DNA from: Escherichia coli
Lineage (GTDB): Bacteria; Pseudomonadota; Gammaproteobacteria; Enterobacterales; Enterobacteriaceae
Assembly (NCBI RefSeq): GCF_965641715.1
Contig: NZ_OZ282453.1
Length of the DNA stretch: 64,000 nt
Reading direction: 5' to 3' (one strand)
In this document: positions 1 through 64,000 of the stretch, piece by piece
How the letters are laid out: each line of letters starts with the position of its first letter
Position numbering within the stretch: position 1 is the stretch's first letter
Notes under the pieces: generated by a model
What the model was told of the DNA's origin: nothing
What the model saw: only the letters and a program-made list of their open reading frames with translations
The model's database searches: none
Position numbers and translations under genes: made by a program

Positions 1-35
1 GGAGGTAACCTCGGGCGAGCGCCCCGTTCAGCACA

Positions 36-944
36 CTAATTCTGCTGTAAAAAGTGCAGAAACTGACTTAAAGCATAAGAAGGCGTTTCGTTATTGCGCC
101 AGAACACTCCGACGCTACCTTTCTGTTCTATCTTTGGCAGGTTGAGTATCACCAGTTGTCCCTGGCTGGCATAACGTTGCGCCAGGCGTAATGACAAAAT
201 AGAGATCATATCGCTGCTTTGTAACAGGTTGGTACTGACGTTCATCGACGCCGACTCAATCGTGTTTTCTGGCAGCATTACGCCGTGGTCTACCAGCGCA
301 TTATCAATACTAATGCGAATGGGGGTACCCGTCGGCCAGACGATCCAGCGCCAGTTGGCAAGATCATTCCAGCTGAGGGTGGCGTATTTCGCCAGTGGGT
401 GCTCAGGGCGGGCGACAAAGCATACTGGCTCGGTGTACAGCACCTGATAATTCAGTGGCAGCTGCAATGCGCGACCGCCAATTCGCCCAACGACCACATC
501 GACAGAACCTGCCAATAGATCTTGCAGCAATGGGGTCATCACCTTCTCTTCGATATTCAGGTGTAGAGTTGGCATCTTCGTAAGCAAATGCAAAATCGCC
601 TGGGATACGCAGTCAGTGGCGACAGGAGAACAGCCAATTTTCAGACTGCCGACCAGTCCACCTTGTTTAAAACGGGCCAGTTCATGTTGCGATCGCTCCA
701 TGTCATTGATTAACCGTTGGGCATGTTGCAATAACAATTTGCCGCCTTCAGTCGGACGTAATCCTTTGCTGTGCCGCTCAAAAAGTGTGATTCCAATCTC
801 ATCTTCGAGTTGTGACAACCATTTCGAAAGCGCAGGTTGGGTGATATTCATCATTCGTGCGACATGGGTTAGATTGCCCTGTTCACCCAGCGCCACCAGC
901 ATTTCAAGGTGATGTAGTTTTAATTTTTGCGCCCAGTTCGCCAT
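36..944 (-). CDS. LysR-family transcriptional regulator, divergent from the catabolic operon (MhbR-like)
   Basis: N-terminal HTH (HLEMLVALGEQGNLTHVARMMNITQPALSKWL) and LysR substrate-binding region in the translation; start set at MANWAQ with GGAGG upstream, alternative start at 992; divergent from the transporter gene as in the Klebsiella mhb locus. Confidence 0.75.
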   Translation of the reverse strand: MANWAQKLKLHHLEMLVALGEQGNLTHVARMMNITQPALSKWLSQLEDEIGITLFERHSKGLRPTEGGKLLLQHAQRLINDMERSQHELARFKQGGLVGSLKIGCSPVATDCVSQAILHLLTKMPTLHLNIEEKVMTPLLQDLLAGSVDVVVGRIGGRALQLPLNYQVLYTEPVCFVARPEHPLAKYATLSWNDLANWRWIVWPTGTPIRISIDNALVDHGVMLPENTIESASMNVSTNLLQSSDMISILSLRLAQRYASQGQLVILNLPKIEQKGSVGVFWRNNETPSYALSQFLHFLQQN

Positions 945-1070
945 TTGCCATAACCTCCAGGTTATCTCTCTGCCCGAAATGCCATTGTACATCTCATCTC
1001 TTTAATCACAATATCGCAACATATACAAAACAAAAGAAACATCTACCTTACCTGCACTGAGGCATTTACT

Positions 1071-2429
1071 ATGACTCAACGACGTGATTTACAAGCACTT
1101 ATCGATGCTGCTCCGGTCGGCAAGATGCAGTGGCGCGTTATCATCTGCTGTTTTCTGGTGGTAATGCTCGATGGTTTTGACACCGCGGCTATCGGATTTA
1201 TCGCCCCTGATATTCGCACTCACTGGCAACTCACCGCAGGCGATCTCGCCCCGCTTTTTGGCGCGGGTCTGCTAGGATTAACCGCAGGCGCACTGCTTTG
1301 TGGCCCGTTGTCCGATCGCTTTGGTCGCAAGCGGGTGATTGAGCTGTGCGTCTTTTTGTTTGGCGCGTTAAGCCTCGCCTCGGCTTTCTCACCGGATCTG
1401 CAAACGCTGGTCTTCCTGCGCTTTCTCACCGGCCTGGGTCTGGGCGGCGCGATGCCGAACACCATCACCATGACCTCGGAGTATCTGCCTGCCCGCCGCC
1501 GCGGCGCGCTGGTGACGCTGATGTTTTGCGGCTTTACGCTGGGTTCGGCGTTTGGCGGGATTGTCAGTGCGCAGCTGGTGCCGGTGATTGGCTGGCACGG
1601 CATTCTGGTGTTGGGGGGCGTGTTACCGCTGATGCTGTTTGTCGCACTGCTGGTAGTTCTGCCGGAATCGCCACGCTGGCAGGTGCGCCGCCAGCTACCG
1701 CAGGCGGTGATTGCGAAAACCGTCAGCGCCATCACCCGCGAGCGTTATGTCGATACCCACTTTTATCTCATTGAATCAGCCTCCGTTACAAAAGGCAGCA
1801 TTCGTCAACTGTTTATGGGACGTCAGTTACCCATCACGTTGATGCTGTGGGTAGTGTTCTTTATGAGCCTGCTGATTATTTACCTGCTCTCAAGCTGGAT
1901 GCCGACGCTACTGAACCATCGCGGCATCGACCTGCAACACGCGTCCTGGGTCACCGCCGCGTTCCAGATTGGTGGTACGTTAGGCGCGCTGGCGCTGGGT
2001 GTGCTGATGGATAAGTTCAATCCTTTCCGCGTGCTGGCGCTGAGCTATGCCATAGGCGCTATATGCATCGTGATGATTGGCTTAAGCCAGGATGGATTAT
2101 GGTTGATGGCGCTGGCGATTTTCGGCACTGGCATTGGCATTAGCGGATCGCAGGTGGGGCTGAATGCGCTGACCGCAACACTTTATCCAACACAAAGTCG
2201 CGCCACGGGCGTGAGCTGGTCAAATGCTATCGGCCGCTGCGGCGCGATTGTTGGTTCGCTGTCTGGCGGCGTGATGATGGCGATGAATTTCTCTTTCGAC
2301 ACCCTGTTTTTCATTATCGCTGTGCCTGCGGCGATCAGTGCGGTGATGTTAACCCTGCTGATTACCGTGGTTCGCCAGTCGACCTCTGTCCCTGACTCAC
2401 TGCCTCGCGCAGGCGTTGTGAACGAATAA
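1071..2429 (+). CDS. MFS aromatic-acid transporter (3-hydroxybenzoate/gentisate transporter-like)
   Basis: 452 aa, multiple hydrophobic helices, MFS signature GRKRV loop, first gene of the catabolic operon. Confidence 0.8.
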
Positions 2430-2440
2430 GGAGCATCCCA

Positions 2441-3469
2441 ATGACTGATAACAATCAAAATAGCCGCGAGCAATTTTATCAGCATATTTCCGGGCAAAAC
2501 CTGACCCCGCTGTGGGAGTCACTGCACCATCTGGTGCCGAAAACGCCCAACGCTAACTGTGCGCCAGCGTACTGGAATTATCAGGAGATCCGCCCGCTGC
2601 TACTGGAGAGCGGCGGCCTGATTGGTGCGAAAGAGGCCGTGCGCCGCGTGCTGGTGCTGGAAAACCCGGCGCTGCGCGGGCAGTCTTCCATTACCGCGAC
2701 TTTATATGCCGGTTTGCAACTGATCATGCCGGGCGAAGTGGCACCGAGTCATCGTCATAATCAGTCGGCGCTGCGTTTTATTGTTGAAGGCAAAGGGGCA
2801 TTTACCGCCGTTGATGGCGAACGCACGCCAATGAATGAAGGCGATTTTATCCTGACCCCGCAGTGGCGCTGGCACGATCACGGTAACCCTGGCGACGAAC
2901 CGGTTATCTGGCTCGATGGGCTGGATCTGCCATTAGTGAATATTCTGGGCTGCGGTTTTGCCGAAGATTATCCGGAAGAGCAACAACCGGTAACGCGTAA
3001 AGAGGGAGATTATCTGCCGCGTTACGCTGCCAATATGTTGCCGCTGCGGCATCAGACGGGGAACTCCTCGCCGATCTTTAACTATCGTTATGACCGCAGC
3101 CGCGAAGTGCTGCACGATTTAACCCGACTGGGCGATGCCGACGAGTGGGATGGCTACAAAATGCGCTACGTCAACCCGGTCACCGGCGGCTATCCGATGC
3201 CGTCGATGGGCGCTTTCCTGCAACTGCTGCCGAAAGGGTTTGCCTCACGCGTTGCGCGTACCACTGACAGCACCATCTACCATGTGGTGGAAGGTAGCGG
3301 GCAGGTCATCATCGGCAATGAAACCTTCAGCTTTAGTGCAAAAGATATCTTCGTGGTGCCGACCTGGCATGGCGTGTCGTTCCATACCACGCAAGATTCC
3401 GTTTTATTTAGTTTTTCGGACAGACCGGTACAAGAAGCCCTGGGGCTGTTCCGCGAAGCGCGTTATTAA
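2441..3469 (+). CDS. gentisate 1,2-dioxygenase (bicupin)
   Basis: 342 aa; His-containing cupin motifs ([13 protein letters not shown].., WHDHGN); AAGGAG RBS 7 nt upstream; position in cluster. Confidence 0.85.
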
Positions 3470-3484
3470 TTTAGGAGAGAAAAA

Positions 3485-4186
3485 ATGACTCAATACGTAT
3501 TCGAACCGCAAGCGCCCGTTACCGTACCGGTTGTTGGCAGTGATGAACAATTCCCCGTGCGCCGCGTTTACTGCGTCGGACGTAACTATGCCGCTCACGC
3601 CCGCGAAATGGGCTTTGATCCGGATCGTGAACCGCCATTCTTCTTCTGCAAACCGGCGGATGCCGTTGTTCCGGTTGCCGCTGGTGAAACGCTGGCGCTG
3701 CCGTATCCGGCACAGACCGATAACTACCATTACGAAATTGAACTGGTGGTGGCGATTGGTAAAAAAGGCAGCGATATCCCGCTGGAACACGCCCATGAAT
3801 ATGTCTGGGGTTATGCCACGGGTCTTGATATGACTCGGCGTGACCGTCAAATGGAAATGCGCCAGATGGGCCGCCCGTGGGAAATCGGTAAAGCGTTTGA
3901 TCTCTCAGCGCCCATCGCGCCGCTGCACAAAGCCCGCGATATCGGCGGTATTGATAATGCGCCAATCTGGTTACAGGTTAACGGCGAAGATCATCAGCGC
4001 AGCGATATTCGCCATCTCATCTGGTCGGTGAATGAAACCATCAGCTATCTGTCAGGCTTCTTTGAGCTGCAACCGGGCGATCTGATCTTCACCGGTACGC
4101 CGGAAGGGGTTGGCCCGGTAGTGAAAGGTGATGTGATCACAGGCAACGTCGAGGGCTTAACGCCTATCGCGGTGAAGATTGTCTGA
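3485..4186 (+). CDS. fumarylpyruvate hydrolase (FAH family)
   Basis: 233 aa FAH-fold translation ([25 protein letters not shown]); AGGAGA RBS. Confidence 0.8.
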
Positions 4187-4191
4187 GGTGC

Positions 4192-4839
4192 ATGATGAAG
4201 CTGTACAGTTTTTTTAATAGTTCAGCGTCGTACCGGGTACGCATTGCGCTGGCGCTGAAAGGCATTAATTACCAGACCGAAGGGGTGAATATCCGTATTG
4301 GTCAGCAAAATGAACTGGCCTATCGGCGGATGAATCCGGTCGGGCTGGTGCCGACGCTGCTGACTGACGAGGGCGAATCACTCGGACAATCGCTGGCGAT
4401 TATTGACTGGCTGGAGAGGCACTACCCGCAAGTTCCGCTGGTGCCGCAGGAAGAACCGGCCCGCAACAAGGTGCTGGAAATTGTCTATGCCATCGCTTGT
4501 GATATTCATCCATTGAATAACTTGCGCGTGCTGCGCTACCTGACCGAAGAACTGAACGTCAGTGAAGAAGAAAAAAAACGTTGGTATGCGCACTGGATCC
4601 AGCAAGGGTTAAGCGCGGTGGAACAACTGTTGCGCCAGAACCAGTCGGGGCAATTTTGTGTGGGCGAGACGCCGACGCTGGCAGATTGCTGCCTTGTCCC
4701 GCAGTGGGCGAACGCGCTACGCATGAACTGCGATTTGAGCGGGTATCCACGCTGCAAAGCGGTGTACGACGCCTGCACACAGCTGCCAGCGTTCATTGCC
4801 GCAGCGCCAGAAAATCAACAAGATAAAATTTCAGCCTGA
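4192..4839 (+). CDS. maleylpyruvate isomerase (GST zeta-like)
   Basis: 215 aa with GST N-terminal thioredoxin-like fold (KLYSFFNSSASYRVRIALALKG); start may be the second ATG at 4195. Confidence 0.8.
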   Translation: MMKLYSFFNSSASYRVRIALALKGINYQTEGVNIRIGQQNELAYRRMNPVGLVPTLLTDEGESLGQSLAIIDWLERHYPQVPLVPQEEPARNKVLEIVYAIACDIHPLNNLRVLRYLTEELNVSEEEKKRWYAHWIQQGLSAVEQLLRQNQSGQFCVGETPTLADCCLVPQWANALRMNCDLSGYPRCKAVYDACTQLPAFIAAAPENQQDKISA

Positions 4840-4853
4840 CCAGGAGAACTATA

Positions 4854-6047
4854 ATGACGAAAGTGACACGCGCAGTAATTGTGGGAGGCGGGATCGGCGG
4901 TGCGGCAACTGCGCTGTCACTGGCCCGCCTGGGGATCAAAGTGGTGCTGCTGGAAAAGGCGCATGAGATCGGTGAGATTGGCGCGGGCATCCAGTTGGGG
5001 CCAAATGCGTTTTCGGCGCTGGACAGCCTCGGCGTCGGCGAAGTTGCCCGCCAGCGCGCGGTGTTTACCGATCACATTACCATGATGGATGCGGTGAACG
5101 CCGAAGAAGTGGTGTGCATTGAAACCGGGCAGGCCTTTCGTGACCATTTCGGCGGCCCTTACGCGGTGATCCACCGGGTTGATATTCACGCCTCGGTGTG
5201 GGAAGCGGTACTGACGCATCCGGACGTGGAATATCACACCTCCACCAACGTCGTGGATATTCGCGAGACGGAAGACGATGTCACCGTGTTTGACGATCGC
5301 GGCAATAGCTGGACCGGCGATATTCTGATTGGCTGTGACGGCGTGAAGTCAGTGGTGCGCCAGAGCTTATTGGGCGATGCGCCGCGTGTCACCGGACATG
5401 TTGTCTACCGTGCGGTTATCGATCGTGCCGATATGCCGGAAGATTTGCGCATTAACGCACCGGTACTGTGGGCGGGGCCGCATTGTCACTTGGTGCATTA
5501 CCCTTTGCGCGGCGGCAAGCAGTATAACCTGGTGGTAACATTCCACAGCCGCCAGCAGGAAGAGTGGGGCGTGAAGGATGGTAGTAAAGAGGAAGTGCTC
5601 TCTTACTTTGAAGGGATTCACCCCCGTCCGCGCCAGATGTTGGATAAACCGACTTCATGGCGACGCTGGTCAACCGCTGACCGTGAACCGGTGGCGAAGT
5701 GGGGAACGAAGCGCATAACGCTTGTGGGCGATTCGGCCCATCCGGTGGCGCAATATATGGCGCAGGGAGCCTGTATGGCGCTGGAAGATGCAGTAACGCT
5801 GGGTAAGGCGCTGGCGCAGTGTGAGGGTGATGCGGCGCAAGCCTTTGCGCTGTATGAGTCGGTACGAATTCCGCGCACCGCGCGCATCGTCTGGTCGACC
5901 CGTGAAATGGGGCGGGTTTACCACGCCGCAGGGGTAGAACGCCAGGTACGTAATCTGCTGTGGAAAGGGAAATCGCAGGCAGAATTTTATCGCGGCATGG
6001 AGTGGTTGTACGGCTGGAAAGAAGATAACTGTTTGCAACCACGCTGA
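4854..6047 (+). CDS. 3-hydroxybenzoate 6-hydroxylase (FAD-dependent monooxygenase)
   Basis: 397 aa; N-terminal FAD fingerprint VIVGGGIGGAATALSLARLG; DG and GD FAD motifs (GCDGVKS, LVGDSAHP). Confidence 0.85.
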   Translation: MTKVTRAVIVGGGIGGAATALSLARLGIKVVLLEKAHEIGEIGAGIQLGPNAFSALDSLGVGEVARQRAVFTDHITMMDAVNAEEVVCIETGQAFRDHFGGPYAVIHRVDIHASVWEAVLTHPDVEYHTSTNVVDIRETEDDVTVFDDRGNSWTGDILIGCDGVKSVVRQSLLGDAPRVTGHVVYRAVIDRADMPEDLRINAPVLWAGPHCHLVHYPLRGGKQYNLVVTFHSRQQEEWGVKDGSKEEVLSYFEGIHPRPRQMLDKPTSWRRWSTADREPVAKWGTKRITLVGDSAHPVAQYMAQGACMALEDAVTLGKALAQCEGDAAQAFALYESVRIPRTARIVWSTREMGRVYHAAGVERQVRNLLWKGKSQAEFYRGMEWLYGWKEDNCLQPR

Positions 6048-6157
6048 GCACTTCTTCACCCAATCAGGCGGTCCCCTCGCCCCTTCGGGAGAGGGTTAGG
6101 GTGAGGGTAAAAATCTTGCCCGAATTAATCAGTAAGTCAGTTTGTCTGCAAACACAG

Positions 6158-6186
6158 GAGGCGCTAACATAGCGCCTCATTTTTTT
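6158..6186 (+). terminator. intrinsic terminator-like hairpin (GAGGCGCTA-aca-TAGCGCCTC) followed by ATTTTTTT, 12 nt before the dusC start
   Basis: perfect 9-bp inverted repeat plus T7 run read directly from the sequence. Confidence 0.6.
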
Positions 6187-6198
6187 GCGGGTGATGAT

Positions 6199-7149
6199 AT
6201 GCGTGTGTTACTGGCACCGATGGAGGGAGTGCTTGACTCTCTGGTGCGTGAATTGCTGACCGAAGTTAACGACTACGATCTGTGCATCACCGAGTTTGTC
6301 CGCGTGGTGGATCAACTGCTGCCGGTAAAAGTCTTTCATCGCATTTGCCCTGAGTTACAAAACGCCAGCCGGACACCATCCGGTACGCTGGTGCGCGTTC
6401 AGTTGTTAGGTCAGTTCCCACAATGGCTGGCAGAGAACGCCGCCCGTGCGGTGGAATTAGGTTCCTGGGGCGTGGATCTCAATTGCGGCTGCCCGTCGAA
6501 AACGGTTAACGGTAGCGGTGGTGGGGCGACGTTACTCAAAGATCCTGAACTCATCTACCAGGGTGCAAAAGCGATGCGCGAAGCTGTACCGGCGCATTTG
6601 CCCGTCAGCGTGAAAGTGCGTCTGGGCTGGGACAGCGGTGAGAAGAAATTTGAAATCGCCGATGCGGTTCAACAGGCTGGTGCTACGGAGCTGGTGGTGC
6701 ATGGACGGACAAAAGAGCAGGGTTACCGCGCGGAGCATATTGACTGGCAGGCGATTGGCGAGATTCGCCAGCGGCTGAATATTCCGGTGATTGCCAACGG
6801 CGAAATCTGGGACTGGCAGAGCGCGCAACAATGCATTGCGATCAGCGGCTGCGACGCAGTGATGATTGGTCGCGGGGCGCTCAATATTCCCAACCTGAGC
6901 CGGGTAGTAAAATATAACGAACCGCGAATGCCGTGGCCGGAGGTGGTTGCTTTGCTGCAAAAATATACCCGTCTGGAAAAGCAGGGCGATACCGGGTTAT
7001 ATCACGTAGCGCGGATTAAACAGTGGTTGAGTTATTTGCGTAAAGAATACGATGAAGCAACGGAATTATTTCAGCATGTTCGGGTGTTGAATAATTCCCC
7101 TGATATTGCAAGGGCTATTCAGGCAATTGATATCGATAAGCTGCGATAA
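6199..7149 (+). CDS. dusC: tRNA-dihydrouridine(16) synthase DusC
   Basis: translation from [13 protein letters not shown] matches remembered DusC (315 aa); longer ORF from 6142 would place the hairpin and T-run inside the CDS. Confidence 0.93.
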
Positions 7150-7536
7150 TAGTGGAATCGCAGTTTATCAGAGACAATGAATCGCTTATTCAGCGTCATC
7201 ATCTTGTTGCGCTCCTTTCATGAGCTAAGCCACATATTGCCACTGGCGCAAGGAGCGCGCAGGGGGAGGACAATCGCCTCCTCCCCCTGCACCCCCGGGC
7301 TCTGGCGAACAAAATCGCCGCTGCGCGGTACCTTCAGCTTATCCCCTTCGGCTACCGGGTCGGGCGCGAGGAAACGTCCTTGTAAGACGCGCCCTCAGCC
7401 CACATCCATGTGGGCTGCCCCGGCCTTCGGGGAACGCTTCAGCGATTTTGACGCCACCAACACCGGAGCTGTTTGCAAATCAAGTACACAAAATATCTAG
7501 TTCCTGACCTGACAACTTATATGCCATATCTGATTT

Positions 7537-7620
7537 TTAAAATATCATCTTAAATACGCCAGTCACCACCAGTAGCCCAATCAGGAAAATAATCAATACA
7601 GCCCAGAGTATAATTTTCAT
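7537..7620 (-). CDS. yohP: small membrane protein YohP (27 aa)
   Basis: minus-strand ORF translating to MKIILWAVLIIFLIGLLVVTGVFKMIF, verified codon by codon; AGGA RBS upstream; not in the ORF track (below length cutoff). Confidence 0.7.
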   Translation of the reverse strand: MKIILWAVLIIFLIGLLVVTGVFKMIF

Positions 7621-7843
7621 TGGCGTTCCTTTATTTGTGAGTGCTGAATAAGTATAGGAAAAAACGAAGCCCTTTGCCGTTATCCATAAACGATTAAGAT
7701 AAATCGGAAGATATCATTTACTTAGTGTATATTTTTCTGGATATGTCGTTTTATTGCTACTGATGTATTGCCACGCGGAACTAAAAAATATATCGCAACA
7801 CACGGTAATCTCCGCGCACCTTTTCTTACCTGATTATTCCCCC

Positions 7844-9280
7844 ATGAATCGTGATTCCTTTTATCCAGCCATCGCCTGTTTTCCGCTGTTACTGATGCTG
7901 ACCGGGTGTGCGCCTATGCATGAAACCCGCCAGGCGTTAAGCCAGCAAACGCCCGCTGCACAAGTTGACACCGCATTACCCACGGCGCTGAAAAATGGTT
8001 GGCCAGACAGCCAATGGTGGCTGGAGTATCACGATAATCAACTCACTTCATTAATTAACAATGCACTACAGAACGCACCGGATATGCAGGTGGCTGAACA
8101 GCGCATTCAGCTAGCTGAAGCCCAGGCGAAGGCAATTGCCACTCAGGATGGTCCGCAGATCGACTTTTCTGCGGATATGGAGCGGCAAAAAATGTCGGCA
8201 GAAGGGCTAATGGGGCCGTTTGCTCTGAACGATCCGGCCGCAGGTACGACCGGTCCGTGGTACACCAACGGAACTTTTGGCTTAACGGCGGGCTGGCATC
8301 TCGATATCTGGGGAAAGAATCGGGCGGAGGTTACTGCCCGCCTGGGTACGGTTAAAGCACGGGCGGCGGAACGCGAGCAAACCCGCCAATTGCTGGCTGG
8401 CAGCGTAGCCCGCCTGTACTGGGAGTGGCAAACCCAGGCGGCGTTAAACACGGTCTTGCAGCAAATCGAAAAAGAGCAGAACACCATTATCGCGACCGAT
8501 CGCCAGCTATATCAGAACGGGATTACTTCTTCAGTTGAAGGTGTGGAAACCGATATTAATGCCAGCAAAACCCGGCAGCAGCTCAACGATGTCGCGGGGA
8601 AAATGAAAATTATTGAGGCACGGTTAAGCGCACTTACAAATCACCAGACAAAGTCATTGAAGCTTAAACCGGTCGCGTTGCCGAAAGTGGCAAGCCAGCT
8701 TCCTGATGAACTGGGGTACTCCTTACTGGCCCGGCGGGCAGATTTGCAGGCGGCGCACTGGTACGTTGAGTCATCGCTAAGCACCATTGATGCGGCAAAA
8801 GCGGCATTTTATCCTGACATCAACCTGATGGCCTTCCTGCAACAGGATGCGTTGCACTTAAGCGATCTGTTCCGTCATTCCGCGCAGCAAATGGGCGTTA
8901 CGGCAGGCCTGACGCTACCCATTTTCGATAGTGGTCGTCTTAACGCCAATCTCGATATCGCAAAAGCCGAAAGCAACTTGTCTATCGCCAGCTACAACAA
9001 AGCGGTGGTTGAAGCGGTGAATGACGTGGCGCGGGCAGCCAGTCAGGTTCAGACACTGGCGGAGAAAAACCAGCATCAGGCGCAAATTGAGCGCGATGCC
9101 TTGCGTGTGGTAGGTCTTGCGCAGGCCCGCTTTAACGCGGGCATCATTGCTGGTTCCCGCGTCAGCGAAGCCAGAATCCCCGCGCTGCGTGAGCGGGCCA
9201 ATGGCCTGTTATTGCAAGGGCAGTGGCTGGATGCCTCCATTCAACTCACTGGTGCGTTGGGCGGGGGTTACAAACGCTGA
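7844..9280 (+). CDS. mdtQ: outer-membrane efflux lipoprotein (OMF/NodT family), uninterrupted
   Basis: 478 aa; lipoprotein signal with lipobox LTGC; OMF coiled-coil repeats; single open frame. Confidence 0.85.
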   Translation: MNRDSFYPAIACFPLLLMLTGCAPMHETRQALSQQTPAAQVDTALPTALKNGWPDSQWWLEYHDNQLTSLINNALQNAPDMQVAEQRIQLAEAQAKAIATQDGPQIDFSADMERQKMSAEGLMGPFALNDPAAGTTGPWYTNGTFGLTAGWHLDIWGKNRAEVTARLGTVKARAAEREQTRQLLAGSVARLYWEWQTQAALNTVLQQIEKEQNTIIATDRQLYQNGITSSVEGVETDINASKTRQQLNDVAGKMKIIEARLSALTNHQTKSLKLKPVALPKVASQLPDELGYSLLARRADLQAAHWYVESSLSTIDAAKAAFYPDINLMAFLQQDALHLSDLFRHSAQQMGVTAGLTLPIFDSGRLNANLDIAKAESNLSIASYNKAVVEAVNDVARAASQVQTLAEKNQHQAQIERDALRVVGLAQARFNAGIIAGSRVSEARIPALRERANGLLLQGQWLDASIQLTGALGGGYKR

Positions 9281-9332
9281 TGATATGTGACTTCTATACT
9301 TAACGTTTATTCAGCGTTAAGTGGAGAACTCG

Positions 9333-10094
9333 ATGGCACAGGTAGCGATTATTACCGCCTCCGATTCGGGGATCGGCAAAGAGTGCGCGTTATTACTGGC
9401 GCAGCAAGGGTTTGATATTGGCATTACCTGGCACTCTGATGAAGAAGGGGCAAAAGATACCGCGCGTGAGGTGGTTAGCCACGGCGTACGTGCGGAGATC
9501 GTGCAACTGGATCTCGGCAATCTGCCAGAAGGTGCGCAGGCGCTGGAGAAACTCATTCAACGGCTGGGGCGTATTGATGTGCTGGTGAATAATGCGGGCG
9601 CAATGACCAAAGCGCCGTTTCTTGATATGGCTTTCGATGAGTGGCGCAAGATTTTTACCGTTGATGTCGATGGTGCATTTTTATGCTCACAAATTGCGGC
9701 CCGCCAGATGGTGAAACAAGGGCAGGGCGGTCGCATCATCAACATTACGTCGGTACATGAACATACGCCGCTGCCGGATGCCAGCGCCTACACAGCCGCT
9801 AAACATGCGCTCGGTGGGTTAACCAAAGCGATGGCGCTGGAGCTGGTCAGACATAAGATTTTGGTGAACGCAGTCGCGCCTGGGGCGATCGCCACGCCAA
9901 TGAATGGCATGGATGACAGCGACGTGAAGCCCGACGCGGAGCCTTCGATTCCTCTGCGGCGTTTTGGCGCAACGCATGAGATTGCCAGCCTGGTAGCGTG
10001 GCTGTGCTCAGAGGGCGCAAATTACACCACCGGGCAGTCGTTGATAGTGGATGGCGGCTTTATGTTGGCGAATCCGCAGTTCAACCCAGAATAG
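9333..10094 (+). CDS. yohF: short-chain dehydrogenase/reductase YohF
   Basis: Rossmann TASDSGIGKECA, catalytic YxxxK (YTAAKHA); start at MAQVAII with GGAG RBS. Confidence 0.9.
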   Translation: MAQVAIITASDSGIGKECALLLAQQGFDIGITWHSDEEGAKDTAREVVSHGVRAEIVQLDLGNLPEGAQALEKLIQRLGRIDVLVNNAGAMTKAPFLDMAFDEWRKIFTVDVDGAFLCSQIAARQMVKQGQGGRIINITSVHEHTPLPDASAYTAAKHALGGLTKAMALELVRHKILVNAVAPGAIATPMNGMDDSDVKPDAEPSIPLRRFGATHEIASLVAWLCSEGANYTTGQSLIVDGGFMLANPQFNPE

Positions 10095-10134
10095 CGCAGT
10101 GAGGTGCGTGGTTATTTCAATGGGTAAAATTTTG

Positions 10135-10214
10135 GTAGGCATGATAAGACGCACAAGCGTCGCATCAGGCATGGTGCCCCGGATGTCGGATGCGGCGCGA
10201 ACGCCTTATCCAGG
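10135..10214. repeat. BIME: two REP units (GATAAGACGCACAAGCGTCGCATCAGGC and CGGATGCGGCGCGAACGCCTTATCC)
   Basis: REP consensus-like palindromes between convergent yohF and yohD. Confidence 0.7.
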
Positions 10215-10223
10215 GCAATGGTT

Positions 10224-10802
10224 TTACGCCTGATTATCCGGCTTTTTCTTCCCGCGTCGTTTCAGCCACCAGCGCACGCCTACCACCAGAACCACGACCA
10301 GAATCAACCAGACCCAGTGCTTCAAATGCTGGTCGAGAGTGTGCAACCACGGCGCAATCACCTGACCACCAGCGTAACCGATAGTGGTAAAAATCAACGC
10401 CCAGGCAAATGCGCCGAGAATATTAAGCGGCAGAAAGATTTTCGGCGGCAGCTGGCTGGCACCAATCAGCGTCGGGCCAATCACCCGAAAGCCATACATA
10501 AAGCGCGTACCAATGACAAACAGATACGGATGGCGTTGGATAAGTTTCTGCGCCCGCTCAATTTTATCCTGATGTTTCGAGAAACGGCGTAACAGCTTGC
10601 CGCCAAACCGCCGCCCGCACAGATAAAGCACCTGGTCGCCAATCATGCCGCCAAGCGCCACAGAAAGTACCACCAGCGGGAACTTTAATAGCCCCTGATG
10701 CGCCGCAACGCCTCCCAGCAAAGTCACGGTTTCACCTTCCGCCAGGCTACCGATCACCAGCGCGGCATAACCATATTGTGAGATGAGTGTATTGAGATCC
10801 AT
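10224..10802 (-). CDS. yohD: DedA-family inner membrane protein YohD
   Basis: translation from MDLNTLISQYGYAALVIGSL matches remembered YohD (192 aa). Confidence 0.9.
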   Translation of the reverse strand: MDLNTLISQYGYAALVIGSLAEGETVTLLGGVAAHQGLLKFPLVVLSVALGGMIGDQVLYLCGRRFGGKLLRRFSKHQDKIERAQKLIQRHPYLFVIGTRFMYGFRVIGPTLIGASQLPPKIFLPLNILGAFAWALIFTTIGYAGGQVIAPWLHTLDQHLKHWVWLILVVVLVVGVRWWLKRRGKKKPDNQA

Positions 10803-10971
10803 AGGCCAGTCTGTCTCCCTTTGGTTGCCTGTAAGCATACACCCTGGAAATCATTCACGCTGAAAAAGGACGTACATCAGACGGTGCAAATTACATGAGC
10901 GAACAAAAAATAATCACAAGCTGACTTATACTTGAACTGTCAGGTTCATGAACTCACAACAAGGGGGCGGT

Positions 10972-11559
10972 ATGAGCCATGTCTGGGGACTGTTTTCCCA
11001 TCCCGATCGTGAAATGCAGGTGATTAATCGCGAAAACGAAACGATTTCTCACCATTACACCCACCACGTTTTGCTGATGGCGGCGATTCCGGTGATTTGC
11101 GCCTTCATTGGCACTACACAGATTGGCTGGAATTTTGGCGATGGCACTATCCTGAAGTTATCCTGGTTTACCGGACTGGCGCTGGCTGTCCTGTTTTATG
11201 GCGTTATGCTCGCTGGGGTCGCGGTGATGGGGCGGGTCATTTGGTGGATGGCGCGTAATTATCCGCAGCGTCCGTCACTTGCGCACTGCATGGTCTTCGC
11301 GGGCTACGTTGCAACTCCGCTGTTTTTAAGCGGTCTGGTGGCGCTTTATCCGCTGGTCTGGTTGTGTGCGCTGGTCGGCACGGTGGCACTGTTTTACACC
11401 GGTTACCTGCTTTACCTTGGTATTCCGAGCTTCCTGAATATCAACAAAGAGGAAGGCCTTAGCTTCTCCAGTTCGACGCTGGCGATTGGCGTGCTGGTAC
11501 TGGAAGTGCTGCTCGCCCTTACCGTTATACTATGGGGCTACGGTTATCGTTTGTTCTAG
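10972..11559 (+). CDS. yohC: inner membrane protein YohC (Yip1 family)
   Basis: translation from MSHVWGLFSHPDRE; polytopic membrane protein. Confidence 0.9.
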   Translation: MSHVWGLFSHPDREMQVINRENETISHHYTHHVLLMAAIPVICAFIGTTQIGWNFGDGTILKLSWFTGLALAVLFYGVMLAGVAVMGRVIWWMARNYPQRPSLAHCMVFAGYVATPLFLSGLVALYPLVWLCALVGTVALFYTGYLLYLGIPSFLNINKEEGLSFSSSTLAIGVLVLEVLLALTVILWGYGYRLF

Positions 11560-11732
11560 AAAGTTCTTTGACGTTGCATTGCTGGCGTAAATGTCAGCAA
11601 TGCAGCATTTCCTCACGATTCTCCTTTGACGATCGCACTTTTTGCTCGTTATGATGGCGTCGCTAGCCTCAGTAAATCCTTACTCCGGCGGTGCGCAACC
11701 CGTGCGCGTGAACCACTATCTGAATGCTCATC

Positions 11733-12665
11733 ATGCCGAAATTTCGAGTTTCTTTATTTAGCCTGGCCCTGATGCTGGCTGTGCCTTTTGCACCGCAGGC
11801 CGTTGCGAAAACGGCAGCCGCTACCACCGCTTCACAACCGGAAATTGCCTCCGGTAGCGCGATGATTGTTGATCTGAATACCAACAAAGTGATCTATTCG
11901 AACCACCCGGATCTGGTGCGTCCGATTGCGTCTATCAGCAAATTAATGACTGCGATGGTCGTGCTGGATGCACGACTGCCGCTGGATGAAAAACTAAAAG
12001 TGGATATCAGCCAGACGCCGGAGATGAAAGGGGTCTATTCGCGCGTACGACTGAATAGCGAAATCAGCCGTAAAGATATGCTGTTGCTGGCGTTGATGTC
12101 TTCAGAAAACCGCGCGGCGGCAAGCCTTGCGCACCATTATCCCGGTGGTTACAAAGCCTTTATTAAGGCGATGAATGCGAAAGCGAAATCACTCGGAATG
12201 AACAATACGCGCTTTGTTGAACCAACCGGATTGTCGGTGCATAACGTTTCAACCGCCCGTGACTTAACCAAACTGCTCATTGCCAGCAAACAATATCCGT
12301 TGATCGGGCAGTTAAGTACTACCCGGGAAGATATGGCAACCTTCTCTAACCCGACGTATACGCTGCCGTTTCGCAATACTAATCATCTGGTGTATCGCGA
12401 TAACTGGAATATTCAGTTAACCAAAACCGGCTTTACCAATGCGGCGGGCCATTGTCTGGTGATGCGTACGGTTATCAATAATAAACCGGTGGCGCTGGTA
12501 GTGATGGATGCGTTTGGCAAATATACCCATTTTGCCGATGCCAGTCGCCTGCGTACCTGGATTGAAACCGGTAAAGTGATGCCTGTTCCGGCAGCAGCGT
12601 TGAGCTATAAAAAACAAAAAGCCGCCCAAATGGCGGCGGCGGGGCAGACGGCACAGAACGATTAA
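11733..12665 (+). CDS. pbpG: D-alanyl-D-alanine endopeptidase PBP7
   Basis: signal peptide, SxxK (SISK), SxN (SSEN), KTG motifs; start at MPKFRVSLF. Confidence 0.93.
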
Positions 12666-12670
12666 GTGAA

Positions 12671-12705
12671 TTACGGATGGCGATACTCTGCCATCCGTAA
12701 TTTTT
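12671..12705. terminator. bidirectional intrinsic terminator between pbpG and dld
   Basis: perfect 11-bp inverted repeat TTACGGATGGC / GCCATCCGTAA followed by TTTTT. Confidence 0.8.
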
Positions 12706-14419
12706 ACTCCACTTCCTGCCAGTTTTTCCGCTTACTGGTTTTACCGATCCCCGGATTCATACTGTTGGTCGGATCGTTCTCGCGATAAAACTTCTGCAAC
12801 GTCTCCGGTGCTTTATACAAATGACCGACGTTATGTTCGGCAGGATATTGCGCGCCACGCTGCTGCAGCAGTTCCAGCATCTGTTCTTTCAACGCATGCA
12901 CATCCACGCCTTTTTTAACGATGTAATCCTGATGGAAGACATAGCACATAAAATGGCCGTAATAGAGCTTGTGCACCAGCTGGCTGTCGATCTCCGGCGG
13001 TAAATGCTCATACCATTCGGTGTCGTTACGCCGCAGAGCGATATCCAGCGCCAGAATGTCTTCGACTTCATCGGAATGCACCGCCTGATAACGAATTGCT
13101 GCGCCCGCAGCGGCGAAACGGTGTAAAAACGCTTTGCTGCCTTCCTCCGGCGTACAGACAAAGAAATCGCCCTCGGCCTGTTTGAAATAATCCACCAGCC
13201 ACGATTTGGCTTCACCAACGCCATCGCCCGCCATTTTTAACAGCAGATGATGCTCGTATTTATCGCGCCAGTTTTTCATGCGCGGCGGTAAATGGCTGGG
13301 GAACAGGTGACCGAATTTTTGCATCGCACGGTCAGTAAAATGCGGACGGAAGAATTTCACTTTCTCCAGCATCGCATCGGTGCGTCCCTTGAGATTAAAG
13401 AAGAACGGCATCTTGTCGGTGCCTAACTTATCAATCATCAGGAAGGTGTCTTTGCCGTATTTTTCCGCAATATCGTAGATATCCCGGTGCATATATTCCC
13501 CGGCAACCGGCAGATTTTCGAAGTTAGCCAGAATATGACGGCGGATTTCGGTCAGCACTTCCGGCTGGTTGGTGCCGATATAAAACACCTGCTGATTTTT
13601 TTCCGCTTCGAAGGTATCAAGACGTACTGCAAAGACGGCCAGCTTCCCGGCGCAACCAGAAGATTCAAATAACCGATCCGGATCGGCGTTATAACGTGCG
13701 GGCGTGTCGGCTTCAATATCACGAACGCGGTGGACATAGTCATAATCGTGGGCGTGACGACCATCGTGACGCACATCGTCATCTTTGATGCGATCGTCAT
13801 CCAGCTTGCTAAGGATCTGCTCCGGCGTTTCGCCCAGATCAATCCCCAGATGGTTAACCAGCGTCAGCTTGCCATCTTCATTTATACGCGCGAATAACGA
13901 CATTTCGGTATACGCCGGGCCACGTTGCACCAGCGAGCCGCCGGAGTTGTTACAAATACCGCCGATAACCGATGCGCCTATACACGATGATCCAATCACC
14001 GAGTGCGGTTCGCGTCCCAGCGGTTTGAGGGCTTTTTCCAGCGAATAGAGCGTGGTGCCCGGATAGGCCAGCACCTGTTCGCCCTTGCCAAGAACGTGCA
14101 GCTTGTCGAGACGCAGGGTGCTGATGATAACGACATCGCGATCATAATCGTTACCGTTTGGCGTCGATCCTTCGGTCAGGCCTGTATTGGCAGCCTGCAT
14201 CAGAATAATTTTGTCGGCGGTGACGCAGGCTTTCAGCACCCGCCACAATTCCAGTAGTGAGCCAGGGAAAACGACAGCCAGCGCGTCGCCCTGACCAGAA
14301 CGGAAGCCCTTGCGATAGCGGGCCGTTTTTGCGGGATCGGTGAGCAGGTGTGAATGACCGACCAGACGGGCAAGTTCATTCAAAAAGGCTTTATTATCAG
14401 TTGTTGTCATGGAAGACAT
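12704..14419 (-). CDS. dld: FAD-dependent D-lactate dehydrogenase
   Basis: translation from MSSMTTTDNKAFLNELARLVG matches remembered Dld (571 aa). Confidence 0.93.
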   Translation of the reverse strand: MSSMTTTDNKAFLNELARLVGHSHLLTDPAKTARYRKGFRSGQGDALAVVFPGSLLELWRVLKACVTADKIILMQAANTGLTEGSTPNGNDYDRDVVIISTLRLDKLHVLGKGEQVLAYPGTTLYSLEKALKPLGREPHSVIGSSCIGASVIGGICNNSGGSLVQRGPAYTEMSLFARINEDGKLTLVNHLGIDLGETPEQILSKLDDDRIKDDDVRHDGRHAHDYDYVHRVRDIEADTPARYNADPDRLFESSGCAGKLAVFAVRLDTFEAEKNQQVFYIGTNQPEVLTEIRRHILANFENLPVAGEYMHRDIYDIAEKYGKDTFLMIDKLGTDKMPFFFNLKGRTDAMLEKVKFFRPHFTDRAMQKFGHLFPSHLPPRMKNWRDKYEHHLLLKMAGDGVGEAKSWLVDYFKQAEGDFFVCTPEEGSKAFLHRFAAAGAAIRYQAVHSDEVEDILALDIALRRNDTEWYEHLPPEIDSQLVHKLYYGHFMCYVFHQDYIVKKGVDVHALKEQMLELLQQRGAQYPAEHNVGHLYKAPETLQKFYRENDPTNSMNPGIGKTSKRKNWQEVE

Positions 14420-14614
14420 TTTCCACTCCTTGTGGTGGCGAAAAAATATCACAAACTAGAATAGCGCCTTGTATGACAATTCAGCGAGTGAATATTTTGA
14501 AAATTCAGACAATAAACTGAGCATTCTTTTTCTCTCTCCATCATGCTTATGGCAAACTAAGGTTTTTGCACCATTTTCGCTGCCACGTCGGGCAACAAAG
14601 GAAGAAAAATCCAT

Positions 14615-16912
14615 ATGAAATGGCTATGTTCAGTAGGAATCGCGGTGAGTCTGGCCCTGCAGCCAGCACTGGCGGATGATTTATTCGGTAACCATCCATT
14701 AACGCCTGAAGCGCGGGATGCGTTCGTCACCGAACTGCTTAAGAAAATGACAGTTGATGAGAAAATTGGTCAGCTGCGCTTAATCAGCGTCGGCCCGGAT
14801 AACCCGAAAGAGGCGATCCGCGAGATGATCAAAGACGGTCAGGTTGGGGCGATTTTCAACACCGTAACCCGTCAGGATATCCGCGCCATGCAGGATCAGG
14901 TGATGGAATTAAGCCGCCTGAAAATTCCTCTTTTCTTTGCTTACGACGTGCTGCACGGTCAGCGCACGGTGTTCCCGATTAGCCTCGGTCTGGCCTCGTC
15001 TTTTAACCTCGATGCAGTGAAAACGGTCGGACGTGTCTCTGCTTATGAAGCGGCAGATGATGGCCTGAATATGACCTGGGCACCGATGGTGGATGTTTCT
15101 CGCGATCCGCGCTGGGGACGTGCTTCCGAAGGTTTTGGCGAAGATACGTATCTCACTTCAATAATGGGTAAAACTATGGTGGAAGCGATGCAGGGTAAAA
15201 GCCCGGCAGATCGCTACTCGGTGATGACCAGCGTCAAACACTTTGCCGCTTACGGCGCGGTAGAAGGCGGTAAAGAATACAACACCGTCGATATGAGTTC
15301 GCAGCGCCTGTTTAATGATTATATGCCGCCGTACAAAGCGGGGCTGGACGCAGGCAGCGGTGCGGTAATGGTGGCGCTGAACTCACTCAACGGCACGCCA
15401 GCCACCTCCGACTCCTGGCTGCTGAAAGATGTTCTGCGCGACCAGTGGGGCTTTAAAGGCATCACCGTTTCCGATCATGGTGCAATCAAAGAGTTGATTA
15501 AACATGGCACGGCGGCAGACCCGGAAGATGCGGTGCGCGTGGCGCTGAAATCCGGCATCAACATGAGTATGAGCGACGAGTATTACTCGAAATATCTGCC
15601 TGGGTTGATCAAGTCCGGCAAAGTGACGATGGCAGAGCTGGACGACGCTGCCCGCCATGTACTGAACGTTAAATATGATATGGGGTTGTTTAACGACCCA
15701 TACAGCCATTTGGGGCCGAAAGAGTCTGACCCGGTGGATACCAATGCCGAAAGCCGCCTGCACCGTAAAGAAGCGCGTGAAGTGGCGCGTGAAAGCCTGG
15801 TGTTGCTGAAAAACCGTCTCGAAACGTTACCGCTGAAAAAATCGGCCACCATTGCGGTGGTTGGGCCACTGGCGGACAGTAAACGTGACGTGATGGGCAG
15901 CTGGTCCGCAGCCGGTGTTGCCGATCAATCCGTGACCGTGCTGACCGGGATTAAAAATGCCGTCGGTGAAAACGGTAAAGTGCTGTATGCCAAAGGGGCG
16001 AACGTTACCAGTGACAAAGGCATTATCGATTTCCTGAATCAGTATGAAGAAGCGGTCAAAGTCGATCCGCGTTCGCCGCAAGAGATGATTGATGAAGCGG
16101 TGCAGACGGCGAAACAATCTGATGTGGTGGTGGCTGTAGTCGGTGAAGCACAGGGGATGGCGCACGAGGCCTCCAGCCGTACCGATATTACTATTCCGCA
16201 AAGCCAACGTGACTTGATTGCGGCGCTGAAAGCCACCGGTAAACCGCTGGTGCTGGTGCTGATGAACGGGCGTCCGCTGGCGCTGGTGAAAGAAGATCAG
16301 CAGGCTGATGCGATTCTGGAAACCTGGTTTGCGGGGACTGAAGGCGGTAATGCAATTGCCGATGTGTTGTTTGGCGATTACAACCCGTCCGGCAAGCTGC
16401 CGATGTCCTTCCCGCGTTCTGTCGGGCAGATCCCGGTGTACTACAGCCATCTGAACACCGGTCGTCCGTATAATGCCGACAAGCCGAACAAATACACTTC
16501 GCGTTATTTTGATGAAGCTAACGGGGCGCTTTATCCGTTCGGCTATGGTCTGAGCTATACCACTTTCACCGTCTCTGATGTGAAACTTTCTGCGCCGACC
16601 ATGAAGCGTGACGGCAAAGTGACCGCCAGCGTGCAGGTGACGAACACCGGTAAGCGCGAGGGGGCCACGGTAGTCCAGATGTACTTGCAGGATGTGACGG
16701 CTTCCATGAGTCGTCCGGTGAAACAGCTGAAAGGCTTTGAGAAAATCACCCTGAAACCGGGCGAAACTCAGACCGTCAGCTTCCCGATTGATATCGAGGC
16801 GCTGAAGTTCTGGAATCAACAGATGAAATATGACGCCGAGCCTGGCAAGTTCAATGTCTTTATCGGCACTGATTCCGCACGCGTTAAGAAAGGCGAGTTT
16901 GAGTTGCTGTAA
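14615..16912 (+). CDS. bglX: periplasmic beta-glucosidase (GH3)
   Basis: 765 aa with signal peptide; GH3 motifs. Confidence 0.93.
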   Translation: MKWLCSVGIAVSLALQPALADDLFGNHPLTPEARDAFVTELLKKMTVDEKIGQLRLISVGPDNPKEAIREMIKDGQVGAIFNTVTRQDIRAMQDQVMELSRLKIPLFFAYDVLHGQRTVFPISLGLASSFNLDAVKTVGRVSAYEAADDGLNMTWAPMVDVSRDPRWGRASEGFGEDTYLTSIMGKTMVEAMQGKSPADRYSVMTSVKHFAAYGAVEGGKEYNTVDMSSQRLFNDYMPPYKAGLDAGSGAVMVALNSLNGTPATSDSWLLKDVLRDQWGFKGITVSDHGAIKELIKHGTAADPEDAVRVALKSGINMSMSDEYYSKYLPGLIKSGKVTMAELDDAARHVLNVKYDMGLFNDPYSHLGPKESDPVDTNAESRLHRKEAREVARESLVLLKNRLETLPLKKSATIAVVGPLADSKRDVMGSWSAAGVADQSVTVLTGIKNAVGENGKVLYAKGANVTSDKGIIDFLNQYEEAVKVDPRSPQEMIDEAVQTAKQSDVVVAVVGEAQGMAHEASSRTDITIPQSQRDLIAALKATGKPLVLVLMNGRPLALVKEDQQADAILETWFAGTEGGNAIADVLFGDYNPSGKLPMSFPRSVGQIPVYYSHLNTGRPYNADKPNKYTSRYFDEANGALYPFGYGLSYTTFTVSDVKLSAPTMKRDGKVTASVQVTNTGKREGATVVQMYLQDVTASMSRPVKQLKGFEKITLKPGETQTVSFPIDIEALKFWNQQMKYDAEPGKFNVFIGTDSARVKKGEFELL

Positions 16913-16986
16913 TGCTTTAGTAAGGGCGTGACATTTGCGCCCTTTGCCTGATGTTCATATCTTAACTTGCTGAATTTTCGCCCTTT

Positions 16987-17021
16987 GTAGGCCGGATAAG
17001 GCGCTCGCGCCGCATCCGGCA
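16987..17021. repeat. REP element (GTAGGCCGGATAAGGCGCTCGCGCCGCATCCGGCA)
   Basis: canonical REP palindrome downstream of bglX. Confidence 0.75.
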
Positions 17022-17163
17022 GGAAACGCCGGACCGAATATGCCTCTTAAGTATTTATCTGATTCTGCAATTGAATCCGTCCGCTCAGGCTAACCCTGTC
17101 ATTATCAACTATGCTTTTCTCTTAATTCGCTGAAAACAACAGTAAAAGAATGAGGAAAGCATC

Positions 17164-18081
17164 ATGCCACTCTCAAAGGTCTGGGCAGGTTCACTGGTTT
17201 TGTTGGCAGCCGTGAGCCTGCCGCTGCACGCGGCTTCCCCCGTTAAAGTCGGTTCAAAAATCGATACCGAAGGCGCGCTGCTCGGCAATATCATTTTGCA
17301 AGTACTCGAAAGCCACGGAGTACCAACGGTCAATAAAGTGCAACTTGGAACGACTCCTGTGGTGCGCGGGGCGATTACTTCCGGTGAACTGGATATCTAT
17401 CCGGAATATACCGGCAATGGCGCGTTTTTCTTTAAAGATGAAAACGATGCAGCGTGGAAAAACGCGCAGCAAGGTTACGAGAAAGTCAAAAAACTCGATG
17501 CAGAGCAAAACAAGTTAATCTGGCTGACGCCCGCACCTGCAAATAACACCTGGACCATCGCCGTGCGTCAGGATGTGGCAGAGAAAAACAAACTCACTTC
17601 GCTTGCTGACCTGAGTCGTTATCTGAAAGAGGGCGGCACCTTCAAACTGGCAGCCTCGGCAGAGTTTATCGAACGCGCCGATGCCTTACCCGCGTTTGAA
17701 AAAGCCTACGACTTTAAACTCGATCAGGATCAGTTACTGTCACTGGCTGGCGGCGACACGGCGGTAACGATTAAAGCCGCTGCCCAACAAACTTCTGGCG
17801 TTAATGCCGCAATGGCTTACGGCACTGACGGTCCGGTCGCGGCGCTGGGGCTGCAAACCTTAAGCGATCCGCAAGGCGTGCAACCTATCTACGCGCCTGC
17901 ACCAGTGGTGCGTGAATCGGTGTTGAAGGAGTATCCGCAAATGGCACAGTGGCTACAGCCAGTCTTCGCCAGCCTCGATGAAAAAACATTGCAGCAACTG
18001 AATGCCAGCATTGCAGTGGAAGGACTGGATGCCAAAAAAGTGGCTGCCGACTACCTGAAACAAAAAGGGTGGACGAAGTAA
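17164..18081 (+). CDS. osmF: periplasmic osmoprotectant-binding protein
   Basis: 305 aa with signal peptide; first gene of a four-gene ABC transporter operon. Confidence 0.9.
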   Translation: MPLSKVWAGSLVLLAAVSLPLHAASPVKVGSKIDTEGALLGNIILQVLESHGVPTVNKVQLGTTPVVRGAITSGELDIYPEYTGNGAFFFKDENDAAWKNAQQGYEKVKKLDAEQNKLIWLTPAPANNTWTIAVRQDVAEKNKLTSLADLSRYLKEGGTFKLAASAEFIERADALPAFEKAYDFKLDQDQLLSLAGGDTAVTIKAAAQQTSGVNAAMAYGTDGPVAALGLQTLSDPQGVQPIYAPAPVVRESVLKEYPQMAQWLQPVFASLDEKTLQQLNASIAVEGLDAKKVAADYLKQKGWTK

Positions 18082-18087
18082 TTTCCC

Positions 18088-19245
18088 GTGACTTATCTAC
18101 GTATTAATCCTGTTCTGGCGCTGCTGCTGTTGCTGACGGCAATCGCAGCGGCGCTGCCGTTTATCAGTTACGCGCCTAATCGTTTAGTCTCGGGTGAAGG
18201 GCGTCATCTCTGGCAACTGTGGCCGCAAACGATCTGGATGCTGGTGGGCGTTGGTTGCGCCTGGCTGACAGCCTGTTTTATTCCCGCTAAAAAAGGCAGC
18301 ATTTTTGCACTCATTCTGGCGCAATTCGTCTTCGTATTGCTGGTGTGGGGAGCTGGAAAGGCGGCGACCCAACTGGCGCAAAATGGCAGTGCGCTGGCGC
18401 GTACCAGCCTCGGCAGTGGTTTCTGGCTGGCTGCGGCGCTGGCATTGCTGGCCTGTAGCGATGCCATCCGCCGAATCTCCACGCATCCGCTGTGGCGCTG
18501 GTTGTTGCATATGCAGATTGCCATTATTCCGCTGTGGTTGCTGTACTCCGGCACGCTTAACGATCTCTCACTAATGAAAGAATACGCCAACCGTCAGGAT
18601 GTGTTTGACGACGCGCTGGCACAACATCTGACGTTGCTGTTTGGTGCGGTGCTGCCTGCGTTAGTGATTGGTGTGCCGTTGGGCATCTGGTGCTACTTTT
18701 CCACCGCGCGGCAGGGGGCGATTTTTTCTCTGCTCAATGTCATTCAGACCGTGCCTTCGGTGGCGCTCTTTGGCCTGCTGATTGCGCCGCTTGCCGGACT
18801 GGTTACGGCCTTTCCGTGGCTGGGGAAGCTTGGCATAGCAGGAACCGGAATGACACCCGCACTGATTGCGCTGGTGCTCTATGCCTTGCTGCCGCTGGTG
18901 CGCGGCGTGGTAGTCGGCTTGAACCAGATCCCGCGCGATGTGCTGGAGAGCGCCAGAGCGATGGGCATGAGCGGGGCGCAGCGATTCCTGCATGTTCAGT
19001 TACCGCTGGCGTTACCGGTATTTCTGCGCAGCCTGCGGGTGGTGATGGTGCAAACTGTAGGCATGGCGGTGATTGCGGCGTTAATCGGCGCAGGCGGTTT
19101 TGGTGCGCTGGTTTTCCAGGGGTTGCTAAGCAGCGCCATTGATTTAGTGTTGCTGGGGGTGATCCCGGTAATTGTTCTGGCGGTGCTGATCGATGCGCTG
19201 TTCGATTTACTTATCGCACTGTTGAAGGTGAAACGTAATGATTGA
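18088..19245 (+). CDS. yehY: ABC transporter permease
   Basis: 385 aa, GTG start, polytopic permease. Confidence 0.88.
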
Positions 19246-20164
19246 ATTTAGCCATGTCAGCAAACTGTTCGGCACACAAAAAGCCGTTAACGATCTCAAT
19301 CTCAATTTTCAGGAAGGGAGTTTTTCGGTGCTGATTGGCACATCTGGCTCCGGCAAATCCACCACCCTGAAAATGATTAACCGCCTGGTGGAACATGACA
19401 GCGGAGAGATCCGCTTTGCCGGAGAAGAAATTCGCTCGCTGCCAGTACTGGAGTTGCGCCGCCGTATGGGCTATGCCATTCAATCTATTGGCCTGTTTCC
19501 CCACTGGAGCGTGGCACAAAACATTGCCACCGTGCCGCAATTACAAAAATGGTCGCGGGCGAGGATTGACGATCGTATCGACGAATTAATGGCGCTACTG
19601 GGGCTGGAGTCAAATTTACGTGAGCGTTATCCACATCAGCTTTCCGGTGGTCAGCAGCAACGTGTGGGAGTGGCGCGCGCACTGGCTGCCGATCCGCAAG
19701 TCTTACTGATGGATGAACCTTTTGGCGCACTGGACCCGGTAACGCGCGGCGCGTTGCAACAAGAGATGACGCGCATTCACCGTTTGCTGGGGCGTACCAT
19801 TGTGCTGGTCACTCATGATATTGATGAGGCGCTACGGCTGGCAGAACATCTGGTATTGATGGATCACGGTGAAGTGGTGCAGCAGGGGAATCCGCTGACG
19901 ATGCTGACTCGTCCGGCGAATGATTTTGTCCGCCAGTTTTTTGGACGTAGTGAACTGGGTGTGCGCCTGCTTTCGTTACGTAGTGTGGCGGATTACGTGC
20001 GTCGCGAAGAACGAGCAGAAGGTGAGGCACTGGCAGAAGAGATGACGCTACGCGATGCGCTCTCTCTGTTTGTCGCGCGGGGATGCGAGGTGCTGCCGGT
20101 GGTGAACACGCAGGGGCAGCCTTGCGGCACGCTGCATTTTCAGGATCTGCTGGAGGAGGCGTAA
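19238..20164 (+). CDS. yehX: ABC transporter ATPase with C-terminal CBS-like extension
   Basis: Walker [13 protein letters not shown] signature LSGGQQQRV, Walker B LLMDEP; 8-nt overlap with yehY. Confidence 0.9.
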
Positions 20165-20168
20165 GCGT

Positions 20169-20900
20169 ATGAAGATGTTGCGCGATCCGCTGTTCTGGCT
20201 CATTGCTTTGTTTGTGGCACTGATTTTCTGGCTGCCTTACAGCCAGCCGCTGTTTGCTGCCTTGTTCCCACAACTGCCACGACCCGTTTATCAGCAAGAA
20301 AGTTTTGCAGCTCTGGCACTGGCTCATTTCTGGCTGGTGGGAATTTCGAGTTTGTTTGCGGTGATCATTGGTACTGGTGCCGGAATTGCTGTCACTCGCC
20401 CGTGGGGCGCGGAATTTCGCCCACTGGTGGAAACTATTGCCGCCGTTGGACAGACTTTTCCGCCCGTCGCAGTGCTGGCGATCGCCGTTCCGGTGATCGG
20501 GTTTGGTCTGCAACCAGCGATTATCGCCTTGATCCTTTACGGTGTGCTGCCCGTCCTGCAGGCGACACTTGCCGGGCTGGGAGCGATTGATGCCAGCGTG
20601 ACAGAAGTTGCGAAGGGTATGGGAATGAGTCGTGGTCAGCGACTGCGTAAGGTCGAGCTACCGCTGGCGGCTCCGGTGATTCTGGCGGGCGTGCGAACTT
20701 CGGTGATTATCAACATTGGTACGGCGACGATCGCCTCAACGGTAGGGGCCAGCACGCTGGGTACGCCCATCATCATCGGGCTTAGCGGATTTAATACCGC
20801 GTATGTGATCCAGGGGGCGTTACTGGTGGCACTGGCGGCGATCATCGCAGACCGCCTGTTTGAAAGGCTGGTGCAGGCGCTTAGCCAGCACGCAAAATAA
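20169..20900 (+). CDS. yehW: ABC transporter permease
   Basis: 243 aa polytopic permease, 4 nt after the yehX stop. Confidence 0.9.
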
Positions 20901-20988
20901 AGGTATAACCTGCGAGCATGACGCCACCAATTCCGCCTAACGCCATAAACAGGAACAGGGCGATGACCCCAATTTTAGCTATGCGCAT
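20881..20988 (-). CDS. yohO: small membrane protein YohO (35 aa)
   Basis: minus-strand ORF translating to [35 protein letters not shown], verified codon by codon; AAGGAG RBS 6 nt upstream; 3' end overlaps the yehW 3' end by 20 nt; not in the ORF track. Confidence 0.7.
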
Positions 20989-21047
20989 AATGCACTCCTT
21001 ATGTTAACGAAAGGATTGTACAGTAAAGCGCATTTGTTAACGAATCA

Positions 21048-21779
21048 TTAAATGCCGAGTGGGAAAATATCATAGCCTTGTTCTTGCCAACTGGTGAGTT
21101 GCTGTTGTTGGGCGGAGGTTCGATTTTCACCGCACCACACCAGCAATGTACGGCCTTCGAACAGTTCAGGGCGTAGTTGATTGAGCGAGTGGGCGAGGAC
21201 ATCAATGCGCCATCCTTGTTGACTGGCAATCCAGCCCTCCAGCCACAGACGGGTGGTATCGTGAATATTCCAGCCAACCACCAGCGCATCTTTACCCTGT
21301 TTTTTACGTGCCGAAGCCAGACAGATGGCGATGTAGTTGATCAGTACGCCGTCGAGGATCGCCAGCAGCGCCTGGAGAGTCGGTTGTTGGCACTGAAGCC
21401 GTCGACGCAGAGGAATAAACAAATGCGTGGTGAGCGTCTGGGCGGGGTAATCCTGACCGCGCTCTTTGATCCACGTTCGCAGGCTATGCAGATTGCCGCT
21501 TTGCAAGTAAGTCAGTAATGTTTCTTGCTGATCGCGCCAGCCGTTCTGCACATCAACATTTTCATTACTGAGCAGCATTTTAACTTTGCTGACCTGCACG
21601 CCGTTGTCGATCCAGCGTTTGATCTCGCGGATCCGGTCAATATCGGCATCGTTGAACAGCCGATGACCGCCGTCTGTCCGTTGCGGTTTCAGCAATCCGT
21701 AACGCCTCTGCCACGCGCGTAACGTGACAGGGTTAATATCACAAAGCAACGCCACTTCACCAATTGTGTAAAGCGCCAT
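21048..21779 (-). CDS. mlrA: MerR-family transcriptional regulator MlrA
   Basis: 243 aa; N-terminal MerR HTH (YTIGEVALLCDINPVTLRAWQRRYGLL). Confidence 0.9.
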   Translation of the reverse strand: MALYTIGEVALLCDINPVTLRAWQRRYGLLKPQRTDGGHRLFNDADIDRIREIKRWIDNGVQVSKVKMLLSNENVDVQNGWRDQQETLLTYLQSGNLHSLRTWIKERGQDYPAQTLTTHLFIPLRRRLQCQQPTLQALLAILDGVLINYIAICLASARKKQGKDALVVGWNIHDTTRLWLEGWIASQQGWRIDVLAHSLNQLRPELFEGRTLLVWCGENRTSAQQQQLTSWQEQGYDIFPLGI

Positions 21780-22000
21780 CGTCTCACCCTTGCTCGCGAG
21801 GTCCCGGTTTAACTTTAGACGCAGTTTTGCGAACCAGGTAGTTTTACCCGTTTTTTGTGCATCTATAGGGTGATTTTATTTTTGCCAGGCGATTTTGAGT
21901 GATCGTACTCACGAATTCTCATTTTTCTGCAAGAGTTCAAAGAAAGTTAAACGCAGGCAATGTATGTTACGCGTTTTAAAGGGAAGTGTGGTTTGCGGGT

Positions 22001-23686
22001 ATGTACGATTTTAATCTGGTGTTGCTGCTGCTTCAGCAGATGTGCGTTTTTTTAGTCATTGCATGGTTAATGAGTAAAACGCCATTATTCATACCGTTAA
22101 TGCAGGTCACGGTTCGTCTGCCGCATAAATTTCTCTGCTACATCGTCTTTTCCATCTTCTGCATCATGGGCACCTGGTTTGGGTTGCACATTGACGATTC
22201 TATTGCCAATACCCGTGCGATAGGCGCGGTAATGGGCGGCTTACTCGGCGGTCCGGTCGTCGGTGGGCTGGTTGGCCTGACCGGCGGGTTACATCGATAT
22301 TCGATGGGGGGCATGACCGCGCTAAGTTGCATGATCTCGACCATCGTTGAAGGATTGCTCGGTGGCCTGGTACACAGCATCCTGATCCGCCGCGGGCGCA
22401 CTGATAAAGTCTTTAACCCCATTACCGCCGGTGCCGTCACGTTCGTCGCTGAAATGGTGCAAATGCTGATCATCCTTGCGATCGCCCGACCTTATGAAGA
22501 TGCGGTGCGTCTGGTGAGTAATATTGCTGCGCCAATGATGGTCACCAATACCGTCGGCGCGGCGCTGTTTATGCGTATATTGCTCGATAAACGCGCGATG
22601 TTTGAAAAATACACTTCAGCTTTTTCTGCCACTGCGCTGAAAGTGGCGGCCTCGACGGAAGGCATTTTGCGCCAGGGGTTTAACGAAGTGAACAGCATGA
22701 AAGTGGCACAGGTGCTGTATCAGGAGCTGGATATTGGTGCAGTCGCGATTACCGATCGAGAGAAATTGCTGGCCTTTACCGGAATTGGTGACGATCACCA
22801 TTTACCCGGCAAACCGATTTCTTCGACTTACACCTTAAAAGCGATTGAAACCGGTGAAGTGGTCTACGCTGATGGCAACGAAGTACCTTACCGTTGCTCT
22901 TTGCATCCGCAATGCAAACTGGGGTCGACGCTGGTAATTCCGTTGCGTGGTGAAAATCAGCGGGTGATGGGCACCATCAAATTGTATGAAGCCAAAAACC
23001 GTTTATTCAGTTCAATCAACCGCACGCTGGGCGAGGGGATTGCGCAACTGCTTTCGGCGCAGATCCTCGCCGGGCAATATGAGCGGCAAAAAGCGATGCT
23101 CACCCAGTCAGAGATCAAACTGCTTCACGCCCAGGTGAACCCCCATTTTTTGTTTAATGCGCTTAACACCATTAAAGCGGTGATCCGCCGCGACAGCGAA
23201 CAGGCCAGCCAGCTGGTGCAGTATCTTTCCACTTTTTTCCGCAAAAACTTAAAGCGGCCTTCGGAGTTTGTTACTCTCGCCGACGAAATTGAACATGTGA
23301 ATGCTTATCTGCAAATTGAAAAGGCGCGCTTCCAGTCGCGGTTGCAGGTCAACATTGCTATTCCGCAAGAATTATCCCAGCAGCAATTGCCCGCGTTTAC
23401 CCTGCAACCGATAGTGGAAAACGCCATTAAACATGGGACATCACAACTGCTGGATACAGGGCGAGTGGCAATCAGCGCCCGACGTGAGGGGCAACATTTG
23501 ATGCTGGAGATCGAAGACAATGCCGGTTTGTATCAACCGGTAACCAATGCCAGTGGGCTGGGGATGAATCTGGTGGATAAGCGTTTACGTGAACGGTTTG
23601 GCGATGACTATGGGATAAGCGTCGCCTGTGAGCCTGATAGTTACACCCGAATAACGTTACGACTACCATGGAGGGACGAGGCATGA
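22001..23686 (+). CDS. btsS: LytS-type sensor histidine kinase BtsS (YehU)
   Basis: 5TM-Lyt N-terminal domain, GAF, histidine kinase core ([14 protein letters not shown]); start at MYDFNLVLL. Confidence 0.9.
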
Positions 23687-24402
23687 TTAAAGTCTTAATT
23701 GTCGATGATGAACCGTTAGCACGGGAGAACCTGCGCGTATTTTTGCAGGAGCAGAGCGATATTGAAATCGTTGGTGAGTGTTCAAACGCCGTGGAAGGGA
23801 TCGGCGCGGTGCATAAACTGCGCCCGGATGTGCTGTTTCTCGATATCCAGATGCCGCGCATCAGTGGTCTGGAAATGGTGGGGATGCTCGACCCGGAACA
23901 TCGTCCGTATATTGTTTTTCTCACCGCGTTTGACGAATACGCTATTAAAGCCTTTGAAGAACATGCCTTTGACTATCTGCTGAAGCCAATTGATGAAGCG
24001 CGACTGGAGAAAACGCTGGCGCGTTTGCGGCAGGAACGCAGCAAGCAGGATGTTTCGCTGTTACCAGAAAATCAACAGGCGCTGAAATTTATCCCTTGTA
24101 CTGGGCATAGTCGGATTTATTTGCTGCAAATGAAAGATGTGGCATTTGTCAGCAGTCGGATGAGCGGTGTCTACGTTACCAGCCACGAAGGGAAAGAGGG
24201 CTTTACCGAATTGACATTACGTACACTGGAAAGTCGTACACCACTACTGCGCTGCCATCGTCAGTATCTGGTTAACCTCGCGCATTTACAGGAGATTCGT
24301 CTGGAAGATAACGGCCAGGCCGAGTTGATTTTGCGTAATGGCTTAACCGTGCCGGTCAGCCGCCGTTATCTGAAAAGCTTAAAAGAGGCGATTGGCCTGT
24401 AA
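23683..24402 (+). CDS. btsR: LytTR-family response regulator BtsR (YehT)
   Basis: receiver domain ([16 protein letters not shown] at LFLDIQMP) plus LytTR domain; ATGA overlap with btsS. Confidence 0.9.
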
Positions 24403-24448
24403 AAGACTGCTAAAATGGCTTTTTGCCTCATCAACACCTGAAGGCCTC

Positions 24449-24919
24449 ATGCTAAGTAACGATATTCTGCGCAGCGTGCGCTACATTTTGAAAGCCAATA
24501 ATAATGACCTGGTGCGTATTCTGGCGCTGGGTAATATCGAAGCCACCGCGGAACAGATCGCCGTCTGGCTACGTAAAGAAGACGAAGAGGGTTTTCAGCG
24601 TTGTCCGGACATTGTTTTGTCGTCATTCCTCAATGGCCTGATTTATGAAAAACGCGGCAAGGATGAGTCTGCTCCGGCACTGGAGCCGGAACGTCGCATT
24701 AATAACAACATCGTGCTGAAAAAATTACGCATCGCGTTTTCGCTGAAAACCGATGACATTCTGGCGATCCTCACCGAACAGCAGTTCCGCGTTTCGATGC
24801 CGGAAATTACGGCGATGATGCGTGCACCGGATCATAAAAACTTCCGCGAATGCGGCGATCAATTTTTACGTTATTTTCTGCGTGGACTGGCAGCACGCCA
24901 GCATGTGAAAAAAGGCTAA
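24449..24919 (+). CDS. yehS: DUF1456 protein YehS
   Basis: translation from MLSNDILRSVRYILK; 156 aa. Confidence 0.85.
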   Translation: MLSNDILRSVRYILKANNNDLVRILALGNIEATAEQIAVWLRKEDEEGFQRCPDIVLSSFLNGLIYEKRGKDESAPALEPERRINNNIVLKKLRIAFSLKTDDILAILTEQQFRVSMPEITAMMRAPDHKNFRECGDQFLRYFLRGLAARQHVKKG

Positions 24920-24923
24920 AAAA

Positions 24924-24954
24924 TTGGCGGTCATGTTTAGAGCATGACCGCCAA
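24924..24954. terminator. bidirectional terminator between yehS and yehR
   Basis: perfect 12-bp inverted repeat TTGGCGGTCATG / CATGACCGCCAA flanked by A-run and T-rich tract. Confidence 0.7.
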
Positions 24955-24958
24955 CCGA

Positions 24959-25420
24959 TTATTTCACTTCTTTAAAACCAGCGGCTTTCATCACCAGTTC
25001 CATTTGCGCCATAGTGATACCTTTTTTGGCATCTTCAGCAGAAACGTTGATTCCTGAAATACCCTGCAGGGCTTTAAAATCCACTTTTTCCATATCGATA
25101 GTCACGTTTTCCTGCGCGTAGGTATCGGTATAGGTTAATTTTTCTTCAACACCCGCGATGTTTTTGTATTTGGCGCTTAACGGCTCAAGTGTCTTGGCAG
25201 CATCTTCTTTGGTGGTTGCACCAATGGAGGCAAATTGAATTTTGGTTTCAGAAGATTGCTTAAGCACCTTGTCACCTTTGTAGACATAGGTAATGGCAAT
25301 TTCAGTGCCGTTCAGATTGGCGCTGAATTTCTTCGATTCTTCTTTGTCACCGCAGCCAGCAAGAGAGAAAACCAGAACAGATGCAACAACAAGGGAAAAC
25401 AGCTTATTGAAAGCCTTCAT
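24959..25420 (-). CDS. yehR: lipoprotein YehR
   Basis: start at MKAFNKLF; lipobox LAGC. Confidence 0.85.
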   Translation of the reverse strand: MKAFNKLFSLVVASVLVFSLAGCGDKEESKKFSANLNGTEIAITYVYKGDKVLKQSSETKIQFASIGATTKEDAAKTLEPLSAKYKNIAGVEEKLTYTDTYAQENVTIDMEKVDFKALQGISGINVSAEDAKKGITMAQMELVMKAAGFKEVK

Positions 25421-25544
25421 GTAAAACTCCATTTTATTTAATCAAGGAACTGGTGACTCTCACCAGGGGCTATATAGGATATGCCTAATACCGTGGCGTG
25501 AGCAGTCCGGAACTGGAGTAGAACTCTTAGTAAAAAGCACTATT

Positions 25545-27548
25545 TCATCCTTGTTGCTGAAGCATGGGGAATAATTGTTCGCACAGCAAAACACCGTTAT
25601 TCATTGCTTCTACCCGTGCCTCGCTTTCTGTATTACGAAATTGTCCCAACATATGTGCCAGCCGATAAAAACCCACCGCGGTGAGGTCATTCGCCAGCAA
25701 CTCTGCCTGACCAATAGCACTCTGTTCCTGATAGCGCCAGCCGTTATGGAGCAGTTGAATAAGTAATGCCTGGCAGCGCATCAGCAACTGATGAGCAGTA
25801 GACGGCACAGGCAGAACGCTGGCAGAAGGTAGTGATGCCACCACAGGCGCAGTTTCTGCGTCCAGCGCCCAGGCACGAGTCTTTGTCATCATTACCTGTG
25901 GTTCCAGTGTCAATTGCCCATCAACAAAACTGACAAAGCCAGAAACCAGACACACGGGGTCGTCTGTTTGTTGCAAAAGCGCCGCCATGCGTTCAACGGC
26001 ATAAGGCGCGCTGGCTGAGGCTGGCAGTGATAACGTCAGCAGATTATCTTCACCTTCGCCGCTGATTACCTGCGCATCCAGCGTCTGGCGGCTGCTATCC
26101 CAACCGAGCGAAATACATTCAGCGACCGGCAGAATAAATAAGTTATCGACCTGATTAAGAGGCCGTATGCAGGAGGGGGGACGCTGGCGTAAATATTCCC
26201 GCAAAGCCACAATGCCCGGCTGGCGCAACGGCGCGCTCAACATTCGCCAGGCATCAGGCGACAGTGGAACAACACTACTCAAGCGGTTACGGGTCGCGAA
26301 CAGCAGTTCGCCTTCGGCACTGCGACGCGCTGCTTGTGAAACAATTTGCCCACCTGCCAGTGCGCCAGCCTGAAAACTAAACAGCCGACGCCTAGCTGCC
26401 GGTGAGTTTTCCTGTTCACTTCGCGGCCAACTGCGCGAAAGGTGCAAAATACTGCCGGTGTCGGGATCGGTAAACCAGATGCGTAAACCATAATGCTCAA
26501 TATCCTGCCAGCAACGCATACCTAAAGACACCAGCCGCAGATGATCAAGCTTTGCTTCTCCGGCAATGCCAGAGCCAACGACCGTGCGCCACGGCACAGG
26601 AGGAACTTCACCAACACTGTCGCGCCGGACCATCTCTTGTGCGCAATTTAATCGACTGTTTAATGCCGCAAGCTGACGTAAGCATTCTCCGGCATGATAG
26701 TGGCTGGCGCGGGCGTGGAAGGCATCAACGCTGGCGCGCAGTTGCCGTAGCGATTCACTCACCCAGCGCCAGTTGCAGGCCTCTGCCGCCTGCAATGCGC
26801 GGTTGAATGCTGCCTCGTAATGAATAAGCGGCTGGCTGATGCCGCTCAGCCATAATGCCTGGCTTAGTTGTTGAACATATTGACGACACGTTTTGCCTTC
26901 TTCGCTGGCAAACGGATCGTCAGATGATGTGACGTGTTCGCTGCGCATCTGCCAGATTAAATGAGTCAATTCCGCTTGCTGCGCTTTTGCCTGGACAAAG
27001 GCCTGTACTGCCAGTACGACATGTTCGCAAAGTGTGCCTTCAATACAATCACAACGGGCAAAACGAATGCTGCTACGGGAATAAAAACGCACATCGCTCA
27101 TCGGTAAGCGGGCAGAGGGAATTTCGCCCGGCGTACAGAACAACTCAATGGTGATGCCTTTAGCGACCAGCGCCTGTGCGCGTTTGCGGGTGGTATCGGG
27201 CAGGGTAGCCAGTTCTTCCAGCCAGATTGCCGGATCCCACTCTTCTTCTTTTTCCGTGGGCTGGACGGTGGCACAAAGTCGTTGATAACTTAACACCAGC
27301 ATCACGCGATGACGGCACATGCCGCTGGCCCCGCAGCTGCACTGAGCCTCTTTCAGTGCCTGGCCGTTCGCCAGCTGGGTACGGACACCGTCACTGAAGG
27401 TGGCGATTAAAGCGCCGTTCTCATGGCTGATTTCCGGGACGTTGCCATTTTCCAGTTCCTTAAGGCTGCGCTTAACAAAACCGGCATTGCTTAACGCCGT
27501 CAGGGCCTGCGGTGTCAGTTCTAATAATTCCGGACGTAGTGAATTCAT
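25545..27548 (-). CDS. yehQ: SWIM zinc-finger protein YehQ (two CxCxnCxH motifs)
   Basis: CSCGASGMCRH and CDCIEGTLCEH motifs; start chosen at the ATGA overlap with the yehP stop (alternative upstream start at 27572). Confidence 0.8.
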   Translation of the reverse strand: MNSLRPELLELTPQALTALSNAGFVKRSLKELENGNVPEISHENGALIATFSDGVRTQLANGQALKEAQCSCGASGMCRHRVMLVLSYQRLCATVQPTEKEEEWDPAIWLEELATLPDTTRKRAQALVAKGITIELFCTPGEIPSARLPMSDVRFYSRSSIRFARCDCIEGTLCEHVVLAVQAFVQAKAQQAELTHLIWQMRSEHVTSSDDPFASEEGKTCRQYVQQLSQALWLSGISQPLIHYEAAFNRALQAAEACNWRWVSESLRQLRASVDAFHARASHYHAGECLRQLAALNSRLNCAQEMVRRDSVGEVPPVPWRTVVGSGIAGEAKLDHLRLVSLGMRCWQDIEHYGLRIWFTDPDTGSILHLSRSWPRSEQENSPAARRRLFSFQAGALAGGQIVSQAARRSAEGELLFATRNRLSSVVPLSPDAWRMLSAPLRQPGIVALREYLRQRPPSCIRPLNQVDNLFILPVAECISLGWDSSRQTLDAQVISGEGEDNLLTLSLPASASAPYAVERMAALLQQTDDPVCLVSGFVSFVDGQLTLEPQVMMTKTRAWALDAETAPVVASLPSASVLPVPSTAHQLLMRCQALLIQLLHNGWRYQEQSAIGQAELLANDLTAVGFYRLAHMLGQFRNTESEARVEAMNNGVLLCEQLFPMLQQQG

Positions 27549-28681
27549 GACTGAAGATTCTCCGCAAGCCATGATGCCAGTTCGCCCGGTGTCATGGCGG
27601 CTATTTGTGCGCCGACATTAACCAGCGCCTGGGCCGTATCGCGGTCATAGCAAGGCGTTGCTGTGCTATCGAGCGCCGCCAGTCCCAGCACTTTGATGCC
27701 GCTCTGGACACACTTTTTCACCTGATGCGTCAGCAATGATGATGAACCCCCTTCGTAAAAATCGCTCACGAGGATAATGACGCTTTTTGCTGGTTGTTCA
27801 ATAAGTTGCCGACCATACTCCACGGCACTGGCGATATTGGTTCCGCCGCCTAATTGCACTTTCATTAATAACTCTACCGGATCGGCAACGTCTGCCGTGA
27901 GATCAACCACACTGGTGTCAAAAGCGACCAGATGGGTACGAATGCCGGGTAACTGCCATAAACAGGCCGCCATCACCGCAGAGTGGATCACCGAATCGAC
28001 CATCGAGCCGCTTTGATCAACCAGTAAGACCAGTTGCCATTGTTCGCTTTGGCGTTTAATGCGGCTGTTAAAGCGGGGGGATTCGATATACAACTTGCCG
28101 TGTTGTGGGTGCCAGTGTTGCAGGTTGGCGCGCAGAGTACTTTTGAAATCAAAGTTTCGCGCCAGTGGAATAAATGAGCGGCGACGGCGATCGCGGACAC
28201 CAGAAAAAGCCTGACGAACTTCCTTTGCCAGTCGAGCCATAATTTCTTCAACAACCTGGCGCACTATCCGGCGGGCGGCAGCCAGTACTTCGGGATTCAT
28301 CAGATGTTTGGTGTGCAAAACGGCGCGTAGCAGGCTTTCAGACGGTTGCATACGTTCCAGCACGTCGAGATTCGTCACCACATCTTCAATGCCATAGCGC
28401 AGTACGGCATCGCTTTCCAGCCGCTCAATCACCTGTTGCGGAAACAGCGTGTGAATACTGTTGATCCACTCAGGCGTGGTGAGATTTGAGCCACCTAATC
28501 CACCGGAGCGTTCACCACGCTGGAGCCGTTCAGGATCGCGCCCGTACAGCCACTCCAGCGCGTGGTCTATCTGCCGGGCGTTGTCATCCAGCCCACAAAG
28601 CGTCGTTTCTGCCGCTTCGCCAAGAATTAATCGCCAGCGTTGTAGCTCACGGGTGGTCAGAAGATCGTTCAGTTCAGACAT
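27545..28681 (-). CDS. yehP: von Willebrand factor A domain protein YehP
   Basis: MIDAS motif DxSxS (LLVDQSGSM); start at MSELNDLL overlapping yehM 3' end by 8 nt. Confidence 0.85.
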   Translation of the reverse strand: MSELNDLLTTRELQRWRLILGEAAETTLCGLDDNARQIDHALEWLYGRDPERLQRGERSGGLGGSNLTTPEWINSIHTLFPQQVIERLESDAVLRYGIEDVVTNLDVLERMQPSESLLRAVLHTKHLMNPEVLAAARRIVRQVVEEIMARLAKEVRQAFSGVRDRRRRSFIPLARNFDFKSTLRANLQHWHPQHGKLYIESPRFNSRIKRQSEQWQLVLLVDQSGSMVDSVIHSAVMAACLWQLPGIRTHLVAFDTSVVDLTADVADPVELLMKVQLGGGTNIASAVEYGRQLIEQPAKSVIILVSDFYEGGSSSLLTHQVKKCVQSGIKVLGLAALDSTATPCYDRDTAQALVNVGAQIAAMTPGELASWLAENLQS

Positions 28682-30953
28682 GGAAAACTCCCCAGTGTTG
28701 CAGCGATGCCAGTGCCTGCTGTTCGAGTTGTTGATGATGTGCAATGGCTTGTGGTGGACAATGCAACGGCATTTGCAGTGCCGAAACGGGAAGTTGCGCC
28801 AGTTGATAATGTTCAAGCACCTGATGCGCCAGCGTCCCGCGTTCTCGTGGTGGTAGCCAGGCCATCGCCGCGCGTAAATCGGGCAGGGCATTGATAAAAT
28901 CGGCATCACTTAGTTGATTTAAATGACTGCTGAAACCGGCGATAAATGCCGGCTGACAGGCCAGTTGATGACGGGCTAATGCCAGCAAACCGTGCAGCGC
29001 TTCGCCGGATTGTGCCGGGAAAAACTGTGCCAGCATCGCCAGCGCCGCTTCGGCACTGGCGTTGGGATGTTCCAGACGCATCAGTGCGCCAAGAGCCGCG
29101 CCGCGATCCAGCGCCGGGGCATGAATCGCCTGACTGCGTCGCTCCAGTAAGGCTACCGCCGCAGAAAGCGAAACGCCGGGTAAATTAACGCCGCTATGTA
29201 GATCGCGCAGGATATGGCAAAGCGCCTGCCAGCTATGCAGGTGAGCGTGAAACTCCTTTTCATCCGGTTTGCCGTTGGATTCACACAGCCAGAGCGTGCG
29301 ATCGATAGCCGCGCATAACGTCGTTTGTAATATCTGCGCGCCTTGCATACCGCTAATTTCATCCTGCCGCCATAAGGCATATAGCACTTCCAGCGCCTGG
29401 CCCATTTCGGCAAATTGATTTTCCTGGGCGATTAATAATGTGAGTTGCTCCAGTAATTGTTGACTGAAGGACGCCAGACCCGCTAACGCCGCCTGGCTAA
29501 GACATGTGGTGATACTGCCGATTCCACCCGCGTCCAGCATATCGGCTTCTAATTTATGGCGTGCGGCTCCCTGGAGTGTTGCACCAAAGCAGGCGGCCTC
29601 AATCAATGCCGCATGCTGGCTAAGCGGGCGGGTTAATTTCCAGCGTTCTTCACCGTTGCCTGCAAGTGTCAGTGTGCTTCCCTGCTGGCGTACAATCCCT
29701 GGGATCTCCAGTATTGCCAGCCGATGCAGCACCTGGCTTTGCGCCAGCCCATCGGAGGTAAAGCGATTTAAGGTAAGCTCCGCCGGAAGAGAGATTGTGG
29801 TACGTTCCAGTTCGCAAGTGACATCTTTTGGCAGAGGCGGTTGTGGCGTGGAGGGGGCTAGTTTACCGAATCCGTCACCCGCTAATGTGTCTATCAACGT
29901 TAGCAGAATCGGATCGGTGTCGGGATGAATAACTCCGCGATAGCTCCATGGCAACGGCGCATTCAGGGCTTCTTTAATCAGCGAGCCTGCGAAGGCATCC
30001 AGCCAGTCAGTGCGTAACGGCAGTGTATGACCGCGCAACTGTGCCAGCGCCATCGCATGCAGATGAGCGGCAGCCATATCCGCGGTCGAAGCAGGCAACT
30101 TGTGCTGGCGCAAACGGGTAAGGATAGTTTTTAGCAGTTGTTCTCCCGCCTGCTGTAAGCCCCACTGCCAGCACCAGCTTTGCCAGACCGGGGCAGGCAT
30201 TCCTGAAAGGTATCCTGCCAGCGCATCAAGGCGCTTTTCACTGTAGGGTGTGAGATAACAACCTGTAACGGCATCTGCCAGCGAGGGCAATTCTGGCTTG
30301 TTAATGTCCTGCGGGCATTCGCGCCACATTTTTGCCAGTGCCGGAGCGTGCCAGCCACCGCAGACGACTAACACGTCGCCATTATTTTGCTGCACCGCCC
30401 ATGCAATCCAGCGAGCCATAAAGGCTTCGCGCTGACGATTGAGTGCATCGCCGGGGAAATCGCCCCGCAGTTGGGCAAAATAGTGCGCCAGTGCAGAGGG
30501 TAATGCAGTTTGCTGGCTTTCATCTTCGAACAAGTGATCCCACAGGGTGTCGCTGTTATCCATGCGGGTGGCACGCAGCAGCAAGGTCTGGCTTTCCTCT
30601 TGCGTATCAGGCGAATCGTCCTCTTCTTCACTCTGTGCCCAGCAAGGCAAATCGATGAAGTAAGTTTGTGCCTGAATACGACGAGCGGCTTGTAGCGCCT
30701 GCCACTCCGGCGAAAATTCAGCAAATGGCGTCCAGGCACCACGCCCGGGGGCTGCACCGTCCTGATACTGGCAATAACTGTAAATAGCTACCGGAAGCTG
30801 GTGGGCTAAAAACAGTTCGTCTACCCGGTCATTAAAATCAGCCGGGCCTTCAATCAACACGTATCGTGGCCGCTGGCTTTCGATTAACGATTTCACCAGC
30901 CGGGCGCAGGCCGGGCTATGATGCCGGATGCCGACAATTAACGGCTCGCTCAT
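28674..30953 (-). CDS. yehM: uncharacterised 759-aa protein YehM
   Basis: start at MSEPLIVGIRHH 10 nt after the yehL stop with GAGGAAAG RBS; no motif I can assign. Confidence 0.85.
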   Translation of the reverse strand: MSEPLIVGIRHHSPACARLVKSLIESQRPRYVLIEGPADFNDRVDELFLAHQLPVAIYSYCQYQDGAAPGRGAWTPFAEFSPEWQALQAARRIQAQTYFIDLPCWAQSEEEDDSPDTQEESQTLLLRATRMDNSDTLWDHLFEDESQQTALPSALAHYFAQLRGDFPGDALNRQREAFMARWIAWAVQQNNGDVLVVCGGWHAPALAKMWRECPQDINKPELPSLADAVTGCYLTPYSEKRLDALAGYLSGMPAPVWQSWCWQWGLQQAGEQLLKTILTRLRQHKLPASTADMAAAHLHAMALAQLRGHTLPLRTDWLDAFAGSLIKEALNAPLPWSYRGVIHPDTDPILLTLIDTLAGDGFGKLAPSTPQPPLPKDVTCELERTTISLPAELTLNRFTSDGLAQSQVLHRLAILEIPGIVRQQGSTLTLAGNGEERWKLTRPLSQHAALIEAACFGATLQGAARHKLEADMLDAGGIGSITTCLSQAALAGLASFSQQLLEQLTLLIAQENQFAEMGQALEVLYALWRQDEISGMQGAQILQTTLCAAIDRTLWLCESNGKPDEKEFHAHLHSWQALCHILRDLHSGVNLPGVSLSAAVALLERRSQAIHAPALDRGAALGALMRLEHPNASAEAALAMLAQFFPAQSGEALHGLLALARHQLACQPAFIAGFSSHLNQLSDADFINALPDLRAAMAWLPPRERGTLAHQVLEHYQLAQLPVSALQMPLHCPPQAIAHHQQLEQQALASLQHWGVFHV

Positions 30954-30963
30954 GCATCTTTCC

Positions 30964-32052
30964 TCACGGCAGGCGGTGGCGGGCTTGATAATAAGCCTGC
31001 CAGTGAGCTTCTTTATGTGTGGCGACACGCTGTTCGAAGTAACGGCGCAGGCGCGCGCGATCTTCTTCGTTATCTTTGACGATGGTTCCGGCAATACAGT
31101 CCACCAGGTCGGCAGGCTCCCCCGCACGATTCGCTAAAAACCAGGCGCGGACGCCCACGGCGTGGGCCACGTTCACGGCTTCAGCCGTGGACATAATCGC
31201 TGTTAGTGTATCCATTGACGTTTTCTTTTCGCCGTTGGCACGCAGATCGCGGAAGGTGCGGACCAGTAACTCCAGTACCGCGTCAGGCACTTTATGCGGA
31301 ATACCGCTATGGGCCAGCAAACGCGCCGAAGCACTGGCGACAAGCTCCAGCTCCTGGGCGAAATCCATAATCGGAAAGACAGTTTCAAAATCGAAGCGAC
31401 GCTTTAGCGCAGCACTCATTTCATTGACGCCGCGATCGCGGGTATTGGCAGTGGCAATAATATTAAAGCCTTCTCGCGCATAGAGCTGACTGGCTTCACC
31501 TGTGAGTTCCGGTACCGTCATCACCCTGTCAGAAAGCATACCTAACAGACAGTCTTGCACTTCCAGCGGTGTACGCGTTATCTCTTCAAAACGGACGATT
31601 TTGCCGTCGCGCATTCCCTGGTAAAGCGGGGCAGGGACCAGCGCTTCCGTTGATGGACCATGATTGATAAGCAGGGCGTAGTTCCAGCCGTACTTGATTT
31701 GATCTTCGGTAGTAGATGCGCCGCCCTGGATGGTTAACCCGGCATCGCCGCTAATAGCGGTTGCCAGTAATTCAGACAGGAGAGATTTTGCGGTGCCAGG
31801 TTCCCCCACCAACATCAAACCGCGTCCGGTGGCAAGAGTGACTAACATACGTTCGACAGCGGAGGGACTAATCACCACTTTACGGCTAATATTTTGCGCG
31901 CTATCGCCAAGGATAAAAGCACGGGCCGCAGGCAAACTTAACTGCCAACCGGGCGGGCAAGGTGCGTTATCATTTTGTTTTAATTTTGTCAGTTCATCGG
32001 CGTATAACACAGCAGCAGGCGGACGCTGCAGATGATTATTCTGCGGTGACAT
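30964..32052 (-). CDS. yehL: MoxR-like AAA+ ATPase YehL
   Basis: Walker A LVGEPGTAKS, Walker B-like IVRFEEI, sensor-1 IIATANT; start at MSPQNNHLQ. Confidence 0.85.
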   Translation of the reverse strand: MSPQNNHLQRPPAAVLYADELTKLKQNDNAPCPPGWQLSLPAARAFILGDSAQNISRKVVISPSAVERMLVTLATGRGLMLVGEPGTAKSLLSELLATAISGDAGLTIQGGASTTEDQIKYGWNYALLINHGPSTEALVPAPLYQGMRDGKIVRFEEITRTPLEVQDCLLGMLSDRVMTVPELTGEASQLYAREGFNIIATANTRDRGVNEMSAALKRRFDFETVFPIMDFAQELELVASASARLLAHSGIPHKVPDAVLELLVRTFRDLRANGEKKTSMDTLTAIMSTAEAVNVAHAVGVRAWFLANRAGEPADLVDCIAGTIVKDNEEDRARLRRYFEQRVATHKEAHWQAYYQARHRLP

Positions 32053-32161
32053 ATATTCATCCCTGAAATGTATTAATGAAATAAACGATATTTTACGCGC
32101 AATAAATGTTTGGCGCATTAGTTGTTTGAGCGAAAAATATCTGGAAAGCAGATCACAGTAA

Positions 32162-32244
32162 ATAAAAAAACCTGCTGGTGAGGCAGGTTCTTTTATTTAC
32201 TACTTTGATGTTAAGTTACTGATACTGCAACATGGCATCTCAAC
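32162..32244 (-). ncRNA. orzO: putative type I antitoxin sRNA (OrzO-like)
   Basis: minus-strand promoter TTGCAA-17 nt-TATAAT; 5' end is a 19-nt near-direct copy (17/19) of zorO 5' UTR positions 32392-32410, so the RNAs can pair; 3' end at hairpin ACCTGC/GCAGGT plus U-run. Confidence 0.5.
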
Positions 32245-32250
32245 GAGCGA

Positions 32251-32301
32251 ATTATAACCACCTCGCGACCGTGTTGCAATTAAGATAATGAGATTTATAA
32301 T
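32251..32301. promoter_or_regulatory. overlapping divergent sigma70-like promoters sharing one palindromic -35 hexamer
   Basis: TTGCAA (32274-32279) is its own reverse complement; minus strand -10 TATAAT at 32251-32256 (17-nt spacer); plus strand -10 TATAAT at 32296-32301 (16-nt spacer). Confidence 0.5.
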
Positions 32302-32482
32302 CCTGACTGTTGGGAAGTTGCGCCGGATCGAACCCATTTCAAGTCCTGGCTACCGGACGGGTGGTGCCGCAGGTAGTGCTCTGATCCGGAGTGCAACATG
32401 GCGACTCAACATACGTAAACCAGTATCGACAGGCAGCGTAAGGGTAAGGTGCTGGTGTTGCGCTCCTTAATAAGGAGAGCGG

Positions 32483-32572
32483 ATGGACACGCTGACACAA
32501 AAGTTAACCGTGCTCATTGCTGTACTGGAGCTATTAGTAGCTCTGTTACGGTTGATTGATTTGTTGAAGTAA
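32483..32572 (+). CDS. zorO: type I toxin, 29-aa hydrophobic peptide (ZorO/ShoB-like)
   Basis: ORF MDTLTQKLTVLIAVLELLVALLRLIDLLK with AAGGAG RBS 5 nt upstream, verified codon by codon; long leader from predicted TSS near 32308; not in the ORF track. Confidence 0.7.
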   Translation: MDTLTQKLTVLIAVLELLVALLRLIDLLK

Positions 32573-32593
32573 CGGGCAAATTGAAACGCATCT

Positions 32594-32620
32594 AAGGGGG
32601 AAACCGCTTCCCCCTTTAAT
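32594..32620 (+). terminator. hairpin downstream of the toxin ORF
   Basis: perfect 9-bp inverted repeat AAGGGGGAA / TTCCCCCTT with 5-nt loop, weak T tract. Confidence 0.45.
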
Positions 32621-32680
32621 AAAGCTATACTCGTCATACTTCAAGTTGCATGTGCTGCGACTTGAATTATCTAGAGTATA

Positions 32681-32998
32681 TTATTCTATTTCTTGGTTGA
32701 ATATATTCTGTAGTTCACGATTAAAAATTGCTATTACAGTTTCAGGTGATTCACCTCGTAATTTCCGCTCATCAATACACTCATCTCTTATATAAATCAA
32801 CGCATCATTTATTAGCGGGTCAGCATCTTCTCGATCACGTTGATGAAATGTTGGATGTAGCCGGAATCGCTCCAGTCGATAGACGGAACCTGTAAATAAT
32901 TCAGAGCATTTATGGACCTCAAGTCTGAAGGAAAACGGATCTTCAGGTACAGGGACCTCATAATCGTAAATAGCAACCAGCTCTTTTTGCACGATCAT
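32681..32998 (-). CDS. yehK: uncharacterised protein YehK
   Basis: 105-aa ORF between yehI and the toxin locus; translation matches remembered YehK. Confidence 0.8.
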   Translation of the reverse strand: MIVQKELVAIYDYEVPVPEDPFSFRLEVHKCSELFTGSVYRLERFRLHPTFHQRDREDADPLINDALIYIRDECIDERKLRGESPETVIAIFNRELQNIFNQEIE

Positions 32999-33058
32999 CG
33001 CTTTCCCCGCTGGTAAGTCGTGTTGATAACGGGCAGTTGCATCACTGCCCGCTGTGTT

Positions 33059-36000
33059 TTAATGGAAAATGACGTCAGGTGCGCTTAACGCCTCACTCAA
33101 ATCAAACACATCAAGTTCGGCAAAAGTGACGGATTTATTGTCACGGTACACTCGAAGAGAACGGAAGCTCATTAGCGCTTTGCTATCAACATTGTAGTGG
33201 TTAAAACCGGGTGAAAACTTAAGGACCAGCCGGTACTCACCCAGGTCATAGACAAATGCGTCCTCATAGCCTGACTCCCAGCCTTTGTATCGCATTCCCA
33301 TAAGTTGCCCAACGGTAGCGGATTTACCTTCCCAGCGAGTCAGGCTGTTACTGGTTGACTCGTCAGGTGTGAGCAGCACCGTGCGGCGCGACAACTGGCG
33401 AAAAGGCGGCATAATTTCGTAATCGGCAAAAAGCTGTGCAAATTCACTGCGCATTTCTGCTGTCATTTCTAACGGGTGGGCAATGCCAATCAGAGCATCC
33501 GCAGGAAGGTCAATGGGCTCATCCTGCGCATTGCAGAACTCCCCCTCTGCGGCCACACGAAAGGCGTTGAGTAAACGACGCGGTTCATTTGCCGGATAAA
33601 CCCCCCATATTAATCGCTGGGTAACCAGGCGGGTAAAGGGATGATTAACAAACAGAGAATGAAAATCTGCCAGCGACCAGCGTCGGGTGGTACGTAGGGC
33701 AGCTTCAAGACGCGGGAGCAGGTTTTTGCTCACCTGAGTAGCATCTTTTTTTAGCCCTTTTAGTCGGGCCAGTGCCTCGGGCGCTTTCAGTTGATCGTCA
33801 TCGGCACGCAACCGGGGAACACTTTTCTGGCGAACGTTTTGTTGATCAAAGATAACCGGGTTGAGGTTTTCATCGAAGCGAACGGTAAACTGCCGGGGAC
33901 CAAAATCAAAAATCAACGCCTGCGGATCATCAAGACCCAGTGTTGGGACTAATCTGTCCGCTAACTCTTCCTGGCTTAGCCCGCGATTTTCTGCGACCAC
34001 CTGAAGAAATTCCGCTGCGTTTTCACGTAATGAAGAGGATTTCGCCCGTTGTGATACATGATGCAGCTGTATCAGCGCCATATCATTATTCATCAAGGTA
34101 AGTATATTCAGACCAATGACAGCACGGGCAGATTTGCCTTCTTGTGGCCAGGCGAGGATCTGTGTCGTCAGATCCCGAGCCGTGCTTTCGTCACCAAAGA
34201 GACTTAACGCCAGAAATGCCCAGTTGTCTTTTGCGGGGGCACCAGCTTGTTGCCACGCAGTGAAGAGATCCCAGGCAAAAGCGGCCAGCGTTTGTGGCTG
34301 GCAAAACGTTTTCAGTTGTTCCAGACCGCTATAAAAACGTCCGCCCTGGGTAAAGCGCAGCATTTCGCCGATAATTTCCAGAGCGTCATCGGTAACAGGC
34401 TGATTATTAGTGATAAGTCGCGGCCTGGACCACATTGCCGGATGCCAGAAATCAGGGGCTTTTGGAATGCGTGCCGGGTAAATGTCCATTGGACCCTGTT
34501 TCAGTAAATGCTCCAGGGCAGGCCATACATCTGTACGCTGCCAGCGGTTTGCCACGGTTTGCAGCAATTCACCATGTCCCTGTTCGTAAAGTAAACGCAG
34601 GGCAAGTAATGCAGCTTCGCTATTATCGCTGGATTTGGTGAAGACAAGAGGGATAAGTGCAGTAGCCGTATGTTCCGGCCAATGTAAAATCCACTGGCGA
34701 GCCAGATCACGCTGCACCGCGAAACGTCGCCAGACGCGGGCAACGGGCAGGGCCAGTTCTGTTGCGCCAAAATTTAAAATTAACGGAAATGTTTCTTTTG
34801 GACGATGTAAAAAAGCCAACATCAGACCTGGTAGCGCATCCAACCCGAGGATACTGAGAAAATAGTCCTCACCCGCGAACAGATGTTTTTTCTCATTGAT
34901 ACGCAGCCAGAAGGTCAAAGCCATCTCACGCGGCAACTGTGCCAATAAATACAGGTTCCAGACACTCTTTTCCGGACGATAACGTGAGTAGTTGTCATTT
35001 TCCCATATGTTAATTAACGCTTCTATGTGACCGCTGCGGAGCGCCTGTTCTGCTAATTGTGCTTCCGGGGAGTTCCAGCCATTCAGGATCTCTTCAACCC
35101 GCCCCTGGTAGTAATGCCACTGAACAATGAGTGAATTGCGTGCAGCATCCAGTTTTCCGGGGAGTATATAATTCAGAAACAGCCATACATCATCCCCAAA
35201 ACCCAGTTCCTGTAATACAACTCGCCCACTTTTTTGTTCCATGCGTTCCGCAAGAGATTCCGTGCTGAAATAACGGGCAGACTCAGTGGAGGCAAGCCAC
35301 TCTTGTTCGCCTGGTTGCCAGTAAACTTGCGGGGTTAATTCGAGCGGTGCCAAATCAAGACGTGGAGCTGTCATTTTTTTCTTACTACGCCACGGTGGTG
35401 AAACGAGGATTTCAGGCAGATTGCTGTTATCGGTGCCATCAATAACCGGTTTGGGCGGTGCCAATAAATAACTATTCAGTACTGCCCGGGCTTGAGTACT
35501 TAACCACTGCATCACCTCTTCTGCCAGTTGTGGCTGCGATGCCATCAGCGTTTGTAACAGCGTACGCCAGTATTCATCGCGTGCTTTTTGCTGGGCAGGC
35601 AGCTTTTTGTCTTCGATGATTGGATAACCAGGGCGGGCTGGTGGTTCTTTTAACGCCAGCAGTTCTGCCAGTGCCGCGAGCGTCGCGTGGGGGAAGTTTT
35701 TACTGTATTTAGCCACACGTTGCAGGCTGGGTTTGTTTTTATCAGCCACCAGTAGCAAGGTGTGGATGACCTGCGGATGGTTAATTTGTACCAACAGACT
35801 GCCGCAATCTTCTTTATGGGCATACATCGCGAGGCGCGGAATGGCTGCCAGTCCTTGTTCGCGCAAAAGGGCGGCGCAGGCCGCGTAGCCGAAGTGGTTT
35901 TTTTGTGACATGTAGCTGGCTTCGCGATCGCTAAATACGTCCAGGCCCCAGTATCGTTCGAGTTTTTTTACCGCCGTATTATCAGTAGCAACGACCTTTA

Positions 36001-36691
36001 ACCACTCCTTTGAATGGAGACTTGACCGGGAGCTTTCAAGACTGGCGAGTTCATTGGCTATTTCAGGCTTTTCCGGGAGGATCAGCGCAATAAAAGGACG
36101 GCGAATTTTGGGTATTCCTGGCAGTGCGGCAATGAGTTTATCGGCACAACGCTGCCAGCAACTTTCCTCTGCCAGCGACAGATGCTTACGCAAACGGAGA
36201 TCGAAATCGTTATAGGTCGCGGAGCCATAACCGTAGCCATAGTCCTCGTCCTGATACTGCAATGTCACTACCAGAGGATCACTCTCATAACACCGCGCAA
36301 TAAACTGGCGTGCAATCACCACCTCAGTCGCATATTCCAGCCCCTCTTGTTGGACGATTTCGTCGAGCAACTGTTGGCTGTCATTTTGCGCGATACAGGC
36401 TAGCGCCGCCATTGTCCGGGCCGGGATTGAGGGTTTGTGTTCGCCGATCAAGTTGATGGCCTGCGTGATGGCGGACTGCCACTCCAGTGAAAAATTTTCA
36501 TAACGCCAGACAATGTTTTTTTTCTTCTCAGCTTTTTTTAGCAATTCATCACCCAGTGTCTGGATGAGGCTTTCAGTGATAACAGGCGCTGGTTCGCCCG
36601 GCCAATTGCGATGGCTGAGTGGTGTTTTACCCTTTTTATATTTCAGTTCCAGTTGGGCGTTATCAGCCAGCCACGGTAATTCCTTGTCCAT
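33059..36691 (-). CDS. yehI: giant DUF4132-type protein YehI (no WGR domain)
   Basis: 1210 aa; C-terminal ~350 aa shares conserved blocks with the two downstream paralogs (WAF.AL...GDESTAR, LDFGPRQFTV, ADYE..PPF). Confidence 0.88.
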   Translation of the reverse strand: MDKELPWLADNAQLELKYKKGKTPLSHRNWPGEPAPVITESLIQTLGDELLKKAEKKKNIVWRYENFSLEWQSAITQAINLIGEHKPSIPARTMAALACIAQNDSQQLLDEIVQQEGLEYATEVVIARQFIARCYESDPLVVTLQYQDEDYGYGYGSATYNDFDLRLRKHLSLAEESCWQRCADKLIAALPGIPKIRRPFIALILPEKPEIANELASLESSRSSLHSKEWLKVVATDNTAVKKLERYWGLDVFSDREASYMSQKNHFGYAACAALLREQGLAAIPRLAMYAHKEDCGSLLVQINHPQVIHTLLLVADKNKPSLQRVAKYSKNFPHATLAALAELLALKEPPARPGYPIIEDKKLPAQQKARDEYWRTLLQTLMASQPQLAEEVMQWLSTQARAVLNSYLLAPPKPVIDGTDNSNLPEILVSPPWRSKKKMTAPRLDLAPLELTPQVYWQPGEQEWLASTESARYFSTESLAERMEQKSGRVVLQELGFGDDVWLFLNYILPGKLDAARNSLIVQWHYYQGRVEEILNGWNSPEAQLAEQALRSGHIEALINIWENDNYSRYRPEKSVWNLYLLAQLPREMALTFWLRINEKKHLFAGEDYFLSILGLDALPGLMLAFLHRPKETFPLILNFGATELALPVARVWRRFAVQRDLARQWILHWPEHTATALIPLVFTKSSDNSEAALLALRLLYEQGHGELLQTVANRWQRTDVWPALEHLLKQGPMDIYPARIPKAPDFWHPAMWSRPRLITNNQPVTDDALEIIGEMLRFTQGGRFYSGLEQLKTFCQPQTLAAFAWDLFTAWQQAGAPAKDNWAFLALSLFGDESTARDLTTQILAWPQEGKSARAVIGLNILTLMNNDMALIQLHHVSQRAKSSSLRENAAEFLQVVAENRGLSQEELADRLVPTLGLDDPQALIFDFGPRQFTVRFDENLNPVIFDQQNVRQKSVPRLRADDDQLKAPEALARLKGLKKDATQVSKNLLPRLEAALRTTRRWSLADFHSLFVNHPFTRLVTQRLIWGVYPANEPRRLLNAFRVAAEGEFCNAQDEPIDLPADALIGIAHPLEMTAEMRSEFAQLFADYEIMPPFRQLSRRTVLLTPDESTSNSLTRWEGKSATVGQLMGMRYKGWESGYEDAFVYDLGEYRLVLKFSPGFNHYNVDSKALMSFRSLRVYRDNKSVTFAELDVFDLSEALSAPDVIFH

Positions 36692-36700
36692 GCTCTTTCC

Positions 36701-39700
36701 TTATTCAAACAGGGCTTCAATATCGTTAATTAGCTCGCTGGCGGTGATGGCATCGAGTACGGAGAGCTGCGCTTCCTGTATTGAATTACTCCCCCAGCCA
36801 TAGCTTTCCGCTTTGCCTTCCCATAGCCACAGCTTGCTTAAGAGTTGCTCGGCACTCAGTTCGGCTGGCGACATGCCTACCGCAAAGCCTTCATCGATTT
36901 CCATGATTAACGACCAGCGGCCCAGAGGTTTGATCATCCAGCCGATCCAGCCTCCATCCTGTGGTTCGCCCTTTATCCAGCCTTTATTCGCCAGCCCCAT
37001 TACCCGACCGCTCGGGCATTTTCTGCCTGCCCAGCGGGTCAGTTCGCTGGCATTGCGCTCGGTTTCTGTCAGGGCGTAACTGTTACGGTCGAGCTGGCGG
37101 AACGGCGGTAGCAGTTCGTAGTCGGCAAAAAGCTGCCCAAATGCGGCGGCATCCGTCGGTGATATTTCCAGAACGTGAGGAATACCAACAGAGATATCGC
37201 CTTCCGGCAGGGTGAAAAGATCATCGTCAGCGGTGCTGTAGCTGTTATCTTCCGCTACGCGGAAGCACGTCAGTAGCTGGTTTTCGGTGCTATAAACGCC
37301 CCAAATCAGACGGCGGGTTAAGTGGTGTACCAGTGGATGTTCAACCAGGAAGAGCTGAAAGTTTTCTGGCGACCAGCGGCGACGCAGGCACATGGCGGAT
37401 TCCAACCTTGCTACCTGCTGGGCGGCGACGGTACGCGCATCTTTTTTCAGCAGTTTGTAGCGGTTAACAGCATCGTTCGCCTGTGATTCATCATCGCTTT
37501 TGTTTGGTTTGGGCAGGTCTTTCAGACGGCTGCCGGAAGCGTCACGCACAAACGGTTTTAAGGTTTCATCAAAGCTGACGGTGAACTGGCGTGGGCCGAA
37601 ATCCAGCAGCAACGAACCGTTATCATCCAGACTGAGATCCGGTGCTAACCGATCTTCAAGCTCCGCCACTGTCAGTTCGCGACTTTCAGCAATGTCGGCA
37701 ATTTTCTCTTTCGCCCGCTCCTGTAAAGCTTTGAATTTCAGTTTCTGAGCAATGCCGTTAAGCTGCATCAGAGCGATATCACTACCGATAGCGGCGAGAA
37801 TATCCAACCCAACGGTGGCGCGTTTATGCTGAGATTCGCCAGGCCAGGCGCGTATTAATGGCGTCAGTTTGCGAGCGGTGTCGTCGTTACCGAGAACACA
37901 TAACGCAGTGAACGCCCAGCTTTCTTTCGATGGTGCACCCGTAGTCAGCCAGGCGGTAAACAGATCCCAGGCAAATTCAGCCAGTGAGTCGGCGGTACAG
38001 GCATCTTTCACCTGCAATAATCCCGGATACAGCGCCTCTTCCTGAGGGAAGCGGAGCATTTCACCGAGGTGGAGGAGGGCGTTATCTGGCAGTACCTTGC
38101 TGCTATTTTTGAGTTTTGGGCGAGTCCATAATGGAGGTTGATAAAACAACGGTAAAGGGGGGATTTTCGCCGGGTATTTACCCACAGGACTGTTGTCGTT
38201 ATTTTTATTTTGAGTTTCCCAGGGCGGCGAGACTAGTACCATTGGTAGAATTTCTGAGTTTGCAAAATCTTCATTGCGACTATTCAGCAATTGCTGACAT
38301 TGTTGCAATAAATTTGCCGCTTGCGACGATAATCCGATGACTAATTTTTCGACCAATAAAGGATTTGCATTAAGTAATGAAACCAGCAACGTATGTTTGC
38401 GTTTATCATCTTTTTTTACCAATTCTTCGGCTAATGCCGCTATCGTGGCAGAAGGAAAATTTTCGGCACTTTTTATTAGTCGTTCATAACAGCGTTTATT
38501 AGTATCGGCGGCTTCGATGAGTGCCGTAATGGCCAACGGATGATTAATACATTTCAGTACGTCACCGCAATTATCTTCTTCAGCATAGGAAGCCAGGCGA
38601 GCCAGTGCCGCTATACCTTGTTCCCGTAATACCGTAGCTGACCAACTGGCACCATAGGTGTTAAATACATCAATGTATTGATAGTTCTCCAGTATTTCGA
38701 GCGTGAATGGATCTGTCGCTACCAGTTTCAACATTTCAAGTTGTGGAACATCTGCGACCTGGTGTAAACGATGTACGATCTCATGGGCCACTTCGGGTAT
38801 TTCTGGCATTAAAATGGCAATTAACGGTTGGCGATAGAGTGATATATCTGGTAACGCAACGAGTAATTTTGCAATGCAATTTTGCCATACTTCTTCTTCT
38901 GCTAGTGATAAATGTTTACGCAGACGTAAACTAAATTTGTCGTTATTCCTTCTATAACTGTCCTTGCTGCTATCTGCATAATTAATAAAGAAAGTCAAAT
39001 GTTCATCTTTATAGTCAAAATCGAAATCAATTTGCCACCAGAAGATGACAGTTTCAGTTGCGTATTCGATACCGAAGGTGCTTACAATTTCATCCAGCAA
39101 CTCGGATGAGGTTTCATCATTCCAGCCCTGACAAAAACATATTTCCAGAAAAGTAAGTACCGCCATAGTACGCGCGGGTATCTCAGTCTTTTGGGCCTTA
39201 ATTAAGCTGATTGCCTGGCTAATCGCATCAGCCCATTCATCAGAGCATGAGCTGTAATCGAAAGTCAGATTTTTATAATAATGATAAGTACGATTTGCCA
39301 ATCGGGAAATTAAATTTTGTTTTTCGGGTTTGGTTGGTTTTTTAACTGGCTCTCCCGGCCAAAGGCGGTGGCTGAGGGCATGGCGGGCAATATTCGGGGG
39401 AAGAATAATGGGATCGTTGTCTGCCAGCCAGGGTAAACCATTAGTTGCTGCCTGGCGATTTATTGAGGCTTTTTCCTCTGTGACCAGGACTTTCTTTGCT
39501 GAGGCATCATGTGAGTGAGCGTTAGCGTCTACTTGCTCCACATACCCCTTCTTCACCTTCTCCGCAATCAGCTTCAGTTCCACTTTTTCCGCCGCCGCAG
39601 CATCTGCAAAGCTTTTTACCTGACTTTGCCCGTTAGTGCCGACTTTACCCCAGGTTATATGCAGCTCGTTTCCCTGCTGCTCCACCGCCCAGAATTTATG

Positions 39701-39733
39701 TGATTTTTCGTCCTGATAAATATAGGTTTTCAT
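36701..39733 (-). CDS. WGR-domain plus DUF4132 protein, 1010-aa paralog of MolR/YehI
   Basis: N-terminal WGR-like module (KFWAVEQQGNELHITWGKVGT) and C-terminal module about 75% identical to the molR-like product by eye. Confidence 0.85.
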   Translation of the reverse strand: MKTYIYQDEKSHKFWAVEQQGNELHITWGKVGTNGQSQVKSFADAAAAEKVELKLIAEKVKKGYVEQVDANAHSHDASAKKVLVTEEKASINRQAATNGLPWLADNDPIILPPNIARHALSHRLWPGEPVKKPTKPEKQNLISRLANRTYHYYKNLTFDYSSCSDEWADAISQAISLIKAQKTEIPARTMAVLTFLEICFCQGWNDETSSELLDEIVSTFGIEYATETVIFWWQIDFDFDYKDEHLTFFINYADSSKDSYRRNNDKFSLRLRKHLSLAEEEVWQNCIAKLLVALPDISLYRQPLIAILMPEIPEVAHEIVHRLHQVADVPQLEMLKLVATDPFTLEILENYQYIDVFNTYGASWSATVLREQGIAALARLASYAEEDNCGDVLKCINHPLAITALIEAADTNKRCYERLIKSAENFPSATIAALAEELVKKDDKRKHTLLVSLLNANPLLVEKLVIGLSSQAANLLQQCQQLLNSRNEDFANSEILPMVLVSPPWETQNKNNDNSPVGKYPAKIPPLPLFYQPPLWTRPKLKNSSKVLPDNALLHLGEMLRFPQEEALYPGLLQVKDACTADSLAEFAWDLFTAWLTTGAPSKESWAFTALCVLGNDDTARKLTPLIRAWPGESQHKRATVGLDILAAIGSDIALMQLNGIAQKLKFKALQERAKEKIADIAESRELTVAELEDRLAPDLSLDDNGSLLLDFGPRQFTVSFDETLKPFVRDASGSRLKDLPKPNKSDDESQANDAVNRYKLLKKDARTVAAQQVARLESAMCLRRRWSPENFQLFLVEHPLVHHLTRRLIWGVYSTENQLLTCFRVAEDNSYSTADDDLFTLPEGDISVGIPHVLEISPTDAAAFGQLFADYELLPPFRQLDRNSYALTETERNASELTRWAGRKCPSGRVMGLANKGWIKGEPQDGGWIGWMIKPLGRWSLIMEIDEGFAVGMSPAELSAEQLLSKLWLWEGKAESYGWGSNSIQEAQLSVLDAITASELINDIEALFE
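39665..39718. repeat. 54-bp segment identical to 43475-43528
   Basis: direct sequence comparison of the 5' coding ends of the two WGR paralogs. Confidence 0.85.
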
Positions 39734-39745
39734 TGTTAAATCCTT

Positions 39746-42700
39746 TTAATCAAACAGTGATTCAATGTCGTTAATCAGCTCGCTGGCGGTGATGTCGTCG
39801 AGCATGGAGAAAGTGGGTGAGGATTGTTTACCATAGCGATCATAAGGGGCGGTGATTTTTACGCTTTCGACAGGCAGCAGGTCGCTATACCCCGTTTCGC
39901 CATAAATTAATGAAAAAGGTTCCGTTTCAAGTTCGAGAGCACCATAAGGGGTAGATTTGCGCATCGCATAAACGCTGCCGCTTTCTTCCAGACGTTGCCA
40001 GCCTCGGCGTTCCAGCCCGACAATGCGTCCGGCCTGGCAGAGACGTCCGTTCCAGCGTGACAATTCATGGACATTACGTTCGTTATCAGCAAGGTGGTAA
40101 CTACCACGTTCGAGCTGTTGGAAAGGGGGAAGCAGTTCGTAATCAACGTAAATTTGCCTGAATGCAGCGGCGGATTCAGGGGGGATTTCCAGCACATGCG
40201 GTATACCGATGTTTCCTGCTGGCAGCGTGAATAACTCATCCTGCGCATCGCTGTAAGTGCTGTCTTCTGCCACGCGAAAACAGGTGATAAGAGCGTTTTC
40301 ATCGTTATAAACCCCCCATAACAGCCGTCGGGTTAAGTGACGTACCAGCGGATGCTCCACCAGAAACAGGCGGAACTGCTCTGCCGTCCAGCGTCTGCGC
40401 TGGCACATAGCCTGTTCCAGACGGGTAATATGCTGGCTGGCGATAGCACGAACATCTTTTTTCAACTGTTTGAAGAGATTAACTGCGTCAGTTGCCAGTG
40501 TTTTATCATCGCTCTGGTTTGGCTTAGGTAAATCTTTCAGGACTTTGCCGTTTGCATCGCACACTACAGGTTTTAAGGTTTCGTCAAAACCAACGGTGAA
40601 TTTGCGGGGGCCGAAATCCAGTATCAGCGAGCCACTGCTATCAAGCCCTAAATCTGGAGCCAGGCGGTCTTCCATTTCAGCCATAGTCAGCCCACGGTTT
40701 TCAGCAACTATGTTGATTTTCTCGCGGGCATGTTCCTGTAATGCTTTGAATTTAATTTTTCGCGCGATGCCATTAAGCAGCATTAGCGCAACATCGCTGC
40801 CAATATCAGCTAATACATCCAGCCCGGACACCGCCCGTTTATGCTGGGATTCCCCAGGCCAGGCGCGGATAAGCGGGGTTAATTTACGCGCGGTGTCGTC
40901 ATTGCCTAAAATCCCAAGCGAAGTAAATGCCCAGTTTTCTTTTGCGGGTGCGCCAGCTTCTGTCCAGGCGGTATACAGATCCCAGCCAAATTCAGCCAGT
41001 GATTCGCGGGTGAAGATTTCTCTAATGATATCCAGCCCAGCGTAGGCGGTAATGTCGCGAGGAAAGCTCAGCATAGTGCCGAGGTGGCGCATAGCGTCAT
41101 CTGACAGAGGCAGGTTGTTACTTTTAAGCCGTGGTCTGCGCCATAAGGTGAACTGATAAAAGCCGGGCAGTGGGGCGATTTTAGCGGGATATTCTTCCAG
41201 CGGCTCGCTATCAAATAATGTTGCCAGCGCAGCTAAAACATCAGGTTGGTTATACCCCTGGGCGATTTCTTCAATCGTTTCTCGCTGGTTTAAATTCACC
41301 AGCAGACGAAGCGCCTGGCGGGCACAATCACGATCTTTTCCTTTTTTGCCCAAGGCCACAGGAAGTAGCCCGGCGGCAGCATGGCGTGGGAAGTTAGCCA
41401 GCCATTTTCGAGCATCTTCAGCAGACATTTTTTTCTGTAATCGCTGCGCCATCGGTAATGCTAATTCGCTGACGCCCAGGAAGAGGGTGAATATCCATAA
41501 CTGTTGTGGCTTACGTTGCAGACATTTCATAAACGCAGGAATGGCCGCATCACCAAAAATCGCCAGAATTTCTCTCTCGCCGGAGAATTGCTCTTCATTA
41601 ATTATTTGATTGAGAAAAGAAATAGCATGCTGAGTGGGTAGGAAGCAGAGCGCGTACAACTGCCAGTGTCTGCTTCCTTTGTTATGGTATTGCGCAAACT
41701 CGGCTTTCAGCGCGGGGAAATCGAAACGTAACAGGGCATCAACTGCGCTTTGTGGCATTATTTTTTTTTCGTATTGTTCTTCTCCGGTTCTGCGCCATTC
41801 CTTAAACCCCAGTCGCCAAAGGATTTGCTGTTCTGGCGTTAAAGGGATGAAAGACGTTTCCCAGCGTTCTTTTTTTATCGGTGGCAGGTCGGTAAATAAG
41901 GTTTGCTGTGATGCCTGATATTGCGCGATTTCACTGAATCTGGATATGTCAGTATGACTGATTAACTCTGTAATTCCTGGTGTGATATCCGTGACGGCAG
42001 GAATGGGAAGTACCGGTAAATCAAATACGGGTATGACATTCTTTTTCTTATTTATTACCCACGGTGGAGCGACAAGCAGCTCCGGCAACATATCCACAGT
42101 GGCATATTCACATTCTTCAGCTACTGGCAGCGGACGACATTCAGATAAGATGCCTGCCGCCTTAGCATTAACCCAGGGAATGACCTCGCATACTAACTCT
42201 GGCGTGGCGGTAATCAGTTTGACAAGCGCTTTACGCCACTCATTATTTTCATGTATTGCCAGCAAAGTAGCATAAGCGGCAATAGCCGCAGCGGGATGTT
42301 TTTGGCAGGCTTTGCTTAAGTATTCCAGGTGCTTTTTCTTGCCATTTACACCGAGGATCAGAATTTGAATCGCATCCGGGTGATTCGTTTTCCATAGCCA
42401 TTTGACAAGATCTTCAGTCTCGCTGATACGCTCGAAGAGATAAGTGGGATTGTCAGAATGCTCTTCCGTAAACTCAAGAAGTATCCGGCTTACACCGCGC
42501 ACCCCATTATTTGCCAGCAACATTGCCAGATAAGCGCGAAAATCATGATACAACGGTGGGAAGTCGTATTTTTCTGCTGTAGTCAGAGCGGCGTCATCGG
42601 TTACCACCAGTCTTAACCAGGTCATCGCCGGAACGTTTTGATCTGCATAACGTAGCGCCATAGCATTGGCAATATCCGGGCGTTCAGGGAGCAGTAACGC

Positions 42701-43543
42701 CGCAAAAGGTTGTCGTGCTGGGGATAGCGAGGGAATAGCAGCGAGTACTTTATCTACACAGCGTTGCCACTCATCTTCTGAAGCGAGTGAAAGATGATGA
42801 CATAGACGTTGATGCCAACTCGGTAGCGATTCTGCTTCGTGATTAGGTGGAATGATGGTGGTTACTGCGCCTTTTACTGGTTTATATTTGAGTTGAAGAG
42901 CGAGAAGGGCGATTTCAACGGCACTTTCCAGACCACAGCGAATGACTAAGTCATCGACCAGTTCATCTTGAGAGTAAGAGTTCCAAAAGCCCCAGAGCAA
43001 TGCTGCATCAGATTGCGCACTCCCTGTCGGTTGATTACCCTTAACTCGCATTTGTAACTCAGCAAAAGCCTGCTGCCAGTTTTCTGGATAAGAGCGGTAA
43101 TTGTTGTCGGGATCATATGCCCTGGTGTTATTCGCGATGCGCTTCCATATTTGGCCATCTTTGTACAGATAATTGATCTCTCTGGGGCGAGAGCGATGAG
43201 GAAAAGCAAATCGATTAATATCGTCAGTGACCGGAATGACTGCATCATCAGCCAGCCAGGGGCGTTGGTTTTTACTCTCAGGGGAAGTTTCAACTTCAGG
43301 AGTGGCTTTGGTAATGGGGGGGATATGCACGTTTGCTGAAGCATTTTCCACATAGCCTTTTTTCGTTTTCTCCGCGATAAGCTTCAGTTTCGCTTTTTCC
43401 GCTGCTGCAACATCAGCAAAATTTTTTACCTGGCTTTGCCCTTGGGTACCAACTTTTCCCCAGCTGATATGCAACTCGTTTCCCTGCTGCTCCACCGCCC
43501 AGAATTTATGTGATTTTTCGTCCTGATAGATAAAGTGTCTCAT
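39746..43543 (-). CDS. molR: WGR-domain plus DUF4132 protein, full length (MolR-like)
   Basis: 1265-aa uninterrupted ORF; N-terminal WGR (KFWAVEQQGNELHISWGKVGT); position directly downstream of metG. Confidence 0.85.
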   Translation of the reverse strand: MRHFIYQDEKSHKFWAVEQQGNELHISWGKVGTQGQSQVKNFADVAAAEKAKLKLIAEKTKKGYVENASANVHIPPITKATPEVETSPESKNQRPWLADDAVIPVTDDINRFAFPHRSRPREINYLYKDGQIWKRIANNTRAYDPDNNYRSYPENWQQAFAELQMRVKGNQPTGSAQSDAALLWGFWNSYSQDELVDDLVIRCGLESAVEIALLALQLKYKPVKGAVTTIIPPNHEAESLPSWHQRLCHHLSLASEDEWQRCVDKVLAAIPSLSPARQPFAALLLPERPDIANAMALRYADQNVPAMTWLRLVVTDDAALTTAEKYDFPPLYHDFRAYLAMLLANNGVRGVSRILLEFTEEHSDNPTYLFERISETEDLVKWLWKTNHPDAIQILILGVNGKKKHLEYLSKACQKHPAAAIAAYATLLAIHENNEWRKALVKLITATPELVCEVIPWVNAKAAGILSECRPLPVAEECEYATVDMLPELLVAPPWVINKKKNVIPVFDLPVLPIPAVTDITPGITELISHTDISRFSEIAQYQASQQTLFTDLPPIKKERWETSFIPLTPEQQILWRLGFKEWRRTGEEQYEKKIMPQSAVDALLRFDFPALKAEFAQYHNKGSRHWQLYALCFLPTQHAISFLNQIINEEQFSGEREILAIFGDAAIPAFMKCLQRKPQQLWIFTLFLGVSELALPMAQRLQKKMSAEDARKWLANFPRHAAAGLLPVALGKKGKDRDCARQALRLLVNLNQRETIEEIAQGYNQPDVLAALATLFDSEPLEEYPAKIAPLPGFYQFTLWRRPRLKSNNLPLSDDAMRHLGTMLSFPRDITAYAGLDIIREIFTRESLAEFGWDLYTAWTEAGAPAKENWAFTSLGILGNDDTARKLTPLIRAWPGESQHKRAVSGLDVLADIGSDVALMLLNGIARKIKFKALQEHAREKINIVAENRGLTMAEMEDRLAPDLGLDSSGSLILDFGPRKFTVGFDETLKPVVCDANGKVLKDLPKPNQSDDKTLATDAVNLFKQLKKDVRAIASQHITRLEQAMCQRRRWTAEQFRLFLVEHPLVRHLTRRLLWGVYNDENALITCFRVAEDSTYSDAQDELFTLPAGNIGIPHVLEIPPESAAAFRQIYVDYELLPPFQQLERGSYHLADNERNVHELSRWNGRLCQAGRIVGLERRGWQRLEESGSVYAMRKSTPYGALELETEPFSLIYGETGYSDLLPVESVKITAPYDRYGKQSSPTFSMLDDITASELINDIESLFD
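43475..43528. repeat. 54-bp segment identical to 39665-39718
   Basis: direct sequence comparison. Confidence 0.85.
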
Positions 43544-43640
43544 TCTGCATCCCTGTAATTTTATCCAGTTGAATGCAGATGCTACCAGTATTTATGCGGG
43601 TTAGAGAGAGACAAAATCGTAAGAAAACAACTTTAGGAAT

Positions 43641-43674
43641 TTATAAAGAAAAGGCGCTGTCGATGCAGCGCCTT
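43641..43674 (-). terminator. intrinsic terminator downstream of metG
   Basis: perfect 9-bp inverted repeat AAGGCGCTG / CAGCGCCTT followed on the minus strand by a T-rich tract. Confidence 0.7.
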
Positions 43675-43683
43675 GAAGGGGGA

Positions 43684-45717
43684 TTATTTCACCTGATGAC
43701 CCGGTTTAGCACCAGCATCCGGGCTTAGCAGGAAAATATCTTTCCCGCCAGGACCGGCAGCCATCACCATGCCTTCGGAGATACCGAAGCGCATTTTACG
43801 TGGTGCCAGGTTAGCCACCATAATGGTGTGACGACCAATCAGTACCTGCGGATCCGGGTAAGCAGAACGAATGCCAGAGAAGACATTGCGTTTTTCACCG
43901 CCGAGATCCAGCGTCAGGCGCAGCAGTTTGTCAGAACCTTCAACAAACTCTGCGTTTTCAATCAGCGCCACGCGCAGGTCAACTTTAGCGAAGTCGTCAA
44001 AGGTGATGGTTTCCTGAATCGGATCATCTGCCAGCGGGCCAGTTACCGGCGCGGCAGCTGCTTTCACTTCTTCTTTAGACGCTTCCACCAGTGCTTCAAC
44101 CTGCTTCATATCTATGCGGTTATACAGCGCCTTGAACGGATTCACTTTATGGCCCAGCAGCGGTTGCTGGATACCATCCCAGGTCAGTTCCGTATTCAGG
44201 AATGCTTCTGCGCGCTCGGTCAGTTTCGGCAGTACCGGCTTCAGGTAAGTCATCAGCACGCGGAACAGGTTTATGCCCATCGAGCAAATTGCCTGCAGGT
44301 CAGCATCGCGGCCTTCCTGTTTCGCCACCACCCACGGAGCCTGTTCATCGACATAGCGGTTAGCCAGATCAGCCAGCGCCATGATTTCGCGCACTGCTTT
44401 ACCAAATTCGCGGCTTTCCCACGCTTCACCAATCACTTCAGCGGCATCAGTGAAGGTTTTGTACAACTGCGGGTCAGCCAGTTCGCTTGCCAGCACGCCG
44501 TCAAAACGCTTGTTGATAAAGCCCGCATTACGAGAGGCCAGGTTAACCACTTTGTTAACGATATCGGCATTCACGCGCTGAACGAAATCTTCCAGGTTGA
44601 GATCGATATCATCAATGCGCGAAGAGAGTTTCGCAGTGTAGTAGTAACGCAGGCTGTCGGCGTCAAAATGATTCAGCCAGGTGCTGGCCTTAATAAAGGT
44701 GCCACGAGACTTAGACATCTTCGCGCCATTCACCGTCACATAGCCGTGAACAAACAGGTTGGTCGGCTTGCGGAAGTTGCTGCCTTCCAACATGGCAGGC
44801 CAGAACAGACTGTGGAAGTAAACGATGTCTTTGCCGATGAAGTGATACAGCTCAGCGGTGGAATCTTTCTTCCAGTATTCATCGAAGTTTACAGTGTCGC
44901 CGCGCTTGTCGCACAGATTCTTGAAAGAACCCATGTAGCCAATCGGTGCGTCCAGCCAGACGTAGAAGTATTTGCCCGGCGCGTTCGGAATTTCGAAACC
45001 GAAGTACGGTGCATCTCGGGAGATATCCCACTGTTGCAGGCCGGATTCAAACCATTCCTGCATTTTGTTGGCCACCTGCTCCTGCAACGCGCCGCTGCGA
45101 GTCCATGCCTGCAACATTTCGCTGAAAGAGGGCAGATCAAAGAAGAAGTGTTCGGAATCACGCATTACCGGCGTAGCGCCAGAAACCACCGATTTTGGTT
45201 CGATCAATTCAGTCGGGCTATATGTTGCGCCGCAGACTTCACAGTTATCGCCGTATTGATCCGGCGATTTACATTTCGGGCAGGTACCTTTCACAAAACG
45301 GTCCGGCAGGAACATGCCTTTTTCCGGATCGTACAGTTGAGAGATGGTGCGGTTTTTAATAAAACCGTTCTCTTTCAGGCGGCTGTATATAAGCTCCGAC
45401 AGCTGACGGTTCTCTTCGCTGTGCGTAGAGTGGTAATTGTCGTAGCTGATGTTAAAGCCTGCGAAATCAGTCTGATGTTCCTGACTCATTTCGCCAATCA
45501 TCTGCTCCGGGGTGATACCAAGCTGCTGAGCTTTCAGCATGATTGGCGTACCGTGGGCATCGTCGGCGCAGATGAAGTTGACTTCGTGGCCGCGCATTCG
45601 CTGGTAACGGACCCAGACATCAGCCTGGATGTGCTCCAGCATATGGCCGAGGTGGATTGAGCCGTTGGCGTACGGCAGTGCGCACGTTACCAGAATTTTC
45701 TTCGCGACTTGAGTCAT
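43684..45717 (-). CDS. metG: methionyl-tRNA synthetase
   Basis: start at [26 protein letters not shown] (HIGH-type motif), KMSKS present, zinc knuckle CPKCKS..CEVCG. Confidence 0.95.
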
Positions 45718-45884
45718 AGTAGGCATTACTTCTTTGTAGTGAAAAGGGCTTAGATAGTACCAAATGGGGCATGGTTACGTAAGTCCTGTGCAAGCATCTT
45801 ATGATGCATTATTAGGTAAGTACTTAGCTGTTAACTTCAGGTAAACTAATAGCGATAAGTTATCTTTATAAATAAGGAGTCGGG

Positions 45885-46994
45885 ATGAACGAACAATCCC
45901 AGGCCAAATCACCAGAAGCCTTGCGCGCAATGGTCGCCGGGACACTGGCCAATTTTCAGCACCCAACCCTGAAGCATAACCTCACCACGCTGAAAGCGTT
46001 GCACCATGTCGCCTGGATGGACGACACGTTGCATGTGGAACTGGTTATGCCATTCGTCTGGCATAGCGCGTTTGAAGAGTTAAAAGAGCAATGTAGCGCC
46101 GAACTGCTGCGTATCACCGGGGCGAAAGCTATCGACTGGAAACTGTCGCACAATATCGCCACCTTAAAACGCGTGAAGAATCAGCCGGGTATTAATGGCG
46201 TGAAGAACATCATTGCGGTCAGTTCCGGTAAAGGCGGCGTGGGTAAATCCTCCACGGCGGTAAACCTGGCGCTGGCACTGGCGGCGGAAGGGGCGAAAGT
46301 CGGTATTCTGGACGCCGATATCTACGGCCCATCAATTCCCACCATGCTGGGCGCAGAAAATCAGCGTCCAACTTCGCCGGACGGTACCCATATGGCACCG
46401 ATTATGTCTCATGGCCTGGCAACCAATTCAATTGGTTATCTGGTCACTGACGACAATGCGATGGTGTGGCGTGGACCGATGGCGAGCAAGGCGTTAATGC
46501 AGATGTTGCAGGAAACCTTGTGGCCGGATCTCGACTATCTGGTGCTTGATATGCCGCCAGGCACCGGTGACATTCAATTGACGCTGGCGCAGAACATTCC
46601 GGTAACTGGTGCAGTCGTGGTCACCACCCCGCAGGACATCGCGTTGATCGATGCGAAAAAAGGCATTGTGATGTTCGAGAAAGTCGAGGTTCCGGTGCTC
46701 GGTATTGTCGAGAACATGAGTGTGCATATTTGTAGTAACTGTGGTCACCATGAACCGATTTTCGGTACCGGTGGTGCAGAGAAACTGGCTGAAAAATACC
46801 ATACACAGCTGCTGGGGCAGATGCCGTTACACATCTCCTTACGTGAGGATCTCGATAAAGGCACGCCAACGGTTATCAGCCGTCCGGAGAGCGAATTTAC
46901 CGCTATCTACCGCCAGCTGGCTGACCGCGTTGCAGCTCAGCTCTACTGGCAGGGTGAAGTTATTCCAGGCGAGATTTCCTTCCGCGCGGTCTAA
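45885..46994 (+). CDS. apbC: Fe-S cluster carrier ATPase ApbC/Mrp
   Basis: 369 aa; P-loop SGKGGVGKSS; CxxC motif (CSNCGH). Confidence 0.93.
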   Translation: MNEQSQAKSPEALRAMVAGTLANFQHPTLKHNLTTLKALHHVAWMDDTLHVELVMPFVWHSAFEELKEQCSAELLRITGAKAIDWKLSHNIATLKRVKNQPGINGVKNIIAVSSGKGGVGKSSTAVNLALALAAEGAKVGILDADIYGPSIPTMLGAENQRPTSPDGTHMAPIMSHGLATNSIGYLVTDDNAMVWRGPMASKALMQMLQETLWPDLDYLVLDMPPGTGDIQLTLAQNIPVTGAVVVTTPQDIALIDAKKGIVMFEKVEVPVLGIVENMSVHICSNCGHHEPIFGTGGAEKLAEKYHTQLLGQMPLHISLREDLDKGTPTVISRPESEFTAIYRQLADRVAAQLYWQGEVIPGEISFRAV

Positions 46995-47022
46995 CGCCTA
47001 TTAACCATTCTGGTTATTCTTC

Positions 47023-47066
47023 ATACACCGCAGAGATGTTACATTGATGCGGTGTATTTGTTTTTG
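47023..47066 (+). terminator. intrinsic terminator after apbC
   Basis: 10-bp inverted repeat ATACACCGCA / TGCGGTGTAT followed by TTGTTTTTG. Confidence 0.7.
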
Positions 47067-47255
47067 CCGCATTAATGAACACTTATTTAATACTGCGAAT
47101 ATTCAGTGGATCTTAGTCCGAAACTGTACAAAGGCGATTGATTGTGCAACCACTGTCTCTTTATCATCCCTCGTGGCTGTGTAGCGGATGTACAGCTATA
47201 GTGTGTTATGCACTCAATCTACCCGGCATAACCTTTACTACAGGGATAACGTTCA

Positions 47256-47537
47256 ATGAATAAGTATTGGTTGTCAGGAGCTGTTTTTCTTGCTTATGGA
47301 CTAGCATCACCCGCGTTCTCTTCTGATACTGCAACATTAACCATCAATGGCAGAATTAGTTCCCCTACATGCAGTATGGATGTTGTTAATAATCATCTTC
47401 AGCAACGTTGTGGGCAGTTGTTACAACGAGTTGAAACCAACTATCGTGCTTCTTCTACTGCAAAAGGCGTTACGACAGAAGTGGTAGCTGTGGGTAATAA
47501 CGACAAACGCAAAATCGTGTTAAATCGCTACGATTAA
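47256..47537 (+). CDS. yehE: small secreted protein YehE
   Basis: 93 aa with signal peptide, upstream of the fimbrial genes. Confidence 0.8.
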   Translation: MNKYWLSGAVFLAYGLASPAFSSDTATLTINGRISSPTCSMDVVNNHLQQRCGQLLQRVETNYRASSTAKGVTTEVVAVGNNDKRKIVLNRYD

Positions 47538-47566
47538 TTTGCCAACACCGTTTTAAGCATATTTAA

Positions 47567-47608
47567 AAAGCCAAAATCATTCCTATGAATGATTTTGGCT
47601 TTTTTATT
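47567..47608 (+). terminator. intrinsic terminator after yehE
   Basis: 15-bp inverted repeat AAGCCAAAATCATTC / GAATGATTTTGGCTT followed by TTTTTT. Confidence 0.75.
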
Positions 47609-47828
47609 CATCCCATAAATGTTATTTACGGTAATTTACGGTAATTAATCAGTTTCAAAAATGTTTGTTATAGCGAATTATTTGTTGTATTTATATCGCA
47701 TTAGTTAATTTGTTTTAAATCAACAAAACAATATGTTTACATTGCGGCAACCTTTTTGATGTGAGAAATTTGTTTCCAAGAGATACAGACTCTTAACAAA
47801 ACAAAATAAACTTATTAAGGAATGCATC

Positions 47829-48371
47829 ATGAAACATTCAATTATTGCTGTCGCTGTCTTATCTTCTGTATTTATGAGTGCTGGTATTTTCGCTGCTGAA
47901 GTAGATACCGGAACTTTAACCATTAAAGGTAATATTGCTGAATCACCATGTACATTTGTCGCTGGCGGTGATTCAGTCAGTATTAATATGCCGACTGTAC
48001 CCACCACTGTATTTGATGGAAAAGCGAAATATTCAACTTATGATGGCGCGGTTGGTGTAACCAGCAGTATGCTGAAAATTACTTGTCCGAAGACTATTGA
48101 TGGCGTAAAACTTTCGTTGATCACCAACGAGAAAATTCTTGGTAATGATAAGGCAATATCCAGTAGTAATGACACAGTTGGATACTATCTCTATTTGGGA
48201 GATAGCAGTGACGTACTGGATATTTCCGCACCATTTAATATTGAAAGTTATAAAACTGCTGATGGACAATATGCAATACCGTTTAAGGCAAAATATCTGA
48301 AGTTGACTGACAGTGGTGTTGCATCTGGTACTGTTAACTCTTCATTGGTTATGCGTGTTGCCCAGGATTAA
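47829..48371 (+). CDS. yehD: fimbrial major subunit YehD
   Basis: 180 aa with signal peptide and fimbrial subunit fold, AT-rich upstream region. Confidence 0.9.
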   Translation: MKHSIIAVAVLSSVFMSAGIFAAEVDTGTLTIKGNIAESPCTFVAGGDSVSINMPTVPTTVFDGKAKYSTYDGAVGVTSSMLKITCPKTIDGVKLSLITNEKILGNDKAISSSNDTVGYYLYLGDSSDVLDISAPFNIESYKTADGQYAIPFKAKYLKLTDSGVASGTVNSSLVMRVAQD

Positions 48372-48411
48372 ATATTTAAAATAATCATCTTGTTTTTTCA
48401 GTAAGTTAAAA

Positions 48412-48435
48412 TGGCCGCCATATTCATGGCGGCCA
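48412..48435 (+). promoter_or_regulatory. intercistronic stem-loop between pilin and chaperone genes
   Basis: perfect 10-bp inverted repeat TGGCCGCCAT-attc-ATGGCGGCCA with no T-run. Confidence 0.5.
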
Positions 48436-48458
48436 GCATAAATATAAGAGGCATTAAG

Positions 48459-49133
48459 ATGAAAGGGTTATTATCTTTACTCATCTCTTCTATGATATTC
48501 CCCGTGCATGCCGGAATGGTTATTTTCGGGACCCGTATCATTTACCCGGCAGAGCAGAAAGAGGTCATGGTACAACTGATGAATCAGGGAAACCGCTCTT
48601 CGCTGATGCAGGCGTGGATTGATGATGGCGACACGTCTCTGCCGCCAGAAAAGATTCAGGTTCCTTTCATGTTAACGCCACCAGTAGTGAAAGTAGCGGC
48701 CAATTCTGGGCAACAAATAAAAATTAAAATCATGCCTAATAAATTACCCAGTAATAAGGAAAGTATTTTTTATCTTAATGTTCTGGATATTCCACCGAAT
48801 AGCCCAGAAGATGAAGGAAAGAATGCGTTAAAATTTGCCATGCAAAACAGAATCAAGTTGTTTTACCGACCTGCTGGTATTGCTCCGGTAAATAAAACGA
48901 CTTTTAAAAAATTACGAGTGAGTCGTAGCGGTAATAACGTAGTCATAAAAAATGACTCGCCAAATTGGGTAACGATTTCTGATGTTAAGGCTAATAACGT
49001 CAAAGTGAATTATGAAACAATCATGATTGCACCACATGAAAGTCAGAATGTTAGTGTAAAAAATAATAATGCGAATAGCTGGCAACTGACCATTATCGAT
49101 GACCACGGCAACTATATTAGTGACAAAATTTAA
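48459..49133 (+). CDS. yehC: periplasmic fimbrial chaperone YehC
   Basis: start at MKGLLSLL with AAGAGG RBS; PapD-like chaperone. Confidence 0.9.
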   Translation: MKGLLSLLISSMIFPVHAGMVIFGTRIIYPAEQKEVMVQLMNQGNRSSLMQAWIDDGDTSLPPEKIQVPFMLTPPVVKVAANSGQQIKIKIMPNKLPSNKESIFYLNVLDIPPNSPEDEGKNALKFAMQNRIKLFYRPAGIAPVNKTTFKKLRVSRSGNNVVIKNDSPNWVTISDVKANNVKVNYETIMIAPHESQNVSVKNNNANSWQLTIIDDHGNYISDKI

Positions 49134-49148
49134 TTGCAGGAGCTGCCT

Positions 49149-51629
49149 ATGTTGAGAATGACCCCACTTGCATCAGCAATAGTCGCGTTATTGCTCGGCA
49201 TTGAAGCACATGCAGCAGAAGAAACCTTTGACACCCATTTTATGATGGGAGGAATGAAAGGTGAGCAAGTAACAAATTTGCGTCTTGATGATAATCAGCC
49301 TTTACCTGGGCAGTACGACATTGATATTTATGTCAATAAACAATGGCGTGGAAAATATGAGATTATCGTCAAAGATAACCCACATGAAACTTGCCTGACG
49401 CGTGAAATTGTAAAGCGGTTAGGTATAAATAGCGATAATTTTGCACGCGAAAATCAGTGTTTAACATTTGAGCAACTTGTTCAGGGCGGAAGCTACTCCT
49501 GGGATATTGGGATTTTTCGTTTGGATCTCGCTGTTCCGCAAGCCTGGGTCGAAGAGCTGGAAAATGGTTACGTTCCGCCAGTAAACTGGGAGCGGGGAAT
49601 CAATGCGTTTTATACGTCTTATTACGTAAGTCAGTATTACAGTGACTATAAAGCCTCGGGCAATAGTAAGAGCACTTATGTGCGTTTTAACAGTGGGCTA
49701 AATTTGCTGGGATGGCAGCTGCATTCAGATGCCAGTTTTAGCAAAACGGATAATAATCCTGGTGAGTGGAAAAGCAACACACTGTTTCTGGAGCATGGAT
49801 TTTCTCAAATTCTCGGTGCGCTGCGTATTGGTGATATGTACACCTCATCCGATATATTTGATTCCGTTCGCTTCACCGGGGTTCGGTTATTTCGTGATAT
49901 GCAGATGTTGCCAAACTCGAAGCAAAATTTTACCCCACGGGTACAGGGGATTGCCCAGAGTAACGCGTTGGTAACTATTGAACAGAACGGTTTTGTCGTT
50001 TATCAGAAAGAGGTTCCACCAGGTCCGTTTTCGATTAGTGATTTGCAGTTAGCGGGCGGAGGGGCGGATCTTGATGTTAGTGTTAAGGAAGCCGATGGTT
50101 CTGTGACTACGTATCTGGTGCCTTATGCGGCAGTACCTAATATGCTGCAACCAGGTGTATCAAAATATGATTTTGCGGCAGGCCGTAGTCATATTGAAGG
50201 TGCGAGCAAGCAAAGTGATTTTGTCCAGGTCGGTTATCAGTATGGTTTTAATAATTTATTGACGCTGTATGGCGGCACGATGGTTGCTAATAATTACTAT
50301 GCCTTTACCCTCGGAACAGGTTGGAACACGCGTATTGGCGCAATTTCAGTCGATGCAACTAAATCGCACAGTAAGCAAGACAATGGTGATGTGTTTGACG
50401 GACAAAGTTATCAAATTGCCTATAACAAATTTTTGAGCCAAACATCAACACGTTTTGGTCTGGCGGCCTGGCGTTATTCGTCGCGTGATTACCGCACATT
50501 TAACGATTATGTGTGGGCAAATAATAAAGATAATTATCGTCGTGATAAAAACGATGTCTATGATATTGCCGATTATTACCAGAATGATTTTGGTCGCAAA
50601 AATAGCTTTTCCGCCAATATGAGTCAGTCATTGCCAGAAGGCTGGGGATCTGTGTCATTAAGTACTTTATGGCGTGATTACTGGGGGCGAAGCGGCAGTA
50701 GTAAAGATTATCAACTGAGTTATTCCAATAACTGGCGGCGGATAAGCTATACCCTCGCGGCAAGCCAGGCGTATGACGAGAACCACGCCGAAGAGAAACG
50801 CTTTAATATTTTTATATCGATTCCCTTTGACTGGGGCGATGACGTTACGACGCCGCGGCGGCAAATATATATGTCTAACTCAACGACCTTTGATGATCAG
50901 GGTTTTGCTTCAAACAATACCGGATTATCGGGAACCGTTGGGAACCGCGATCAGTTTAACTATGGTATCAACTTGAGCCATCAACATCAGGGAAATGAAA
51001 CGACAGCTGGGGCCAATTTGACCTGGACCGCACCGGCCGCAACAGTGAATGGCAGCTATAGTCAGTCGAGTACTTATCGACAGGTCGGAGCCAGTGTTTC
51101 AGGGGGACTGGTTGCCTGGTCTGGTGGCGTTAATCTGGCGAACCGTCTTTCCGAAACGTTTGCAGTGATGCATGCGCCGGGAATCAAAGATGCTTATGTC
51201 AATGGGCAAAAATATCGCACAACAAACCGTAATGGTGTGGTGGTGTACGACGGACTGACACCTTATCGGGAAAATCACCTGATGATGGATGTGTCGCAAA
51301 GCGATAGCGAAACAGAATTACGCGGGAATCGTAAAATGACCGCCCCTTATCGCGGCGCGGTCGTTCTGGTTGATTTTGATACCGATCAGCGTAAGCCCTG
51401 GTTTATAAAAGCATTAAGATCCGATGGACAGCCATTAACGTTTGGTTATGAAGTCAATGATATGCATGGTCATAACATTGGTGTTGTCGGCCAGGGCAGT
51501 CAGATATTTATTCGCACCAATGAAATACCGCCAGCGGTTAATGTGGCAATTGATAAGCAACAAGGGCTTTCATGCACAATCACCTTCGGTAAAGAGATTG
51601 ATGAAAGTAAAAATTATATCTGTCGGTGA
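49149..51629 (+). CDS. yehB: outer-membrane fimbrial usher YehB
   Basis: 826 aa from MLRMTPLAS; usher family. Confidence 0.9.
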   Translation: MLRMTPLASAIVALLLGIEAHAAEETFDTHFMMGGMKGEQVTNLRLDDNQPLPGQYDIDIYVNKQWRGKYEIIVKDNPHETCLTREIVKRLGINSDNFARENQCLTFEQLVQGGSYSWDIGIFRLDLAVPQAWVEELENGYVPPVNWERGINAFYTSYYVSQYYSDYKASGNSKSTYVRFNSGLNLLGWQLHSDASFSKTDNNPGEWKSNTLFLEHGFSQILGALRIGDMYTSSDIFDSVRFTGVRLFRDMQMLPNSKQNFTPRVQGIAQSNALVTIEQNGFVVYQKEVPPGPFSISDLQLAGGGADLDVSVKEADGSVTTYLVPYAAVPNMLQPGVSKYDFAAGRSHIEGASKQSDFVQVGYQYGFNNLLTLYGGTMVANNYYAFTLGTGWNTRIGAISVDATKSHSKQDNGDVFDGQSYQIAYNKFLSQTSTRFGLAAWRYSSRDYRTFNDYVWANNKDNYRRDKNDVYDIADYYQNDFGRKNSFSANMSQSLPEGWGSVSLSTLWRDYWGRSGSSKDYQLSYSNNWRRISYTLAASQAYDENHAEEKRFNIFISIPFDWGDDVTTPRRQIYMSNSTTFDDQGFASNNTGLSGTVGNRDQFNYGINLSHQHQGNETTAGANLTWTAPAATVNGSYSQSSTYRQVGASVSGGLVAWSGGVNLANRLSETFAVMHAPGIKDAYVNGQKYRTTNRNGVVVYDGLTPYRENHLMMDVSQSDSETELRGNRKMTAPYRGAVVLVDFDTDQRKPWFIKALRSDGQPLTFGYEVNDMHGHNIGVVGQGSQIFIRTNEIPPAVNVAIDKQQGLSCTITFGKEIDESKNYICR

Positions 51630-51639
51630 GAGGTGAAAT

Positions 51640-52674
51640 ATGATGTTCAGAAATGCAATATTACTAATATTTATATTGTGGGCTAATTTTACCTGGGCTG
51701 GATGTCGTACTACTGCATCATTAAATATTACTGATAGTATTAATGTTGGGGGGATTTTAGCGAATGAAACTTCCTTTAGTAAAAGTGTCGTGTTTACTGG
51801 GATATCTTGTGATACGAGCACGGATAAAATAGTTTATAAAAATATCCAAAGTGATTGGGTTGAAGTTGGGCCTTTTGGTAATGGCGAAAAATTAAAGGTT
51901 AAAATAGAGTCTTTAGGTAAAACCAGCGACACGATTGGGAAATCCAGCAATGCGCAGGCAGTATTACCCTATGTGGTTAAAATAGCCAGAGGTACACCTG
52001 ATTTTACTGGAGAAAGAAAATCTACCTGGTTTATTTCAGATACCGTGATTGCAAATATTGGCGGTGAGTCATCGTCATCCATCGACTTTTGGTTGGGTAT
52101 TTGTAAGGCATTGAAGTTTAACTGGTGTGTGAATTATCTCACCAGCAAACTGGCGGGGGATACTTTTACGCTTGGGTTAAGTATTTCCTATTATCCTAAA
52201 AATACGACCTGTAAGCCTGAAAACACAGTTATAAAAGTAGATGATATCGCCTTGTCCCAGCTCAGAAATCAGGGAAAGATTGCGGCGAACAGTAAGGAAG
52301 GAACAATTACGTTGAAATGTGATAATCTTTTCGGCGACAAAAAACAAGCATCGCGGAATATGGTTGTATATCTTTCTAGCAGTGACTTAGTTAAAGGAAG
52401 TAATACTATTTTGCGTGGTAAAACAGATAATGGTGTAGGGTTTGTGTTGGATCTAACAGAACCACCAAAAGGGACTGAGGCTGCCATTAAAATTTCGGCC
52501 AACGGCGATCAGGGCGCGGCGACATCATTATGGAAAACAGATAAACCAGGAGTTTCATTAAATAGCAACATTATTAATATACCTGTCATGGCCAGTTACT
52601 ATGTATATGATGAAAAAAAAGTTAAATCTGGCGTACTGGAGGCAACCGCATTAATCAACGTGAAATACGACTAA
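51640..52674 (+). CDS. yehA: fimbrial adhesin-like protein YehA
   Basis: 344 aa with signal peptide, last gene of the chaperone-usher operon. Confidence 0.88.
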   Translation: MMFRNAILLIFILWANFTWAGCRTTASLNITDSINVGGILANETSFSKSVVFTGISCDTSTDKIVYKNIQSDWVEVGPFGNGEKLKVKIESLGKTSDTIGKSSNAQAVLPYVVKIARGTPDFTGERKSTWFISDTVIANIGGESSSSIDFWLGICKALKFNWCVNYLTSKLAGDTFTLGLSISYYPKNTTCKPENTVIKVDDIALSQLRNQGKIAANSKEGTITLKCDNLFGDKKQASRNMVVYLSSSDLVKGSNTILRGKTDNGVGFVLDLTEPPKGTEAAIKISANGDQGAATSLWKTDKPGVSLNSNIINIPVMASYYVYDEKKVKSGVLEATALINVKYD

Positions 52675-52730
52675 TAACAAGCAAGACGAGCAAGTGGCTA
52701 ATAATAAGAAATAATAAGGTGTCTGCATTT

Positions 52731-52757
52731 CCCCCTCTCTCCGAGGGGGCTTTTTTT
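52731..52757 (+). terminator. intrinsic terminator after yehA
   Basis: CCCCCTC-tctcc-GAGGGGG hairpin followed by TTTTTTT. Confidence 0.8.
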
Positions 52758-53094
52758 AGCGATGATAAAAAATCTCACCGTCGTAGGCTTTAATGATTTT
52801 TCCGTCGGTATTATTGATCAGCACATATGCACCGCCCATATAGGTCCAGTGGGTTCCGGCGTCAGGTGCGGGCAGGTTACGCAACTGCCACTGCTTAATG
52901 TTGTACTCATCGGTACGGTACATCTCTGGTACGGTGTCACCTGGTTTGAAATGCTTGAAGTCAGCAATGAAGCTGCTTAACTCATACTTTGAAATTCCCG
53001 AGGCATTGGTCGAACCCGCGGTGGCTGGTGCGGCCCATGCTGCGCTGGTTACCAGCAAAAGCGCACCCAGCAACATCTTATTTTTTATGGTCAT
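52756..53094 (-). CDS. rcnB: periplasmic nickel/cobalt homeostasis protein RcnB
   Basis: start at MTIKNKMLLGALLL with GGAGAG RBS; 112 aa with signal peptide. Confidence 0.9.
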   Translation of the reverse strand: MTIKNKMLLGALLLVTSAAWAAPATAGSTNASGISKYELSSFIADFKHFKPGDTVPEMYRTDEYNIKQWQLRNLPAPDAGTHWTYMGGAYVLINNTDGKIIKAYDGEIFYHR

Positions 53095-53311
53095 ATACTC
53101 TCCACTTTGGGGATCAGTAAAATCAGTCGCATATCTTTCCCGCCATACAATATAACCGACAAGAGATATTTTGTTAGTGATCCCATGATTTCGTAAAAAG
53201 TGTAAATGAAAGGATGCAGCAAAAGCATCCTCATTGAACGAGAAGTGAACGGAATAAGCTGATTTAAGAATCATCCTGGGCTAAAGGGATAACGAAGCCC
53301 AGGTGATTGTT

Positions 53312-54163
53312 TTATCTCATAATACCCATAAAGCCATGCACTCCCATATACAACCCGACTAAACCAATCAACAGACTGGAAAAATAGGGGGCGCGTTTAG
53401 CGAGAGTGTTAAATCCGCTCCAGCGTTTTGCAACTTGTTGAACACTGATTGCCGCTCCAACGCCTACTGTAACCAGCGTTAATGCCAGGCCGATGCTGAA
53501 ACTGACGACCAGTGTTGCGCCCAGTGTCAGGGCTTTCAACTGAATGCAAATCAACAGCACGGTAATTGCTGCCGGGCAGGGAATAAGGCCACCTGTTAAG
53601 CCAAATAACAAAATTTGCCAGTTGGTGACCTCTCTACCATCAAAGCGTCGTTTAATGTCATTGGCATGGGCTCGTGCATGGGCATCCTGATACTCTTCGT
53701 TGTCGCCATGTTCATGATGGTGATGATGTTCGTGGTCGTGGTCGTGGTCGTGGTCTTGATGATCTTCGTGATCGTGGTGATGATGCTCATGATCATGCTC
53801 GTGCATATTCTCCAGCCAGTTGCGTTCGCCGCGCCAGGTACGCCAGAACATCCAGAACGCGGTGCCAATAATGATCACTGCGGAAATCAACTGGAGCCAC
53901 GGTTCTGCTGATTGAGCAGTAAAGCGCTTGCTGATCACCATCCCGCCAAAGGCAATCAACCAGACCACCGCGGTATGCGAAATGGTTGCTGCCAGTCCGA
54001 GCATCACCGCCTGTTTAGTGGTGCCTTTGATGGCGATGATAAACGCCGCCATCATCGTTTTTGAGTGCCCTGGTTCCAGGCCATGAAGCGCACCAAGTAA
54101 GATGGCGCTGGGGATGAAGAACCAGGCGTTTCCTTGCTGAAGAAGAGTTGTAAATTCGGTCAT
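53312..54163 (-). CDS. rcnA: nickel/cobalt efflux permease RcnA with His-rich loop
   Basis: 283 aa; cytoplasmic loop HEHDHEHHHHDHEDHQDHDHDHDHEHHHHHEH. Confidence 0.93.
   Translation of the reverse strand: MTEFTTLLQQGNAWFFIPSAILLGALHGLEPGHSKTMMAAFIIAIKGTTKQAVMLGLAATISHTAVVWLIAFGGMVISKRFTAQSAEPWLQLISAVIIIGTAFWMFWRTWRGERNWLENMHEHDHEHHHHDHEDHQDHDHDHDHEHHHHHEHGDNEEYQDAHARAHANDIKRRFDGREVTNWQILLFGLTGGLIPCPAAITVLLICIQLKALTLGATLVVSFSIGLALTLVTVGVGAAISVQQVAKRWSGFNTLAKRAPYFSSLLIGLVGLYMGVHGFMGIMR
53732..53755. repeat. hexanucleotide tandem repeat (GTGGTC)x4 inside the rcnA His-rich loop
   Basis: direct reading; encodes alternating His-Asp on the minus strand. Confidence 0.8.
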
Positions 54164-54200
54164 GATAATAATTCTTAGTATTAATTCGGCAATCTTATTC

Positions 54201-54235
54201 TACTCCCCCCCAGTACCTGATACTACCCCCCAGTA
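54201..54235. promoter_or_regulatory. two tandem RcnR operator sites (TACT-C7-AGTA and TACT-AC6-AGTA)
   Basis: matches the TACT-G6-N-AGTA RcnR recognition pattern (reverse strand), in the rcnA-rcnR divergent intergenic region. Confidence 0.85.
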
Positions 54236-54283
54236 GATTAATAGTGCTATGATTTTTCATGTTCTTGTTAACCAGGTGTTGCC

Positions 54284-54556
54284 ATGTCTCATACAATCCG
54301 TGATAAACAGAAACTGAAAGCGCGTGCCAGTAAGATTCAGGGCCAGGTCGTGGCGCTCAAGAAAATGCTCGACGAGCCGCACGAATGCGCTGCAGTTTTA
54401 CAACAGATTGCTGCTATCCGTGGCGCGGTAAACGGTCTGATGCGGGAAGTGATTAAAGGTCATCTGACGGAACACATCGTTCACCAGGGGGATGAGCTAA
54501 AACGTGAAGAAGATCTGGATGTTGTTCTGAAGGTGCTGGATTCATATATCAAATAA
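54284..54556 (+). CDS. rcnR: Ni/Co-responsive repressor RcnR (CsoR/RcnR family)
   Basis: 90 aa, [21 protein letters not shown]. Confidence 0.93.
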
Positions 54557-54644
54557 TTTATTAACGCGATTGTAAAACTGCCGTTTTTCCTCGTTTACAA
54601 CGGGTGCGCTGGACATTACCATCCTCCTCTGCGATTTATCATCG

Positions 54645-54778
54645 CAACCAAACGACTCGGGGTGCCCTTCTACGTGAAGGCTGAGAAATACCCGTATCAC
54701 CTGATCTGGATAATGCCAGCGTAGGGAAGTCACGGACCACCAGGTCATTGCTTCTTCACGTTATGGCAGGAGCAAACT
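54645..54778 (+). ncRNA. TPP riboswitch (THI-box) leader of thiMD
   Basis: conserved THI-box CTGAGA...ACCTGATCTGGATAATGCCAGCGTAGGGAA; expression platform overlaps the thiM RBS GGCAGGAG. Confidence 0.9.
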
Positions 54779-55567
54779 ATGCAAGTCGACCTGCTGAGTT
54801 CCGCGCAATCTGCGCACGCGTTACACCTTTTTCACCAACATTCCCCTCTTGTGCATTGCATGACCAATGATGTGGTGCAAACCTTTACTGCCAATACCTT
54901 GCTGGCGCTCGGTGCATCGCCAGCGATGGTTATCGAAACCGAAGAGGCCAGTCAGTTTGCGGCTATCGCCAGTGCCTTGTTGATTAACGTTGGCACGCTG
55001 ACGCAGCCACGCGCACAGGCGATGCGTGCCGCCGTTGAGCAAGCAAAAAGCTCTCAAACCCCCTGGACGCTTGATCCAGTAGCGGTTGGTGCGCTCGATT
55101 ATCGTCGCCATTTTTGTCATGAACTTTTATCTTTTAAACCGGCAGCGATACGTGGTAATGCTTCGGAAATCATGGCATTAGCTGGCGTTGCTACTGGCGG
55201 ACGGGGAGTGGATACCACTGACGCGGCAGCTAATGCGATACCCGCTGCACAAACACTGGCACGGGAAACTGGCGCAATCTTCGTGGTCACTGGCGAGGTG
55301 GATTATGTTACCGATGGTCGTCGCACCGTTGGCATTCACGGCGGCGATCCGTTAATGGCCAAAGTGGTAGGAACTGGCTGTGCATTATCGGCAGTTGTCG
55401 CTGCCTGCTGTGCGTTACCAGGCGATATGCTGGAAAATGTCGCATCTGCCTGTCACTGGATGAAACAAGCCGGAGAACGCGCAGTCGCCAGAAGCGAGGG
55501 GCCAGGCAGTTTTGTTCCACATTTCCTTGATGCGCTCTGGCAATTGACGCAGGAGGTGCAGGCATGA
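54779..55567 (+). CDS. thiM: hydroxyethylthiazole kinase
   Basis: 262 aa, immediately after the TPP riboswitch. Confidence 0.93.
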
Positions 55568-56364
55568 AACGAATTAACGCTCTGACGATTGCCGGTACTG
55601 ATCCGAGTGGTGGTGCGGGGATTCAGGCCGATCTTAAAACCTTCTCGGCACTTGGCGCTTATGGTTGCTCAGTTATTACTGCTCTGGTGGCGCAAAACAC
55701 CCGTGGCGTACAGTCGGTGTATCGCATTGAGCCTGATTTTGTCGCTGCCCAGCTCGATTCGGTGTTCAGCGATGTGCGAATCGACACCACTAAAATCGGT
55801 ATGTTGGCGGAAACCGATATTGTTGAAGCGGTGGCAGAACGGTTGCAACGTTATCAGATCCAAAACGTGGTACTCGACACCGTTATGCTGGCAAAAAGCG
55901 GCGACCCACTGCTTTCACCTTCGGCGGTTGCTACGCTGCGCAGTCGATTATTGCCACAGGTTTCATTAATAACGCCAAACTTGCCCGAAGCTGCTGCCTT
56001 GCTCGACGCGCCACACGCGCGCACCGAACAGGAAATGCTGGAACAAGGGCGATCGCTGTTGGCGATGGGCTGTGGCGCAGTGCTAATGAAAGGTGGTCAT
56101 CTGGATGATGAGCAAAGCCCGGACTGGCTGTTTACCCGCGAGGGTGAACAACGGTTTACCGCACCGCGCATTATGACCAAAAACACCCACGGCACTGGTT
56201 GTACACTCTCTGCGGCGTTGGCTGCACTACGCCCGCGCCATACAAACTGGGCTGACACCGTACAGGAGGCAAAAAGCTGGCTTTCATCGGCGTTAGCACA
56301 GGCCGACACGCTGGAAGTTGGTCACGGTATTGGTCCGGTTCACCACTTCCACGCCTGGTGGTGA
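55564..56364 (+). CDS. thiD: hydroxymethylpyrimidine/phosphomethylpyrimidine kinase
   Basis: 266 aa; ATGA overlap with thiM. Confidence 0.93.
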
Positions 56365-56428
56365 GCACCGTACTATAGCTGCTTTGGTTATTGTCAGCCT
56401 TTGGCACTGACATTCAGGGATGAAACCA

Positions 56429-57247
56429 ATGCAGCTAAGCATTACCAGTCGAAAAAAACTCACCGCTCTATTATGCGCTCTTGGGCTAATTTCCATCGTT
56501 GCAATTTATCCGCGTCAGACGGTGAATTTTTTCTATTCGACAGCAGTTCAGATTACAGACTACATCCACTTCTACGGTTATCGCCCGGTTAAATCTTTCG
56601 CTATTCGCATTCCTGCCAGTTACACCATTCACGGAATAGATGTTTCGCGCTGGCAGGAGCGGATCGACTGGCAGCGGGTGGCAAAAATGCGCGACAACGG
56701 TATCCGCTTACAGTTTGCTTTTATTAAGGCGACGGAAGGCGAAAAGCTGGTGGACCCGTATTTTTCGCGTAACTGGCAACTAAGCCGCGAAAATGGCCTG
56801 CTGCGCGGGGCGTATCATTATTTCTCCCCGTCGGTAGCAGCGCCGGTTCAGGCGCGATTATTTCTGCAAACGGTGGATTTCTCACAAGGCGATTTCCCTG
56901 CCGTGCTGGACGTAGAAGAACGGGGAAAATTATCGGCAAAAGAATTACGCAAGCGGGTAAGTCAGTGGCTAAAAATGGTCGAAAAAAGTACGGGAAAAAA
57001 GCCGGTTATTTACTCAGGAGCCGTTTTTTATCACACCAATCTGGCGGGCTATTTCAATGAATATCCGTGGTGGGTGGCTCACTACTATCAACGTCGTCCG
57101 GACAATGACGGCATGGCCTGGCGCTTCTGGCAGCATTCCGACCGTGGACAGGTAGATGGCATCAATGGTCCGGTGGATTTTAATGTATTTAATGGCACGG
57201 TGGAGGAGTTGCAGGCATTCGTTGATGGGATTAAAGAAACGCCTTAA
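56429..57247 (+). CDS. yegX: GH25 lysozyme-like glycoside hydrolase YegX
   Basis: 272 aa from MQLSITSRKK with N-terminal membrane anchor (ORF-track start 56420 has no RBS spacing). Confidence 0.85.
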   Translation: MQLSITSRKKLTALLCALGLISIVAIYPRQTVNFFYSTAVQITDYIHFYGYRPVKSFAIRIPASYTIHGIDVSRWQERIDWQRVAKMRDNGIRLQFAFIKATEGEKLVDPYFSRNWQLSRENGLLRGAYHYFSPSVAAPVQARLFLQTVDFSQGDFPAVLDVEERGKLSAKELRKRVSQWLKMVEKSTGKKPVIYSGAVFYHTNLAGYFNEYPWWVAHYYQRRPDNDGMAWRFWQHSDRGQVDGINGPVDFNVFNGTVEELQAFVDGIKETP

Positions 57248-57298
57248 ATAAGAAGCAGTGATATACTCCCACCAGACTCCCTGGCAGGAAAAAGACAA

Positions 57299-58045
57299 AT
57301 GGAACAAGCGCATACCCAGCTGATTGCCCAACTGAACGAGCGTATTTTAGCGGCGGATAACACGCCGCTTTATATTAAGTTTGCCGAAACGGTAAAAAAT
57401 GCCGTGCGCAGCGGGGTGCTGGAGCATGGCAATATTTTGCCCGGTGAGCGTGATTTAAGTCAGTTAACCGGCGTTTCGCGCATTACGGTGCGCAAGGCGA
57501 TGCAGGCGCTGGAAGAAGAGGGCGTGGTGACGCGTTCGCGTGGTTACGGCACGCAGATCAACAACATCTTCGAATACTCGTTGAAAGAAGCGCGAGGTTT
57601 TTCTCAGCAGGTGGTATTGCGCGGGAAAAAGCCCGATACGCTATGGGTTAACAAGCGTGTCGTGAAATGTCCCGAAGAAGTCGCGCAGCAGCTGGCGGTC
57701 GAAGCGGGAAGTGATGTCTTTTTGCTTAAGCGTATTCGCTATGTCGATGAAGAAGCGGTATCGATTGAGGAATCGTGGGTTCCGGCGCATTTAATTCATG
57801 ATGTTGATGCCATCGGAATTTCTCTTTATGACTATTTCCGCAGCCAGCACATTTACCCACAACGTACACGTTCCCGCGTTAGCGCCCGGATGCCAGATGC
57901 CGAGTTTCAGTCACATATTCAGTTAGATAGCAAAATACCGGTGCTGGTGATCAAGCAAGTGGCGCTTGACCAACAGCAACGGCCTATTGAATACAGCATT
58001 AGCCACTGTCGCAGCGATCTATACGTTTTTGTTTGCGAGGAGTAG
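57299..58045 (+). CDS. yegW: GntR/HutC-family transcriptional regulator YegW
   Basis: N-terminal GntR wHTH and UTRA effector domain; 248 aa. Confidence 0.9.
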   Translation: MEQAHTQLIAQLNERILAADNTPLYIKFAETVKNAVRSGVLEHGNILPGERDLSQLTGVSRITVRKAMQALEEEGVVTRSRGYGTQINNIFEYSLKEARGFSQQVVLRGKKPDTLWVNKRVVKCPEEVAQQLAVEAGSDVFLLKRIRYVDEEAVSIEESWVPAHLIHDVDAIGISLYDYFRSQHIYPQRTRSRVSARMPDAEFQSHIQLDSKIPVLVIKQVALDQQQRPIEYSISHCRSDLYVFVCEE

Positions 58046-58984
58046 TTCCTCGCGCGTTGGCGCACAATCACCGCCCCGATGCCCGACAACCCACGACGCC
58101 ACTGCATTGCCCAGTAATACGGCATCCGCCAGTGGCAGACCAGAGGCCAGCCCGGCAAGTACGCCACCGGCATGACTGTCGCCCGCCCCAATGGTGTCGA
58201 CAACTTGCGTTGGAAATGCCGGAATGCAGCCAGAAGCGTCGTTGCTGAAATACCATGCGCCTTCTTTATCGAGACGAACGATCAACGGCGCGGCAAATTT
58301 CTCCTGCCATTGTTTGCCAAGTGTTGTTATCTCTGCGGATAAAGCAAAACGTTCGGCGGCAATCTCAGCCTCTTGACGATTGAGTGACACTAAAGGTCGA
58401 CAGGCCATGATCCGCGCCAGTAATGCATCCGGGATATCGCCAATACGTGGGCCAAAATCGATAAACGGCGTCACGTCTTGCAGCTTTTCCAGCCATTCCA
58501 CTAATAATTCGCCGCAGGGCGAGGCCATTTGATAACCGGAAAAATAGAGCAGGCTGCCAGGCGCAACGGTTAATCGCGCCAGACACTGGCGATTCCACTG
58601 ATTTTCCACACCGCTGAATGACATAAAAGTGCGTTCGCCATCCGGCTCAACCAGCGCCAGACACCAGCCGTTATCACCTTCGGCGTTATCGATCAGGCTG
58701 ATTAAGCCCTCTTTTGCCATCCGGTTGCGAATAATCTCCGCCCACACGCCCTGACCGAGCGGCAAGGCGTTACCCGCTTCGATGCCGAGGCGTTTTAACG
58801 CCACGGCAATATTCAGGGCGCAGCCGCCAACGTTAACGCTCTGCTGTTTCAGTTCGATATCGCACCCACGCCAGGGGAGGGCATAAGCGTCGGCGATCAC
58901 GTCAATGACCGCCGCGCCGACGACCATCACCGGCTGACGCGTGGTTAATTCAGGCAGCAGCGTGTGTAATCGAGCGCCGCTCAT
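58019..58984 (-). CDS. yegV: PfkB-family sugar/nucleoside kinase YegV
   Basis: 321 aa; ribokinase-like motifs (DTIGAGDSHAGGVLAG). Confidence 0.9.
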   Translation of the reverse strand: MSGARLHTLLPELTTRQPVMVVGAAVIDVIADAYALPWRGCDIELKQQSVNVGGCALNIAVALKRLGIEAGNALPLGQGVWAEIIRNRMAKEGLISLIDNAEGDNGWCLALVEPDGERTFMSFSGVENQWNRQCLARLTVAPGSLLYFSGYQMASPCGELLVEWLEKLQDVTPFIDFGPRIGDIPDALLARIMACRPLVSLNRQEAEIAAERFALSAEITTLGKQWQEKFAAPLIVRLDKEGAWYFSNDASGCIPAFPTQVVDTIGAGDSHAGGVLAGLASGLPLADAVLLGNAVASWVVGHRGGDCAPTREELLLANKNV

Positions 58985-59985
58985 ACCACCTCCCGTTGTT
59001 GGCGATACTTCGCCAGCGCTGTGGCATAGCGGTTGAAATCAAGCTGATTTACCGCATCCAGTTCCGCCTTTAACGCAGGATCGATAGCGTTAACGCCATG
59101 CAACGCGCCGCAAATCGCCGTCGCCATAGCGCCGATGGTGTCTGTGTCGCCGCCAAGGTTAGCGCACAGGACGGCGCAACGGTTCGGGTCGGTTTGTGCC
59201 AGTTCAACCAGCGCAATGGCGCACGGAACGGACTCAATAGTGCTGGTACCTGCGCCAACGACCTGGTAAAGCTGTTCGCTGGCGGATTCAGTGCCGTCGG
59301 CATTGCGCACAATTTTCAGCGCAATCTCCAGACGTGCTGCCAGTGAGGCGCTGAAGGTAGTGATGCGTTTTTGCTGTGCATGTCGCGCAATTGAAGGCAG
59401 TGAATCAACAATCGCTGACCAGCTTTCTCCGTCAATGGCACGAGAAATCGCCCATGCGATGACTACCGCGCCTGCAACCGCCAGATCGGATTTATGGGTC
59501 GGGCTGGACGCCAGCGCCACATCATCAATAAAGGAATCAACATCGTGCGCCGGAAGCAAACAACCTAATGGCGAGACGCGCATCGCTGCGCCGTTGGTCA
59601 CGCCGTTGTTTTCCAGTTCAGCAACGGGTTTACCGTCGCGAATGGCGTTGAGAGCAATCTTCGAGGTCGGACCTAGTACGTTTTTGTTAAAGGCGTCGAA
59701 ACGCAGCGCCCAGTCGAGAATATTACGCCCAATCAGATTCGGGTCGATCTTGCCTTCACGTTCCAGTAACGCATCCGCCAGACACAGCGCCATCGAGGTA
59801 TCGTCGGTGAATTCGGCGCGGTTAAAATAACAGGCCGCGTTATTCTCCTTTGGTCCAGGCAGAAAACGGTCAATCCAGCCAAAGTGTGCTTTAACGCGGC
59901 TGCGTGGCCAAAGCTCGGAGGGCATCCCCATCGCATCCCCTAACGCCTGCCCATAAAGAGCACCGAGAATACGTTCTGTTTTCAT
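58981..59985 (-). CDS. yegU: ADP-ribosylglycohydrolase-family protein YegU
   Basis: 334 aa; ARH fold motifs (GQALGDAMG, GGDTDTIGAMA); ATGA overlap with yegV. Confidence 0.9.
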   Translation of the reverse strand: MKTERILGALYGQALGDAMGMPSELWPRSRVKAHFGWIDRFLPGPKENNAACYFNRAEFTDDTSMALCLADALLEREGKIDPNLIGRNILDWALRFDAFNKNVLGPTSKIALNAIRDGKPVAELENNGVTNGAAMRVSPLGCLLPAHDVDSFIDDVALASSPTHKSDLAVAGAVVIAWAISRAIDGESWSAIVDSLPSIARHAQQKRITTFSASLAARLEIALKIVRNADGTESASEQLYQVVGAGTSTIESVPCAIALVELAQTDPNRCAVLCANLGGDTDTIGAMATAICGALHGVNAIDPALKAELDAVNQLDFNRYATALAKYRQQREVV

Positions 59986-61259
59986 TTAACTTCCCCTTGT
60001 GTCAACGCAATATCGCGATCATCGACCTTGATAGCCGTAATTTCGTTGTCGGATTCGCGGAAAAAAATCATGAACAGCACGGCGATAATGGCAATCATCA
60101 CCGCGCCAAAAGTCCACATCCCGGACCAGTTGAAAGTCAGTCCGTTTACCGGTTCCTGATAAGCGAACATCTTTTCCATCATCACACCGCCAAGACGATA
60201 GCCGAGCAAACTGCCGAAGCCCTGGCAGCAGAGCGTGATCAGCCCCTGCGCGGCGGTACGCATATGCACGGGGGCTTTTTTATCGACATAGATGTAAGCG
60301 GTAACGTAGTAAAAATCGTAACTTACGCCGTGAAGCAAAATACCGAGGAACAGTAACGCGTAGGTGAAATATTCATCCGCACTACCGTAAATAAAGAAGC
60401 CATAGCGGATCGCAGCGGTGATTAGACCAAGCAATAATACCTTTTTGATACCAAAGCGTTTAGTGAAAAACGGCAATGCCAGCATAAAGAAGATTTCAGA
60501 GAACTGGCCGAGCGTCATCCAGCCGGTGGCGTTTTTCATGCCAACTTCGGTCAGATAACCGTTGGCAAAGATGTAATAGAACGCCAGTGGCATCGCAAAC
60601 AGGAATGAACAGAAGAAAAAGACGAGGAAGTTTTTATCGCGCAGCAGGATCAGCGCATCCAGGCCGAGCATGACTTTAATGTCCATTTTGCCGGTGCTTT
60701 TTGGTGGCGTGTCGGGCAGGAAAAACGCAAACACACCGAGCAGAGCAGAACTTCCGGCGGTAATCAGCAGCGGGATGTTAGTCGGTGAGATATCGGCATA
60801 CCCCAGCATTTGCGGCAAGAAACCACATGCCAGACCGGAGGCAATCCAGCCGATAGTGCCCATCACACGAATGCGCGGGAAATCACGCTCAACATCCGGC
60901 ACGTTGGCAAAAGCGATGCTGTTAGTCAGCGCAATGGTCGGCATATAGGTTAGCGAGTAGGCCAGCAGTAACGGGAAGAACCCGGCAAAAGTGGTCTGTT
61001 GCGCGGCGAAATACATCAGCACCGCACCAGCGAACATCAATACCGCCAGCACTTTCTGCGCCGAGAAAAAGCGGTCAGTGATGGAGCCAACCAGAATTGG
61101 CGACAGGATCGCCGCAATGGCTGTGCAGGCATACGACCAGCCAATTTCTCCGGCACTAAAACCGCTTTTACTTAACCACAACCACAATGGCACAAACCAC
61201 GCGCCCCAGATAAACCATTCAACAAACATCATGAACGACAGCTTTGCTGTTGTTTTCAT
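59982..61259 (-). CDS. yegT: MFS nucleoside transporter (NupG/XapB family) YegT
   Basis: 425 aa polytopic MFS protein; ATGA overlap with yegU. Confidence 0.9.
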   Translation of the reverse strand: MKTTAKLSFMMFVEWFIWGAWFVPLWLWLSKSGFSAGEIGWSYACTAIAAILSPILVGSITDRFFSAQKVLAVLMFAGAVLMYFAAQQTTFAGFFPLLLAYSLTYMPTIALTNSIAFANVPDVERDFPRIRVMGTIGWIASGLACGFLPQMLGYADISPTNIPLLITAGSSALLGVFAFFLPDTPPKSTGKMDIKVMLGLDALILLRDKNFLVFFFCSFLFAMPLAFYYIFANGYLTEVGMKNATGWMTLGQFSEIFFMLALPFFTKRFGIKKVLLLGLITAAIRYGFFIYGSADEYFTYALLFLGILLHGVSYDFYYVTAYIYVDKKAPVHMRTAAQGLITLCCQGFGSLLGYRLGGVMMEKMFAYQEPVNGLTFNWSGMWTFGAVMIAIIAVLFMIFFRESDNEITAIKVDDRDIALTQGEVK

Positions 61260-61515
61260 CTTTTAATTCCTTCATGACAGGTAATGTAAGGTACGCGATG
61301 ACAATACCACTTAATAATACCTTTTAAATACCTTTGCGGTGAAAACTTGACCGCGCTAACATTTTTTCTGATGAATCGAGCCAACAGAAAACGCTGAAAA
61401 AACATCCAAAAGATGGAAAAACTCGCCCGTAACGACCAGGATTATGATTGCCCGCAAAAGGCGGGCCAGGACAATCCATAGCCGATATCCAATCGGAATT
61501 TACGGGAGCATAGTA

Positions 61516-62568
61516 ATGACAGATATTGCGCAGTTGCTTGGCAAAGACGCCGACAACCTTTTACAGCACCGTTGTATGACTATTCCTTCTGACCAGCTTT
61601 ATCTCCCCGGACATGACTACGTAGACCGCGTGATGATTGACAATAATCGCCCGCCTGCGGTGTTACGTAATATGCAGACGTTGTACAACACCGGGCGTCT
61701 GGCTGGCACAGGATATCTTTCTATTCTGCCCGTTGACCAGGGCGTTGAGCACTCTGCCGGAGCTTCATTTGCTGCTAACCCGCTCTACTTTGACCCGAAA
61801 AACATTGTTGAACTGGCGATCGAAGCGGGCTGTAACTGTGTGGCATCAACTTACGGCGTGTTGGCGTCGGTATCGCGGCGCTATGCGCATCGCATTCCAT
61901 TTCTCGTAAAACTTAATCACAACGAGACGCTAAGTTACCCGAATACCTACGATCAAACGCTGTATGCCAGCGTGGAGCAGGCCTTCAACATGGGCGCGGT
62001 GGCGGTTGGTGCGACTATCTATTTTGGCTCGGAAGAATCACGTCGCCAGATTGAAGAAATTTCTGCGGCTTTTGAACGTGCGCACGAGCTGGGCATGGTG
62101 ACAGTGCTGTGGGCCTATTTGCGTAACTCCGCCTTTAAGAAAGATGGCGTTGATTACCATGTCTCCGCCGACCTGACTGGTCAGGCGAACCATCTGGCGG
62201 CAACCATAGGTGCAGATATCGTCAAACAAAAAATGGCGGAAAATAACGGCGGCTATAAAGCAATTAATTACGGTTATACCGACGATCGCGTGTACAGCAA
62301 GTTAACCAGCGAAAACCCGATTGATCTGGTGCGTTATCAGTTAGCTAACTGCTATATGGGCCGGGCCGGGTTGATAAACTCCGGCGGTGCTGCAGGCGGT
62401 GAAACTGACCTCAGCGATGCAGTGCGTACTGCAGTTATCAACAAACGCGCTGGCGGAATGGGGCTGATTCTTGGACGTAAGGCGTTCAAGAAATCGATGG
62501 CTGACGGCGTGAAACTGATTAACGCCGTGCAGGACGTTTATCTCGATAGCAAAATTACTATCGCCTGA
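61516..62568 (+). CDS. fbaB: class I fructose-bisphosphate aldolase
   Basis: start at [16 protein letters not shown] with GGGAG RBS; 350 aa. Confidence 0.93.
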
Positions 62569-62595
62569 TACGCCTTATACGAACAACACCACCCC

Positions 62596-62708
62596 GTAGG
62601 ACGGATAAGGCGTTTACGCTGCATCCGGCAACCTATGCCTGATGCGACGCTGAAGCGTCTTATCATGCCTACACAGCGCTGCCACGTATGTTTACACTGC
62701 ATCCGGCA
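62596..62708. repeat. BIME with three REP units
   Basis: GTAGGACGGATAAGGCGTTTACGCTGCATCCGGCA, GCCTGATGCGACGCTGAAGCGTCTTATCATGCCTACA and partial TGTTTACACTGCATCCGGCA. Confidence 0.75.
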
Positions 62709-62731
62709 TAAAATAACGCGCACTTTGCTAC

Positions 62732-62760
62732 GGCTTCCCTATCGGGAGGCCGTTTTTTTT
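62732..62760 (+). terminator. intrinsic terminator after the fbaB/BIME region
   Basis: GGCTTCCC-tatc-GGGAGGCC hairpin followed by T8. Confidence 0.7.
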
Positions 62761-62822
62761 GCCTTTCACTCCTCTAACAATTTTCATATTGTCGTTTTTG
62801 TGATCGTTATCTCGACATTTAA

Positions 62823-64000
<1,178 letters not shown>

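Follow-up and report, generated by a model that had tools for sequence, protein, structure and literature searches.

Which genes occupy the interval between metG and yehI in Escherichia coli, and how is the broken K-12 gene named molR related to them? We examined this question in E. coli GCF_965641715.1 (contig NZ_OZ282453.1), using a stretch of 64,000 nt that we refer to as the window. A preliminary description of this DNA had reported two intact WGR-containing genes in the interval, an uninterrupted molR and an additional paralog with a shorter central region.

A tandem array of three DUF4132 paralogs downstream of metG

The ORF listing revealed three long, uninterrupted ORFs downstream of metG, which run head to tail on the minus strand and are separated by only 12 bp (A/B) and 9 bp (B/yehI). 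The proteins encoded by genes A and B (1265 and 1010 aa) both carry a WGR domain (PF05406) at the N-terminus and a DUF4132 domain (PF13569) at the C-terminus according to Pfam, which was run on the first 1200 residues of the gene A protein. The presence of two intact WGR genes in the interval is thus borne out. The third gene, yehI, encodes a protein with a C-terminal DUF4132 domain (E value, 3.1e-47) in which Pfam gave no WGR; it is 94.7% identical to K-12 YehI in protein and 95% identical at the nucleotide level. The ORF lengths and Pfam E values of the three paralogs far exceed chance. These results demonstrate that A, B, and yehI form a tandem paralog array of the WGR/alpha-solenoid/DUF4132 family, and that this array is the variable front end of a conserved yehK-L-M-P-Q cluster (Table 1).

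Table 1. Features of the metG-yehQ region, with positions in the window
Feature	Position	Strand	Basis or remark
Terminator-like hairpin, past metG and before the gene A promoter region	43651..43674	-	9-pair stem (6 G-C), then T-rich tail
LexA-box-like site AACTGGATAAAATTACAGGG, CTG-N10-CAG	43551..43570	-	8-27 nt before gene A start codon
Gene A, metG-proximal, WGR-solenoid-DUF4132, 1265 aa, intact	39746..43543	-	ORF and Pfam
WGR domain of gene A, aa 6-69	43337..43528	-	Pfam, E 5.7e-18
Variable module V2 of gene A, aa ~516-777	41213..41998	-	Without counterpart in short B
DUF4132 domain of gene A, aa 999-1182	39998..40549	-	Pfam, E 7.6e-50
Interval holding the ~3.8-kb segment missing from K-12-type genomes	39567..43528	-	Collinearity and diagnostic sites
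Gene B, short allele class, WGR-solenoid-DUF4132, 1010 aa, intact	36701..39733	-	ORF and Pfam
WGR domain of gene B, aa 7-69	39527..39715	-	Pfam, E 5e-17
V1, allele-specific N-terminal solenoid module of short B	38176..39531	-	G+C 41.7% (low)
Conserved 3' half of gene B, common to K-12 molR	36701..38175	-	91.8% over 1478 nt
DUF4132 domain of gene B, aa 734-919	36977..37534	-	Pfam, E 1.8e-51
yehI, third paralog, DUF4132 without WGR, 1210 aa	33059..36691	-	ORF and Pfam
yehK, 105 aa	32681..32998	-	ORF; homologous gene named yehK in RefSeq
yehL-yehM-yehP-yehQ block, all open in this genome	25545..32052	-	ORFs
yehL, MoxR-type AAA_5 ATPase	30964-32052	-	RefSeq product name; AAA_5 label on E. albertii homolog
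yehM, DUF5682	28674-30953	-	RefSeq name; DUF5682 Pfam label on E. albertii homolog
yehP, vWA protein	27545-28681	-	RefSeq product name
yehQ, SWIM	25545-27572 (ORF)	-	SWIM Pfam match

K-12 molR is a hybrid of genes A and B

The K-12 reference genome for annotation was MC4100 (RefSeq). Its metG-yehI interval contains a single 3796-bp DUF4132 pseudogene, annotated "frameshifted; internal stop," and in translation K-12 molR runs into a stop following codon 274 and shifts its reading frame near nt 2760-2870. K-12 therefore possesses a single, broken gene in the interval, against two intact WGR genes in this genome, as the preliminary description had stated. The K-12 molR fragments yehF, yehG, and yehH correspond to b2115-b2117.

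The identities assigned to the two intact genes in that description had to be abandoned. Gene A is not an uninterrupted molR: its matches to K-12 molR consist of the first ~200 nt (87% identical), 968 nt at ~70%, and the last 66 nt, and its protein is only 43% identical to an intact K-12-type allele. Nor is the 1010-aa gene an additional paralog, as K-12 molR matches B at 92% over its last 1478 nt, versus 70% for A. Collinearity between the K-12 locus and the window extends from upstream of A to ~200 nt into A, after which the K-12 locus resumes in B. The 150 bp upstream of K-12 molR are essentially identical to the region upstream of gene A, and the published K-12 PmolR primer T946 has the same upstream sequence as gene A (PMC5025477).

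We located the transition using seven diagnostic sites in three single-gene alleles, on which the recombination claim rests. In K-12 and E14 the sites read AAAA, then BBB, and in strain 1105 the seventh site fits neither A nor B; in all three alleles, sites at nt 7-15 are A-type and sites at nt 168-189 are B-type. Likewise, the heads of single-gene alleles are 92-100% identical to A alleles over nt 1-60, while over nt 151-210 they are 83-88% identical to B versus 65-72% to A. The 5' end of K-12 molR is thus A-type to about nt 150 and B-type beyond, and the deletion breakpoints lie inside both WGR heads, in the range nt 16-167 of the respective gene. The first ~200 nt of A and B are 84% identical. 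Gene conversion keeps WGR heads alike, as in E. fergusonii, where the fourth paralog has a head 98% identical to that of the adjoining B, and it could blur these head assignments.

The chimeric head and the 92% B-like 3' end together show that K-12 molR is a hybrid of A and B. It has an A head and a B body and was created by a ~3.8-kb deletion between the WGR-coding 5' ends of the two genes. The hybrid comprises the A promoter, the LexA-like box, and the first ~50 codons of A joined to the body of B; in K-12, where it received the name molR, a stop codon and a frameshift arose in it later. The WGR head of gene A is one partner in the recombination that gave the single-gene layout, K-12 lost chiefly the metG-proximal gene's body, and the gene A body is absent from K-12-type genomes. 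The 1010-aa gene, by the same comparisons, appears to occupy the same gene slot as the body of K-12 molR but to belong to a different allele class. The name molR in K-12 hence denotes a recombinant remnant, and moving it to the metG-proximal gene of other strains mislabels that gene.

Distribution of the layouts among E. coli genomes

Among 5426 complete E. coli genomes, for which frequencies were obtained by counting coverage and by sampling the match lists at even intervals, gene A was at least 80% covered in 1629 (about 30%), with 88-98% identity. The K-12-type body was present in 4011 genomes. The junction between A and short B was found in 405 and short-B V1 in 410 (7.5%), in 406 of them with at least 99% identity. 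About 70% of E. coli, K-12 included, have lost the ~3.8 kb between the A and B heads. The locus is therefore strain variable, as first suggested: neither K-12 nor most other E. coli strains contain the same two intact genes, since the A plus short-B pair occurs in only 405-410 of the 5426 genomes and any A+B pair in ~30%. Other combinations exist as well. ESY002 carries gene A plus a full-length K-12-type B, and 1162invT2 has a layout similar to the multi-gene DUF4132 region of ST131. The difference from K-12 in this interval is ordinary strain variation that has already been catalogued. Inactivation has occurred repeatedly: K-12 has lost molR and yehQ in this way, ESY002 yehL and yehM, and O157:H7 both A and B.

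The gene A promoter region contains a LexA-box-like site

The AACTGGATAAAATTACAGGG site is identical in nine E. coli upstream regions (K-12 included) and in Escherichia sp. E1V33; in E. albertii its CTG and CAG arms are kept and the flanks have diverged. An SOS box of the LexA regulon type is thus found at the gene A promoter region. In the literature, which on SOS control concerns the K-12 hybrid gene, molR appears in a list of LexA-regulated genes as one whose SOS box is known (PMC6590174), and it has been reported to be under BglJ-RcsB control (PMC3950696). This K-12 promoter work in fact describes the gene A promoter and so probably applies to the whole A-B-yehI array where the array is kept. 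A search for CTG-N10-CAG from -300 to +30 of the first gene in 61 homologous clusters yielded 7 loci, against 0.14 expected per region, which is background level. We therefore treat SOS control as specific to Escherichia. In Deinococcus, WGR and DUF4132 genes are induced within the DNA-damage regulon (PMC8533742).

Genes A and B are mosaics of old allele classes

Other E. coli A alleles are 87-89% identical in protein to gene A, and long B alleles are 43-44% identical to it. Much of the variation among A alleles is modular. In V2, A alleles of E. coli share 68-79% protein identity, with pS of ~0.5, and relative to strain ES5 the nucleotide identity of V2 is 69-73%, versus 99-100% in adjoining chunks. 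B alleles are likewise mosaics, made of two variable helical-repeat modules, the second of which is missing from short B. The missing stretch of ~248 residues corresponds to residues 521-769 of the ESY002 allele, and short B aligns to the A protein over A residues 1-515 and 778-1265 only; the shorter central region noted earlier for the 1010-aa protein is thus real. Whereas the 3' half of short B shares 92-94% protein identity with long B alleles and has a match in nearly all E. coli genomes (~93% identity), its N-terminal half shares only 46-48% protein identity with K-12-type B. A blastn search with short-B V1 found no counterpart in K-12, ESY002, or 1162invT2; in Escherichia sp. E1V33 it is 90.8% identical. 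Over its full length, short B is 98.5% identical to the ES5 protein and 99% identical to a public cluster of 1063 sequences. The 1010-aa gene therefore represents a short class of B alleles that has a V1 of its own and lacks V2.

An AlphaFold2 model of the gene B protein, built with 60 sequences in the alignment (mean pLDDT, 90; pTM, 0.77), contains the WGR head, then a disordered linker, and then a HEAT/ARM-like helical solenoid and an alpha/beta domain. Within the model, V1 consists of stacked helices that matched HEAT/ARM repeat proteins in a fold search; fold searches with the alpha/beta domain gave no informative match.

The paralogs diverge faster than the genes around them. Protein identities to Escherichia sp. 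E1V33 are 99.1% for MetG and 98.4% for YehL, versus 82% for A, 91.6% for B, and 86.6% for YehI, and dN of the paralogs is 5-10 times that of their neighbors. Their dN/dS values of 0.15-0.27 are well below 1, which, together with the confident fold prediction, indicates that the genes are functional and not decaying. A search for positive selection with sliding 50-codon windows in A and YehI found no pN/pS above 0.5. The diversity looks like that of old recombining allele classes rather than the product of recent adaptive bursts.

The same array is found outside E. coli. E. albertii has metG-A-B-YehI, and Escherichia sp. E1V33, MOD1-EC7003, and Klebsiella spallanzanii have three paralogs each. 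E. fergusonii has four, the fourth with a WGR head 98% identical to that of the adjoining B. Because E. albertii, the two other Escherichia species, and K. spallanzanii all carry A, B, and YehI, the three-gene array is the older state in Escherichia. The protein identity of only ~43% between A and B indicates that their split is also old.

A possible MoxR-vWA machine encoded with the array

The window has yehL-yehM-yehP-yehQ next to its DUF4132 genes, as do most of the 75 loci examined in other species. An arrangement of one to at least seven DUF4132 paralogs followed by YehL-YehM-YehP-YehQ recurs in Proteobacteria, mycobacteria, Myxococcota, and Holophagales, and the WGR and DUF4132 (MolR/YehI) family includes 8845 representative clusters at an E value of ≤0.001. 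A MoxR-type AAA+ ATPase (YehL) and a vWA protein (YehP) are thus encoded together. YehL, which represents a named MoxR subfamily (PMC3893208), matches Midasin AAA domains, and YehP has a weak match to a cobaltochelatase subunit. NCBIfam returned a partial match of the WGR region to a Leptospira family, far below the cutoff, and weak AAA and vWA matches. Searches for solved structures of YehM, YehQ, and DUF4132 found none, and the literature on DUF4132, DUF5682, the yeh genes, and WGR/MoxR/SWIM provided almost no functional information.

Tentatively, and with less than even confidence in the mechanism as a whole, we propose that each paralog is an adaptor or sensor subunit of a MoxR-vWA machine. 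PARP WGR domains bind DNA ends, and by analogy the WGR head may bind nucleic acid. The solenoid modules, which evolve fast and recombine, would set partner specificity. With its DUF4132 domain, the conserved C-terminal half would dock on the remodeling pair of YehL (MoxR AAA+) and YehP (vWA), with YehM and YehQ acting alongside. The SOS response and BglJ-RcsB would switch the array on in Escherichia, and altered paralog numbers or swapped modules would change the set of targets of the machine. A broader proposal, which we consider possible but doubtful, is that [WGR-solenoid-DUF4132]n-YehL-YehM-YehP-YehQ is a widespread, undescribed nucleic-acid-surveillance system in defense or the DNA-damage response, with the paralogs as interchangeable specificity subunits and SOS as the trigger in Escherichia. 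If this were true, the copy-number and module polymorphism of A, B, and YehI in E. coli would represent the natural repertoire variation of the system. Taken as a whole, an old three-gene array, a K-12 hybrid, and a B allele class, combined with the proposed mechanism, provide what we regard as the best explanation of the locus and a reasonably probable one.

Alternative explanations

Alternatively, the array and yehLMPQ might form an anti-phage or conflict system in which the paralogs are diversifying sensors and loss or decay reflects a cost of immunity. The elevated dN of the paralogs, the shuffling of deep allele classes as modules, the copy number of 1 to at least 7, and the repeated inactivation in K-12, O157:H7, and ESY002 would all fit, and predicted conflict systems have MoxR-vWA pairs among their core parts (PMC7159879). 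However, a PADLOC-DB v2 search with all eight proteins (A, B, YehI, YehK, YehL, YehM, YehP, and YehQ) at an E value of ≤0.01 gave zero matches. No effector domain was recognized in the paralogs (Pfam shows WGR and DUF4132 only, and fold searches were also used), and a search for further conserved neighbors as possible effectors around homologous loci found lineage-specific synteny alone. The chromosomal position is fixed, and a search with the C-terminal domain found none in phages and 32 plasmid records, several as large as whole chromosomes. The absence of windows with pN/pS above 0.5 and the lack of any mention of YehL, SWIM, or WGR by Kaur et al. 2020 (PMC7159879) also speak against a conflict system, and we consider this explanation unlikely.

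The short B gene might instead be what a deletion left behind, a gene in transition to a pseudogene. A module of ~248 aa that nearly every family member possesses is missing from it, and in the O157:H7 lineage, which makes up roughly 70% of the sampled short-B carriers, the gene has lost a further 48 bp and its annotation marks it as frameshifted. Against this, short B is open in diverse non-O157 strains, and its dN/dS is 0.16-0.19 in comparisons with ES5 and Escherichia sp. E1V33. The same short form occurs in that other Escherichia species (91.6% protein identity) and in a 130-member cluster (86% identity), other ~1000-aa members exist in the WGR and DUF4132 family, and the fold of short B is predicted confidently. 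A decaying remnant is accordingly rather improbable, and we retain the interpretation of short B as an allele class.

We find it very unlikely that the single-gene layout is ancestral and that A+B arose by later duplication or horizontal insertion. Most E. coli genomes (about 70%) have the single-gene layout, and the low G+C of short-B V1 (41.7%) with its identity of at least 99% across carriers suggests recent spread. Nevertheless, E. albertii, E. fergusonii, two other Escherichia species, and K. spallanzanii have three or four paralogs in the same order, A and B are too divergent (~43% identical) for a recent duplication, and the single-gene alleles have chimeric A/B heads.

We give almost no credence to the original proposal that the 1265-aa gene is an intact K-12 molR and the 1010-aa gene a paralog gained by some strains: the 1265-aa gene adjoins metG, has nearly the length of the K-12 pseudogene (3798 versus 3796 nt), and shares its promoter region, and the 1010-aa gene occurs in only 7.5% of E. 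coli, but the K-12 molR identities given above (~70% to the 1265-aa gene over 968 nt past ~200 nt, and 92% to the 1010-aa gene over the 3' 1478 nt) already contradict it, as do ESY002, which has A and a full-length K-12-type B, and the outgroups, which already carry both genes. In K-12, where molR is a pseudogene, molybdate is used normally via ModE and ModABC. It is equally improbable that these proteins are DNA-binding transcription factors for molybdate metabolism, as suggested by the historical name and by a passage in PMC7824862, citing Lee et al. 1990, on "MolR-like TFs" with a WGR DNA-binding domain, since these solenoids of 1000-1265 aa, which form tandem arrays and accompany a MoxR/vWA/SWIM operon in several phyla, do not resemble a dedicated regulator, molR is a pseudogene in K-12, and molybdate genes are not coregulated with the Deinococcus homologs (PMC8533742).

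Comparison with known systems

K-12 molR and yehI share with this genome the locus, the WGR and DUF4132 family, and a promoter with a LexA-like box. K-12 differs in having one broken hybrid gene in place of two separate intact genes, and the B gene of this genome differs from the body of K-12 molR in its other V1 module and in lacking V2. The multi-gene layout is already present in the literature and in RefSeq annotation. In ST131, the "metG/DUF4132/yeh region" is the insertion site of transposon TnMB1860, and strain JJ1886 has three DUF4132 genes there, P423_RS12390-12392 (PMC9334617). That region occupies the same chromosomal place and likewise contains several DUF4132 genes, of which the B allele is presumably the long form; it was used in that study merely as a landmark. 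The locus offers a natural series with two, three, or four paralogs, with swapped modules, and with intact or broken genes. Strains in which all eight genes are open, such as this one, are suited to study of the YehL subfamily, whereas K-12, in which molR and yehQ are broken, is not.

For the WGR head, the named comparators are PARP1, PARP2, PARP3, and Bacteroides fragilis Q64V53 (PDB 2ra8). Unlike in the PARPs, the head here precedes a disordered linker and a helical solenoid, and an ADP-ribosyltransferase domain was absent from A and B by Pfam, with no such match in fold searches.

Well-studied MoxR/vWA pairs include RavA-ViaA, CbbQ-CbbO, NorQ-NorD, and CoxD-CoxE. The operon resembles them in encoding an AAA_5 ATPase (YehL) and a vWA protein (YehP) beside partners of ~1000-1300 aa, but it differs in its tandem, fast-diverging paralogs and in its DUF5682 and SWIM proteins. 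The chelatases CobS/CobT/CobN and BchI/BchD/BchH follow the same theme of a large client subunit with AAA+ and vWA proteins, although no similarity to CobN or BchH was detected in the large subunits here. Ternary conflict systems also combine a MoxR-vWA couple with a highly variable third component and module exchange (PMC7159879). Their third component is VMAP, iSTAND, FtsH, or a beta-propeller, whereas at this locus it is the WGR-solenoid-DUF4132 protein.

Gene content of the metG-yehI interval

Gene A, gene B, and yehI are placed directly downstream of metG and are separated by gaps of just 12 and 9 bp. Their reading frames and Pfam matches, listed in the table with the other features of the region, bore out the preliminary description in finding two intact WGR genes in this interval. 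Its statement that K-12 has a single broken gene between metG and yehI agrees with the annotation of the K-12 strain MC4100, where one 3,796-bp gene is labeled “frameshifted; internal stop,” and with translation of K-12 molR, in which codon 274 is followed by a stop and the frame changes near nt 2760 to 2870. The window is E. coli, with 99.1% identity to strain D8 over its first 24 kb, and all eight genes of the cluster (A, B, yehI, yehK, yehL, yehM, yehP, and yehQ) are open in it. Which cluster genes are broken varies by lineage: K-12 has lost molR and yehQ, strain ESY002 has lost yehL and yehM, and O157:H7 has lost A and B, and strains 1162invT2 and 1105 have a frameshifted yehK.

Features of the window and regions of the predicted gene B protein
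Feature	Position	Strand	Description
Gene A	39746-43543	minus	Uninterrupted ORF, 1265 aa; Pfam WGR and DUF4132
Gene B	36701-39733	minus	Uninterrupted ORF, 1010 aa; Pfam WGR and DUF4132
yehI	33059-36691	minus	Uninterrupted ORF, 1210 aa; Pfam DUF4132 alone
metG	43684-45726		Flanking gene
yehL	30964-32052		Cluster gene
CTG-N10-CAG site	43551-43570		8 to 27 nt before the A start codon
TACTGGTAGCATCTGCATTC (CTG-N10-CAT)	43571-43590	minus	Second, imperfect copy
zor-orz, one copy	32164-32237 and 32483-32572	minus and plus	Type I toxin-antitoxin in yehK-yehL spacer; Rfam and ORF
yehE/yehD/yehC/yehB	~47000-50200		Fimbrial region
Left ~6 kb	1-6158		Putative strain-variable island
B, WGR domain	aa 1-70		AlphaFold2 model
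B, disordered linker	aa 71-97		AlphaFold2 model
B, long helical solenoid	to about aa 700		AlphaFold2 model
B, largely non-helical interruption of solenoid	aa ~485-549		AlphaFold2 model
B, C-terminal alpha/beta region with DUF4132			AlphaFold2 model

K-12 molR as an A-B hybrid

The preliminary description had taken A for an uninterrupted K-12 molR and B for an extra paralog, an assignment that the comparisons contradict. In pairwise blastn, B is 91.8% identical to K-12 molR across the last 1,478 nt of molR, whereas A aligns to molR only across ~200 nt at the start (87%), 968 nt at 70%, and 66 nt at the end; the A protein is 43% identical to the intact K-12-type allele of ESY002. In a whole-locus alignment, K-12 is collinear with the window from metG through the initial ~200 nt of A, then again from a point inside B (window position 38175) through yehI. 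We typed the heads by aligning the first 210 nt of eight A and nine B alleles, every one from a genome with both genes, and seven sites emerged as diagnostic. Among the three single-gene alleles examined, the K-12 and E14 heads carry the A base at the first four sites (nt 7, 8, 11, and 15) and the B base at the last three (nt 168, 186, and 189); the head of strain 1105 is the same at the first six sites and is of neither type at nt 189. Over nt 1 to 60, E. coli A alleles are the nearest match to the single-gene alleles (92 to 100%, versus 83 to 90% for B); over nt 151 to 210, the nearest match is to B alleles (83 to 88%, versus 65 to 72% for A). K-12 molR is preceded by essentially the same 150 bp as A, and this sequence also matches a published K-12 primer spanning it (PMC5025477). 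Because of these identities, diagnostic sites, and the A-type upstream region, we conclude that K-12 molR is a hybrid in which the A promoter and ~50 codons of the A WGR head are fused to the body of B. The ~3.8-kb segment absent from K-12 is the A body plus the B head.

Direction of change

E. albertii has the order metG-A(1268)-B(1255)-YehI(1215), E. fergusonii has four paralogs at the locus, and the array of Escherichia sp. E1V33 consists of A, a short B, and YehI; three paralogs are also found in Escherichia sp. MOD1-EC7003 and Klebsiella spallanzanii. At ~43% protein identity, A and B are old paralogs. Together, the outgroup arrays and the old A/B split show that the multigene array is ancestral. 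The single-gene state is due to deletion, by recombination of the two WGR-coding heads (~84% identity). In E. fergusonii, the fourth paralog sits between A and B (locus L084, 2224-5988) and is probably disrupted, because it is called as two ORFs of 916 and 331 aa. This paralog shares 98% identity with the adjoining B in the WGR head and 72 to 76% with B alleles in the body, which suggests that gene conversion keeps the heads alike.

Frequency in E. coli

Among 5,426 complete E. coli genomes, with a query counted as covered at 80% or more of its length, gene A was covered in 1,629, the K-12-type body in 4,011, and short B (the 1010-aa class) in 407. The locus is therefore strain variable, the part of the earlier interpretation that stood when its assignment of the genes did not. 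The junction of A with short B was found in 405 genomes and the V1 segment specific to short B in 410, with at least 99% identity in 406 of these carriers. Matching places in the junction search exceeded genomes by 1,636, a surplus that fits the presence of two WGR heads in about 30% of genomes. In an evenly spaced sample (n = 45), ~70% of short-B carriers were of the O157:H7 type, whose match is shorter and split in two; at the one such locus examined, B has lost 48 bp and bears a frameshift annotation, and a stop codon interrupts A. The other sampled carriers are diverse (ETEC, avian isolates, O78, O55:H7, and D8) and match in one unbroken piece. The exact pair in the window is thus a minority state, yet well represented in public data: the public protein cluster of short B has 1,063 members. 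A “metG/DUF4132/yeh region” with three DUF4132 genes has already been named in ST131 (PMC9334617).

Modular alleles and rate of evolution

B alleles are mosaics. Identity among alleles is 90 to 100% in the WGR head and over the last ~480 residues, and two mid-protein blocks, V1 (~aa 80 to 440) and V2 (~aa 520 to 770), act as independent cassettes. The 1105 and ESY002 proteins are 100% identical over alignment columns 241 to 520, fall to 20 to 42% over columns 561 to 680, and then return to 95 to 100%; the 573 and ESY002 proteins are 15 to 62% identical in V1 and 90 to 95% over columns 441 to 520. Short B lacks V2, which accounts for ~248 missing residues, and its V1 is distinctive. This V1 has 46 to 48% protein identity to long forms, a G+C content of 41.7% (versus 53.6% for the C-terminal half), and 90.8% identity to that of Escherichia sp. 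E1V33. Because most family members are ~1250 aa and YehI and A keep the block missing from short B, the short form is derived. An AlphaFold2 model of B (60-sequence alignment; mean pLDDT, 90; pTM, 0.77) would place V2 at the non-helical interruption of the solenoid. E. coli alleles of A are 68 to 79% identical in the V2 block (aa ~500 to 750), where synonymous divergence is ~0.5.

Gene-wide dN/dS is 0.15 to 0.27 for A, B, and YehI, versus 0.01 to 0.07 for metG and yehL, and no 50-codon window in A or YehI exceeded a pN/pS of 0.5. These values argue that the three genes are constrained, though much less than their neighbors, and presumably functional. Protein identity to Escherichia sp. E1V33 is 99.1% for MetG and 98.4% for YehL, versus 82% for A, 91.6% for B, and 86.6% for YehI. 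The diversity of the array looks like old allele classes shuffled by recombination. Between this strain and other E. coli, dS is 0.17 to 0.24 for metG and 0.05 to 0.16 for yehL, values that look high for within-species comparisons, and identity across these flanks is patchy (93% to 99.7% per 300 bp). The flanks seem to share the recombination history of the array.

Regulation

In E. coli, molR is in the LexA regulon list with a known SOS box (PMC6590174), and BglJ-RcsB activates its promoter (PMC3950696); in Deinococcus, WGR and DUF4132 genes of the DdrO DNA damage regulon are strongly induced (PMC8533742). The CTG-N10-CAG site before A is conserved across Escherichia. The adjacent 20-mer immediately upstream of it, TACTGGTAGCATCTGCATTC, is likewise conserved among E. 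coli. Upstream of the cluster in other taxa, CTG-N10-CAG showed no enrichment. At three Xanthomonadales loci (Stenotrophomonas and Tahibacter), CTGGGAA-N5-GA(A/G)CAG-like sequences lie 155 to 290 nt upstream of the first DUF4132 gene; they are not LexA-box-like and may be a lineage-specific regulatory site.

Neighboring features

The yehK-yehL spacer is 628 bp here, ~0.3 kb in K-12, and ~1.2 kb in O157:H7 and strain ES5. An Rfam match to the OrzO-P antitoxin RNA (88.8 bits; gathering score, 60) lies in it near a hydrophobic 29-aa ORF, MDTLTQKLTVLIAVLELLVALLRLIDLLK, consistent with the z3289/z3290 toxins reported in the yehI-yehL interval (PMC2887945); K-12 lacks this zor-orz copy. The fimbrial region is just 78 to 89% identical to K-12 and ES5, with neighboring apbC at 93 to 99%, and is a strongly divergent allele of the Yeh operon. 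In most E. coli genomes, the match to the first 24 kb starts only at position ~6159 (at least 80% covered in just 498/5,426), and records matching the left ~6 kb name mhbT and 3-hydroxybenzoate 6-monooxygenase; this end looks like a strain-variable island.

The cluster across bacteria and its candidate function

We scanned one genome per species, classing ORFs by similarity to the window proteins, and obtained 75 distinct related loci. In the recurring unit, at least one DUF4132 paralog precedes homologs of YehL (a MoxR-type AAA_5 ATPase), YehM (DUF5682), YehP (vWA), and YehQ (SWIM), and the unit is found in Enterobacterales, Burkholderiales, Xanthomonadales, Geobacterales, mycobacteria, Myxococcota, and Holophagales. 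DUF4132 paralogs number from one to at least seven per unit, with the largest arrays in Massilia. At five Massilia loci, roughly five to eight paralogs stand in tandem, in some cases followed by yehL and yehM homologs, and several Massilia genomes have extra solitary DUF4132 copies elsewhere. No other gene was consistently linked to the related loci.

YehL has been named as a subfamily of MoxR (PMC3893208) but is unstudied, and a search for solved structures of YehM, YehQ, and DUF4132 found none. As a tentative working model, which we consider somewhat unlikely to hold as a whole, each WGR-DUF4132 paralog would act as a sensor or adaptor subunit: nucleic acid would be bound through the WGR head, specificity would come from the variable solenoid, and the paralog would dock onto a YehL/YehP remodeling pair through its conserved C-terminal half. 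The output might be repair, defense, or another process. A role of the cluster in defense is attractive given the evolutionary pattern of the paralogs, but no effector was found and databases lend no support: PADLOC matched none of the eight cluster proteins, and the family was absent from phages and rare on plasmids.

The metG-yehI array represents catalogued strain variation in a known, uncharacterized family. Its value lies in the corrected gene relationship, with K-12 molR as a deletion hybrid of A head and B body, in the modular makeup of the B and A alleles, and in the recognition that strains such as this one carry all eight cluster genes intact. Set against the WGR-solenoid-DUF4132 architecture, the “molybdate regulator” label looks unsupported.

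Follow-up and report, generated by a model that had tools for sequence, protein, structure and literature searches.

A head segment of about 200 bp shared by two tandem WGR-DUF4132 genes of Escherichia coli, hereafter B and C, has very probably been exchanged between the gene copies, and deletions within it have very probably fused the head of C to the body of B. Both genes lie between yehI and metG in the window, i.e., the whole stretch of 64,000 nucleotides that was analysed (contig NZ_OZ282453.1, assembly GCF_965641715.1; Table 1). Below we describe the similarity of B and C at their ends, the population evidence for exchange between their heads, and the structure of the single genes that replace them in most E. 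coli genomes.

Gene layout and the similar ends of B and C

All adjacent gene pairs, in arrays of two to four genes, are separated by a spacer of 12 nt. The AAGGA motif in the spacer between C and B is a predicted ribosome-binding site, judged from its resemblance to a Shine-Dalgarno sequence. The gap between metG and the next gene is 140 bp in one-gene and two-gene strains alike. Gene B is a short allele of the paralog that supplies the body of the sequenced single-gene strains, K-12 molR included. WGR domain matches (Pfam PF05406) in B (63.2 bits) and C (65.2 bits; cut-off 22) span residues 6/7–69 and include the 54-bp tract. The sole match in a PDB search was the WGR part of 2ra8, and an NCBIfam search returned nothing above threshold, its sub-threshold match in the WGR region being to a Leptospira family only. 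The metG and apbC genes of the window are at most 96.9% identical to those of any complete genome, and over the last 1500 nt of metG the mean identity among sampled E. coli is only 96%, so the former value does not place the window outside E. coli.

Table 1 Features of the yehI–metG interval, in window coordinates.
Feature	Position	Strand	Description	Basis
yehI	33059..36691	minus	1210 aa, DUF4132 without WGR; third, head-less paralog closing the array	
Gene B	36701..39733	minus	1010 aa, WGR + DUF4132	ORF + Pfam
Tail of B	36701..36765	minus	last 65 nt (…ITASELINDIEALFE, then stop)	
Head of B	39536..39733	minus	first 198 nt, WGR-coding	
54-bp repeat, B copy	39665..39718	minus	gene nt 16–69, same codon phase as C copy, YQDEKSHKFWAVEQQGNE	
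C-stop/B-start spacer	39734..39745	minus	12 nt, AAGGATTTAACA	
Gene C	39746..43543	minus	1265 aa, WGR + DUF4132; metG-proximal paralog, start MRHFIY	ORF + Pfam
Tail of C	39746..39810	minus	last 65 nt (…ITASELINDIESLFD, then stop)	
Head of C	43346..43543	minus	first 198 nt, WGR-coding homology and putative conversion zone	
54-bp repeat, C copy	43475..43528	minus	gene nt 16–69, codons 6–23, YQDEKSHKFWAVEQQGNE, WGR domain	
metG–C intergenic region	43544..43683	minus	140 bp; homologous to K-12 molR promoter region	

The initial annotation had reported two identical 54-bp segments at the 5' ends of B and C, and these proved to be a maximal exact match of exactly 54 bp, which in each gene lies between nt 15 and nt 70. 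The copies are direct repeats at a distance of 3810 bp (3 x 1270). Recombination between them would therefore give an in-frame chimera of 1010 aa, and the predicted product in the window is an intact ORF of that length.

Pairwise nucleotide alignment revealed that divergence is not uniform along the genes, with blocks of raised identity at head and tail. Overall, B and C share 57% of nucleotides and about 50% of amino acids, compared with 84% nucleotide identity in the heads (first ~198 nt, aligned without gaps) and 86% in the tails (last 65 nt). Past nt ~200 identity drops to 35–50% and climbs to about 70% in DUF4132; the middles are unalignable, and C is longer than B by about 265 extra residues. 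The 80–85% identity first described for the sequence around the repeats holds for the immediate flanks only (79% over nt 70–198, 67% over nt 1–15) and does not extend farther out. The conserved 3' block of about 30 bp that had also been noted, TCGTTAAT[T/C]AGCTCGCTGGCGGTGATG, was recovered at 36723–36749 and 39768–39794, within the 65-nt tail.

The identity of the tract stands out statistically from the rest of the head and of the gene. A run of at least 54 among the 32 differences of the 198-nt head has P = 4e-4 under random placement. Degenerate codons are identical at 17/17 positions in the tract versus 218/448 (0.49) elsewhere in the gene (raw P = 4.8e-6, window-corrected about 2e-3; Fisher 1e-5) and 18/35 in the remaining part of the WGR domain (Fisher P = 3e-4). 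Over nt 70–198 the synonymous divergence of the window pair is like that of the gene body (18/35 identical codons).

The tandem position and the same domain order of B and C might suggest that the two genes are young, the identical tracts being the remnant of a once uniform identity. This reading is refuted by the low overall identity, with middles that no longer align, and by the fact that Klebsiella and further Escherichia species have distinct orthologs of C and of B, and its probability is practically nil. The C/B duplication predates the Escherichia–Klebsiella split. In a tree of the last 1200 nt the sequences form paralog clades, the C and B clades each hold Escherichia and Klebsiella sequences, and the B clade holds every single-gene allele. 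The order C-B-yehI is present in E. whittamii, Escherichia sp. E1V33, K. oxytoca and K. spallanzanii. As paralogs, B and C are ancient, and their middles are hypervariable.

Conservation of the tract and probable exchange between heads

Perfect 54-bp identity is peculiar to the window strain; in the 11 further genomes examined that have the pair (K. oxytoca and 10 Escherichia) the two genes differ at 1–7 tract positions. The tract haplotype of the window is the commonest one, carried by 3/11 B and 3/12 C genes, and its perfect identity may simply represent two copies of that haplotype. The position of the tract reflects an extremely conserved peptide, DEKSHKFW, which does not vary across Enterobacterales, Bacteroidota, Bacillota and Planctomycetota.

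Purifying selection alone, acting on the invariant WGR peptide together with a constraint on 5' codons (translation initiation or codon bias) and with no DNA exchange, would fit the invariance of this peptide across phyla, the modal haplotype in both window copies, and the finding that B/C pairs are no closer within a genome than between genomes. It would also fit the distances between Escherichia and Klebsiella orthologs, which are 0.09–0.12 in the tract (nt 16–69) versus 0.28 over nt 70–160. The tract is unusually conserved between genera, so selection does contribute to its conservation; all distances over nt 16–69 are low (0.07–0.12), so this stretch is weakly informative on whether paralogs or orthologs are closer. 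However, codons vary freely in distant taxa despite the retained peptide, which rules out a universal constraint on the tract at the nucleotide level, and the tract tolerates synonymous change, 20 of its 54 sites being polymorphic within Escherichia. An Rfam scan of 36000–44000 (E <= 1) gave no matches, and the tract thus contains no known RNA element, a further point against selection alone. Selection alone also leaves unexplained the polymorphisms shared by the paralogs and the lack of fixed differences over nt 16–160, the largely by-genus clustering of heads, the mosaic patches, the 168-bp identity in strain GF4-3 and the chimeric single genes. We therefore consider it unlikely, and as the sole cause for the head it is largely refuted.

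The suggestion that islands of identity mark gene conversion was borne out by shared polymorphisms, head trees and mosaic tracts in population and cross-species data, which support concerted evolution of the B and C heads, probably by gene conversion. Across Escherichia, B and C have 0 fixed differences and 19 shared polymorphisms over nt 16–160, compared with 253 fixed and 59 shared in the gene body; in the last 65 nt the counts are 2 and 11 (Fisher P = 2e-13 for nt 16–160 against the body and 1e-6 for the last 65 nt). Over nt 70–160 the distance between B and C is 0.13 within Escherichia and 0.19 within Klebsiella, versus 0.28 between Escherichia and Klebsiella orthologs for B and C alike.

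In the head tree, Escherichia B, C and single-gene sequences group together, apart from Klebsiella B-type and Erwinia heads. The head of K. oxytoca C, the one Klebsiella C sequence behind this by-genus grouping, falls beside the Escherichia group and not with Klebsiella B, so the grouping is incomplete.

Individual genes provide examples of mosaic structure. The C gene of CB8671 is B-like over nt 71–140, and the C gene of the window differs from ABW_A19, its closest relative, at 19 of the first 200 nt, where 4.6 would be expected if differences were uniform. In strain GF4-3 the neighbors g3 and g4 are identical over nt 1–168, while their bodies are 76% identical. Same-genome B/C pairs are not closer than others (0.072 versus 0.077 for cross-genome or all pairs over nt 16–69; 0.126 versus 0.137 for all pairs over nt 70–160), so conversion is too infrequent to homogenise each genome. 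Exchange is seen on the population time-scale and in individual strains such as GF4-3, without general homogeneity within genomes.

Given these patterns, we propose that recurrent homologous exchange (ectopic gene conversion) would keep the heads alike, and the 65-nt tails less so. The 54-bp identity would then be the most conserved core of a WGR-coding head of about 200 bp common to the tandem WGR-DUF4132 genes. The tract, coding for a near-invariant peptide, would have room for synonymous changes only, and the longest perfect runs would form there for that reason.

Copy number and chimeric single genes

The copy number of these genes differs between strains, as the initial annotation had anticipated. 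Among 5,426 complete E. coli genomes, the C-tail/B-head junction was detected in 1629 and C-specific DNA in 1643; C and B are thus present together in about 30%, and about 70% have one gene. Arrays span 1–4 copies, four-copy strains being rare, and the extra genes of four-gene arrays are distinct paralogs rather than B-head::C-body chimeras.

The repeats had been proposed as a substrate for deletion, and the structure of the single genes agrees with this: all seven that were sequenced (7/7) combine a C-type start with a B-type body. All seven open with the C-type 15 nt, and all B genes begin ATGAAAACCTATATT. A B-type start beside the metG-side spacer was found in 0 of 5410 genomes, the gene start at that position being always C-type. 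The single gene of K-12, whose start is the C type of the window, is 93.5% identical to B of strain 2013C-4282 across all 3796 nt and 92% identical to window B across the 3' 1478 nt, compared with about 70% to C.

The junction intervals of the single genes all lie inside the head, at nt 15–167. For the K-12 type, the commonest single-gene allele, the interval is nt 159–167, about 100 nt downstream of the 54-bp tract and outside it; the others are nt 102–153 (S88), nt 102–145 (BL21) and nt 15–69 or 135–145 (MEI003). Two-parent junction models leave 6–10 mismatches. A second class of chimera occurs in strain 06-00048, whose metG-proximal gene joins MRHFIF to a g3-type body, and a parallel case was found in another genus, K. 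grimontii having one B-bodied gene behind the metG spacer.

A switch programmed for phase or antigenic variation, in which a site-specific recombinase or diversity-generating element acts at the repeats to excise or rewrite the cassette, would also place direct repeats on either side of a complete gene-sized unit, and would suit a hyperdiverse locus with 1 to 4 copies. We regard such a switch as very improbable. The junctions are scattered over about 150 nt among alleles, with no single site, and the repeats are ordinary in-phase coding sequence. No recombinase or reverse transcriptase is present among the cluster genes examined, which encode AAA_5, DUF5682, VWA, SWIM and DUF4132 proteins, and PADLOC gave no hits for the three paralogs and yehL/M/P/Q.

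Homologous recombination between heads would account for the single genes in the following way. The heads form direct repeats some 3.8 kb from each other and share one reading phase, so recombination of the C head with the head of a downstream gene would delete everything between them. The product would be a chimera in frame, in which the promoter and start of C precede the downstream body. Such fusions exist in nature: about 70% of E. coli, K-12 molR among them, carry a C-head::B-body fusion as their single gene, and a rarer allele is a C-head::third-paralog fusion. Sequence identity, the mosaic and concerted patterns, copy-number classes, chimeric structure and junction intervals are observations; RecA-type homologous recombination as the process, and the direction and number of individual events, are inferred. 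Perfect runs between gene copies measure 20–54 bp in the heads (168 in GF4-3) and 11–29 bp in the tails; those of the heads are near or above the minimal processing segment of 23–27 bp for RecA/RecBC (quoted in PMC12074656).

Other predicted products were also sought. No tail-to-tail deletion products (C-only strains) were evident, given 1643 genomes with C and 1629 with the junction, and one apparent partial C was an IS1-mediated deletion. Among the extra genes examined, those of four-gene arrays, no reciprocal duplication product (B-head::C-body) turned up; the collection holds about 12 additional copies of the head. A single-gene allele almost identical to a sampled B allele, as a recent deletion would leave, was looked for and not found (92–93% for the K-12 type; up to 96.5% across part of the gene for S88), so the deletions are old or their parents unsampled.

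Implications and comparison with known systems

K-12 molR is a fusion of one paralog's start with another's body and not simply a decayed gene, in a species where two-gene, four-gene and other chimeric haplotypes coexist. The locus would offer a natural bacterial example of a short domain-coding segment that evolves in concert between diverged tandem genes, the same segment setting the sites of copy-number change. The metG–yeh region is hyperdiverse, and its genes will be mis-clustered by pan-genome and annotation pipelines that overlook the chimerism.

A rather doubtful extension is that the head, the 12-nt spacer and the tail (ITASELINDIE…) make up a module, repeated at the gene junctions, that acts as a set of recombination handles, and that the yeh proteins form a diversifying, uncatalogued system. 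If so, the handles would allow deletion, replacement or conversion of whole hypervariable cassettes inside the 1–4-copy array, and their exchange between strains. WGR-DUF4132 proteins, YehL (AAA_5/MoxR-like), YehM (DUF5682), YehP (VWA) and YehQ (SWIM) would then be one system under diversifying selection, e.g., an uncatalogued conflict or immunity system, and that selection would have made metG–yeh one of the most polymorphic regions of the E. coli chromosome. Our literature search found no paper linking MoxR, VWA, SWIM and WGR, and none on molR/DUF4132 copy number or on molR as a chimera of two paralogs.

The promoter of molR is activated by BglJ-RcsB in K-12 (PMC3950696). In the annotation of that strain, molR (yehG/yehH, b2115–b2117) is a pseudogene, a disrupted 'molybdate metabolism regulator'. 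It occupies the same locus between yehI and metG, but is one frameshifted gene, whereas the window has two intact genes.

Processes of this kind are known, and the locus adds a new and well-documented case. Bacterial paralogs that evolve in concert through gene conversion include tufA/tufB of Salmonella, the babA/babB chimeras of Helicobacter pylori and the opa and pil loci of Neisseria. As in those systems, paralogs within a lineage are closer in the converted segment than orthologs between lineages, and polymorphisms common to the paralogs and mosaic tracts are present. Unlike tuf, which is homogenised along its whole length, B and C are alike at their two ends only and have hypervariable middles; the cytoplasmic-looking B and C proteins have no known link to antigenic variation or the cell surface.

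The single genes resemble Lepore-type fusions, i.e., the delta-beta chain of haemoglobin Lepore and the red/green opsin hybrids, which arise by unequal homologous recombination between tandem paralogs. In both settings the paralogs are direct repeats, a crossover in a common homologous segment deletes the intervening DNA, the in-frame chimera has the upstream gene's promoter and 5' end joined to the downstream body, and copy number is polymorphic in the population. The molR-like case differs in being bacterial and in having homology limited to a head of about 200 bp, the genes being otherwise about 50% identical. It also differs in that no anti-Lepore product was found and in that the fused allele is the majority state in E. 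coli.

A shared tract in two diverged paralogs

Gene C, the metG-proximal paralog with WGR and DUF4132 domains, and gene B, the paralog downstream of it, carry two exactly identical 54-bp segments at their 5′ ends, as the initial annotation had reported, and the maximal exact match is 54 bp. Both copies of this tract occupy gene nt 16–69 (codons 6–23, encoding YQDEKSHKFWAVEQQGNE); they share a reading phase and are offset by 3810 bp. The identity exceeds chance. The heads of the two genes (WGR-coding, 198 nt homologous) differ at 32 positions, and the chance of an identical run of 54 or more is P = 4e-4. Degenerate codons are identical between B and C at 17/17 positions in the tract, compared with 18/35 elsewhere in the WGR domain (Fisher P = 3e-4) and 218/448 over the remainder of the gene (Fisher P = 1e-5).

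Overall, B and C are 57% identical in nucleotides and 50% in amino acids. Besides the tract, similarity is limited to nt 70–198 (79%) and the last 65 nt (the tail, 86%); the middles are scarcely alignable, and C is ~265 residues longer. The earlier estimate of ~80–85% identity in the flanks thus holds for nt 70–198 but not for the whole genes, and the conserved 3′ block that accompanied it is present in both.

Features of the array region in the window
Feature	Position	Strand	Description
apbC	45885-46994		housekeeping gene
metG	43684-45726	minus	housekeeping gene
Gene C	39746-43543	minus	1265 aa, N-terminal WGR, C-terminal DUF4132
Conserved 3′ block, gene C	39768-39794
Gene B	36701-39733	minus	1010 aa, N-terminal WGR, C-terminal DUF4132
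Conserved 3′ block, gene B	36723-36749
yehI	33059-36691	minus	1210 aa, DUF4132 only
ORF at yehK position	beyond yehI	minus	105 aa
AAA_5 (yehL-like), DUF5682 (yehM-like), VWA_CoxE (yehP-like), SWIM (yehQ-like) genes	beyond yehK-position ORF	minus
One-strand cluster	25545-32118, 32681-32998, 33059-43543		WGR-DUF4132 array, yehI, yehK-position ORF, yehL/M/P/Q-like genes

The one-strand cluster is of the MoxR/VWA type. PADLOC returned no matches for the WGR-DUF4132/yehI/yehL-M-P-Q-like cluster and Rfam none for the array region, and for the array proteins PDB matches were informative only for the WGR domain. The adjoining housekeeping genes metG and apbC show unusual diversity. Across 16 sequences (the window plus 15 E. 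coli loci), mean identity over the last 1500 nt of metG was 96% (minimum 93.9%), and the metG+apbC match to the window was <95% identical in 1,296 records (1,083 at 90–95% and 213 at 80–90%). This query also gave 221 matches on plasmid records.

Concerted evolution of the gene ends

Escherichia whittamii, Escherichia sp. E1V33, Klebsiella oxytoca, and K. spallanzanii also have the order C-B-yehI, adjoining metG or with the order alone conserved. Sequences grouped by paralog in a tree built from the last 1200 nt, with both genera in each of the B and C clades. The tree of nt 16–200 placed all Escherichia B, C, and single-gene alleles together, apart from Klebsiella B-type and Erwinia sequences, and with K. 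oxytoca C adjoining the Escherichia group. Over nt 70–160, the distance was 0.13 between Escherichia B and C and 0.19 between Klebsiella B and C; it was 0.28 between the B genes of the two genera, and likewise 0.28 between their C genes. B and C are ancient paralogs whose ends evolve in concert.

Comparison of 12 B with 12 C sequences from Escherichia revealed no fixed differences and 19 shared polymorphisms in nt 16–160 (Fisher versus body, P = 2e-13), 2 and 11 in the last 65 nt (P = 1e-6), and 253 and 59 in 1102 nt of the gene body. Mosaics were also detected: nt 71–140 of CB8671_C are a B-like exchange tract, and gene C of the window is closest to that of ABW_A19, at 98% overall identity, and differs from it at 19 sites in the first 200 nt, where 4.6 are expected. 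In strain GF4-3, two neighbouring array genes (g3 and g4) with bodies 76% identical are exactly identical over nt 1–168.

The peptide DEKSHKFW is invariant across phyla in WGR proteins while its codons vary, and therefore only synonymous change is possible in the tract. Divergence between genera is 0.09–0.12 in the tract versus 0.28 in the adjacent head; the tract is polymorphic at 20/54 sites in Escherichia, so it is not frozen. Perfect identity over the 54 bp is peculiar to the window strain. Given that B and C mismatch at 1–7 tract positions in eleven other genomes with both genes, and that B/C pairs from the same genome are no closer than cross-genome pairs, the identity in the window is best read as both copies having the modal haplotype, with selection keeping the segment slow and exchange keeping it shared. 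It does not prove that this genome underwent conversion very recently.

Copy number and chimeric genes

C-specific sequence was detected in 1,643 of 5,426 complete E. coli genomes and the C-tail/B-head junction in 1,629. The remaining ~70%, including K-12, BL21, S88, and O104:H4, have one gene between yehI and metG, and its body was B-type in 7/7 sequenced cases. The K-12 single gene (molR) matches the B gene of 2013C-4282 at 93.5% over all 3796 nt and C at only ~70% in DUF4132, and falls in the B clade in the tree of the last 1200 nt. The first 15 nt of every sampled single gene are C-type, however (ATGAGACACTTTATC or ATGAAACACTTTATC), whereas every B gene in multi-gene strains starts with ATGAAAACCTATATT. 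An artificial query in which a B-type start followed the metG-side spacer reached a best genome identity of 96.2%, exactly the five head differences, indicating that the metG-proximal gene always has a C-type start. The single gene is thus a chimera of a C-type start on a B-type body. Two-parent models placed the junction at gene nt 159–167 in the K-12 type allele, 102–153 in S88, 102–145 in BL21, and 15–69 or 135–145 in MEI003, all inside the head, and one of these intervals may cover the 54-bp tract. K. grimontii likewise has one gene with a B-type body immediately after the metG spacer, where K. oxytoca and K. spallanzanii have C and B.

Strain GF4-3 has four tandem WGR-DUF4132 genes with 12-nt spacers, i.e., C, two further paralogs (g2 and g3), and B. 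The metG-proximal gene of 06-00048 joins a C-type start (MRHFIF) to a third-paralog body, which makes it a head-to-head deletion of a second class. Four-gene arrays are rare (GF4-3 at L055, 4259-19438, with g2 and g3 between C and B; related loci in MB53 and 06-00048), and g3-type DNA occurred in only 5/5,426 genomes. Separately, Intestinirhabdus alba (L025, 4059-7877) has a single gene directly after metG with a WGR head and a YehI-like body (55% amino acid identity to yehI over residues 7–1209), which is either an ancestral yehI form with a head or a head-to-yehI fusion with the other paralogs lost.

As in-phase direct repeats, the heads would allow a crossover between that of the first gene and that of a later gene, with loss of the DNA between them, leaving an intact chimera under the first gene's promoter. 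In the window, the predicted product is a 1010-aa ORF after a 3810 bp loss. Perfect head-to-head runs are 20–54 bp (168 bp in GF4-3), near or above the minimal processing segment for RecA/RecBC recombination, quoted as 23–27 bp (PMC12074656); we infer that RecA mediates the events. Perfect tail-to-tail runs are only 11–29 bp, and the C and junction counts in the 5,426 genomes (1,643 vs 1,629) revealed no tail-to-tail products (C-only strains), which together fit a dependence on homology length. Overall, the initial proposal that the repeats mark gene conversion or deletion and could explain copy-number differences is supported, with caveats, by the shared polymorphisms, mosaics, and chimeric single genes.

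Diversity of the locus and relation to known systems

In E. coli, alleles of the middle of gene B (nt 203–1558; window versus comparison loci L001 (K-12), L003, and L006) fall into at least three highly dissimilar forms, and the gene is accordingly 3033, 3762, or 3795 nt long. Identity between pairs of E. coli strains averages 71% over nt 203–1500 (minimum 50%). The short form also occurs in Escherichia sp. E1V33, and thus the B polymorphism crosses species boundaries. The locus as a whole is hyperdiverse, a hint that an uncharacterised system here is under diversifying selection.

Pseudogenes are frequent among the array paralogs. O157:H7 strain NE 1169-1 has neither B nor C intact, K-12 carries a frameshift and 05_3471 an internal stop in the single gene, and yehI is disrupted in both 06-00048 and MB53, suggesting that the paralogs are dispensable or sometimes counter-selected. 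The array is also a repeated target of mobile elements. In RM14516 (L004, 3236-4592), B is split by a ~1.35-kb unannotated gap that is probably an insertion, and 06-00048 has the same layout. IS1 adjoins a truncated C in SY3626 (L053, 5288-5985), where the remainder of C is missing together with B, yehI, and yehK, and the MB53 array is truncated by IS1 and ISVsa5 (L057, 13267-15367). In ST131, the resistance transposon TnMB1860 (blaCTX-M-15) is inserted in the molR/yehI region (PMC9334617). WGR heads that are Escherichia-like or enterobacterial-like at the nucleotide level were also found on a 433-nt contig labelled Xanthobacter autotrophicus (coverage 0.78) and on 445-nt contigs labelled Prolixibacteraceae; these short, low-coverage contigs are probably assembly contamination.

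The array locus of the window is the molR/yehI region of E. coli, and BglJ-RcsB activates the molR promoter in K-12 (PMC3950696). In the literature, we found no report of molR as a chimera, nor of an array varying from one to four copies. The kind of process is familiar: concerted evolution through gene conversion, together with Lepore-type fusion through unequal homologous recombination. This case is a well-documented new example of it.

Follow-up and report, generated by a model that had tools for sequence, protein, structure and literature searches.

The Yeh fimbrial locus of an Escherichia coli genome: an O157:H7-type allele with a probable two-unit organization, a likely redox-gated promoter and a putative ratio-setting hairpin

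A complete chaperone-usher fimbrial gene set, spanning positions 47256-52674, is found in the 64-kb stretch of Escherichia coli DNA analysed here (the window). An AT-rich upstream region, a tandem 10-bp repeat and a pilin-chaperone hairpin had been noticed in it.

Identity and allele of the locus

The interval contains five intact genes, flanked by apbC/mrp and rcnB, with a terminator-like hairpin after the last of them:

47256-47537, plus strand: yehE, 93-aa secreted DUF2574 protein (Pfam DUF2574, E 1.9e-42)
47829-48371, plus strand: yehD, major pilin, 180 aa (Pfam Fimbrial; Shine-Dalgarno AAGGA at 47817-47821)
48459-49133, plus strand: yehC, PapD-like periplasmic chaperone, 224 aa (Pfam PapD_N and PapD_C; Shine-Dalgarno AAGAGG at 48446-48451)
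49149-51629, plus strand: yehB, outer-membrane usher, 826 aa (Pfam PapC_N, Usher with E 5e-192, PapC_C)
51640-52674, plus strand: yehA, "YhlD"-type tip adhesin with two domains (residues 21-191, receptor-binding domain; residues 186-344, pilin domain)
52731-52759, plus strand: terminator-like hairpin after yehA, CCCCCTC-TCTCC-GAGGGGG followed by CTTTTTTT

In agreement with the original prediction of a Yeh locus with a full pilin, chaperone, usher and adhesin set, the five open reading frames are intact and their Pfam matches fit. The identity of the locus follows from the Pfam architecture of the five proteins, from the match of the adhesin to PDB 8V9V and from synteny with K-12, where yehDCBA and yehE (b2108-b2112) occupy the same site between mrp/apbC and rcnB with the same gene order and protein lengths. 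K-12 also has, at the same places, the terminator after yehE, the conserved promoter block and an intercistronic hairpin, all described below. The hairpin after yehA shares its stem and T-run with K-12, with a different loop, and its fold z-score (-0.8) is unremarkable.

Across the Yeh locus the DNA identity to K-12 is ∼81%, ranging within the locus from 70 to 93%, while the flanks are 97-99% identical. YehD exhibits 85.6% amino acid sequence identity to its K-12 counterpart, and because of this allele divergence the pilin scores 106 bits with the NCBIfam YehD model, which is under the cutoff of that model. Residues 21-191 of YehA match PDB 8V9V at 168 of 171 positions and yield no match to PDB 9N4G, the type found in K-12, the two types being reported as 14% identical; residues 186-344 are covered by Pfam Fimbrial. 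The O157-type protein from the same locus includes the 8V9V sequence in full (100%).

From yehE to yehB, the DNA is 99.4-99.7% identical to cluster ECs2914-2918 ("Yhl" pilus) of O157:H7 Sakai, which has the same hairpin and repeat. The yehA gene, however, is only 98.3% identical to that of Sakai, with six amino acid changes, three of them in the receptor-binding domain, and no yehA match of at least 99% was found among the complete genomes in the collection. Judged by its sequence, the allele is the divergent O157:H7 type, present in about 370 of 5426 complete E. coli genomes, and its tip adhesin belongs to the "YhlD" type, for which a crystal structure exists. The Sakai cluster has been expressed, fimbriae were seen by transmission electron microscopy (TEM) after forced expression and the receptor-binding domain of its adhesin YhlD was crystallised (PDB 8V9V).

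The Stc locus of Salmonella (stcABCD) and its Citrobacter orthologues encode ushers with 82% amino acid identity to that of the window, and in the literature Stc and Yeh are assigned to the same locus and to the gamma-4 clade. They share a yehE-like upstream gene, the terminator and the promoter block, and have a hairpin 3' of the pilin gene as well, but differ in the pilin (∼33% identical), in the adhesin, which has no detectable similarity, and in the hairpins, which are not alignable with the Escherichia ones.

The pilin-chaperone hairpin

48412-48435, plus strand: intercistronic hairpin TGGCCGCCAT-ATTC-ATGGCGGCCA, perfect 10-bp GC-rich stem with the 4-nt loop ATTC

The perfect 10-bp hairpin without a T-run that had been noticed between the pilin and chaperone genes is indeed present, with a folding energy of -18.6 to -19.4 kcal/mol (z = -5.1 to -6.8), and ends 23 nt ahead of the yehC start codon. 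The window has only five places with a perfect hairpin of 10 bp or more, where 0.27 would be expected, and two of the five are in the Yeh locus. The 3' tail of the hairpin, GCATAAAT, has 2 T in 8 only and hence no U-tract, in contrast to K-12, where the hairpin is followed by TTTTAATTT. A canonical intrinsic terminator was rejected for this element because the U-tract is missing.

All 33 related loci have a hairpin between the pilin and chaperone genes, with energies of -12.5 to -21.3 kcal/mol, and in about half of them a U-rich, terminator-like tail follows. Among the seven Escherichia alleles, to which the alignable covariation is confined, 97% of the stem is paired and two pairs show compensatory changes; such changes from G-C to A-U are seen in alleles without a U-tract. 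Stem-loops located 3' of a subunit gene have been ascribed a role in the excess of subunit over biogenesis proteins. In the CS6 system of enterotoxigenic E. coli (ETEC), a GC-rich stem-loop similarly lies between the structural subunit and chaperone genes (cssB-cssC), and mutating it alters expression; the yeh hairpin of the window differs in lacking the U-tract of a rho-independent terminator. The suggestion that the hairpin sets the pilin to chaperone expression ratio is the textbook reading, supported by conservation and compensatory changes, and agrees with what is known of stem-loops that adjust pilin levels against those of the assembly proteins. It would raise the level of pilin mRNA relative to that of the chaperone, usher and adhesin. 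In K-12-type alleles with a U-tract, the ratio may be set by partial termination, while in the allele of the window the hairpin would mainly serve as a 3' exonuclease barrier and a pause site after processing.

The position of the hairpin is fixed with respect to the chaperone start rather than the pilin stop, which could mean a role for the downstream cistrons. In 31 of 33 loci, 19-29 nt separate its 3' end from the start codon of the chaperone gene, and its distance to the pilin stop codon varies from 2 to 44 nt. Such spacing would suit a 5' stabiliser, or a structural element required for efficient translation of yehC after processing, and in CS6 the deletion or mutation of the stem-loop raised transcripts and nearly abolished protein. 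Nevertheless, we regard this explanation as rather unlikely, although it deserves to be kept in mind, given that about half of the loci have the terminator-type tail, that the general literature ties such stem-loops to subunit over-expression and that short spacers constrain both distances regardless.

Transcription units

47565-47610, plus strand: intrinsic terminator of yehE, perfect 18-bp stem (47565-47582/47587-47604), 4-nt loop, TTTTTT

In loci of Escherichia, Salmonella, Citrobacter and Superficieibacter, yehE lies on the same strand as the pilin gene and ∼280 nt 5' of it, the synteny being kept in nearly all Yeh/Stc loci, and the N-terminal 42 amino acids of YehE are homologous to the pilin N-terminus. 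The terminator has a folding energy of -22.4 kcal/mol and a z-score of -6.2. In the 20 loci compared, 95.4% of the cells of the stem are paired and 43 compensatory cells fall in 6 of 13 pairs, a level of covariation reached by none of 500 shuffles, while slid controls were 35-48% paired; the element is thus conserved across genera with heavy covariation.

The locus had been described as a yehEDCBA operon. This view probably has to be corrected to two transcription units, as the strong covarying terminator and a spacer of ∼290 bp with its own conserved promoter region separate yehE from yehD. One unit would be yehE, encoding a small secreted DUF2574 protein and ending at its own conserved intrinsic terminator, and the other yehDCBA, encoding the pilin, chaperone, usher and adhesin; yehDCBA is also the name of the unit in several K-12 transcriptome papers. 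A single five-gene operon, transcribed from a promoter 5' of yehE with the hairpin after yehE as a weak attenuator only, seems improbable. It would agree with the common strand of the genes, with the conserved yehE-pilin synteny, with one paper in which "yehEDCBA operon" is written and with the fimbriae formed by the Sakai genes when these were cloned under Ptet, beginning at the start codon of yehE. Such an operon is difficult to reconcile with a perfect 18-bp stem followed by T6, a strong terminator under clear purifying and compensatory selection, with a separately conserved block that carries putative FNR and ArcA sites between yehE and yehD, with the delimitation of the unit as yehDCBA in other K-12 studies, or with one MAG locus (UBA5654, L011), where yehE has the opposite orientation to the pilin gene. 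Given the fimbriae produced by the O157 cluster cloned at the yehE ATG, partial read-through of the yehE terminator may occur.

The AT-rich intergenic region

47538-47828: yehE-yehD intergenic region, 27% GC, lowest-GC stretch of the window
47680-47800, plus strand: deeply conserved, putative promoter/operator block 5' of yehD, most invariant at 47715-47723, 47725-47730 and 47735-47746
47710-47723: predicted FNR-type box TTGTTTTAAATCAA, core TTG-N7-TCAA invariant in 23 of 23 loci
47711-47753, minus strand: counterpart of the K-12 ArcA∼P site, direct repeats with 11-bp spacing

The FNR consensus is TTGAT-N4-ATCAA. The box found here is located 117-123 nt ahead of the pilin ATG, distant loci included. 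That the region upstream of yehD is strongly AT-rich could be confirmed: positions 47610-47828 have 26.5% GC against 50.9% for the whole window, and the 0.17% of all 219-bp windows that are as low in GC are, without exception, in this region. The region was further taken for one of the H-NS type, and its K-12 counterpart has in fact been published as a member of the H-NS regulon, as a "promoter island" and as part of a static extended protein-occupancy domain (EPOD). This description is incomplete, however, since the region includes a conserved ArcA/FNR block besides. In the 23-locus alignment (A4), the block at 47680-47800 is near-invariant, though the pilins share only about 33% identity, and sequence conservation of the promoter-proximal 140 bp extends from Escherichia as far as Salmonella and Citrobacter, base for base. 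No consensus RNA structure was found for the block, so that it is the DNA sequence that is conserved.

The published data on H-NS, ArcA and FNR refer to the K-12 allele, which is ∼81% identical in DNA to the locus described here. In K-12, FNR occupies the yehD promoter in vivo (ChIP-qPCR), and yehDCBA is derepressed 5.4-fold in an anaerobic arcA mutant (Park et al. 2013). The ArcA∼P site given in Table S4 of that study is the reverse complement of positions 47711-47753 with 3 differences in 43. There is no yehD transcription start site on record, and a sigma-70 scan revealed no convincing promoter within the conserved block. The yehD promoter would lie where the window is richest in AT, in DNA silenced by H-NS and other nucleoid proteins as shown in K-12, and the proximal 140 bp would form a specific operator block, maintained across genera, that includes the ArcA∼P direct repeats as well as the FNR-type box. 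Going by the K-12 ChIP and expression data and the conservation of the block, regulators of redox state and anaerobiosis probably gate expression on top of the silencing.

Of the three checks originally proposed for the locus, two are on record in the literature, namely H-NS silencing (for the K-12 allele, where repression of yeh has been reported) and electron microscopy after forced expression (for the O157 Sakai allele). The expectation that such operons are cryptic in the laboratory is correct for K-12; for O157:H7, promoter fusions have reportedly been active, more so at 28°C.

The 10-bp tandem repeat

47624-47646: tandem duplication ATTTACGGTA x2, 2.3 copies; the minus strand reads GTAAA-N5-GTAAA

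The two copies of ATTTACGGTA are exact, as originally observed, but are situated at 47624-47643, one base to the left of 47625-47644, and the periodicity runs on for 3 more bases. This is the sole exact 10-nt tandem duplication in 64 kb (dinucleotide shuffles, 0.1 expected). Two perfect copies are restricted to the window-type allele; E. whittamii has one, and only degenerate copies are found in K-12 and E. albertii. Among O157-type genomes the copy number is 1 to 3. On these comparisons, the repeat is a lineage-specific duplication of variable copy number in the unconserved distal half of the spacer rather than a conserved element. It would have arisen by recent, slippage-prone duplication in unconstrained DNA and is most likely neutral.

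The repeat might alternatively be a regulator-binding array, the copy number of which tunes yeh expression. The minus strand bears an exact CpxR motif, GTAAA-N5-GTAAA, the only one in 64 kb (0.14 expected), and the repeat resembles ArcA-type direct repeats too; TTTAC-N5-TTTAC is found in E. albertii as well, with a different spacer, and the number of copies varies from 1 to 3 even among near-clonal O157 genomes. Still, any 10-bp duplication with one TTTAC creates the CpxR motif automatically, most alleles have degenerate half-sites and E. whittamii a single copy, conservation within the spacer is lowest in the flanking 100 bp, and the repeat lies ∼185-205 bp 5' of the ATG, beyond the conserved block. 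The titles and abstracts of the literature naming "yehD" and "Cpx" offer no link between the two, and yeh is unmentioned in a systematic study of the CpxR regulon. Such a function of the repeat seems improbable.

The start of yehC

The true start of yehC is almost certainly at 48459, not at 48411, the start of the mechanical ORF inside the hairpin. The Shine-Dalgarno sequence AAGAGG stands 7 nt ahead of this ATG, which is followed by a typical signal peptide, and the same start is used by PGAP in a 99.6%-identical genome (224-aa product). Consequently, although K-12 YehC is annotated as a 239-aa protein from an ATG in the left arm, it is scarcely conceivable that the hairpin is incidental, i.e., a neutral palindrome or yehC coding sequence, in view of its compensatory stem changes and its presence in every related locus, of the lack of the upstream ATG in Salmonella and Citrobacter, and of pilin-chaperone spacers (79-91 nt among related loci) that differ by non-multiples of 3.

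Conclusions

Taken as a whole, the interval is the Yeh fimbrial locus, a gamma-4 chaperone-usher system of the E. coli core genome, and carries the O157:H7-type allele; it is likely to comprise two transcription units, a redox-gated promoter and a ratio-setting hairpin. The Yeh locus of the window is an already-studied system, the AT-rich region, the 10-bp repeat and the hairpin of which are real but ordinary for operons of this kind.

Gene content of the yeh locus

The five genes of the locus are intact, lie on the plus strand and show the expected Pfam matches, in line with the complete pilin, chaperone, usher and adhesin set put forward in the original prediction.

47256-47537, plus strand: yehE, DUF2574 protein of 93 aa, intact ORF
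47829-48371, plus strand: yehD, fimbrial pilin, intact ORF
48459-49133, plus strand: yehC, chaperone (PapD_N and PapD_C), intact ORF
49149-51629, plus strand: yehB, usher (PapC_N, Usher and PapC_C), intact ORF
51640-52674, plus strand: yehA, adhesin with a C-terminal Fimbrial domain, intact ORF
51700-52212: DNA of the adhesin receptor-binding domain, counterpart of PDB entry 8V9V

The major pilin YehD carries a signal peptide and a PF00419 domain over residues 32-177 (E 7.7e-7), with NCBIfam YehD as its top match. Both domains of the chaperone YehC (PapD_N, E 8.6e-41; PapD_C, E 1.2e-9) and the N-terminal, pore and C-terminal domains of the usher YehB (PapC_N; Usher, E 5e-192; PapC_C) are present, while YehA is a two-domain tip adhesin composed of a receptor-binding domain (residues 21-191) and a PF00419 pilin domain (residues 186-344). 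The locus is flanked on one side by metG and apbC/mrp, on the other by rcnB, rcnA, rcnR, thiM and thiD, and its position between mrp/apbC and rcnB is that of yeh in K-12. The locus belongs in full to the Yeh/Stc gamma-4 chaperone-usher family, the clade placement being taken from the literature, and its usher is 92% identical to K-12 YehB. As for the neighbouring genes, the His-rich loop of rcnA (window ~53600-53900) differs from K-12 by insertions or deletions of 9-27 nt, and a 37-nt insertion or deletion is found in the metG-apbC spacer (window ~45700-45900).

Transcription units

An 18-bp stem without mismatches (47565-47582/47587-47604), with TTTTTT behind it, is located directly 3' of yehE and has a folding energy of -22.4 kcal/mol (z -6.2). 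Orthologous loci of Escherichia, Salmonella, Citrobacter and Superficieibacter, 20 in all, were collected by a scan of species-representative genomes and aligned over this element. Over the 13-bp core, 95.4% of the alignment cells are paired, the slid controls reaching 35-48%, and compensatory changes account for 43 cells in 6 pairs, one of which occurs as GC, CG, UA, AU and UG. None of 500 shuffles reached as high a covariation score. Judged by this covariation, the stem-loop is a functional intrinsic terminator, and hence yehE is most likely monocistronic and yehDCBA would start from a promoter of its own. The proposed yehEDCBA operon thus holds for the gene order, but probably not as a single transcription unit that includes yehE. 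Some read-through of the terminator into yehDCBA is a residual alternative; the designation yehEDCBA is the wording of one paper (PMC12266141), and studies on K-12 mostly assume a yehDCBA unit. Another terminator-like hairpin follows yehA (52731-52759), having the same stem and T-run as in K-12 and the loop TCTCC versus CATGAT; its T-run and the stop codon of the convergent rcnB overlap.

The promoter region of yehD

The region 47610-47828 has a GC content of 26.5% versus the window average of 50.9%, the lowest value in the 64 kb. The AT-richness on which the prediction of H-NS binding was founded is therefore real, and H-NS itself has been documented in publications on the K-12 sister allele: the yehE-yehD spacer of K-12 belongs to the H-NS regulon and is activated 3.6-fold by SlyA (PMC5797941), it has been classed as an H-NS-bound “promoter island” (PMC3661553), and it lies inside a static extended protein-occupancy domain, the loss of occupancy being insufficient for expression (PMC12266141). 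AT-richness is not the whole story, however, as the spacer also contains a highly conserved block. Across 23 aligned loci, conservation is poor in the spacer's distal half, where the 10-bp repeat lies, and the proximal 140 bp are nearly invariant, even though the pilins encoded downstream are only ~33% identical. The conserved promoter block (47680-47800), shared by Escherichia, Salmonella, Citrobacter and Superficieibacter, includes an invariant GTTTACATTGCG and TTG-N7-TCAA. The former motif is also kept upstream of paralogous “yeh-like” loci in two other Escherichia species (compared loci L026 and L029), both of which lack the FNR-type core.

The possibility that the block encodes a conserved leader RNA or riboswitch was rejected, given that RNAalifold yielded no consensus structure for the conserved 5' block (-1.97 kcal/mol) and that the small inverted repeats TGTTTTA-N6-TAAAACA and AAGAG-N7-CTCTT displayed almost no covariation in explicit tests, although this region had been listed as a structural-entropy riboswitch candidate. 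These null results place the constraint on the DNA sequence. A scan of the block for sigma-70 promoters with at least 9 of 12 matches returned none, and the candidates found manually (TTGTTT-16-TATGTT, TACATT, TAACNT) are weak.

The consensus for FNR is TTGAT-N4-ATCAA, and TTGTTTTAAATCAA at 47710-47723 agrees with it at 9 of 10 positions. The TTG-N7-TCAA core of this FNR-type box is invariant in all 23 loci, and in more distant loci without yehE it is found 117-123 nt before the pilin ATG. In FNR-regulated promoters the box is centred near -41.5 or -61.5. Binding of FNR to the yehD promoter of K-12 was detected in vivo by ChIP-qPCR (PMC2690998). An ArcA box consists of direct repeats spaced by 11 bp. 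The yehD site for phosphorylated ArcA listed by Park et al. (2013) corresponds to window 47711-47753 read as reverse complement, apart from 3 differences in 43 positions. In the same study, performed on K-12, yehDCBA was derepressed 5.4-fold when arcA was mutated, with the entry “no TSS” and with ArcA binding derived from one replicate. Carrying the regulator binding known from K-12 over to the window allele is an inference from sequence similarity. The most likely picture would be that of nucleoid-protein silencing layered over a conserved yehD promoter under the control of FNR and ArcA.

The tandem repeat

The distal part of the spacer carries two exact copies of ATTTACGGTA at 47624-47643; the repeat is thus present as predicted, although it had been placed one base off. 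In dinucleotide shuffles of the window 0.1 tandem duplications of this kind are expected. Among the alleles compared, only the window-type allele has two perfect copies, E. whittamii having one, whereas E. albertii reads ATTTACAACA-ATTTACGGTA and K-12 ATTTACATAA-ATCTACATTA. The copy number also varies among the near-clonal genomes of the O157 type (window 47624-47646; compared loci L083 and L084): one unit in ATCC 43889, two in ~350 O157-type genomes and three in at least 7 (HB6, TB21-1, UTME-1, RIMD 0509939, 33F4, 32F4 and 33E). We conclude that the repeat, located in unconstrained DNA, is a duplication prone to slippage.

On the minus strand (47625-47639) the repeat reads GTAAA-N5-GTAAA, an exact match, and the only one in the window, to GTAAA-N5-6-GTAAA, the motif for CpxR (PMC9600279). 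Nevertheless, any 10-bp duplication with one TTTAC creates this motif by itself, and the motif is not conserved among the orthologous promoters, being perfect only in the window-type allele and E. albertii and degenerate or single-copy elsewhere. A regulatory role is for these reasons treated as a low-probability lead. The yeh genes are absent from a systematic study of the CpxR regulon (PMC9600279), and no connection between yeh and Cpx was found in the titles and abstracts of the literature on yehD and Cpx. Nor does the repeat qualify as a phase-variable contingency locus: the copy number is polymorphic among close relatives, as at simple-sequence contingency loci, but the repeat, 185-205 bp upstream of the ATG, falls outside the promoter block that is conserved. 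It comprises just two or three units of 10 bp, and an extra unit keeps the helical phase.

The pilin-chaperone hairpin

The perfect 10-bp hairpin without a T-run predicted between the pilin and chaperone genes was located at 48412-48435 (TGGCCGCCAT-ATTC-ATGGCGGCCA); it contains 7 GC pairs, has a folding energy of about -19 kcal/mol, and is of a kind of which 0.27 are expected in dinucleotide shuffles of the window. Its tail, GCATAAAT, has T at 2 of 8 positions and hence lacks the U-tract of an intrinsic terminator on the coding strand, the terminator scan flagging the yehD-yehC hairpin on the minus strand only. In K-12-type alleles the hairpin is followed by a U-tract (TTTTAATTT). A mobile or REP-like repeat was dismissed, as each arm occurs once in the window. 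An Rfam scan of 46900-52900 at E values up to 1 gave a chance snoRNA match only. The window has perfect hairpins of 10 bp or more at three further places (7261-7288, 12672-12699 and 24926-24952), the one at 12672 being followed by ATTTTTAC.

A GC-rich hairpin between the pilin and chaperone genes was found in 33 of 33 related loci, with folding energies from -12.5 to -21.3 kcal/mol and z from -2.7 to -7.1; the sequences are unalignable across genera. Seven Escherichia alleles can be aligned; their stem is 97% paired, and double changes from G-C to A-U occur at two stem pairs (in E. whittamii together with E. albertii, and in MOD1), a covariation score reached by only 3 of 500 shuffles. Among the 8 nt that follow the stem, at least 5 are T in 16 loci, K-12 among them, and at most 3 in 13, the window among these. 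Since compensatory changes are seen in alleles without a U-tract, the stem is selected independently of canonical termination.

According to the established view, stem-loops 3' of a subunit gene ensure an excess of the subunit over the biogenesis proteins (PMC3373541). The yeh hairpin can be likened to that of the CS6 operon, where mutation of the stem-loop between subunit and chaperone alters expression (PMC8923064). Both reports, together with the conservation across the family, fit the suggestion that the hairpin sets the ratio of pilin to chaperone expression; a review on the regulation of type 1 and P pili contains nothing on stem-loops. In the window allele the hairpin would act mainly through protection of the 3' end or pausing rather than through efficient termination. 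A role in the service of the downstream cistron would also fit, considering that the hairpin stands at a fixed distance of 19-29 nt from the chaperone start codon. The remaining candidate, namely that the hairpin is part of the yehC coding sequence, follows the K-12 annotation, where the yehC ATG lies inside the left arm and the product has 239 aa (window 48411-48458; positions 7599-7646 of the K-12 locus L002). Spacer lengths differing by non-multiples of 3, together with AAGAGG as Shine-Dalgarno sequence and the start used by PGAP, speak against it; PGAP and the conservation pattern back the downstream MKG start, which yields a product of 224 aa.

Allele type and the adhesin

The flanks of the locus are 97-99% identical to K-12, and from ~47100 to ~52590 the identity drops to 70-93%, with only ~50% in the receptor-binding domain of yehA. 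The window-type allele was found in ~370 of 5426 complete E. coli genomes, mostly O157:H7, the remaining ones having a K-12-type yeh (~81% identity). The window yehA shares 98.3% DNA identity with its O157 counterpart, the other parts of the locus 99.4-99.7%; between the two adhesin proteins 6 residues differ, of which 3 lie in the receptor-binding domain.

Residues 21-191 of the adhesin match PDB entry 8V9V at 168 of 171 positions and have no match to 9N4G, to which YehA of K-12 is identical across the aligned receptor-binding domain. Entry 8V9V has been described as the receptor-binding domain of “Sakai YhlD” by Tamadonfar et al. 2026 (PMC12778044). Its sequence is 100% contained in the protein encoded by the yeh locus itself in an O157-type genome (L001, 10641-11675). 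In the genomes compared here at any rate, “Yhl” therefore behaves as one allelic form of the adhesin of the yeh locus and not as a separate pilus locus.

Two mosaics were seen in other Escherichia species. In the comparison of the window with K-12 (L002) and the loci L004 and L024, window-like yehEDCB goes with an adhesin of the K-12 kind in E. whittamii, and the reverse (K-12-like yehEDCB, window-like adhesin) is seen in Escherichia sp. MOD1. The modules are recombined among these species.

The YehE protein

Residues 1-42 of YehE align to the N-terminus of pilins of the YehD family (hhalign probability 97%, E 1e-10), the shared stretch comprising a signal peptide and a TLTI.G.V..C strand, i.e. 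the donor/A-strand motif up to the first Cys. At the C-terminus YehE has IVLNRYD, similar to LINVKYD in the adhesin. The central part of the pilin fold is absent, and no relative was detectable beyond residues 1-42. The best PDB profile match, the N-terminus of FimG, was insignificant, and an AlphaFold2 model built from a 21-sequence alignment was poor (pLDDT 64, pTM 0.28). In most of the related loci examined, across genera, yehE is tightly linked to the pilin gene; a search of the literature on yehE and DUF2574 found nothing relevant. One could speculate, at rather long odds, that YehE is a conserved, separately transcribed “mini-pilin” acting in the periplasm on the assembly of Yeh/Stc fibres or signalling the status of the envelope. 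Such a protein would keep the donor-strand/A-strand segment (SDTATLTINGRV..PTC) and a pilin-like C-terminus without the body of the fold, and might act on assembly, for instance, as a cap or terminator of the fibre or as a competitor for the chaperone.

Expression and significance

Forced expression of the Sakai cluster, which is 99.4-99.7% identical, under Ptet produced thin flexible fimbriae visible by TEM and increased adhesion to HeLa cells (PMC7098969). The description of such operons as cryptic under laboratory conditions is only partly apt, as Low et al. 2006 (as cited in PMC7098969) reported that the promoter was active in LB, with a higher activity at 28 °C. The kind of finding, and most of its detail, is thus already known, the locus, its silencing, the fimbriae and the adhesin structure having all been published, and so have two of the three checks proposed along with the original prediction, namely H-NS dependence (in K-12) and microscopy after forced expression (in Sakai). 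No published source was found for the covariation in the yehE terminator, for the FNR/ArcA block being conserved across genera, for a U-tract that is present or absent depending on the allele class, for the variation of the 10-bp repeat between 1 and 3 copies, for “Yhl” being an allele or for the N-terminus that YehE shares with pilins.

In its original form the finding is of little consequence; three modest points come from the comparison of loci, concerning the promoter module, the selection on the stem and the “Yhl” allele. The allelic status of “Yhl” bears on the reading of prevalence surveys. Selection on the hairpin stem even without a U-tract implies that the allele classes may differ in how the stoichiometry of pilin to machinery is set. 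Finally, the Yeh/Stc family would share an ancient promoter module with FNR and ArcA sites, which suggests oxygen/redox control of a gut-colonisation pilus and would explain why lifting H-NS silencing alone leaves the pilus off.

Follow-up and report, generated by a model that had tools for sequence, protein, structure and literature searches.

A variable-number hexanucleotide repeat in the histidine-rich loop of Escherichia coli RcnA corresponds to a known typing locus

The rcnA gene and its neighbourhood

The window, that is, the whole 64-kb stretch of Escherichia coli DNA analysed here (64,000 nucleotides), contains the nickel and cobalt efflux gene rcnA together with rcnR and rcnB (Table 1). 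The rcnA product matched the Pfam NicO family PF03824 over profile positions 1 to 285 of 287, with an E-value of 2.3e-70 and 237.6 bits (cut-off 27.7). NCBI lists the identical 283-residue protein under the name E. coli RcnA, with 25 contigs encoding it, and of 5426 complete E. coli genomes 5365 have the homologous place annotated as rcnA by RefSeq. Judged by its sequence, the window gene is thus a full-length member of the RcnA/NicO exporter family, and export of Ni and Co by this allele is predicted. The gene order rcnR-rcnA-rcnB was found in the window together with two intergenic TACT-G6-N-AGTA motifs, which we take to be putative RcnR operators on the basis of the motif in the RcnR literature. 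A search of solved structures with RcnA gave only spurious matches to His-rich proteins and no NicO structure.

The central part of RcnA is a loop whose 37-residue core contains 19 His, 8 Asp and 6 Glu. Hydrophobic segments bracket the loop, ending at about residue 108 and restarting at about residue 184, and stretches rich in Arg and Lys flank it. By the positive-inside rule, this arrangement suggests that the loop is cytoplasmic, a location that has also been predicted for it elsewhere (PMC11247825).

Table 1. Features of the rcnA locus in the window and the basis on which each was assigned
Feature	Position	Strand	Basis
rcnB, accessory periplasmic protein, downstream of rcnA	52756..53094	-	PF11776
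rcnA, Ni/Co efflux protein, NicO family	53312..54163	-	ORF of 283 aa, Pfam match
PulseNet VNTR-19 reverse primer site	53575..53601	+	exact, 27 of 29 bases searched
His/Asp/Glu-rich loop core, codons 120-156	53696..53806	-	composition and hydropathy
Third indel, 9 nt GACAACGAA = Asp-Asn-Glu, codons 154-156	53696..53704	-	codon alignment
Degenerate array containing the pure tract, period 18, 4.2 copies, 70% matches	53708..53782	-	Tandem Repeats Finder
Perfect (GACCAC)x4 = (Asp-His)x4, rcnA codons 137-144, variable-number repeat	53732..53755	-	exact 24-mer
Second in-frame indel, 12 nt CAT GAT CAT GAG, codons 123-126	53786..53797	-	codon alignment
PulseNet VNTR-19 forward primer site	53846..53881	-	36 nt, 2 mismatches
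Two TACT-G6-N-AGTA motifs, rcnA-rcnR intergenic	54201..54235	-	2 matches, 0 expected by chance
rcnR, Ni/Co-responsive repressor, divergent from rcnA	54284..54556	+	PF02583, E = 3.5e-21

A pure (GACCAC)4 tract in the loop

The initial annotation of this DNA had described a (GTGGTC)x4 repeat inside the His/Asp-rich loop of RcnA. Tandem Repeats Finder, the exact 24-mer match and the codon positions all agree with that description, GTGGTC being the plus-strand reading of the GACCAC unit. The program reported a repeat at positions 53730-53755 with a period of 6, 4.3 copies and 100% matches, and apart from this tract and the overlapping array with an 18-nt period it found no further tandem repeat with a score of at least 50 in the 64-kb window. 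The expected number of (GACCAC)x4 24-mers was 0 in 100 dinucleotide-preserving shuffles. The codons of the tract are exclusively GAC and CAC, and the remaining loop favours GAT (3:1) and CAT (10:5). A tract composed purely of GAC and CAC amid a loop that prefers the alternative codons is more readily explained by copying of one unit than by codons chosen independently.

The same motif is widespread. A scan of species-representative genomes found (GACCAC)n tracts with n of at least 4 at no fewer than 120 places; among the matches listed, 89 of 120 lay in the Asp-His frame of His-rich ORFs and 5 lay in NicO homologues, one of which, from Citrobacter sp. Cu233, is 71% identical to the window protein. 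Since the motif is common in metal-binding low-complexity regions, an ordinary origin is favoured over a special device.

Copy-number variation among E. coli alleles

The initial annotation had also proposed that 6-nt units are gained and lost in frame, that loop length consequently differs between strains, and that an alignment of rcnA alleles could settle the matter, an invariant loop being evidence to the contrary. We aligned 17 rcnA alleles by codon across the loop, and the loop lengths differed. The matched rcnA spans in complete E. coli genomes were 804, 822, 825, 837/840, 846, 849, 852, 858 and 864 bp long, and the sampled gene lengths within this range of 804-864 bp were multiples of 3, with two exceptions. 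The exceptions are the 851-bp spans in NZ_CP158147.1 (FDN-24) and NZ_CP158140.1 (FDN-9), which we suspect to be sequencing or assembly errors, though they may represent a genuine frameshift. The variation was also evident at the protein level, where the loop, measured between fixed anchors, ranged from 28 to 54 residues in 128 Escherichia RcnA proteins. The flanks around it were 119 and 127 residues long in 93 of these 128 proteins, and the remaining flank lengths are probably due to differences in start and end calling.

The alleles fell on three loop backgrounds, and within each of them the series differed solely in the number of GACCAC units. Among O157:H7 strains, n was 4 in Sakai, 5 in FDAARGOS_293, 6 in E32511 and 8 in F7508, and these four alleles showed 0 SNPs across the 744 nt outside the loop. 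They are otherwise identical, which supports the proposed in-frame change by 6-nt units. The background with the HEHDHE loop, to which the window belongs, included n = 2 (OkiPb01695), n = 4 (the window and GDSC2227PM), n = 5 (LSU61) and n = 6 (UTME-3), and alleles with n of 4, 5 and 6 were found on the background with the YGHDHHHH loop. The tract consists of high-purity head-to-tail units whose copy number varies while the flanks are conserved. A copy-number series with no flanking SNP, as in O157:H7, means that copy number changes faster than point substitutions accumulate, which is the signature of a variable-number tandem repeat (VNTR).

The frequencies of the individual alleles can be given only approximately, because the 321-nt query around the loop (E-value limit 1e-100) failed to recover some 84 of the 324 genomes with the tract, among them those with the n = 4 and n = 8 alleles. 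With this query, the n = 6 allele was found in 133 genomes at 99% identity or more. In an even sample of 60 of the 240 matching genomes, 327-bp spans (for which n = 7 was inferred) accounted for 16 and 315-bp spans (n = 5) for 5. The 840-bp allele with n = 4 occurs in at least 32 genomes. Alignments with a 103-nt loop-only query slid or broke within the repeat, and this query was used for the presence of the tract-bearing allele (324 genomes) and not for copy number.

Other indels in the loop

Length differences in the loop were also observed at sites other than the pure tract. A 12-nt insertion is present in the window, GDSC2227PM and LSU61 and is absent from Sakai and most O157:H7 alleles; GAGCAT direct repeats flank this site. 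The 9-nt GACAACGAA segment is found in the tract-bearing alleles and is missing from the K-12-type alleles. The loop shows larger duplications and deletions as well, of 27-54 nt, with duplications of 9-18 codons. In addition, the 804-bp rcnA of IR53017 carries a pure (CACGAG)x4, encoding (His-Glu)x4, at the 5' end of a shortened loop, and this appears from its sequence to be a second microsatellite of independent origin in the rcnA loop.

Two haplotypes of rcnA

The rcnA of K-12 DH10B is 825 bp long and encodes 274 residues, the K-12 length that the initial annotation had given. The 9-residue difference from the window protein (283 residues) lies entirely in the loop. Reading it as a plain slippage difference, as that annotation implied, is mistaken: the K-12-type allele has no pure tract and differs from the window at 30 of 744 positions outside the loop, so that 283 versus 274 residues is a difference between haplotypes. 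Within the loop, the two types are separated by an 18-nt block, the separate 9-nt GACAACGAA indel and several substitutions. The window sequence GAT CAT CAA (GAC CAC)x4 GAA corresponds to GAT CAC CAC GAC CAT GGA in CFT073.

The SNPs outside the loop are unevenly placed: the 5' 360 nt contain 7 of them and the 3' 384 nt contain 23. The divergence from K-12 continues downstream of rcnA. Identity to K-12 was 99.6% for rcnR, 92.5% for rcnA (gaps counted) and 92.3% for rcnB; it was 88% for yehB, 84% for yehC, 80% for yehD and 76% for yehE, and the alignment of yehA was limited to its first 84 nt. The genes yegT-yegX and thiD were 98-99% identical, apbC 97% and metG 96%. The tract-bearing rcnA thus forms the edge of a divergent rcnA-rcnB-yeh block, with the boundary within rcnA itself. 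The stretch that diverges from K-12 spans window positions 43684-53312 (metG, apbC, yehE-yehA and rcnB) together with the 3' half of rcnA.

Of 5426 complete genomes, 324, chiefly those of O157:H7 strains, have the tract-bearing allele and block. When 60 rows were sampled evenly down the ranking of the 5365 matching genomes, 51 had the 825-bp length, and mixed codons without a pure tract were seen in the two aligned examples of this length, K-12 and CFT073. The commoner haplotype, which includes K-12, is almost fixed in length and has no pure tract, whereas the window allele has n = 4 and belongs to a divergent haplotype. The two allele classes are old haplotypes and not the product of recent slippage. 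Pure-tract alleles differ in length even between members of one clone and alleles with mixed codons do not, which indicates that the purity of the repeat, not the His-rich protein, drives the variation.

Some further observations concern the origin of the window and of its rcnA allele. Over window positions 40000-64000 (24 kb), the best-matching complete genomes were FDN-24 and O157:H7 strains, at only ~97% identity. O157:H7 Sakai and GDSC2227PM carry ~2 kb with three small ORFs between thiM and rcnR (ECs_2908-2910, encoding an HTH-like protein, a hypothetical protein and an outer membrane protein). The corresponding interval of the window (54556-54779) holds only the TPP riboswitch upstream of thiM, as in K-12; the riboswitch lies at 54648-54744 on the plus strand and matched Rfam RF00059 with 71.2 bits. 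With a K-12-like gap between thiM and rcnR and an O157-like rcnA-yeh block, the window combines both types. The RcnA of Escherichia marmotae (275 residues) has the loop MHEHHHHDHEHHHDHDHEHHHHHEHGQSD, which contains (DH)x2 and three inserted residues ahead of EYQ and is closer to that of the tract-bearing E. coli class than to that of the K-12 class. Such a distribution suggests that the tract-bearing form may be old, or may have been exchanged between Escherichia lineages.

Correspondence with typing loci

The initial annotation had left unrecognised that the rcnA repeat is a typing locus. It is in fact a long-known variable repeat, established in outbreak typing, and the observation of its variability is not new. 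The E. coli O157:H7 locus VNTR-19, which is TR7 of Noller et al. (2003) and O157-19 of Keys et al. (2005), is the rcnA locus of the window. The two PulseNet primers that the primer table of PMC8461963 assigns to VNTR-19 bracket the loop and define an amplicon of ~309 bp (53573-53881). TR7/O157-19 is described as having a 6-bp unit and five alleles in 15 isolates, with a diversity index D of 0.65 (PMC3768571), and clade medians of 6-7 repeats have been reported for O157-19 (PMC10062581). In our sample, the modal copy number in O157:H7 was 6, followed by 7, in agreement with the published 6-7. The VNTR-19 typing literature that we found contained no statement placing the locus in rcnA.

The window differs from the VNTR-19 reference in that its strain is not O157:H7 and combines n = 4 with the 12-nt insertion elsewhere in the loop. 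Because this insertion is separate from the tract, the window amplicon with n = 4 would have the size of an O157 amplicon with n = 6, an instance of size homoplasy. Similarly, the O157:H7 strain LSU61 (n = 5 plus 12 nt) would be sized as n = 7. Fragment sizing at VNTR-19 thus merges at least two independent indel sites, the pure tract and the 12-nt site upstream of it, and equal sizes can hide different repeat numbers.

Corresponding loci are known in related genera. The Salmonella locus STTR5 has the unit CACGAC inside yohM, that is, rcnA (PMC1781188, PMC3391293), with 7.3-26.3 copies among five S. Typhimurium strains (PMC3391293); it changes by one unit in laboratory passage, and its allele sizes tend to the mid-range (PMC5183578). 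The gene that harbours STTR5 (Sal16) in Salmonella enterica is the orthologue of the window gene, and its CACGAC unit is the GACCAC of the window in cyclic permutation. Like the window tract, STTR5 is highly polymorphic and codes for His-Asp in the loop that separates the protein halves; the positional orthology of the two repeats within the loop is taken from the literature. Its copy numbers are higher than those of E. coli (7-26 in S. Typhimurium, with a mid-range of 8-14, compared to 2-8). The MLVA scheme for Klebsiella pneumoniae includes locus 27, likewise an in-frame VNTR within rcnA, with 0-19 copies (PMC3948817); its 6-bp unit is CATGGT and encodes another dipeptide. CVN014, one of the generic E. 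coli MLVA loci, was considered as a possible yohM locus, and searching the literature for it gave nothing relevant.

Probable slippage and alternative explanations

We consider the locus to be a coding-region VNTR, in which slippage at the pure (GACCAC)n tract changes the gene in frame and the change is tolerated in a disordered loop of RcnA, and we give this reading a probability of roughly 0.93. At replication, the nascent and template strands would misalign by whole units, and n would shift by one or a few units. The disordered, probably cytoplasmic loop would join the two membrane halves of RcnA and serve as a flexible linker. A two-codon unit leaves the reading frame intact, so the transmembrane helices that follow would be preserved and many lengths could be tolerated. 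Copy number would thus drift faster than point mutations, and this makes the locus useful for outbreak typing. The tract, its polymorphism, the confinement of this polymorphism to the loop and the match with the typing locus are direct observations. We infer slippage as the molecular step from the pattern of alleles together with the published passage experiments in Salmonella, and length would appear to be nearly neutral within the tolerated range. The variation that lies outside the pure tract (the 12-nt, 9-nt and 27-54 nt changes) argues against slippage as the full account.

The strongest competing explanation is that loop-length differences arise mainly through homologous recombination that replaces entire alleles or haplotype blocks, rather than through local slippage. 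The 30 SNPs between the window and K-12, the contrast between rcnB (92.3%) and yehB-yehE (88-76%) on one side and rcnR (99.6%), thiD and yegT-yegX (98-99%) on the other, and the restriction of the tract-bearing allele to 324 of 5426 genomes are all consistent with it. However, recombination is unable to explain O157:H7 alleles with n of 4, 5, 6 and 8 and zero flanking SNPs, nor can it account for the one-unit changes during passage at the Salmonella locus (PMC5183578). As the sole mechanism it is refuted, and what it can still account for is the contrast between the two classes of allele; as the main source of the length differences we regard it as unlikely, though it deserves more weight than the other alternatives.

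Adaptive tuning, in which copy number alters the binding or selectivity of Ni and Co and metal exposure selects among the lengths, appears improbable. The initial annotation had likewise suggested a possible influence of loop length on metal selectivity, for which neither our analysis nor the papers found gave evidence. The repeat does encode metal-ligating Asp-His pairs within the loop of a metal exporter, and GACCAC-encoded (Asp-His)n recurs in His-rich proteins of many bacteria, including at least 5 NicO homologues. The clustering of O157 copy numbers at 6-7 and the tendency of STTR5 alleles to mid-range sizes (PMC5183578) are also in line with such selection. Both Salmonella papers speculate that metal selection, or a functional constraint such as protein stability, limits copy number (PMC3391293, PMC5183578). 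Mutation dynamics alone can, however, give a mid-range bias, and wide ranges are tolerated (2-8 in E. coli, 7-26 in Salmonella). The tract-free, K-12-type length of 825 bp was found in 51 of the 60 sampled rows, and our literature searches yielded no phenotype data, that is, no experiment on RcnA loop length and metal handling. Nickel and cobalt resistance was reportedly defined on a K-12-type rcnA allele, in the work of Rodrigue et al. in 2005. A stronger form, in which the tract is a rapidly evolving in-frame device selected by metals and not a neutral typing marker, with (Asp-His)n copy number setting Ni/Co buffering, the rate of efflux or the preference between Ni and Co in a quantitative manner, seems to us slightly less probable still.

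A further idea is that the repeat merely follows from a low-complexity protein and has no behaviour of its own as DNA: His and Asp have two codons each and the whole loop is built of CAY, GAY and GAR codons, so that short DNA periodicities are expected. It can be dismissed, since all four units use the locally rarer GAC and CAC, and pure-tract alleles vary in length while mixed-codon alleles of a similar protein do not; the copy-number polymorphism refutes it. An artefact of chance or codon composition was rejected on the grounds of the shuffles and codon usage.

On/off phase variation was likewise rejected, because the 6-nt unit lies inside the ORF and the alleles are in frame except in the two 851-bp assemblies. 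The proposed slippage in rcnA resembles that at phase-variable contingency loci, such as those with tetranucleotide repeats in Neisseria and Haemophilus, where slippage is likewise intragenic and generates heritable, reversible variation at a high rate. Contingency loci switch by frameshift, whereas the two-codon unit of rcnA gives no on/off frameshift.

Implications for RcnA

The rcnA repeat has been in routine use as a marker in epidemiology since the early 2000s, and the finding has little further import as it stands. Disordered His-rich cytoplasmic loops between transmembrane helices, varying in length among homologues, are also known in CDF/ZnT and ZIP transporters, which belong to other protein families than the NicO protein RcnA. 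In CDF proteins, changes in the loop alter metal selectivity. For RcnA, the role of the loop in export as opposed to chelation is under question (PMC11247825). The natural series of E. coli alleles, with n from 2 to 8 and few or no SNPs outside the loop, together with the tract-free alleles, provides a ready panel for studying the function of the loop. If tuning were true, the variable and the fixed-length haplotypes of E. coli would reflect different strategies.

Follow-up and report, generated by a model that had tools for sequence, protein, structure and literature searches.

The Ni/Co efflux switch formed by the Ni(II)/Co(II) sensor RcnR, its tandem operator and rcnAB is a well-characterised model of the CsoR/RcnR family, and the operator from which RcnR acts has been described in some detail. 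In the literature, tandem sites of the form TACT-G6-N-AGTA are assigned to RcnR, with one tetramer per site (PMC3902906; PMC5146963). The same two papers credit the G-tracts of such sites with conferring A-form character on the DNA, a character that is described as part of site recognition by RcnR (PMC3902906). Further papers describe a shared operator through which RcnR represses both rcnA and rcnR (PMC7055735, citing Blaha et al., 2011), a divergon of rcnR and rcnAB in which RcnR also controls its own expression (PMC7689651), and the dissociation of RcnR caused by Ni(II) or Co(II) (PMC7105576). Expression circuits that respond to cobalt or nickel employ this switch as a component (PMC7105576). 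For the RcnR of Salmonella, two tetramers were found per DNA, and metal lowers the affinity for DNA at least 90-fold (PMC5709419). A text search of PMC4528141 turned up no account of the operator. For the operator of E. coli K-12, which is identical to the one described here, reporter fusions and gel shifts have already been published (Iwig and Chivers, 2009; Blaha et al., 2011, both as represented in papers that cite them).

We analyzed a window of 64,000 nucleotides of Escherichia coli DNA (the whole stretch, at its full length) in which positions 54201-54235 very probably hold two tandem type-1 operator sites of RcnR, a reading to which we assign a probability of about 0.96 (Table 1). This assignment draws on the sequence, on identity to K-12, on start-site geometry and on cross-species association, while binding, stoichiometry, metal release and autoregulation are taken from the literature. 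The operator reads ttattc TACTCCCCCCCAGTA cctga TACTACCCCCCAGTA gattaat in the window, and on the minus strand TACTGGGGGGGAGTA and TACTGGGGGGTAGTA are both exact matches to TACT-G6-N-AGTA, in which a 4-bp inverted repeat surrounds an unbroken G-tract. A first-pass annotation had reported two such 15-mers on the opposite strand, 5 bp apart, and its coordinates and sequence agree exactly with those found here. From centre to centre the two sites are 20 bp apart in the window sequence, or about two helical turns, as against the 19 bp given in one paper (PMC5146963). The operator sits inside the 120-bp gap that separates rcnA on the minus strand from rcnR on the plus strand; that this is the rcnA-rcnR divergent region, as the first-pass annotation had also held, is borne out by profile matches that identify the flanking genes as rcnA and rcnR.

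Table 1. Features of the rcnB-rcnA-rcnR locus, in window coordinates; transcription starts are those of K-12, with their K-12 positions and read counts.
Feature	Position	Strand	Details
rcnB, periplasmic Ni/Co efflux modulator	52756-53094	-	downstream of rcnA; Pfam PF11776 RcnB at 68.9 bits, K-12 annotation
rcnA, Ni/Co efflux permease, 283 aa	53312-54163	-	NCBIfam NF007454 at 570 bits, Pfam NicO
rcnA major transcription start	54190	-	27-nt leader; K-12 2183912, 25 reads
rcnA -10 box TAGAAT, major promoter	54197-54202	-	-12 to -7 from 54190
RcnR operator site 1, nearest rcnA	54201-54215	-	plus strand TACTCCCCCCCAGTA, minus strand TACTGGGGGGGAGTA, G7 tract
rcnA minor transcription start	54211	-	inside site 1, 48-nt leader; K-12 2183891, 12 reads
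Spacer CCTGA between sites 1 and 2	54216-54220		5 bp
RcnR operator site 2, nearest rcnR	54221-54235	-	plus strand TACTACCCCCCAGTA, minus strand TACTGGGGGGTAGTA
rcnR extended -10 box	54245-54253	+	TGCTATGAT; -16 to -8 from 54261
rcnR transcription start	54261	+	23-nt leader; K-12 2183841, 11 reads
rcnR, Ni(II)/Co(II)-responsive repressor, CsoR/RcnR family, 90 aa	54284-54556	+	NCBIfam NF011613, Pfam PF02583

The cognate repressor gene adjoins the operator and is intact. Its product scores 197 bits over residues 1-90 against the NCBIfam RcnR equivalog NF011613 (cut-off 138), is 100% identical to K-12 RcnR and, by direct reading, contains His3, Cys35, His60 and His64 as well as the RASK motif, all of them listed in PMC3902906. 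The genes of the locus follow the order known from K-12 (thiD-thiM-rcnR / rcnA-rcnB-yehA), and no terminator-like site was found when one was sought between rcnA and rcnB. Downstream of rcnR, a TPP (THI-box) riboswitch at 54648-54744 on the plus strand (Rfam RF00059, 71.2 bits, gathering score 54.3) is followed by thiM and thiD; the K-12 thiM start in Kim et al. (2012) leaves a 150-nt leader, consistent with a TPP riboswitch. In O157:H7 Sakai, a 2.1-kb insert of three genes lies between rcnR and thiM, an insert that neither the window nor K-12 has. At the other end of the locus, between the convergent yehA and rcnB, a GC-rich hairpin is followed by a T-run (CCCCCTCTCTCCGAGGGGG CTTTTTTT) at 52731-52749 on the plus strand; it is likely the yehA terminator and may work in both directions. 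The other Rfam matches above the gathering score lie elsewhere in the window, and comprise a Peptidase-S11 cis-regulatory RNA (11648-11728, plus strand, 72.8 bits), an OrzO-P antitoxin RNA (32164-32237, minus strand, 88.8 bits) and naRNA4 (62599-62669, plus strand, 64.5 bits).

To place the operator among those of other strains, we compared the locus with K-12 and with other Escherichia genomes. In an alignment with MG1655, the 120-bp intergenic region differs by two substitutions only, both 15-mers and the spacer CCTGA being identical. The first is at 54196, where the window has T and K-12 has G, which corresponds to position -6 of the rcnA promoter; the second is at 54261, where the window has G and K-12 has A, corresponding to +1 of the rcnR promoter. 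None of the complete E. coli genomes contains the identical 120-bp region (best match 99.2%), and the region is present at an identity of at least 95% in 5,360 of 5,426 of them. The first-pass annotation had further proposed autoregulated, metal-inducible expression of rcnA-rcnB and rcnR; identity to K-12 in both the operator and RcnR, taken together with the literature, argues for such control in the window as well. On a larger scale, the 24 kb from 40000 to 64000 of the window reach at most 97.2% identity to any of the 5,426 complete E. coli genomes, and over an 11-kb locus the identity to Escherichia sp. E1V33 amounts to 97.3%. The segment from rcnA to rcnR shows 90-95% identity to most E. 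coli genomes, for much of which the cytoplasmic His-rich loop of RcnA (residues about 121-155) probably accounts: this loop is 9 residues longer in the window than in K-12 (283 aa vs 274 aa for the whole protein) and also carries several substitutions, and the remainder of the protein is nearly identical to that of K-12.

Across species, the exact tandem pattern TACTNCCCCCCAGTA-N(3-8)-TACTNCCCCCCAGTA was sought in 100,044 genomes, one per species; we estimate that about 1e-5 matches would arise by chance. This yielded 77 loci, and in every one of them tblastn places rcnR at 45-99 bp from site 2 and/or rcnA at 32-42 bp from site 1, oriented as they are in the window. At seven of these loci a single gene of the pair is seen, because the motif there lies within about 135 bp of an end of the retrieved locus and in many cases just a few bases from it. 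The lowest RcnR identity among the motif loci is 58% (Chromobacterium); Shewanella and Vibrio have 67-76%, and the highest value is 100%. The tandem motif is thus specific to rcnR/rcnA over a wide phylogenetic range, with the qualification that a set picked by exact motif match shows specificity and not the rate at which the motif is retained among rcnR loci. Separately, at three Shewanella loci (L005, L027 and L029) rcnR accompanies the tandem operator, and tblastn detects no rcnA homologue on the other side. Plasmid-borne loci found via the protein complement this set. On an Enterobacter IncHI2 plasmid (92% RcnR identity) both 15-mers are identical, with AAATA as the spacer and with other flanks; in Ralstonia (62% RcnR identity) one site is perfect and one degenerate; and beside dmeF in Halomonas an RcnR/DmeR-like gene is accompanied by two degenerate sites. 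The more distant of these protein-found loci show operator drift.

Three other explanations of the two motifs have to be weighed. The one that survives best, itself very improbable, holds that the sites are bound mainly by another protein of the CsoR/RcnR family, for instance FrmR, which senses formaldehyde. In favour of this, FrmR is a paralogue, the RcnR of the window also matches the FrmR model (76.5 bits), and FrmR likewise uses tandem type-1 sites with G/C tracts (PMC5146963). However, the arms (ATAC/GTAT), tract length (9 bp) and centre spacing (31 bp) of the FrmR operator are all absent in the window, the motif accompanies rcnR/rcnA in 77 of 77 loci, and the literature assigns it to RcnR (PMC3902906; PMC7055735; PMC5146963). 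We consider it still less probable that the C/G tracts act by DNA structure alone, without a repressor, through slipped-strand phase variation of promoter spacing, a G-quadruplex or an i-motif. Two G-runs cannot make the standard four-run quadruplex, the tract lengths are equal in the window, in K-12 and in the protein-found IncHI2 plasmid, and the conservation of the TACT/AGTA arms calls for a reader that recognises sequence. What speaks for a structural role is that G runs of seven and six lie within promoter spacer regions and that the literature attributes A-form character to such tracts (PMC3902906; PMC5146963), yet that character belongs to RcnR site recognition and is no alternative to RcnR (PMC3902906). 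With regard to chance, TACT-G6-N-AGTA occurs with up to 2 mismatches only twice on both strands of the window, namely at sites 1 and 2, while 100 dinucleotide-preserving shuffles gave a mean of 0.14 such matches and only 1 of the 100 reached two; two exact matches 5 bp apart are far beyond chance. A chance match without function, the weakest reading, has the short length of each motif in its favour and nothing further, and is dismissed in view of the excess of exact matches over the shuffled expectation, of a tandem arrangement that recurs in 77 species, always beside rcnR/rcnA, and of identity to the characterised K-12 operator.

With RcnR as the preferred reader of the two sites, we examined how the operator lies relative to the promoters. 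Transcription starts were taken from Kim et al. (2012; PMC3415461, Table S1), who give 50 nt of upstream sequence for each, and were placed on the window by sequence; they come from K-12 and not from the window strain, and their read counts are low (11-25). The two promoters lie back-to-back, with 71 bp from the major rcnA start to the rcnR start. Measured from the K-12 starts, site 1 occupies -25 to -11 and site 2 occupies -45 to -31 of the rcnA promoter (major start), so that both together span -11 to -45; for the rcnR promoter, site 2 occupies -40 to -26 and site 1 occupies -60 to -46, which together span -26 to -60. Site 1 ends with the two bases that open the rcnA -10 box TAGAAT. In the rcnR promoter a -35 box cannot be recognised, since the C-tract of site 2 occupies its place. 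A promoter scan had offered other candidates, both of which conflict with the measured starts and were rejected: for rcnA, TTGCCG-16-TATTAT, directly against the ATG, would start transcription within the coding sequence, and for rcnR, TTAACC-18-TACAAT (54268-54297) overlaps the start codon. As a separate observation, Kim et al. (2012; PMC3415461) list two starts inside rcnA (K-12 2184331 and 2184572, NC_000913.2) with 2 and 3 reads, which they assign to rcnB (yohN); these hint at weak internal rcnB promoters in addition to co-transcription with rcnA.

This arrangement, read together with the published behaviour of RcnR, leads us to propose the following mechanism. When Ni and Co are scarce, one apo-RcnR tetramer would occupy each TACT-G6-N-AGTA site. 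Of the rcnA promoter, the 35-bp operator covers the edge of the -10 box, the spacer and the -35 region; of the rcnR promoter, which relies on its extended -10 box, it covers the -35 region. As the operator covers both core promoters, bound RcnR would keep RNA polymerase off both, and the geometry thus suggests repression by promoter occlusion, with two tetramers on the two core promoters. Upon binding of Ni(II) or Co(II) to RcnR, its affinity for DNA would fall, and the efflux pump genes and rcnR would be de-repressed.

In addition, we observe conserved details that go beyond the published motif. The 'N' of the motif is nearly fixed, and differently so in the two sites: on the plus strand it is C in site 1 (76 of 77 loci) and A in site 2 (77 of 77), which on the minus strand gives G in site 1, where it completes the G7 tract, and T in site 2. 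The spacer, 5 or 6 bp in length, varies in sequence among the 77 species and has A as its last base in 76 of 77. An inverted pair is formed by the conserved outer flanks, which read ATTC ahead of site 1 and GAAT past site 2; the A at -4 is invariant. Specifically, TAnnnT is matched in all 77 loci by the hexamer on the rcnA side, made up of the TA of AGTA and four flank bases, and in only 38 of 78 by its mirror image on the rcnR side. The conservation of the rcnA-side hexamer fits the measured rcnA -10 box, and since the TAnnnT of rcnA begins in every case with the two bases that close site 1, sigma-70 and the repressor would both be reading those bases.

On the rcnR side, 42 of 78 loci have a TGnTAnnnT that begins 10 bp past site 2, and 21 more have it at +27 or +28. 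Eighteen loci, belonging to Enterobacter, Klebsiella, Lelliottia and Kosakonia, show a third site at +7 to +21 after site 2, and all 18 are among the 21 with the extended -10 box at +27/+28, so that their rcnR box is shifted by 17-18 bp. This third RcnR-like site takes two forms. It is inverted (TACTC[A/C]GGGGGAGTA) in L012, L015, L037, L046-L048, L052-L054, L061, L072, L074 and L075, which belong to Enterobacter, Klebsiella and Lelliottia, and direct with altered arms (AACTCCCCCCCAGTT) in L038, L045, L051, L060 and L064, from Kosakonia and relatives. The fixed 'N' bases, the flanks, the shared -10 box and the subset with a third site might, as a tentative and on balance doubtful reading, point to a functional unit that is larger and more constrained than the pair of TACT-G6-N-AGTA motifs. 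If true, this could refine the operator model to a modest degree, provided that the primary papers do not already describe such points. For the design of RcnR-based sensors, the pattern offers something of use, namely a spacer that is variable, 'N' bases and outer flanks that are conserved, and a -10 box built into the edge of the operator. For the window genome itself, the findings indicate an intact K-12-like Ni/Co efflux switch, consisting of RcnR, the tandem operator and rcnAB, which matters little beyond correct annotation.

Finally, we compared the operator with the closest known systems. Type-2 CsoR operators, such as that of Streptomyces lividans CsoR, serve a repressor that belongs to the family of RcnR, and affinity there too depends in important measure on a GTA dyad (PMC3902906). 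They differ in having two short interrupted G/C tracts 2-4 bases apart, AT-rich repeats with about 11 bp between them, a single site that takes up two tetramers, and Cu(I) as the signal (PMC3902906), whereas each site of the window has one unbroken tract of 6-7 bases and 7 bp between its arms. The DmeR-dmeF system resembles the locus in that an RcnR-like repressor stands over a Ni/Co exporter (PMC7689651), and on Halomonas pHAL1 two type-1-like sites lie upstream of the regulator. Unlike RcnA, however, the exporter is the CDF protein DmeF and is transcribed in the direction of the regulator, and the C-tracts of the pHAL1 sites, ATACTGCCCCCTATTAT and ATACTATCCTCCAGTAT, are broken. The FrmR operator of E. 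coli, located at the promoter of frmRAB, is likewise a tandem type-1 operator with a G/C tract and short AT-rich inverted repeats, and it too overlaps its promoter (PMC5146963). It is set apart by its ATAC/GTAT arms, its 9-bp GC-rich tracts, centres that are 31 bp apart and its formaldehyde signal (PMC5146963), while in the window we find TACT/AGTA arms, tracts of 7 bp, centres 20 bp apart and the rcn genes alongside. As for the rcnR-rcnA operator-promoter of Salmonella, Salmonella diarizonae (L044) has the same two 15-mers, with TGTAA as the spacer in place of the CCTGA of the window. The rcnA-rcnR operator of K-12 (Iwig and Chivers, 2009; Blaha et al., 2011) shares the 15-mers, the spacer, the placement and the RcnR protein. 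Judged by sequence, the operator is therefore the already known pair of tandem RcnR sites, and the window carries the operator and the repressor of K-12.
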